A stretch of 16,555 nt of DNA. Source: Armatimonadota bacterium (GTDB lineage Bacteria > Armatimonadota > UBA10988). The stretch's first letter is position 1; each line of letters begins with the position of its first letter. Position numbers and translations under genes: made by a program. Positions 1 to 16,555 of the stretch are shown piece after piece. Location of the stretch: positions 1 through 16,555 of the forward strand of contig JACRKZ010000013.1 of NCBI GenBank assembly GCA_016235455.1, written 5' to 3'. The notes under the pieces are model-generated. The model saw only the letters and a program-made list of their open reading frames with translations. It had not been told where the DNA came from and ran no database searches.

Positions 1-38
1 AGCACAAGCGCCGACGACATAGCCAAAGCGATCCTCAT
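1..38 (-). CDS. 5' end of a probable exported protein (runs off the left edge)
   Basis: ATG at 38-36 with AGGAG (50-46) 7 nt upstream. Reads MRIALAMSSALV.., a basic residue then a hydrophobic stretch, like a signal peptide. Not in the ORF track. Confidence 0.55.
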   Translation of the reverse strand, partial: MRIALAMSSALV

Positions 39-197
39 GGGACGACTCCTCTCGCTTCATCAGCCAGTGTGCTCGTCCGACCGCCTGAGGGTCAAGCGAG
101 GCACAGGGAATCGATACCATATGTCGTCTGGACGATTGTTGAGCGCAAGTTGGGCCCGGTGGCGGAACGTGGGGTCGCAACCCGTCCGGGCTCGCGA

Positions 198-338
198 TCA
201 CAGGTCGTCCTCGCTCCATCCCGTGCCGTCATGGAGCGCATCGCCGGCAAAGCGCTGGAAGGTCATGAAGCCTATACCGCGGTTGGTCAGCACGTCGGCG
301 GTCGGCGCGGGGCGGACGACGGCGGGTTCGGCGGGCAT
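198..338 (-). pseudogene. 46-aa ORF, probably a truncated N-terminal fragment of a DUF4832-type/glycoside-hydrolase-like protein
   Basis: GGAG (349-346) then ATG 338. Reads MPAEPAVVRPAPTADVLTNRGIGFMTFQRFAGDALHDGTGWSEDDL*. From memory this resembles the N-terminal 'NPGIGFxTFQRFxGD...W' segment of much longer DUF4832-type proteins. Confidence 0.5.
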
Positions 339-521
339 GGCGGGGCTCCGTGCCGGCGGCTACGGCCTGCGCGGCGGGAGTCCTTCGTGGTGGGCGGTAC
401 GATGGCGGTGCGGCGCAGTCTGGTGTCAGTAGAGGGGCGCGTCGCCTGCGACCCCTTCGACCCGAGTCAGGCGCTCTGCCTGGCCGTTCCACCCTGAGTC
501 CGCTCTTTGCCGAACGGCGCA

Positions 522-1178
522 CTAGCCGGTGCAGTCGAGCATGAGGTGCGTCAGCGTGATGGCACCAAGCCCTCCCTGCCGCTCGTGGGTCGAGGTGTAG
601 AGGTCGCCTCTGCCGCCGCCCACGTCAACGAGCCGGTCGGCAGCGCCCAGGACCGAGCTGTTGCCCTGGATGGCAGCGTTGATGGCGCCCGCCTGCTGAT
701 CGATAGGCCCATCCTGCACATAGCCGAGCATGCCGGCGCGGTCCACGTTCTGGCTGTAGCCGCCGGTGACGAATCGCATCATGCCCTCGGCCATGTACTT
801 CTGCGGCGAACCGAGTCGCTTCGCCTCCCATGCCAGGTACAGCCCCCCAATCCGGCGAGTCTGCGGGACTGTGAACACCAAGTCTTTGCGCCTCGACGCC
901 GCTGCGCCTCTGAGCGTCTGCGCGGTGACCTCGGGCACCTCCAGATCGACCTGCACCCCATTCTCGGAGTGGACGCAGATGTCCTCGGCCCGCACTGCGA
1001 TGTTCTGGGTGAGGCTCTCCTCAACAAGCGCCTGCAGAGCTGCTGGCGGATTGGCTCTCAGGCGGAGGTGAGCTTGCCGGATGACGTCAACGCAGAGCTC
1101 GACGAACGCAATCGAGAGCGACCATGGAGGCCCAGCTTCGTGTTCTGCCGCGATCGCCATCGGCCCCACCACCGTCAC
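522..1178 (-). CDS. Putative PD-(D/E)xK-fold nuclease (218 aa), partner of the methyltransferase
   Basis: GTG at 1178 overlaps the upstream TGA (GTGA overlap) and is in frame with ORF 522..1193. Motifs: helix EESLT, RKDLVF (D at 882-884), 18 aa, WEAKRL (EAK at 819-827), then YMAEGMMRFVTGGYS and AGMLGYV. Confidence 0.7.
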   Translation of the reverse strand: MTVVGPMAIAAEHEAGPPWSLSIAFVELCVDVIRQAHLRLRANPPAALQALVEESLTQNIAVRAEDICVHSENGVQVDLEVPEVTAQTLRGAAASRRKDLVFTVPQTRRIGGLYLAWEAKRLGSPQKYMAEGMMRFVTGGYSQNVDRAGMLGYVQDGPIDQQAGAINAAIQGNSSVLGAADRLVDVGGGRGDLYTSTHERQGGLGAITLTHLMLDCTG

Positions 1179-4100
1179 CCCTGACTGACCCACGAGGCCA
1201 TCGCCTCGGTCGCATCGCTGATCGCCGACCCGACGGTCCAGTAACGGGACCTAGAGGGGCGGATCACGTACAACACCTCGCCCGCATACAGGTCTACGTG
1301 GCGACGGTAGTAGACGCTCGGGTCCGAACGAGCCACGACGAGGTCGTCTAGCTGATTCAGCAGCTGCGCCGTCTCAGCATCGTGCTCGGAGACCCGAATG
1401 CGTCCCTCTGTTGAGCGGACCCGGTGGAAGGCTACGACGCTCAGCGCGGCACTGCCACTGAGGTGGACGGTGGCATCGAGGGCCATCCCAGCGTGCTTCA
1501 GCAAGGGCTGGGTGGCGGCTACGAACTGCTTGGCGTACCTCTCCATCAGTTCGCGCGACGGCGGCTCGATGGCCGGCGTCCGCCAGCGGCTCCGCCTCTC
1601 GCTGTCGCCCCAGTGGAACAGCGGGATGACGTACTCCTCTGTCTCCCTGACCAGCGCCTGCTCCCGCTCGGTCAACTTGTACGCCTGCATTACCATCGCG
1701 TCGATCTGCTCATGCCTGCTGCTCATTTGCCCATGGAGCGAGGTCAGATCAGCATTGCCGGCCGCCACGGCCTGTTCGCGCGCAGCAAGTAGTTCCAGTT
1801 CCTGGACCCAGCCCACAACTGCCCTGTGGTCGGCCGAGTTGGCATCGAACGGCGCAATGGGCATGGCAAGCAGGTCGCGACTCTTCAACGCAGCAAAGCT
1901 CGTCGACCGCGGACAGCGATGGAACAGCCAGTACGCCGCCACAGGCGAACTGTAAATCGCCGCAATCCAGCGCATTAGCTCCACGTCGATCTCCACACCG
2001 GGAATCCCTGTGAAGCTGTCGCGATATACCAGGCCCCGGCCGAAGAGGGCCGCTCGGTGCCGCCACGGGCTCCCAGGCAAGTACGCGATGGGTCTGGGGC
2101 TGTGACTCAGCAGCACCACTGGGCCCCCATGGGACACCCGCTTGTTGCTGCGCTCGTTCCAAGTGCTCGGTTCCAGCCGCTCGCCGTCAACACATTCGGT
2201 GTGCCAGGCCCGGAAATCGGTCGATCTCATGCCGCACGGGGATGGCGGCGGGACCTTGCGTGCGTCAGGCGCGTCCTGCCTCTGGCTGGTCTTGGCGCCT
2301 TCGCCCACATCCCAGGCCTGCGGATGGCGGGCGCACTGCGTGCCGTCTTGGAGCACCTCGCCGCGCCGCCTCTCCGCCACCTGCTTGAGGCTGCGCAGAT
2401 CGGGTCGGCGCAGAATGCGCCGCATCAGCTGCATATCAGCGCCAGTGCCCCAACGGGCCATCGACCATATACCAGGGTCCTCGGCGTACCGCTTCGGCTG
2501 GATCCAGCAGACATCGCTGGGTGAGATGACCGGGACCGCCTGATGTCGGAACTCCAAGTCCACTTTCGGCGCGGCGTGGAGCACCGGAGTGCGCCCATCG
2601 GGCTGCCCAGGCCGCACGAAGAACGCCGCGATGGGGCTCGCTACGCCCGGGTTCAGCGTCCGACGGAGGCTCGTGAGATTGGCTACCGCACGCAACCTGT
2701 GACGATCGAGCAGTTGCTCCCTGAACTCGCTGTCGTGAGCCAGGAGGCAGGGCTCTGCCGGTTGGAGCATGGCCACTTCGCCATCCGCAGGCTGGCACAG
2801 CTCCAGCGCGCGGGCCATGAAGAACGGCGCCGCCTGCTTCTGCGGCAGGTCCCATCCACGACTGGTCGCCCAGCGTGTCATCTCCTTTGACGCCGTGCTC
2901 TCGCCCCACGGTGGATTGCCGATGACACGGTCAAACACCTGGCCATTGAGCAGGCGCGCCACCTCCTCACTCTCGAAACGCCCCTCATAGAGGACCGTCG
3001 GGTCAGGCCCCTCCCCGAGCAGCGACGGGAACCTAAAGCGCGGGTCAGCAAGCACCTCGTCGTCAAGGTACTCCAGCATGGTCACATACACACTGAACGC
3101 GGTGATGTGAAGCGCGGATCGGTCCTTGTCCACGCCGCGCAGCGAGCCATACAGGATGGACCGCATTGCCTCGTCAGTCGGCTGCCGCTGGTGCTCATCG
3201 CACCATGCCGCCAGAAGCCGGCCGAGCGCTCTCACCACGAACGCTCCCGACCCACATGCTGGGTCCAGAACACGCCAATCCGACCTGCACTCACCCCGCG
3301 GCATGGTCTCGCGCAGCACGAAGTCAACAAGGGGAAGCGTCGTGTAGTACGAGCCGCTGTCCTTCTTTGCCTTCTTGTCCAAGAACGTGTCGTACAGACC
3401 GCTCATGAACCCGATGGGTAGGTACGAGAAGTCGAGCGGCCAGAGCAGGTATTGCTCGTAATCCCGGTCGACCAACTGCCGAAGCGCCGCAAGATGCAGC
3501 GGCGCAACCGCCGCCGCCTCATCGTCCTCGACCGGGAACATGCTGCCGTTGAACCGCTCGGCCAAGGCGTCGAAGAACGTGTAGACCTGGGAGACGGTCA
3601 GCCGCCCGGCTTCGACCTGCTCGATGGCTTCCTCGAATCGCTCGAAGCGGCCACCGCTCAGCGCCGCGACGAACCGTGGCGCTAGGCTGCCCCGGTCGCT
3701 CAGGTACCGAATGAACAGAGCTCGCGAGAGCAGGCGGAAGGCTAGGGCAAGGGTCAGGCCATGGCCCAGCAAAGCGTCACGACAGCTTCGGACGGCCCGC
3801 AGCAGTGTACTCGTAGCACGATTGTCCGCCCTGTAGTCCGCTTGTTCCCACAGACGGCCAGCGTCCACCGCCCTGCGGGCATACGGCTGCAACGCCCTCG
3901 GTGGTCCGCCCCTAGCCGTGAGCTCCGCTGCGACCAGTTCAGCTAGCGCCGCCCGAAAATGGCCAGGAGAGTCGTAGGGCGACTCGACTGCGTTGTAGAC
4001 CCTCACAATGTCTGGTCGCGCCACCACCAGCAACCGTGCTTGGCTCTGGCTGTACACGGCCCGGCGCAGCTGTGCCTCCTGGCCGTCGTCCTCGGCGGCG

Positions 4101-4261
4101 CCGAAATAGACCGTAGGCACCTCGCCAGGGGCATGGATGTGTCTCAGGTTGGCTATCTCTCGGCCATCCCAGACTGATGGCTTGATCAGGCCCGTGGCAG
4201 GCGCGTACCCGAGCTGCTTGGCAGCCAGGTCGCAGATCTCGGTTGCACTGATTCGACCCAT
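1175..4261 (-). CDS. N-6 DNA methylase family (gamma-class amino-MTase), Type IIG/Eco57I-like architecture with TRD, 1028 aa
   Basis: Motif X SGSYYTT, motif I VLDPACGSGAF, GVDKD and motif IV VIGNPPW (2906-2917) in gamma order. TRD-like C-terminal part (IAAIYSSPVAAYWLF, LLAMPI, IDAMVMQAYKLTERE) followed by about 140 aa of extra C-terminal domain. Confidence 0.92.
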   Translation of the reverse strand: MGRISATEICDLAAKQLGYAPATGLIKPSVWDGREIANLRHIHAPGEVPTVYFGAAEDDGQEAQLRRAVYSQSQARLLVVARPDIVRVYNAVESPYDSPGHFRAALAELVAAELTARGGPPRALQPYARRAVDAGRLWEQADYRADNRATSTLLRAVRSCRDALLGHGLTLALAFRLLSRALFIRYLSDRGSLAPRFVAALSGGRFERFEEAIEQVEAGRLTVSQVYTFFDALAERFNGSMFPVEDDEAAAVAPLHLAALRQLVDRDYEQYLLWPLDFSYLPIGFMSGLYDTFLDKKAKKDSGSYYTTLPLVDFVLRETMPRGECRSDWRVLDPACGSGAFVVRALGRLLAAWCDEHQRQPTDEAMRSILYGSLRGVDKDRSALHITAFSVYVTMLEYLDDEVLADPRFRFPSLLGEGPDPTVLYEGRFESEEVARLLNGQVFDRVIGNPPWGESTASKEMTRWATSRGWDLPQKQAAPFFMARALELCQPADGEVAMLQPAEPCLLAHDSEFREQLLDRHRLRAVANLTSLRRTLNPGVASPIAAFFVRPGQPDGRTPVLHAAPKVDLEFRHQAVPVISPSDVCWIQPKRYAEDPGIWSMARWGTGADMQLMRRILRRPDLRSLKQVAERRRGEVLQDGTQCARHPQAWDVGEGAKTSQRQDAPDARKVPPPSPCGMRSTDFRAWHTECVDGERLEPSTWNERSNKRVSHGGPVVLLSHSPRPIAYLPGSPWRHRAALFGRGLVYRDSFTGIPGVEIDVELMRWIAAIYSSPVAAYWLFHRCPRSTSFAALKSRDLLAMPIAPFDANSADHRAVVGWVQELELLAAREQAVAAGNADLTSLHGQMSSRHEQIDAMVMQAYKLTEREQALVRETEEYVIPLFHWGDSERRSRWRTPAIEPPSRELMERYAKQFVAATQPLLKHAGMALDATVHLSGSAALSVVAFHRVRSTEGRIRVSEHDAETAQLLNQLDDLVVARSDPSVYYRRHVDLYAGEVLYVIRPSRSRYWTVGSAISDATEAMASWVSQG

Positions 4262-4270
4262 TGTACGCCC

Positions 4271-4279
4271 ATGCTAGCA
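4271..4279 (-). promoter_or_regulatory. Putative extended -10 promoter (TG-C-TAGCAT) of the methyltransferase
   Basis: Minus strand reads TGCTAGCAT, then 9 nt, then ATG. No Shine-Dalgarno, so a very short leader or leaderless transcript is plausible. Confidence 0.4.
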
Positions 4280-4368
4280 CAGCTAGCAGACCGTTCGCCA
4301 CCCCTCTTGACGCCACCTCCAGGCGCGAAGGTGAAACTCCTCTTCTCACACCTCGCCCCGCCACGCCA

Positions 4369-4532
4369 AGGCCGGCCCGGCTCACGCACCACCAGCTTGC
4401 GCCCGACCTGCGCCGACACCCGCGCCAGGAACCCCGCGTCACCGTGCGGCAGCCCGCCTTGAGTGCGAGCCCGCAGCGTCTTGGCCGCCCGTCGTCCAGC
4501 CACAGCGCCGACTGCTCGCGCCACGCCGCGGG
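4369..4532 (-). pseudogene. Probable C-terminal remnant of a REP-associated (IS200-like, HUH/Y1) tyrosine transposase
   Basis: Reads PAAWREQSALWLDD, frameshift, AAKTLRARTQGGLPHGDAGFLARVSAQVGRKLVVREPGRP. From memory this matches the typical RAYT tail 'LR..T..G.PLG...F...(L)GR......GRP'. No HUH catalytic part is visible. Confidence 0.45.
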
Positions 4533-4659
4533 TCAACAGTGACGCTCCCCGTTCGCTGGTCCCAGCTAACTCGAGCGGACGGGTCTCGTGCTACCCCAGC
4601 CCCGAATCTGCGCTCGCCGGCCGGCCGCCAAGCCACCCACGCCGCCCGACATCTCAAAC

Positions 4660-7600
4660 TCACCGCCGCGCCGCAAACCGATACCGCCCCGCCTCCACCG
4701 CCACCACCGCGACCCCCAGCCGCCGCTCGCCCTCGGTCACGCTGGCTGGGTCGCTGGTCGGCACGTAGACCGTCGCGCTCGTGCTCGGCGGGATGGTGAT
4801 GTCCATCGTCAGCCGGCCGGCGTCGAGGCGCCAGGCCGAGCGGATGCGGCCATACGGCGAGTCATACCAGGCGTCCACCCAGCGCATGTCGCCGGCCGGC
4901 TGGGGGCGGATGATGATGCGGCGGTAGCCGGGTCCGCTGGGGTCGGGTCGGATGCCGGCCAGGGCTTCGAACTGCCAGGCGGCCACGTTGCCGCCCAGCG
5001 ATGGCATCAGCGCCATGCCGCCGGCCCAGGTCTCCTTGAGCAGGTCGTTGCCGCTGCCGCGCGTCATCGACCACCACGAGGGGAAGTCGCGCGCCGAGGC
5101 CATGGCCCAGGCGGTCTCGGGCGACAGGTCACGCAGCACCGGCAGCAGGTACGGCCCGCTGACGAAGCCCGTGGACAGGTGCTGACGGTGCGCGGCGCAC
5201 TCGCGCAGCAGCGCCGCCTCGACCCGCGCGCGCTGCTCGGGCGGCACCATGCCCAGCGCCAGCGGCAGCACCTGCCCGGCCTGGGTGCACGGCCGGTCGC
5301 CGGTCCACCAGACCTCGTGGCTGGCCGATAGCGGCACCGGCGGCTGCCAGTTGCCCGAGCGCGGCTGCCAGCCCGGCTGACCGTAGATGCCCGTGGCCGG
5401 GTCGAGGTAGCGCGCGTTGAAGGCCGCGCGCACCTGCTCGGCCAGGTCGGTGTAGCGCCTGGCGTCGGCCGGCTTGCCCAGCATCTCGGCCGCCTGCGAC
5501 ACGATGCGAGCAAAGAGGTAGTGCGCGGGTGTGTTGATGATCGGCCGCGGCGTCTCCTCCACCGGCAACCAGTCGAGCAGGCCCCAGTCCTGTCCGGCGG
5601 GCGTGGCCACGCGGGTCAGGTAGTCGACATAGCGCGCCATGGCCGGGTAGCTGGTCTCCAGCAGCGAGCGGTCGCCGCGCAGCAGGTACCATTGCCAGGG
5701 CAGCCAGACCGCACACCCACCCCACCACGGGCTGTTGTAGTCGTCGAAGAACGGGCCGGGCGCGATGTTGGGGAAGTTGCCGTCGGCGGCCTGGCCGTCG
5801 AGCATGTCCTGCTGCCAGCGCTCATAGAGGCCGGGCGAATCGAACAGGTAGTGCGATGACCAGAACATGGTCTCGATGTCCTGCACCCAGCCCTTCCACT
5901 CGCGCACCGGGTCGGCGGGCAGCCAGGTGGTATACGCCACGGCCGTGCGGCGCACGCAGTCGTTGAGCCAGTTCTGCCATTCGTCCGAGCAGCGGAACGC
6001 GCCTGCCGGGCTGCCCAGCGAGCTGATCTGCTGGACGGTCAAGTCGCCTGGCTCCGGCGGCGCGAGCAGGCCGCTGACCTCCACGCGGCACATGCCCGCA
6101 TAGACGAAGCGCGGCTGGTAGGTCTCCTTGGAGCCGGTGCCGGCCAGGATGAAGCGGCTGGTGCGCGGGCGCGGCTCGGTGGGCAGCGTGGTGATGTGGA
6201 TCTCGGTGCCGGGCGGTCCGGCCGCGCGCAGGCGCACGAACCCGCTCACCTCGCGGCCCAGGTTCCAGGTGGCCGTGTGCCGCGCCGCGTCCCAGGTGGG
6301 TGCCGGCGGGGTGATGGTCTCGACGACGCGCGTGAATGGCTCGCGCTGCGCGGCCATCTGGCCGGTCGGTGGCGCGAGTTGGGCCACGGGCCGCCAGCGC
6401 CGCGCGGTGCGGCGCGCATCGACATCCTCCAGCGGGATCCAACTGCGCGTGATCTCGCCCTCGGACCACAGCCACGCGCCGTCGGAGCCGATCACCGTCT
6501 CCGTGCCGTCGGCATGACGCAGGTGCAAGTCCAGCCGCAGCTTGGGCTGGTCGATGTACGGCTTGTCTTCGAAATGGTGCACCCACGGGTCGCGTTCCAG
6601 GCCATACCAGCCGTCGACCAGCGTCACGTCCAGCGTCCTGGCGCCGGGCGCGACAAAGCGGTCGGTGACGTCGAAGGTCAGGTACGGCACGCGCTTGTTG
6701 TACGTGACGAAGCCCGGCCCGGTGAGGTAGTCGCCCACTCTCCGGCCGTCGATGGCCAGCTCGGAGTAGCCCAGACCGCTGAAGCAGACCACCGCCTGGG
6801 TCACCGGCTTGACCGGCTGGACCACGCGCCGCAGGTAGAGGGCGCCGTGCGGGTTGTCGAGCCTCTCGCGCTGTTCTCCGGCCGGCGCCAGAGCCTTGCC
6901 GTCCACCAGTTGCGCCTTGCCCCAGCCGTAGCCTTCGACGCTGCTGCTGGCCGTCACCGGCCGACCGAGGGCGATGTTGCGGCCGCCGGAGAAGACCTCC
7001 AGCTCGCCCAGCGTGTAGACGAACGGCAGGTCCGGCCCGCGCTTCCAGAGCCGCGTGACGGTCAGCTTCACGGTGCGCGCGCGCTGGCCCTTGGCGTCAA
7101 TGAGCACCGGCCGCCAGCCGGGGTTGGGCACGTCGGCGGCGGTCTGGTCGGCCAGGGTCACGCCATCGGCCTCGACGCGGAAGCGCAGCGGGAAGCCATA
7201 GCCGTCGGTCCAGCCGCCGGCCGCGGGGTCGTTGTGGCGCATGGGATGCAGCACCACGCGGTCCAGCGGCAGCACCTCGCCCAGGTCGATGCTGACCCAC
7301 TGCGCCTCGTCGGCGGCCTTGGCCTCGACAGCGATGCCCAGCGTCGGATCGACCGCCTGCCGCGCTACGCTCGCGCCGATCCACTCGCCGTGCCAGTCCT
7401 CGGGCCGCAGCTTGCCGGTGACGAACGTGGCCGGCTCGCTCCAGGCCGTGGCCTGGCCGGCCCGGTCCCAGAGGCGCACGCGCCAGGTGTAGCGGGTCAC
7501 CGAGGCCAGCGCCGGCCCGCCATAGGGCACGAATGGCGCGGGCTCGGCGGTCTGGCGGCCGCTGTCCCAGACCAGCTCGGCGCCGCGTTTGACCACCACC

Positions 7601-7767
7601 TGCCAGGCCGTCTGGCGCTCGCCGCGGGCCGCTGAGTTCATGCGCCAACTCAGCCTCGGCCGCGCGGCGTCGATGCCGGCGGGCGCGATGCGGCCCTCGC
7701 AGCGCAGACCGTCGACGCTCGCCGACGGGCCGGCCAGCAGCACGCAGGTCAGCCACAGCAGATGCAT
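4660..7767 (-). CDS. Secreted GH78 family (alpha-L-rhamnosidase-like) glycoside hydrolase with an inserted F5/8-type-C (discoidin) module
   Basis: Signal peptide. N-terminal PRLSW..QTAWQVVV..VWDSG..YTWRVRLWD and SGLGYSELAIDG. Barrel segment DPVREWKGWVQD. C-terminal LAGIRPDPSGPGYRRIIIRPQ..SPYGRIRSAW. GGAGG SD upstream. Confidence 0.9.
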   Translation of the reverse strand: MHLLWLTCVLLAGPSASVDGLRCEGRIAPAGIDAARPRLSWRMNSAARGERQTAWQVVVKRGAELVWDSGRQTAEPAPFVPYGGPALASVTRYTWRVRLWDRAGQATAWSEPATFVTGKLRPEDWHGEWIGASVARQAVDPTLGIAVEAKAADEAQWVSIDLGEVLPLDRVVLHPMRHNDPAAGGWTDGYGFPLRFRVEADGVTLADQTAADVPNPGWRPVLIDAKGQRARTVKLTVTRLWKRGPDLPFVYTLGELEVFSGGRNIALGRPVTASSSVEGYGWGKAQLVDGKALAPAGEQRERLDNPHGALYLRRVVQPVKPVTQAVVCFSGLGYSELAIDGRRVGDYLTGPGFVTYNKRVPYLTFDVTDRFVAPGARTLDVTLVDGWYGLERDPWVHHFEDKPYIDQPKLRLDLHLRHADGTETVIGSDGAWLWSEGEITRSWIPLEDVDARRTARRWRPVAQLAPPTGQMAAQREPFTRVVETITPPAPTWDAARHTATWNLGREVSGFVRLRAAGPPGTEIHITTLPTEPRPRTSRFILAGTGSKETYQPRFVYAGMCRVEVSGLLAPPEPGDLTVQQISSLGSPAGAFRCSDEWQNWLNDCVRRTAVAYTTWLPADPVREWKGWVQDIETMFWSSHYLFDSPGLYERWQQDMLDGQAADGNFPNIAPGPFFDDYNSPWWGGCAVWLPWQWYLLRGDRSLLETSYPAMARYVDYLTRVATPAGQDWGLLDWLPVEETPRPIINTPAHYLFARIVSQAAEMLGKPADARRYTDLAEQVRAAFNARYLDPATGIYGQPGWQPRSGNWQPPVPLSASHEVWWTGDRPCTQAGQVLPLALGMVPPEQRARVEAALLRECAAHRQHLSTGFVSGPYLLPVLRDLSPETAWAMASARDFPSWWSMTRGSGNDLLKETWAGGMALMPSLGGNVAAWQFEALAGIRPDPSGPGYRRIIIRPQPAGDMRWVDAWYDSPYGRIRSAWRLDAGRLTMDITIPPSTSATVYVPTSDPASVTEGERRLGVAVVAVEAGRYRFAARR

Positions 7768-7809
7768 GGTCCATGCCTCCCCGAACCGAGGGCCAAAGGC
7801 CCGGCGTTC

Positions 7810-9330
7810 TCACCTCATACTGGGCGCCTGTTGAGCCAGTTCCGGCGGCAGTGGCGCCGGGGCGGCATGGCGGCTACGCGCGGCGCGGCCCAGTTGCCCA
7901 GCGCTCGCGCGGACGGGCTGGGTCACGAACTCGGGCACGTTGTAGCTGTGCCAGAACATGTCATAGTAGTCCGCGCGGCTCTGGGGCAGCAGCAGCGGCG
8001 GGTGGAGCCGGCCGTCAGTGTCGAAGTAGCTCAGGTAGAGCTTGGTGAACAGCCCATCGGCGCGCTTGCTGGCGAAAACCACCCAGCGGCCGTTGCTCGA
8101 CCACGAGTGCCAGGTGTCGGCGCGGTCGCTGTTGATCGGCACCGGTTGAGCCTGCCCGCTACGCAGGTCGATCAGGCCGAGGTCGCTGTTGGGCCGGTGG
8201 ATGGGGAAGCATCCGTAGTCGCACGCCGTGTAGAGCAGCCAGCGCCCGTCAGGCGAGACGCGCGGGAAGACGTAGCTGCGCTTGGCCGTCTCCCCCGAGA
8301 GCAGCACCTCGGCCTTGCCCCACGCGCCATTGCAGGGGTCGTAGGCGATGCGCATCAGGTTGTAGCGCACCTGATCGTAGCCGGGCGGCGGGATCAGCTC
8401 GCCGCCCGGCCAGGTCCGACGGGCGCGCGCGAAGTACAACGTCTTGCCGTCGGGCGCCCAGCAGGGATAGGTGTACAGGTAGTCGGGCGCCGACAGCTCC
8501 GGCGTCGTGCTGAACGAGCGCGTGCCGGCGTCGAACACGGTCAGCCCCGAGCTCAGGTCGAAGACGTCGCGCGTCTCCTCGCCGGCGGCATGAAAGAACT
8601 GGCGTACCTGGTTGGACGAGTACACGGCGATCCGGCCGTCCGGGTGCCAGGAGCCGTAGCCGATTGGCTGCTTGAGCGGCACGACGGACCTGCCGTTGAC
8701 CAGCAGTGTGCGCCCGCCGAAGGTCGAGCTACGCACGCCGAGCGTGAATCGCTGGCCCGAGCCTTGCCAGAAGGAGTGGCAGTTCACGCAGCCACCGGTC
8801 TGGCGGCCGCGCATGACGACCCGCTCGCGATAGCCGGTGAGGTCGCGCTCGTAGATGCCGACATCGCGTGCCAGGTTGTAGAGGGGGGTGAGCAGCCGGT
8901 AGACAAGGTAGCGGTCGACCGGCTCGGCGGCGACACTCAAGTCCACCGGCGCATACCGCGTCCAGGTCCCGCCCCGGCGCACATAGACGGTCAGCGTCAG
9001 CTTCGCTCCGCGGTTGGTCGCCAGCAGCCGCTGCCACAGCCGGGGTGCAAAGCGCAGATCCTGTCGCCGGCCCGACGCGGCCACCTGGCCGCGGGCGCCG
9101 CGCAAGGTCACGTACCAGGCCGTGCCGGGCTCGTTGACGCGCAGGCCCGGCGCGGCGATGTTCGGCGCCAGCACCACCCCCTCGAGCGCCGGCATGAGCC
9201 GAGGCGCCTGGCCCAGTTCGGTCACGGGGCCGCTCGGCCGCGGGCCTGGGCGCATCGAGATCAGCACCAGCACGATGGCCACCACGCTAGGCCACACGCC
9301 GCGCGTCAACAGGCCACGCAGTCTGTTCAT
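7810..9330 (-). CDS. TolB-like (PD40 repeat) beta-propeller protein with N-terminal membrane anchor/signal and a single CxxCH motif
   Basis: Repeats YGSWHPDGR, YPCWAPDGK, FPRVSPDGR and WHSWSSNGR. GGCVNCHSF with CxxCH at 8776-8790. C-terminal SYNVPEF. ATG overlaps the upstream TGA (ATGA, 9327-9330). Confidence 0.85.
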   Translation of the reverse strand: MNRLRGLLTRGVWPSVVAIVLVLISMRPGPRPSGPVTELGQAPRLMPALEGVVLAPNIAAPGLRVNEPGTAWYVTLRGARGQVAASGRRQDLRFAPRLWQRLLATNRGAKLTLTVYVRRGGTWTRYAPVDLSVAAEPVDRYLVYRLLTPLYNLARDVGIYERDLTGYRERVVMRGRQTGGCVNCHSFWQGSGQRFTLGVRSSTFGGRTLLVNGRSVVPLKQPIGYGSWHPDGRIAVYSSNQVRQFFHAAGEETRDVFDLSSGLTVFDAGTRSFSTTPELSAPDYLYTYPCWAPDGKTLYFARARRTWPGGELIPPPGYDQVRYNLMRIAYDPCNGAWGKAEVLLSGETAKRSYVFPRVSPDGRWLLYTACDYGCFPIHRPNSDLGLIDLRSGQAQPVPINSDRADTWHSWSSNGRWVVFASKRADGLFTKLYLSYFDTDGRLHPPLLLPQSRADYYDMFWHSYNVPEFVTQPVRASAGQLGRAARSRHAAPAPLPPELAQQAPSMR

Positions 9331-11183
9331 CGCGCCACTCCTGCCATGCCGAACATGCGGTAGTAGTAGTACGTGTCGGACCAGGGGCTGCCCAGCACCT
9401 TGGCTGCGGCGCGCGGCGGCCGGCGCGGGGTGCGCAGGTAGTCCACCATACCGTCACGCCCGCAGCCGAGCGCGCGGATGTAGTCGTCGAACCGACTGCG
9501 CGTCTCCCCGCGGATAGTCCAACGCCCCAGGGGCACGGGTCGGCCGGTGAGCACTTCCTGACACAGCAGCGCCTCCTCGATGTGCCGCGGCAGCGTGTCG
9601 CGCGCGGGGTCCGGCAAGGTGGGCAGCGCGGCCACGAGCCGGTCGAGCTGGTTGTCGAGCAGGTACAGCGCCAGCAGATACTCCTGGGCCAGGCGATGCC
9701 CGGGGTGCTCGCTCGTCACCTGCTCCAGCAGCGGCATGAGCCGTTGCTCGTAGTACACGTCGCCCTGCATGCGGTTGCGCTCCAGGCCCGCCTGCACGGG
9801 GTCGGAGGCCAGTCGCGGGTCGGCCGTCAGCGCGCGCAGCAGCGGCGCCGCGCCGGCCGGGTCGCCCGGCTGCGCCGCGGCCAGGCGCAGCAGCACGCGC
9901 GCCGCCTCGGGCCTGCCCTTCATGATCTGCACCCGCGCCATGGGCACCAGCAGCGCCGGGTATGTGCCTTGGGTTTCGAGCGTCTCGTGCAGCTCGTGCT
10001 CGGCCTCGTTGACCAGGCCGAGCTCGAGCGAGACCGCGCGCAGCATCACGCCGTGCTGGGTGCGCATGCGGCGCACGACCTCGCCGCCGCCCAGGCGCGG
10101 ATCGTCGCGCAAGATGCTCGTCGTCGGCAGGCCAAACTCGAACAGCCGCTCGCCCACCTGTCCGGTGTGCGCCAGCGCCAGCAGCACGTGGTAGTCGTCG
10201 AACTGGATCAGCTCCTGCGGCGCCAACTGCTTGGCTGCGGCCAGCAGGCCGGTCCAGTCGCGCCGGGCGGCCAGTTGGCCCAGTTGCATGCGCACGCAGT
10301 CGACGCGGTCCCGGCCCACCGCGAACATGAGCGCGATGGTCACCACCGGCGCCAGCCAGGCCAGCGCCGGCCGCGGCGCGCGCGGCTGCGCCGGCCGCAC
10401 CGCGACGGCGCCCACCAGCACGCCAAAGGCGATCATGCCCAGCGCGGCGGAGCGCACCACACCGTACTGGTCAATGCCCACCGCGCGGGGCAGCAGCGCC
10501 TCGTAGACCTGCGCCAACGGATGGTCGAAGGCGGCTCGCTGGGCCAACGCCGGCAGCCACAGCGGCGAGGTGGCCAGCGCGCCAGCCAGCAGTCGCGTCT
10601 CGCGGCGCCGGCCCTCGCCGAACGCCGCCAGCGGCACCGCGATCAGCGCCGGGCCGCCGAGCACGTAGTAGACCAGCCCCGCCGCCGGCAGCAGTACCGC
10701 GGCCCGCACCGCCGGACGCGACTCGCTCCAGGACAGCTCGGCCGACACGGCGAACAGCGCCGCGGCCCAGCCGATCTGCCAGTCGAGCAGATGCATGTAG
10801 TGGCCGTCGAGCAACAGGCAGAGCAGGAAGGGCGCGTAGCGCAGGCCGGGCAGTCGCCGTCCGGCCAGGCTTGACGCGGCGCGGTCGACACCGGCCGCCA
10901 CGGCCAACGCGCTGGCCAGCAGCAGCGTCGTGGCCGCCGCCGACCAGTGCCAGAGCTGCGAAAGCCATTCGCTGGCCTGCTGCAGCGGCCCGCCGATGAC
11001 CGACCAATTGGCGCGCGCGAACATGGCGTCGGGCCCGAACGACGGCAGTGCCGACAGGCTGGGATTGTCATAGGCGCGGCTCGGGTCGACCCAACGCCAC
11101 AGCCACACCCAGGCCACGACCCCGCAGATGGCCAGCCGCGCATCGCCCTGCCAACGCTTACCCCAGTCGGCTCCGCCACTCAT
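9327..11183 (-). CDS. DUF6057-like multi-pass membrane protein with C-terminal TPR-like helical domain
   Basis: Many hydrophobic segments in the first ~290 aa. Then RRDW, LLALAHTG..ERLF, AQEYLLALYLLD, LPRHIEEALL and DTYYYY, which I recall from DUF6057 proteins. The adjacency to a CxxCH-TolB gene also fits. Confidence 0.75.
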   Translation of the reverse strand: MSGGADWGKRWQGDARLAICGVVAWVWLWRWVDPSRAYDNPSLSALPSFGPDAMFARANWSVIGGPLQQASEWLSQLWHWSAAATTLLLASALAVAAGVDRAASSLAGRRLPGLRYAPFLLCLLLDGHYMHLLDWQIGWAAALFAVSAELSWSESRPAVRAAVLLPAAGLVYYVLGGPALIAVPLAAFGEGRRRETRLLAGALATSPLWLPALAQRAAFDHPLAQVYEALLPRAVGIDQYGVVRSAALGMIAFGVLVGAVAVRPAQPRAPRPALAWLAPVVTIALMFAVGRDRVDCVRMQLGQLAARRDWTGLLAAAKQLAPQELIQFDDYHVLLALAHTGQVGERLFEFGLPTTSILRDDPRLGGGEVVRRMRTQHGVMLRAVSLELGLVNEAEHELHETLETQGTYPALLVPMARVQIMKGRPEAARVLLRLAAAQPGDPAGAAPLLRALTADPRLASDPVQAGLERNRMQGDVYYEQRLMPLLEQVTSEHPGHRLAQEYLLALYLLDNQLDRLVAALPTLPDPARDTLPRHIEEALLCQEVLTGRPVPLGRWTIRGETRSRFDDYIRALGCGRDGMVDYLRTPRRPPRAAAKVLGSPWSDTYYYYRMFGMAGVAR

Positions 11184-11316
11184 CCGATCAGCTCCGCGCG
11201 ACGATTCGACACACGGCGGCGAGCTCCTGCGGCCCCCAGCCGGTTCGTTGCGCCAACCTCAACCTGTCTGCCGGCTGGGGCCGAGACCACGAACGGGTGA
11301 TCTCGCGCCCCGGCTG

Positions 11317-11325
11317 TGGCACAAT
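11317..11325 (+). promoter_or_regulatory. Putative extended -10 (TG-G-CACAAT) for the deacetylase cluster
   Basis: Lies 28 nt upstream of ATG 11354 in the divergent intergenic region. GAGGTG SD at 11345-11350. Confidence 0.35.
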
Positions 11326-11353
11326 GCCGCGCACACTAAGACGCGAGGTGGCC

Positions 11354-12064
11354 ATGTCCGCGCTGCTCTGCCTGACCTACGATGATGCCCTGCCCGTACA
11401 CCGCGAGCTGGTGGCGCCGGCGCTGGCCGCGCGTGGCCTGCGTGGCACGTTCTACGCGCCCGCCGCCGCGGGCGACCTGCACCAGGCGGTCGACGCCTGG
11501 CGCGCCGTGGCCGCCGCGGGCCACGAACTGGGCAACCACACCTGCTGGCATCCCTGCCGCCTGCGGCCGGGCTCGGCGTATGTGCCGGCCTATCAGCTCC
11601 AGGACTACACCCACCGCCGCATCCGCGACGAGCTGCGGCTGGCCAACCAGGTGTTGACGCTGGTCGACGGCCAGACCCAGCGCAGCTACGCCGCCACCTG
11701 CCACGACACGACCATCGGGCCAGACCCCGGCGCGTCGTTCTTCGCGGAGATGGCCGAACTGTTCCCCATCGTTCGCGCCGGCCACGCCCAGGCACCCTCG
11801 GCCGGGCCGATGCCGTTCATCACGCCAGCGTTCTCCGCCGACCGCCGCAGTGCCGCGGAGGTCATCGCCGCCGCCGAGCAGATGCGCGGCGTGGCCGACG
11901 CCTGGCTGGTGGTGCTCATGCACGGCGTGGGCGAAGGCACGCACAACCACCACATGGCCGCCGAGGAGCATGCCCGGCTGATCGACTGGCTGGCCGAGCA
12001 GAGCGGGTGGCTGGCCGGCGTGACGCTGTGCGAGGCGGCGCGCCGGCGGGGTGTGCAGGCTTGA
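11354..12064 (+). CDS. Polysaccharide deacetylase (CE4/NodB family), 236 aa
   Basis: Motif 1 LTYDD, motif 2 GHELGNHTCWH, late motif VLMHGV. SD GAGGTG before ATG 11354. No signal peptide. Confidence 0.88.
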   Translation: MSALLCLTYDDALPVHRELVAPALAARGLRGTFYAPAAAGDLHQAVDAWRAVAAAGHELGNHTCWHPCRLRPGSAYVPAYQLQDYTHRRIRDELRLANQVLTLVDGQTQRSYAATCHDTTIGPDPGASFFAEMAELFPIVRAGHAQAPSAGPMPFITPAFSADRRSAAEVIAAAEQMRGVADAWLVVLMHGVGEGTHNHHMAAEEHARLIDWLAEQSGWLAGVTLCEAARRRGVQA

Positions 12065-12140
12065 GGCACAACCCCGACCACGGCTGCGCAGGAACCGCCG
12101 CCGCGCCGGCGAACCGGGCGTCTGGATGGAGCGAACCCCC

Positions 12141-12950
12141 ATGAGTCGTGTCTTTCGATGTCTGCTTGTGACGCTGGCCGTGGCCGGCGCGGCCCCGGCC
12201 CAGGACCCGCCGGTGATGACCGGCACACCCGCCGGCCAACTGCTGGTCGGTGGCAGTGGTCACCTGATGATCCTCTCGCCCGCGGGCGAGATCGTCTGGG
12301 AGCACAAGACCGGGCTGGTGCATGACGCCTGGATGCTGCCCAATGGCAACATCCTCTATGCTGACGGCGGTGTGACCGAAGTGACCCGTGACCATCAGGT
12401 GGTCCTGTCGTGGACCTCGCAGGTGGCCGGCGGCGGCGGTGCCTACGGCTGCCAGCGACTGGCCAACGGCAACACGATGGTCGCCGAGAACTCGCGCAGC
12501 CGCATCATCGAGATCGACCCGCAGGGCAAGGAAGTCTTCGCGCTCGACGTGCCGCCGGGCAAGCAGGGCGACCACAACAACCTGCGCCTGGCGCGCAAGC
12601 TGCGCAATGGCAACTACCTGGTCTGCCACAAGGGCAGCAGCTACGTGGGCGAATGGACGCCCGACGGCAAGAAGGTGCGCGAGCTGAAGTTCGACAACAA
12701 CACCTTCTCCGCCTTCGAGACGCCCAAGGGCACGATCATCGTCTCCAGCCTGACCAAGTTGACCGAGTTCGACGCCGACGGCAAGGTGCTCTGGGAGTTC
12801 CGGAACTCGGACATCCCCGGCCTGTTCGAGATCACGCGCGACAAGCAACTCGTGTGGCGCTACGCCAAGCCCAAGGCAGACGGCTCGCTGATGGCTGTGC
12901 AGCTTCTCAGCCCCGACGGCAAGCTGCTGCCGGGCGGCGACGTGCGCTGA
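12141..12950 (+). CDS. Secreted beta-propeller repeat protein (PQQ-like/arylsulfotransferase-like blades), 269 aa
   Basis: GGAG at 12128-12131. Signal peptide MSRVFRCLLVTLAVAGAAPA. Repeated 'LxNGNxxV...xEx(T/D)xxGKxVW' blades. Confidence 0.8.
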   Translation: MSRVFRCLLVTLAVAGAAPAQDPPVMTGTPAGQLLVGGSGHLMILSPAGEIVWEHKTGLVHDAWMLPNGNILYADGGVTEVTRDHQVVLSWTSQVAGGGGAYGCQRLANGNTMVAENSRSRIIEIDPQGKEVFALDVPPGKQGDHNNLRLARKLRNGNYLVCHKGSSYVGEWTPDGKKVRELKFDNNTFSAFETPKGTIIVSSLTKLTEFDADGKVLWEFRNSDIPGLFEITRDKQLVWRYAKPKADGSLMAVQLLSPDGKLLPGGDVR

Positions 12951-13978
12951 TGAACGCGCGCGAGCGGTTCGTCGCGGCGCTGGACTATGACCAGCCCGAC
13001 CGCCTGCCGGTGGTCTACCACCCCTGCACGGCCGGGCTGTACGTCCACGGTCAGCCCTTGGCCGACCTGCTCACCGCGCATCCGCCGGACAACCCGATCA
13101 GCTTCGAGCACCTGCCCGGGCCGCCGGCCGAGGCGGTCGACGCGCAGGGCCGGTACCACGAGTTCCGCGTCGATGGCTGGGGCGCCGAGTGGGAGTACCT
13201 CATCTTCGGCGTTGCCGGCCATCCGTCGCGCTACCCGGTCACCAACTGGGCCCAGTCCGACAGTTACCAACTGCCAGCGGTGCCCGCGTGCTCCGGGCCG
13301 GAGTTCGAGGCCGCGCGCGCCTGGCTCGACGAGCAGAAGCGCTCGTGGTTCCTGTCCGGCGGCGGCATCTCGCTGTTCGAGCGCCTGCACGCGATCTCGC
13401 CGCTGGAGGACCTGCTCCTGGCCATCGGCCTGAGTGAGCCTGGCCTGCTGGCCTTCCTCGAGCGGCTCGAGGTCTACTGGCACGCCTGCCTCGACCGTGA
13501 CCTGGCGTTGGGCCACGACGCCATCTGGTTCGGCGACGACTGGGGCACGCAGACGGGTCCGATCATCTCGCCAGCCGCGTTCGACCGCCTCTTCGCGCCG
13601 ATCTATGCGCGGCTGTTCGCGCGGGTGAAGGCGGCCGGCGCGCGGGTCTTCTTCCACTCGTGCGGCGCGCAAGGCCCCATTTTCGACCGTCTGCTGGAAC
13701 TGGGCATCGACCTGATCTGGCCTCAGATCGGCTGGTTCGAAGCCGATCCCGCGCGCATTGAGGCCTGCCGCGACCGCGGCGTGGCGTTCTACGTCCATCC
13801 CGACCGGCAACGGCTGGTGCCGCTGGGCAGGCCCGACGAGATCCGCGCCGAGATGCGCCGTTACGGCGAACTCGGCCGGCGCCTGGGCGGCGGCGTGGTG
13901 TTCTACGTGGAGATCGAGAACGACGCGCCGTGGGCCAACGCGATGGCCTTGGTGGAGGGCATCAGCGCGGCGCGGTGA
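12950..13978 (+). CDS. Uroporphyrinogen decarboxylase superfamily protein (URO-D/MtaA/CmuA-like), 342 aa
   Basis: ATG overlaps the upstream TGA (TGATG). Motifs MNARERF..ALDYDQPDRLP, DGWGAEW, FGDDWGTQTGPIISP, FFHSCG, LLELGID, LPLG-like 'VPLGRPDEIRAE' and GGGVVF. Not a HemE orthologue. Confidence 0.88.
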   Translation: MNARERFVAALDYDQPDRLPVVYHPCTAGLYVHGQPLADLLTAHPPDNPISFEHLPGPPAEAVDAQGRYHEFRVDGWGAEWEYLIFGVAGHPSRYPVTNWAQSDSYQLPAVPACSGPEFEAARAWLDEQKRSWFLSGGGISLFERLHAISPLEDLLLAIGLSEPGLLAFLERLEVYWHACLDRDLALGHDAIWFGDDWGTQTGPIISPAAFDRLFAPIYARLFARVKAAGARVFFHSCGAQGPIFDRLLELGIDLIWPQIGWFEADPARIEACRDRGVAFYVHPDRQRLVPLGRPDEIRAEMRRYGELGRRLGGGVVFYVEIENDAPWANAMALVEGISAAR

Positions 13979-13983
13979 GGCCG

Positions 13984-14016
13984 GTCGCCGGGACGGCGTG
14001 AGGCCATCCCGGCGAC
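13984..14016. terminator. GC-rich hairpin between convergent genes, possible bidirectional terminator
   Basis: GTCGCCGGGA-C-GGC-gtgag-GCC-A-TCCCGGCGAC: a perfect 10-bp stem plus 3 bp. No U-tract on either side. Confidence 0.55.
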
Positions 14017-14035
14017 ACGATCGGCTACCCGCCGA

Positions 14036-14764
<729 letters not shown>

Positions 14765-14825
14765 GGTCCCTCCTAGTGGCGAGTGTCGCCGCCGCTACCA
14801 CAGGCGGTACCCCCTACGCCGTGCG

Positions 14826-14857
14826 GAGTCATCTGACTCGCTAACGTGACCTTAGCA
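14826..14857 (-). promoter_or_regulatory. Putative extended -10 (TG-C-TAAGGT, 14857-14849) followed by a 6-2-6 palindrome (14826-14839)
   Basis: GAGTCA-TC-TGACTC is a perfect inverted repeat beginning 10 nt downstream of the -10 hexamer on the minus strand. Confidence 0.45.
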
Positions 14858-14965
14858 CGCCTCAACCCGGGCCGCCACTCTGTTTCGTGCGGCGCGACCA
14901 GCACCGACGGACGCCTCGCGTTTGGCGGCCGCGCCGGCGTGGTATGTACCGCTCAGGGGAACGCC

Positions 14966-15631
14966 ATGCCCAGCGCACAACGCGTCCGGCTCACACCGGC
15001 ATCGCGCGCCGAACGGTGGCTGCTGCCGTTGCTGCTGACCGCGGCCTGGAGTCTCGCTGGCGCCACGGTGGTCATGCTTTACCGCGATGTCTGGCTGCCC
15101 GCGTGTGGCGGCAAGGGCGTGCTCTGCCCTGTGCTGGTCTGGTACGATCGCCTCACGCTATCCGCCATGCATGCGCTCGGCGGCCTCTGTCTGGCCGGTT
15201 TCGCACTGGCGCTCTGGTGGTCGCTGCGGCCCCTGCGCCGCGCCGAGCGCTGGGCTCTGGCGCTCTCGGCGCCAGCCATCGCGCTGGCGATGGCAGCGGT
15301 GGTGCTGCTCACCCGCGTCGGCCACGCCGGCCAGGCACGCGCCATGCGGACCTTCACCGCCGCCATGCAGCCCGCCGTGGCCGCCATGGACCGCGGCACG
15401 CTCACCGACGCCGACCTGCAGGCCGCGCTAAGCCGGATGCGGGCCGCTCTGCCCTGCCTGCCGCGCTACCGGTCGGTGACCATCGCGGTCGAGCCGCCCC
15501 AGGCCCAGGACGCCGCGACGCTCGTGGTGCGTGGCGGTGGCGACTGGGTAGCCTGGGACCGCGGCGCACGGACCTGGCTGGACGACTTCGCCTTGCGGCA
15601 GCGCCTGTGTCCCCCGGGCATCGTGCGGTAG
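14966..15631 (+). CDS. Hypothetical membrane protein (about 3 TM helices plus a C-terminal soluble domain), 221 aa
   Basis: AGGGGA SD-like sequence before ATG 14966. Three hydrophobic segments. GC-rich third positions. Fills the gap to cysK. No family recognised. Confidence 0.65.
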   Translation: MPSAQRVRLTPASRAERWLLPLLLTAAWSLAGATVVMLYRDVWLPACGGKGVLCPVLVWYDRLTLSAMHALGGLCLAGFALALWWSLRPLRRAERWALALSAPAIALAMAAVVLLTRVGHAGQARAMRTFTAAMQPAVAAMDRGTLTDADLQAALSRMRAALPCLPRYRSVTIAVEPPQAQDAATLVVRGGGDWVAWDRGARTWLDDFALRQRLCPPGIVR

Positions 15632-15648
15632 GCCCGCTCGCGCCGATC

Positions 15649-15657
15649 TGCTACAAT
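15649..15657 (+). promoter_or_regulatory. Extended -10 promoter (TG-C-TACAAT) of cysK, probably leaderless
   Basis: Near-consensus hexamer 8 nt before ATG 15666. No SD. Confidence 0.6.
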
Positions 15658-15665
15658 GCCCGGCC

Positions 15666-16555
15666 ATGTCGCACCAACCTATCGTCACCGAATCCATCCT
15701 CGATCTCATCGGCAACACGCCGCTGGTCCATCTGCCGGGCGAGGCCGTGTGGGCCAAGGCCGAGTTCCTCAACCCCGGCGGCAGCATCAAGGACCGCATC
15801 GCGCTGGCCATGATCCAGGGCGCCGAGCGCCGCGGCCTGCTGCGGCCCGGCAGCATCCTGGTCGAGCCCACCTCGGGCAACACCGGCATCGGCGTGGCGC
15901 TGGTCGGGCGGCTGCGGGGCTACGAGGTACGCATCGTCATGCCCGAGGGCATGAGCGAGGAACGCAAGCGCATCATCCGTGCGCTGGGCGCCGAGCTCAT
16001 CCTCACACCCGACAGCGAGAGCATCGCTGGCGCGGTGAGCAAGGTGGCCGAGTTGGCCGCGGCGGACCCCAACGTCTATGTGCCGCAGCAGTTTGAGAAC
16101 CCCGACAACCCCAACGCCCACTACACCGGCACCGCGCCCGAGATCTGGGCGCAGATGGCCGGCGATGTCGATTGCTTCGTGGCCGGCGTGGGCAGTGGTG
16201 GCACCTTGGCCGGCGTCGGCCGGTTCCTGCGCGAACACGCACCGCACGCGAAGATCATCGCCGTGGAGCCGCATGGCGTGTCGGCGCTGCTGGGCCATGA
16301 GCCGGGCCTGCATGCCATCCAGGGCATTGGCGACGGGTTCATCCCTGCCGTGCTTGATCCGGCGTTGGTGGACGACGTGATTGAGGTCACCGACGAGGAC
16401 GCCATCGCCACCACCCGCGGGCTCGGCCGCGAGCTGGGTCTGCGTGTAGGCACGTCGTCCGGCGCCAACGTCTGGGCCGCGCGCCAGGCGGCGGCGCGCG
16501 GCTGCAAGCGGGTCGTGACCATCCTGGCCGACCGCGCGGAGCGCTACTTCAGCAC
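15666..16555 (+). CDS. cysK: Cysteine synthase A (O-acetylserine sulfhydrylase, PLP-dependent), 3' end outside the window
   Basis: My translation; absent from the ORF track because there is no stop in the window. MSHQPIVTESILDLIGNTPLV..KAEFLNPGGSIKDRIA (PLP lysine), EPTSGNTGIG, QQFENPDN, GVGSGGT, HAIQGIGDGFIP, GTSSGAN, ERYFS. Confidence 0.93.
   Translation, partial: MSHQPIVTESILDLIGNTPLVHLPGEAVWAKAEFLNPGGSIKDRIALAMIQGAERRGLLRPGSILVEPTSGNTGIGVALVGRLRGYEVRIVMPEGMSEERKRIIRALGAELILTPDSESIAGAVSKVAELAAADPNVYVPQQFENPDNPNAHYTGTAPEIWAQMAGDVDCFVAGVGSGGTLAGVGRFLREHAPHAKIIAVEPHGVSALLGHEPGLHAIQGIGDGFIPAVLDPALVDDVIEVTDEDAIATTRGLGRELGLRVGTSSGANVWAARQAAARGCKRVVTILADRAERYFS

Follow-up and report, generated by a model that had tools for sequence, protein, structure and literature searches.

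A candidate split, ATP-independent Type IIG-like restriction-modification pair on an Armatimonadota contig

Does a large methylase that annotation tools name as a Type IIG restriction enzyme cut DNA itself, or is cutting the task of a small protein encoded next to it? We asked this of a window of 16,555 nucleotides from an Armatimonadota genome (contig JACRKZ010000013.1), meaning the whole stretch of DNA that was analysed, in which a methylase gene is followed on the same strand by a short gene without a functional label.

The gene pair and its surroundings

Three features define the locus.

1175..4261, minus strand: large-subunit gene, a 1028-aa ORF (P0001) with Pfam and PADLOC matches
522..1193, minus strand: small-subunit gene (P0002/P0006), encoding a predicted PD-(D/E)xK nuclease of an unannotated family
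1175..1178, minus strand: GTGA junction, a candidate GTG start of the small gene over the TGA stop of the large gene

The first-pass annotation had described two genes joined by a GTGA overlap, and the letters at the junction (GGG-TGA) agree: since GTG at 1178-1176 overlaps TGA at 1177-1175, the two codons do overlap. Where the small gene starts is nonetheless ambiguous. GTG at 1193 would give 223 aa (P0002) and a 19-nt overlap with the large gene, GTG at 1178 would give 218 aa, and ATG at 1160, which lies 14 nt past the large-gene stop with GGTGGTGGGG before it, would give the 212 aa of P0006, the sole database form. If the small gene of a relative is taken to begin at the start codon closest to the methylase stop, the overlap is 4 nt in 30 of 76 pairs and 1 nt in 11 of 76, and the junction falls within +/-30 nt in 74 of the 76. 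The GC content by codon position of the small ORF (0.695/0.465/0.808), set against that of the antisense ORF 507-1184(+) (0.805/0.473/0.699), favours the minus-strand frame.

The pair ends 521 nt from the contig end, so downstream context reaches no further; its neighbours in the window encode a rhamnosidase, a PD40 protein and a DUF6057 protein. A 97-aa ORF at 229-522(-), which begins 1 nt into the small-gene stop codon, was rejected as a third gene, being Arg-rich, with a GC3 of 0.59 that is lower than its GC1 and GC2, and having no relatives near other pairs. Scans of 1-4800 showed neither promoter-like nor terminator-like sites; the window has no tRNA, and no informative repeats surround the pair. 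When the flanks of methylase relatives were compared over 80 genome loci, no conserved third gene emerged: the biggest group of similar flanking ORFs spans 6 loci, and for small ORFs within 1.5 kb of the pair it spans 4 of 79. This includes ATPase, helicase and HsdS genes, none of which, in agreement with the proposal, is a conserved neighbour in these 80 loci.

The GC3 of the pair (0.79-0.81) is lower than that of its neighbours (0.90-0.94), which suggests horizontal transfer, and pairs of this kind are carried on a conjugative plasmid and in viral contigs. These observations, together with the lack of a known phenotype, might be taken to mean that the pair plays no part in defence, with the methylase an epigenetic or orphan enzyme and the small nuclease serving repair, recombination or the mobility of the carrier element. 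We regard this as most improbable: a methylase, a nuclease and a hypervariable recognition region together form the signature of restriction-modification, other restriction-modification genes adjoin the pairs in 4 of 80 loci, and no integrase or transposase is conserved beside them in the same 80 loci.

The large chain and its N-terminal domain

P0001 consists, in order, of an N-terminal domain, a helical region, a gamma-class N6-adenine methyltransferase, a variable region and a conserved C-terminal domain.

3872..4261, minus strand: N-terminal domain, residues 1-130, without a conserved nuclease triad (82 sequences)
3239..3265, minus strand: SAM-binding motif I, DPACGSGAF, residues 333-341
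2906..2917, minus strand: catalytic motif IV, NPPW, residues 449-452
1697..2551, minus strand: variable region, a presumed target recognition domain (TRD), residues 571-855, with segments hypervariable among relatives
2183..2317 and 1697..1855, minus strand: hypervariable windows, residues 649-693 and 803-855, among the family's least conserved
1178..1696, minus strand: conserved C-terminal domain, residues 856-1028

The amino-methyltransferase motifs are intact, as first read: DPACGSGAF and NPPW are both present, and Pfam N6_Mtase (5.7e-10) and Eco57I (2.2e-09) each match above their cut-offs. In an alignment of 26 sequences, D333, P334, G337, S338, G339 and F341 of motif I and G448, N449, P451 and W452 of motif IV are invariant; in the C-terminal domain Y909, W1008, A1013 and D1016 are invariant and R987, K1001 and P1002 almost so. 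At E<=0.001, P0001 has 143 relatives, of which the closer are ~1000-1060 aa long and align over >90% of the query. PADLOC assigns P0001 to REase_MTase_IIG (PDLC03603, 4.7e-39; PDLC03623, 2.1e-35), and relatives match these models end to end (P0063 with 1118 bits to PDLC03603; P0025 and P0016 with 308 bits). This methylase family underlies both models, which carry the name 'Type IIG restriction enzyme-methyltransferase', and present-day annotation would therefore report the locus as a Type IIG system of one gene.

Taken at face value, that name would make the large chain a true single-chain Type IIG enzyme with a non-canonical N-terminal nuclease, the small protein acting as some accessory or cutting the other strand with a second catalytic site, in the manner of the heterodimeric enzymes BspD6I, BtsI and BsrDI. 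Besides the PADLOC assignment and the end-to-end match of one member, a structural resemblance of the small protein to the BspD6I small subunit (Z 5.1) fits such a reading, as do a D and a K at plausible N-terminal positions in 24 and 14 of 82 members, respectively. Against it, conservation of the N-terminal domain in these 82 sequences is confined to P49 (77/82), W70 (79/82) and N71 (60/82), with no conserved acidic or lysine column found. P0001 itself carries H, G and Y70 at the compared columns, and so neither the minority D nor the minority K, and of the three conserved positions it deviates at two, with Y70 in place of W and S71 in place of N. The N-terminal domain gave no credible Pfam match in 39 members and no PDB sequence match at E<=10; PDB sequence matches of the large chain are confined to the methyltransferase domain. 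When the N-terminal, helical and C-terminal domains were compared with the small nuclease family, hhalign returned probabilities of <1%. By sequence, then, the nuclease domain that a Type IIG chain carries was not found in the large chain, whether as D/E/K residues, a Pfam match or a PDB match, and we hold the single-chain explanation to be decidedly unlikely.

The small protein, its family and its linkage to the methylase

Four residues stand out in the small protein (P0006 numbering).

1020..1022, minus strand: E47, an invariant acidic residue at the start of helix 47-63
882..884, minus strand: D93, invariant, within strand 90-97
819..827, minus strand: E112-A-K114, with E and K invariant, within strand 108-116

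The D-x18-EAK motif noted at first reading corresponds to D93-x18-E112-A-K114. Because E47, D93, E112 and K114 do not vary among 71 aligned members, whose mean column identity is 22%, the motif goes beyond chance. A word-based homologue search returned the small protein alone, and an exhaustive HMMER search, used instead, found 140 relatives beyond the protein itself at E<=1e-3, all of 99-271 aa barring one spurious repeat protein. The latter, P0154 (1020 aa), was rejected as a fusion of the small protein, being a BNR/beta-propeller repeat protein, and no fused nuclease-methylase form was found among the 140 relatives. Neither Pfam, NCBIfam nor PADLOC matched any of the 71 family members, barring two chance-level Pfam rows, and the RefSeq label is "hypothetical protein". 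For the homologue P0126, all 30 of the 30 nearest clusters in the ESM Atlas are likewise 'hypothetical protein', without a Pfam family; one of its structural neighbours there is auto-named 'putative Eco47II family restriction endonuclease'.

An AlphaFold2 model built with the family alignment (pLDDT 91.7, pTM 0.87) predicts a restriction-endonuclease-like core with D93 on one strand and E112/K114 on the next; an alignment-free model was discarded (pLDDT 30.1). The best structural matches by VIA-align are OkrAI (Z 8.4, 148 aligned, 4.0 A), BglII (7.8), McrC (7.6), BamHI (7.5) and BstYI (6.9), scores that are middling, given that models without a clear match typically peak at Z 7-8. The best 50 matches are mostly restriction endonucleases or related nucleases, and among them are the N-terminal nuclease domains of two Type IIG enzymes, DrdV (Z 5.8, residues 6-127) and BpuSI (5.2). 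Foldseek against the PDB gave nothing at E<=1e-3 (best 1.3e-2). As the Z scores are middling, the fold call draws jointly on the motif, the order of the strands and the kinds of protein among the hits. On this basis the fold check proposed at first reading came out in favour, and the small protein is predicted to belong to the PD-(D/E)xK superfamily, by its conserved residues and by the alpha-beta-beta-beta-alpha-beta core of its model, in which D and ExK sit on neighbouring strands.

Co-occurrence, the other check proposed, was examined from methylase-family loci and, separately, by a small-gene profile search of whole genomes. Of 80 genome loci that carry a methylase relative, 79 have the small gene immediately downstream in the same orientation; the exception, L061, is cut off by a contig end within the methylase gene. 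Conversely, the small gene is present in 24 of 401 genomes of the window's phylum (~6%), and a methylase C-terminus lies directly upstream in 28 of 29 places outside the window, one of these 28 being a decayed pair. In viral contigs the small gene accompanies a full-family methylase at 7 of 9 loci, against 0 of 51 control loci, where the large N6-methylase is of another kind. The linkage is near-obligate in both directions, and the pair spans more than a dozen phyla.

No Pfam TRD family matched P0001, and the variable region is regarded as a putative TRD owing to its segments that are hypervariable among relatives. Close methylase pairs differ sharply in only two segments of this presumed recognition region: identity in the 649-693 window is 24-48% in seven of eight locus pairs (79% in L022/L044), and in the 803-855 window it is 26-42% in three pairs and 78% in L022/L044, four pairs being too gapped to score. 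The partner small proteins are 50-89% identical. Since the 649-693 window collapses while the small proteins stay at 50-89%, specificity appears to shift in the large chain with no corresponding change on the nuclease side. The small protein does not evolve slowly, as in L007/L016 the small proteins are 50% identical against 70% for the methylases, and some specificity could reside in it. Distances between small proteins correlate with those of every methylase domain (r 0.75-0.83); with the methyltransferase domain controlled for, the partial correlation is highest for the N-terminal domain (r 0.47), which offers no more than a weak lead.

These patterns bear on a more ordinary Type II explanation, under which the small protein would be a self-sufficient, site-specific Type IIP homodimer and the large chain its cognate, unusually large methyltransferase. 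The top structural matches OkrAI, BglII, BamHI and BstYI are indeed homodimeric Type IIP enzymes, the R and M genes adjoin as in classical systems, and the fairly fast divergence of the small protein, as in L007/L016, is in keeping with it. Type IIP enzymes of different specificities, however, generally have little sequence in common, whereas members of this small family can be recognised in many phyla and in every case accompany a single methylase family, a pattern that fits a subunit such as Res or HsdR. Furthermore, a nuclease that read its own site would leave sites unprotected once methylase recognition had changed, and the contrast between the 649-693 window and the small proteins is of just this kind. 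The ~450 extra conserved residues of the N- and C-terminal domains would also be needless in a plain methylase. We therefore judge the Type IIP explanation unlikely.

Comparison with known systems and a proposed mode of action

The pair most resembles parts of several systems. Like Type IIG/IIL enzymes (MmeI, DrdV, BpuSI, Eco57I), the large protein is a ~1000-aa gamma-class chain with DPACGSG, NPPW and a variable, presumed recognition region, and its methyltransferase domain has profile matches to MmeI (4.2e-12), DrdV (1.7e-10) and BpuSI (3.9e-05). A PD-(D/E)xK cutting module without an ATPase is likewise shared, the small protein superposing on the nuclease domains of DrdV and BpuSI. Unlike in Type IIG enzymes, that nuclease is a separate polypeptide of 212-223 aa encoded by the downstream gene, and the N-terminal domain of the large chain has no conserved catalytic residues. 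In Type III systems (EcoP15I Mod/Res), one subunit combines methyltransferase and target recognition and targets the second, which holds a PD-(D/E)xK nuclease. The present pair would similarly place methyltransferase/recognition and nuclease on separate subunits, but Res is ~950 aa long with an SF2 helicase/ATPase, whereas the partner here, at ~220 aa, is a nuclease domain alone, with no Pfam ATPase match and no helicase conserved in the 80 loci.

The heterodimeric Type IIS enzymes BspD6I, BtsI and BsrDI have a small catalytic subunit that lacks recognition and is active only with a large subunit that recognises the site. The BspD6I small subunit provides the structural likeness, but the large subunit in those systems is a nicking endonuclease and methylation falls to separate enzymes. 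Type IIB systems (BcgI, BsaXI) are, like the pair, two-polypeptide and ATP-independent with a gamma-class methyltransferase (BsaXI matches that domain of P0001 at 2.8e-11); their split is RM + S, with nuclease and methylase on one chain and specificity on the other, in contrast to M(+S) + R here. Resemblance to the BREX protein PglX/BrxX, another large N6-adenine methyltransferase, extends to NCBIfam BREX models (1.7e-12 to 5.2e-07) and BrxX structures, but the matches reach 28-46 bits against cut-offs of 400-900, and no PglZ, BrxC or BrxL is conserved nearby. The separate HsdS and HsdR genes of Type I systems have no counterpart, no third gene being conserved in the 80 loci.

That the pair matched no named system thus stands in part. 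The small protein lacks a Pfam, NCBIfam or PADLOC family, and full-text literature searches and passages of PMC12707154 and PMC2853133 gave no account of the split, though a characterised member may exist; the large chain, by contrast, already bears a PADLOC name. The broader claim of a split restriction-modification system held up: none of the outcomes named as refuting it, such as a small protein without a restriction-endonuclease-like fold or homologues unlinked to the methylase, came out of the checks that were run.

We consider it probable that the pair is a split, ATP-independent, Type IIG-like restriction-modification system. The large chain would methylate host sites, as an N6-adenine methyltransferase with a DNA-recognition region, and the small chain, produced through presumed translational coupling, would act as a free-standing PD-(D/E)xK nuclease, BamHI/BglII-like in its core and lacking any specificity itself. 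The large chain may bring the small one to unmethylated sites, docking probably through its non-catalytic N-terminal domain, and cleavage at such a site or close by would then depend on the large chain; the pair would thereby serve in defence. Because the small nuclease gene nearly always follows the methylase gene, the pair would represent a two-protein restriction system that is widespread and whose cutting subunit has so far gone unnoticed. We give about an even chance to the more specific proposal of an unrecognised ATP-independent restriction-modification class, in which a specificity-free BamHI-fold subunit is licensed in trans via the N-terminal docking domain of a methyltransferase-recognition scaffold, and the PDLC03603 and PDLC03623 'Type IIG' families are two-subunit enzymes.

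If this is true, widespread genes annotated as complete single-gene Type IIG systems are incomplete, their cutting subunit being filed as "hypothetical protein", and a two-gene rule would become possible for defence-system finders. The classification of restriction-modification would shift to accommodate a helicase-free M(+S)/R split that falls between Type IIG and Type III. A natural generic nuclease module aimed by a swappable recognition chain would be of engineering interest, and the pair would offer insight into the origin of Type IIG enzymes by fusion, or of this methylase family by fission.

Linkage of the two genes

The large gene and the small gene directly downstream of it lie on the minus strand of the window, an entire contig of 16,555 bp whose host genome has 6.5 Mb and 69% GC. 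Their surroundings were read as follows.

522-1193, minus strand: small gene (ORF; P0002, up to 223 aa)
1175-4261, minus strand: large gene (ORF; P0001, 1028 aa)
4660-11183, minus strand: three co-directional genes upstream of the pair (Pfam), encoding a GH78 alpha-L-rhamnosidase (1035 aa), a PD40-repeat protein (506 aa) and a DUF6057/TPR membrane protein (618 aa)
11048-12064, plus strand: polysaccharide deacetylase-like ORF
12410-13978, plus strand: URO-D-like ORF
14036-14764, minus strand: protein with a prepilin-type N-methylation motif and DUF1559
15666-16553, plus strand: PLP-dependent enzyme, running off the contig end

The large gene ends in GGG-TGA, and a GTG at 1178-1176 overlaps its TGA, which is the GTGA overlap recorded by the first-pass annotation. 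Two other starts are available to the small gene: a GTG at 1193, which gives a 19-nt overlap with the large gene, and an ATG at 1160, 14 nt past the large-gene stop and preceded by a G-rich stretch, where the sole database form of the protein begins (P0006, 212 aa, used here for residue numbering). Whichever start holds, the two genes are tightly packed. Their GC3 values (0.785 and 0.808) fall below those of the three upstream genes (0.90-0.935), which is consistent with horizontal acquisition of the pair. Pfam found no defence-related gene among those three, and the 521 nt between the small gene and the contig end hold no credible gene. A 97-aa Arg-rich ORF at 229-522 (minus strand), whose GTG overlaps the small-gene TAG by 1 nt, was rejected: its GC3 (0.59) is lower than its GC1 and GC2, it has no relatives beside other pairs, and it is probably not a gene.

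Linkage is the strongest result of the analysis. Scanning from the methylase side with one genome per species, we obtained 80 loci from many phyla, among them Chloroflexota, Cyanobacteria, Bacteroidota, Alpha-, Beta- and Gammaproteobacteria, Planctomycetota, Acidobacteriota, Desulfobacterota, Firmicutes, Verrucomicrobiota, Nitrospirota and Patescibacteria. At 79 of the 80, the ORF that immediately follows the methylase on its own strand matched the small-family profile; at the remaining locus, the contig ends within the methylase gene. When each junction was scored from the candidate start closest to the methylase stop, a choice biased to short distances, 30 of 76 scorable pairs had a 4-nt overlap, 11 a 1-nt overlap, and 74 fell within ±30 nt. 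The outliers were -88 and +583, the latter in Cylindrospermum sp. NIES-4074 (L006, 8964-9536), where the small ORF is shortened to 189 aa and begins only after a gap of about 570 nt, which may reflect insertion or decay.

The reverse search gave the same picture. Of 401 sampled genomes of the window's phylum, 24 (the window's own included) matched the small-family profile, and a methylase C-terminal half lay directly upstream on the same strand at 28 of 29 small-gene places outside the window. One of the 28 (L111, contig G388:C53) is a decayed pair with in-frame stops in both genes, and the only unpaired place (L107, contig G388:C65) is a broken or split small gene lacking a methylase. These two share their genome with an intact pair (L091), and together they look like turnover and decay of such systems.

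As a control, we examined 60 viral-contig loci matching the methylase profile. Nine encoded full-family methylases, seven of them with the small gene; at the eighth the contig ends within the methylase gene, and at the ninth (L120) a transposase-like ORF (7023-7472, minus strand), read as putatively IS630/Tc1-like, occupies the small gene's place, where the contig ends. This ORF may have inserted there, with loss or displacement of the nuclease. None of the remaining 51 loci, which encode other kinds of large N6-methylase (for some, PADLOC reports a different Type IIG model), has the small gene. Homologues of the small protein are thus linked to this methylase family, in line with the first-pass reading. 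The first-pass remark that no ATPase/helicase or HsdS gene is present agrees with the flanks, where no third gene is conserved: the largest cluster covered 6 of 80 loci for ORFs of at least 100 aa, and 4 of 79 for ORFs of at least 45 aa within 1.5 kb.

One pair, with a 20-nt overlap and annotated as 'N-6 DNA methylase' and 'hypothetical protein', is carried by the conjugative MOBP/MPF_T plasmid p5 of Sagittula sp. MA-2 (NZ_CP126150.1, 2670-6396). At four loci (L002, 9800-12793; L056, 1899-5312; L076, 9770-13309; L047, 9578-11920) the pair adjoins another restriction-modification gene, three times an unrelated PADLOC 'Type IIG' gene and once a Type I methyltransferase, and these surroundings are defence-island-like.

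Family and predicted fold of the small protein

No Pfam, NCBIfam or PADLOC family matched the small protein. Searched exhaustively with HMMER, 1.84 billion representatives yielded 140 relatives besides the protein itself (E 2.3e-12 to 1e-3). One, a 1020-aa beta-propeller repeat protein, was discarded as spurious; the remaining relatives have 99-271 aa, and hence no fused form of the small nuclease is present among them. In a 71-member alignment with a mean column identity of 22%, the invariant residues are E47, D93, E112, K114, Y122, G126, Y135, M144 and H205. The first four read as an E...D...ExK signature, whose invariant core is the D-x18-EAK motif first noticed in the single sequence. None of the 71 members matched NCBIfam or PADLOC, Pfam gave two chance-level rows (one member each), and the family profile had no PDB sequence match at E≤1.

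An AlphaFold2 model built from this alignment (pLDDT 91.7, pTM 0.87) places D93 in strand 90-97 and E112 and K114 in strand 108-116; a helix and then a fourth strand come next. Foldseek found no PDB structure at E≤1e-3, its weak top rows being NucC, McrC, PspGI and OkrAI. Exhaustive VIA-align comparison gave the matches listed below.

Best VIA-align matches of the small-protein model
OkrAI: Z 8.4, 148 aligned, rmsd 4.0 Å
BglII: Z 7.8, 133 aligned, rmsd 3.9 Å
McrC: Z 7.6, 122 aligned, rmsd 3.6 Å
BamHI: Z 7.5, 134 aligned, rmsd 4.0 Å
BstYI: Z 6.9, 145 aligned, rmsd 4.4 Å

Next came Card1, Bse634I, Cfr10I, NgoMIV and SgrAI, and lower still two Type IIG enzymes, DrdV (Z 5.8, residues 6-127) and BpuSI (Z 5.2), each matched through its N-terminal nuclease domain, and the heterodimer BspD6I, matched through its small subunit (Z 5.1). 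Because best Z values of 7-8 are common for models without a clear relative, we base the fold call jointly on the invariant motif, the position of its residues on neighbouring strands and a match list made up almost entirely of restriction-type nucleases. Together these identify the small protein as a predicted restriction-type nuclease, and the restriction-endonuclease-like fold anticipated by the first-pass annotation is supported by the model, whose matches include OkrAI, BglII and BamHI.

Domains and presumed specificity of the large chain

P0001 matches the Pfam N6_Mtase and Eco57I methylase domains. The amino-methyltransferase motifs are intact, as had been noted: motif I (DPACGSGAF, residues 333-341) lies ahead of motif IV (NPPW, 449-452), an order that, as read from the sequence, is the gamma-class N6-adenine methyltransferase pattern. 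A word-based search found 143 relatives at E≤0.001, the closer ones of about 1000-1060 aa and aligned across >90% of the query (nearest, 48% identity). Matches of a 26-relative profile to solved structures (CamA, BseCI, Type I HsdM, MmeI, BsaXI, BrxX, DrdV, LlaGI and BpuSI) were confined to the methyltransferase domain.

We then asked whether the large chain might hold a nuclease of its own, with the small protein as second-strand cutter. Remoter Type IIG proteins of about 950 aa in the same search list do have HSDR_N nuclease domains (PF04313, PF13588). Across 82 profile-aligned sequences (the 80 genome loci plus P0001 and its closest relative), the N-terminal 130 residues contain no conserved catalytic triad. 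Conserved positions are P49 (77/82), W70 (79/82) and N71 (60/82), and the candidate nuclease-motif columns hold D in 24 and K in 14 sequences; in P0001 itself these two columns are H and G, and positions 70-71 are Y and S. A profile of 39 N-terminal domains found no PDB match at E≤10 and no credible Pfam family, and the domain shows no similarity to the small nuclease family profile (hhalign probability under 1%). The domain could still have a degenerate or unusual fold. With no conserved catalytic residues, a cryptic nuclease in the large chain is decidedly unlikely.

The least conserved, gap-rich windows of the methylase family include approximately residues 627-711 and 803-845. We compared eight close locus pairs, whose methylases are 63-88% identical overall, per window of 50 profile columns. 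Identity over residues 649-693 was 24-48% in seven and 79% in L022/L044. In L005/L018 it was 24%, with 58-90% across the remaining scorable windows; L007/L016 had 33%. Over residues 803-855, three pairs had 26-42% and L022/L044 had 78%; four were too gapped to score. The partner small proteins were 50-89% identical, and their divergence tracks overall divergence, not the variable methylase segments. On these alignments, the local drops appear as the pattern of recognition-domain exchange familiar in Type I and Type IIG enzymes. PMC2853133 describes such exchange for Type IIG. It is unlikely that the pair is a classical Type II system whose Type IIP nuclease acts independently, in view of this apparent exchange of recognition segments in the methylase and of the family-wide conservation of the small protein.

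Small-protein distances correlated with those of every methylase domain (r 0.75-0.83; 2701 pairs from 75 systems, after removal of five loci whose genes were frameshifted, partial or duplicated). With the methyltransferase domain regressed out, the N-terminal domain kept a partial r of 0.47, the others 0.22-0.38; because the pairs are non-independent, this is a lead and no test.

Proposed mechanism and relation to known systems

In the arrangement that we favour, the variable region of the large chain would recognise the site, and an adenine there would be methylated. The small chain, made by coupled translation, would bind the large chain, most plausibly at the conserved non-catalytic N-terminal domain, since single-chain relatives hold their nuclease at that position. 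Its cleavage of unmethylated DNA, at the site or close by, would depend on the large chain but not on ATP, and would presumably serve defence; a non-defence role for the pair is highly improbable.

By analogy, the closest working parallel to the pair would be a Type IIG enzyme divided between two genes, or alternatively a Type III enzyme whose Res subunit lost its helicase. Type IIG enzymes are defined by a nuclease in the same chain, whereas here the predicted nuclease is encoded separately, and the features of Type I, Type III and BREX systems that we tested were absent from the pair; NCBIfam BREX PglX models scored 28-46 bits on P0001 against cut-offs of 400-900. The earlier statement that the pair matches no named system holds for the small protein, which matches no Pfam, NCBIfam or PADLOC family, but not for the large chain, which matches PADLOC models PDLC03603 and PDLC03623 ('Type IIG restriction enzyme-methyltransferase'). 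As its relatives match PADLOC Type IIG models end to end (P0063, 1118 bits; P0025 and P0016, 308 bits), catalogues already treat the family as single-chain Type IIG. A search of full-text articles found no description of such a split; a characterised member may exist, for instance in REBASE or in paper supplements. We rate the pair as a probable restriction-modification system whose subunit organisation has gone unrecognised and whose nuclease family lacks annotation.
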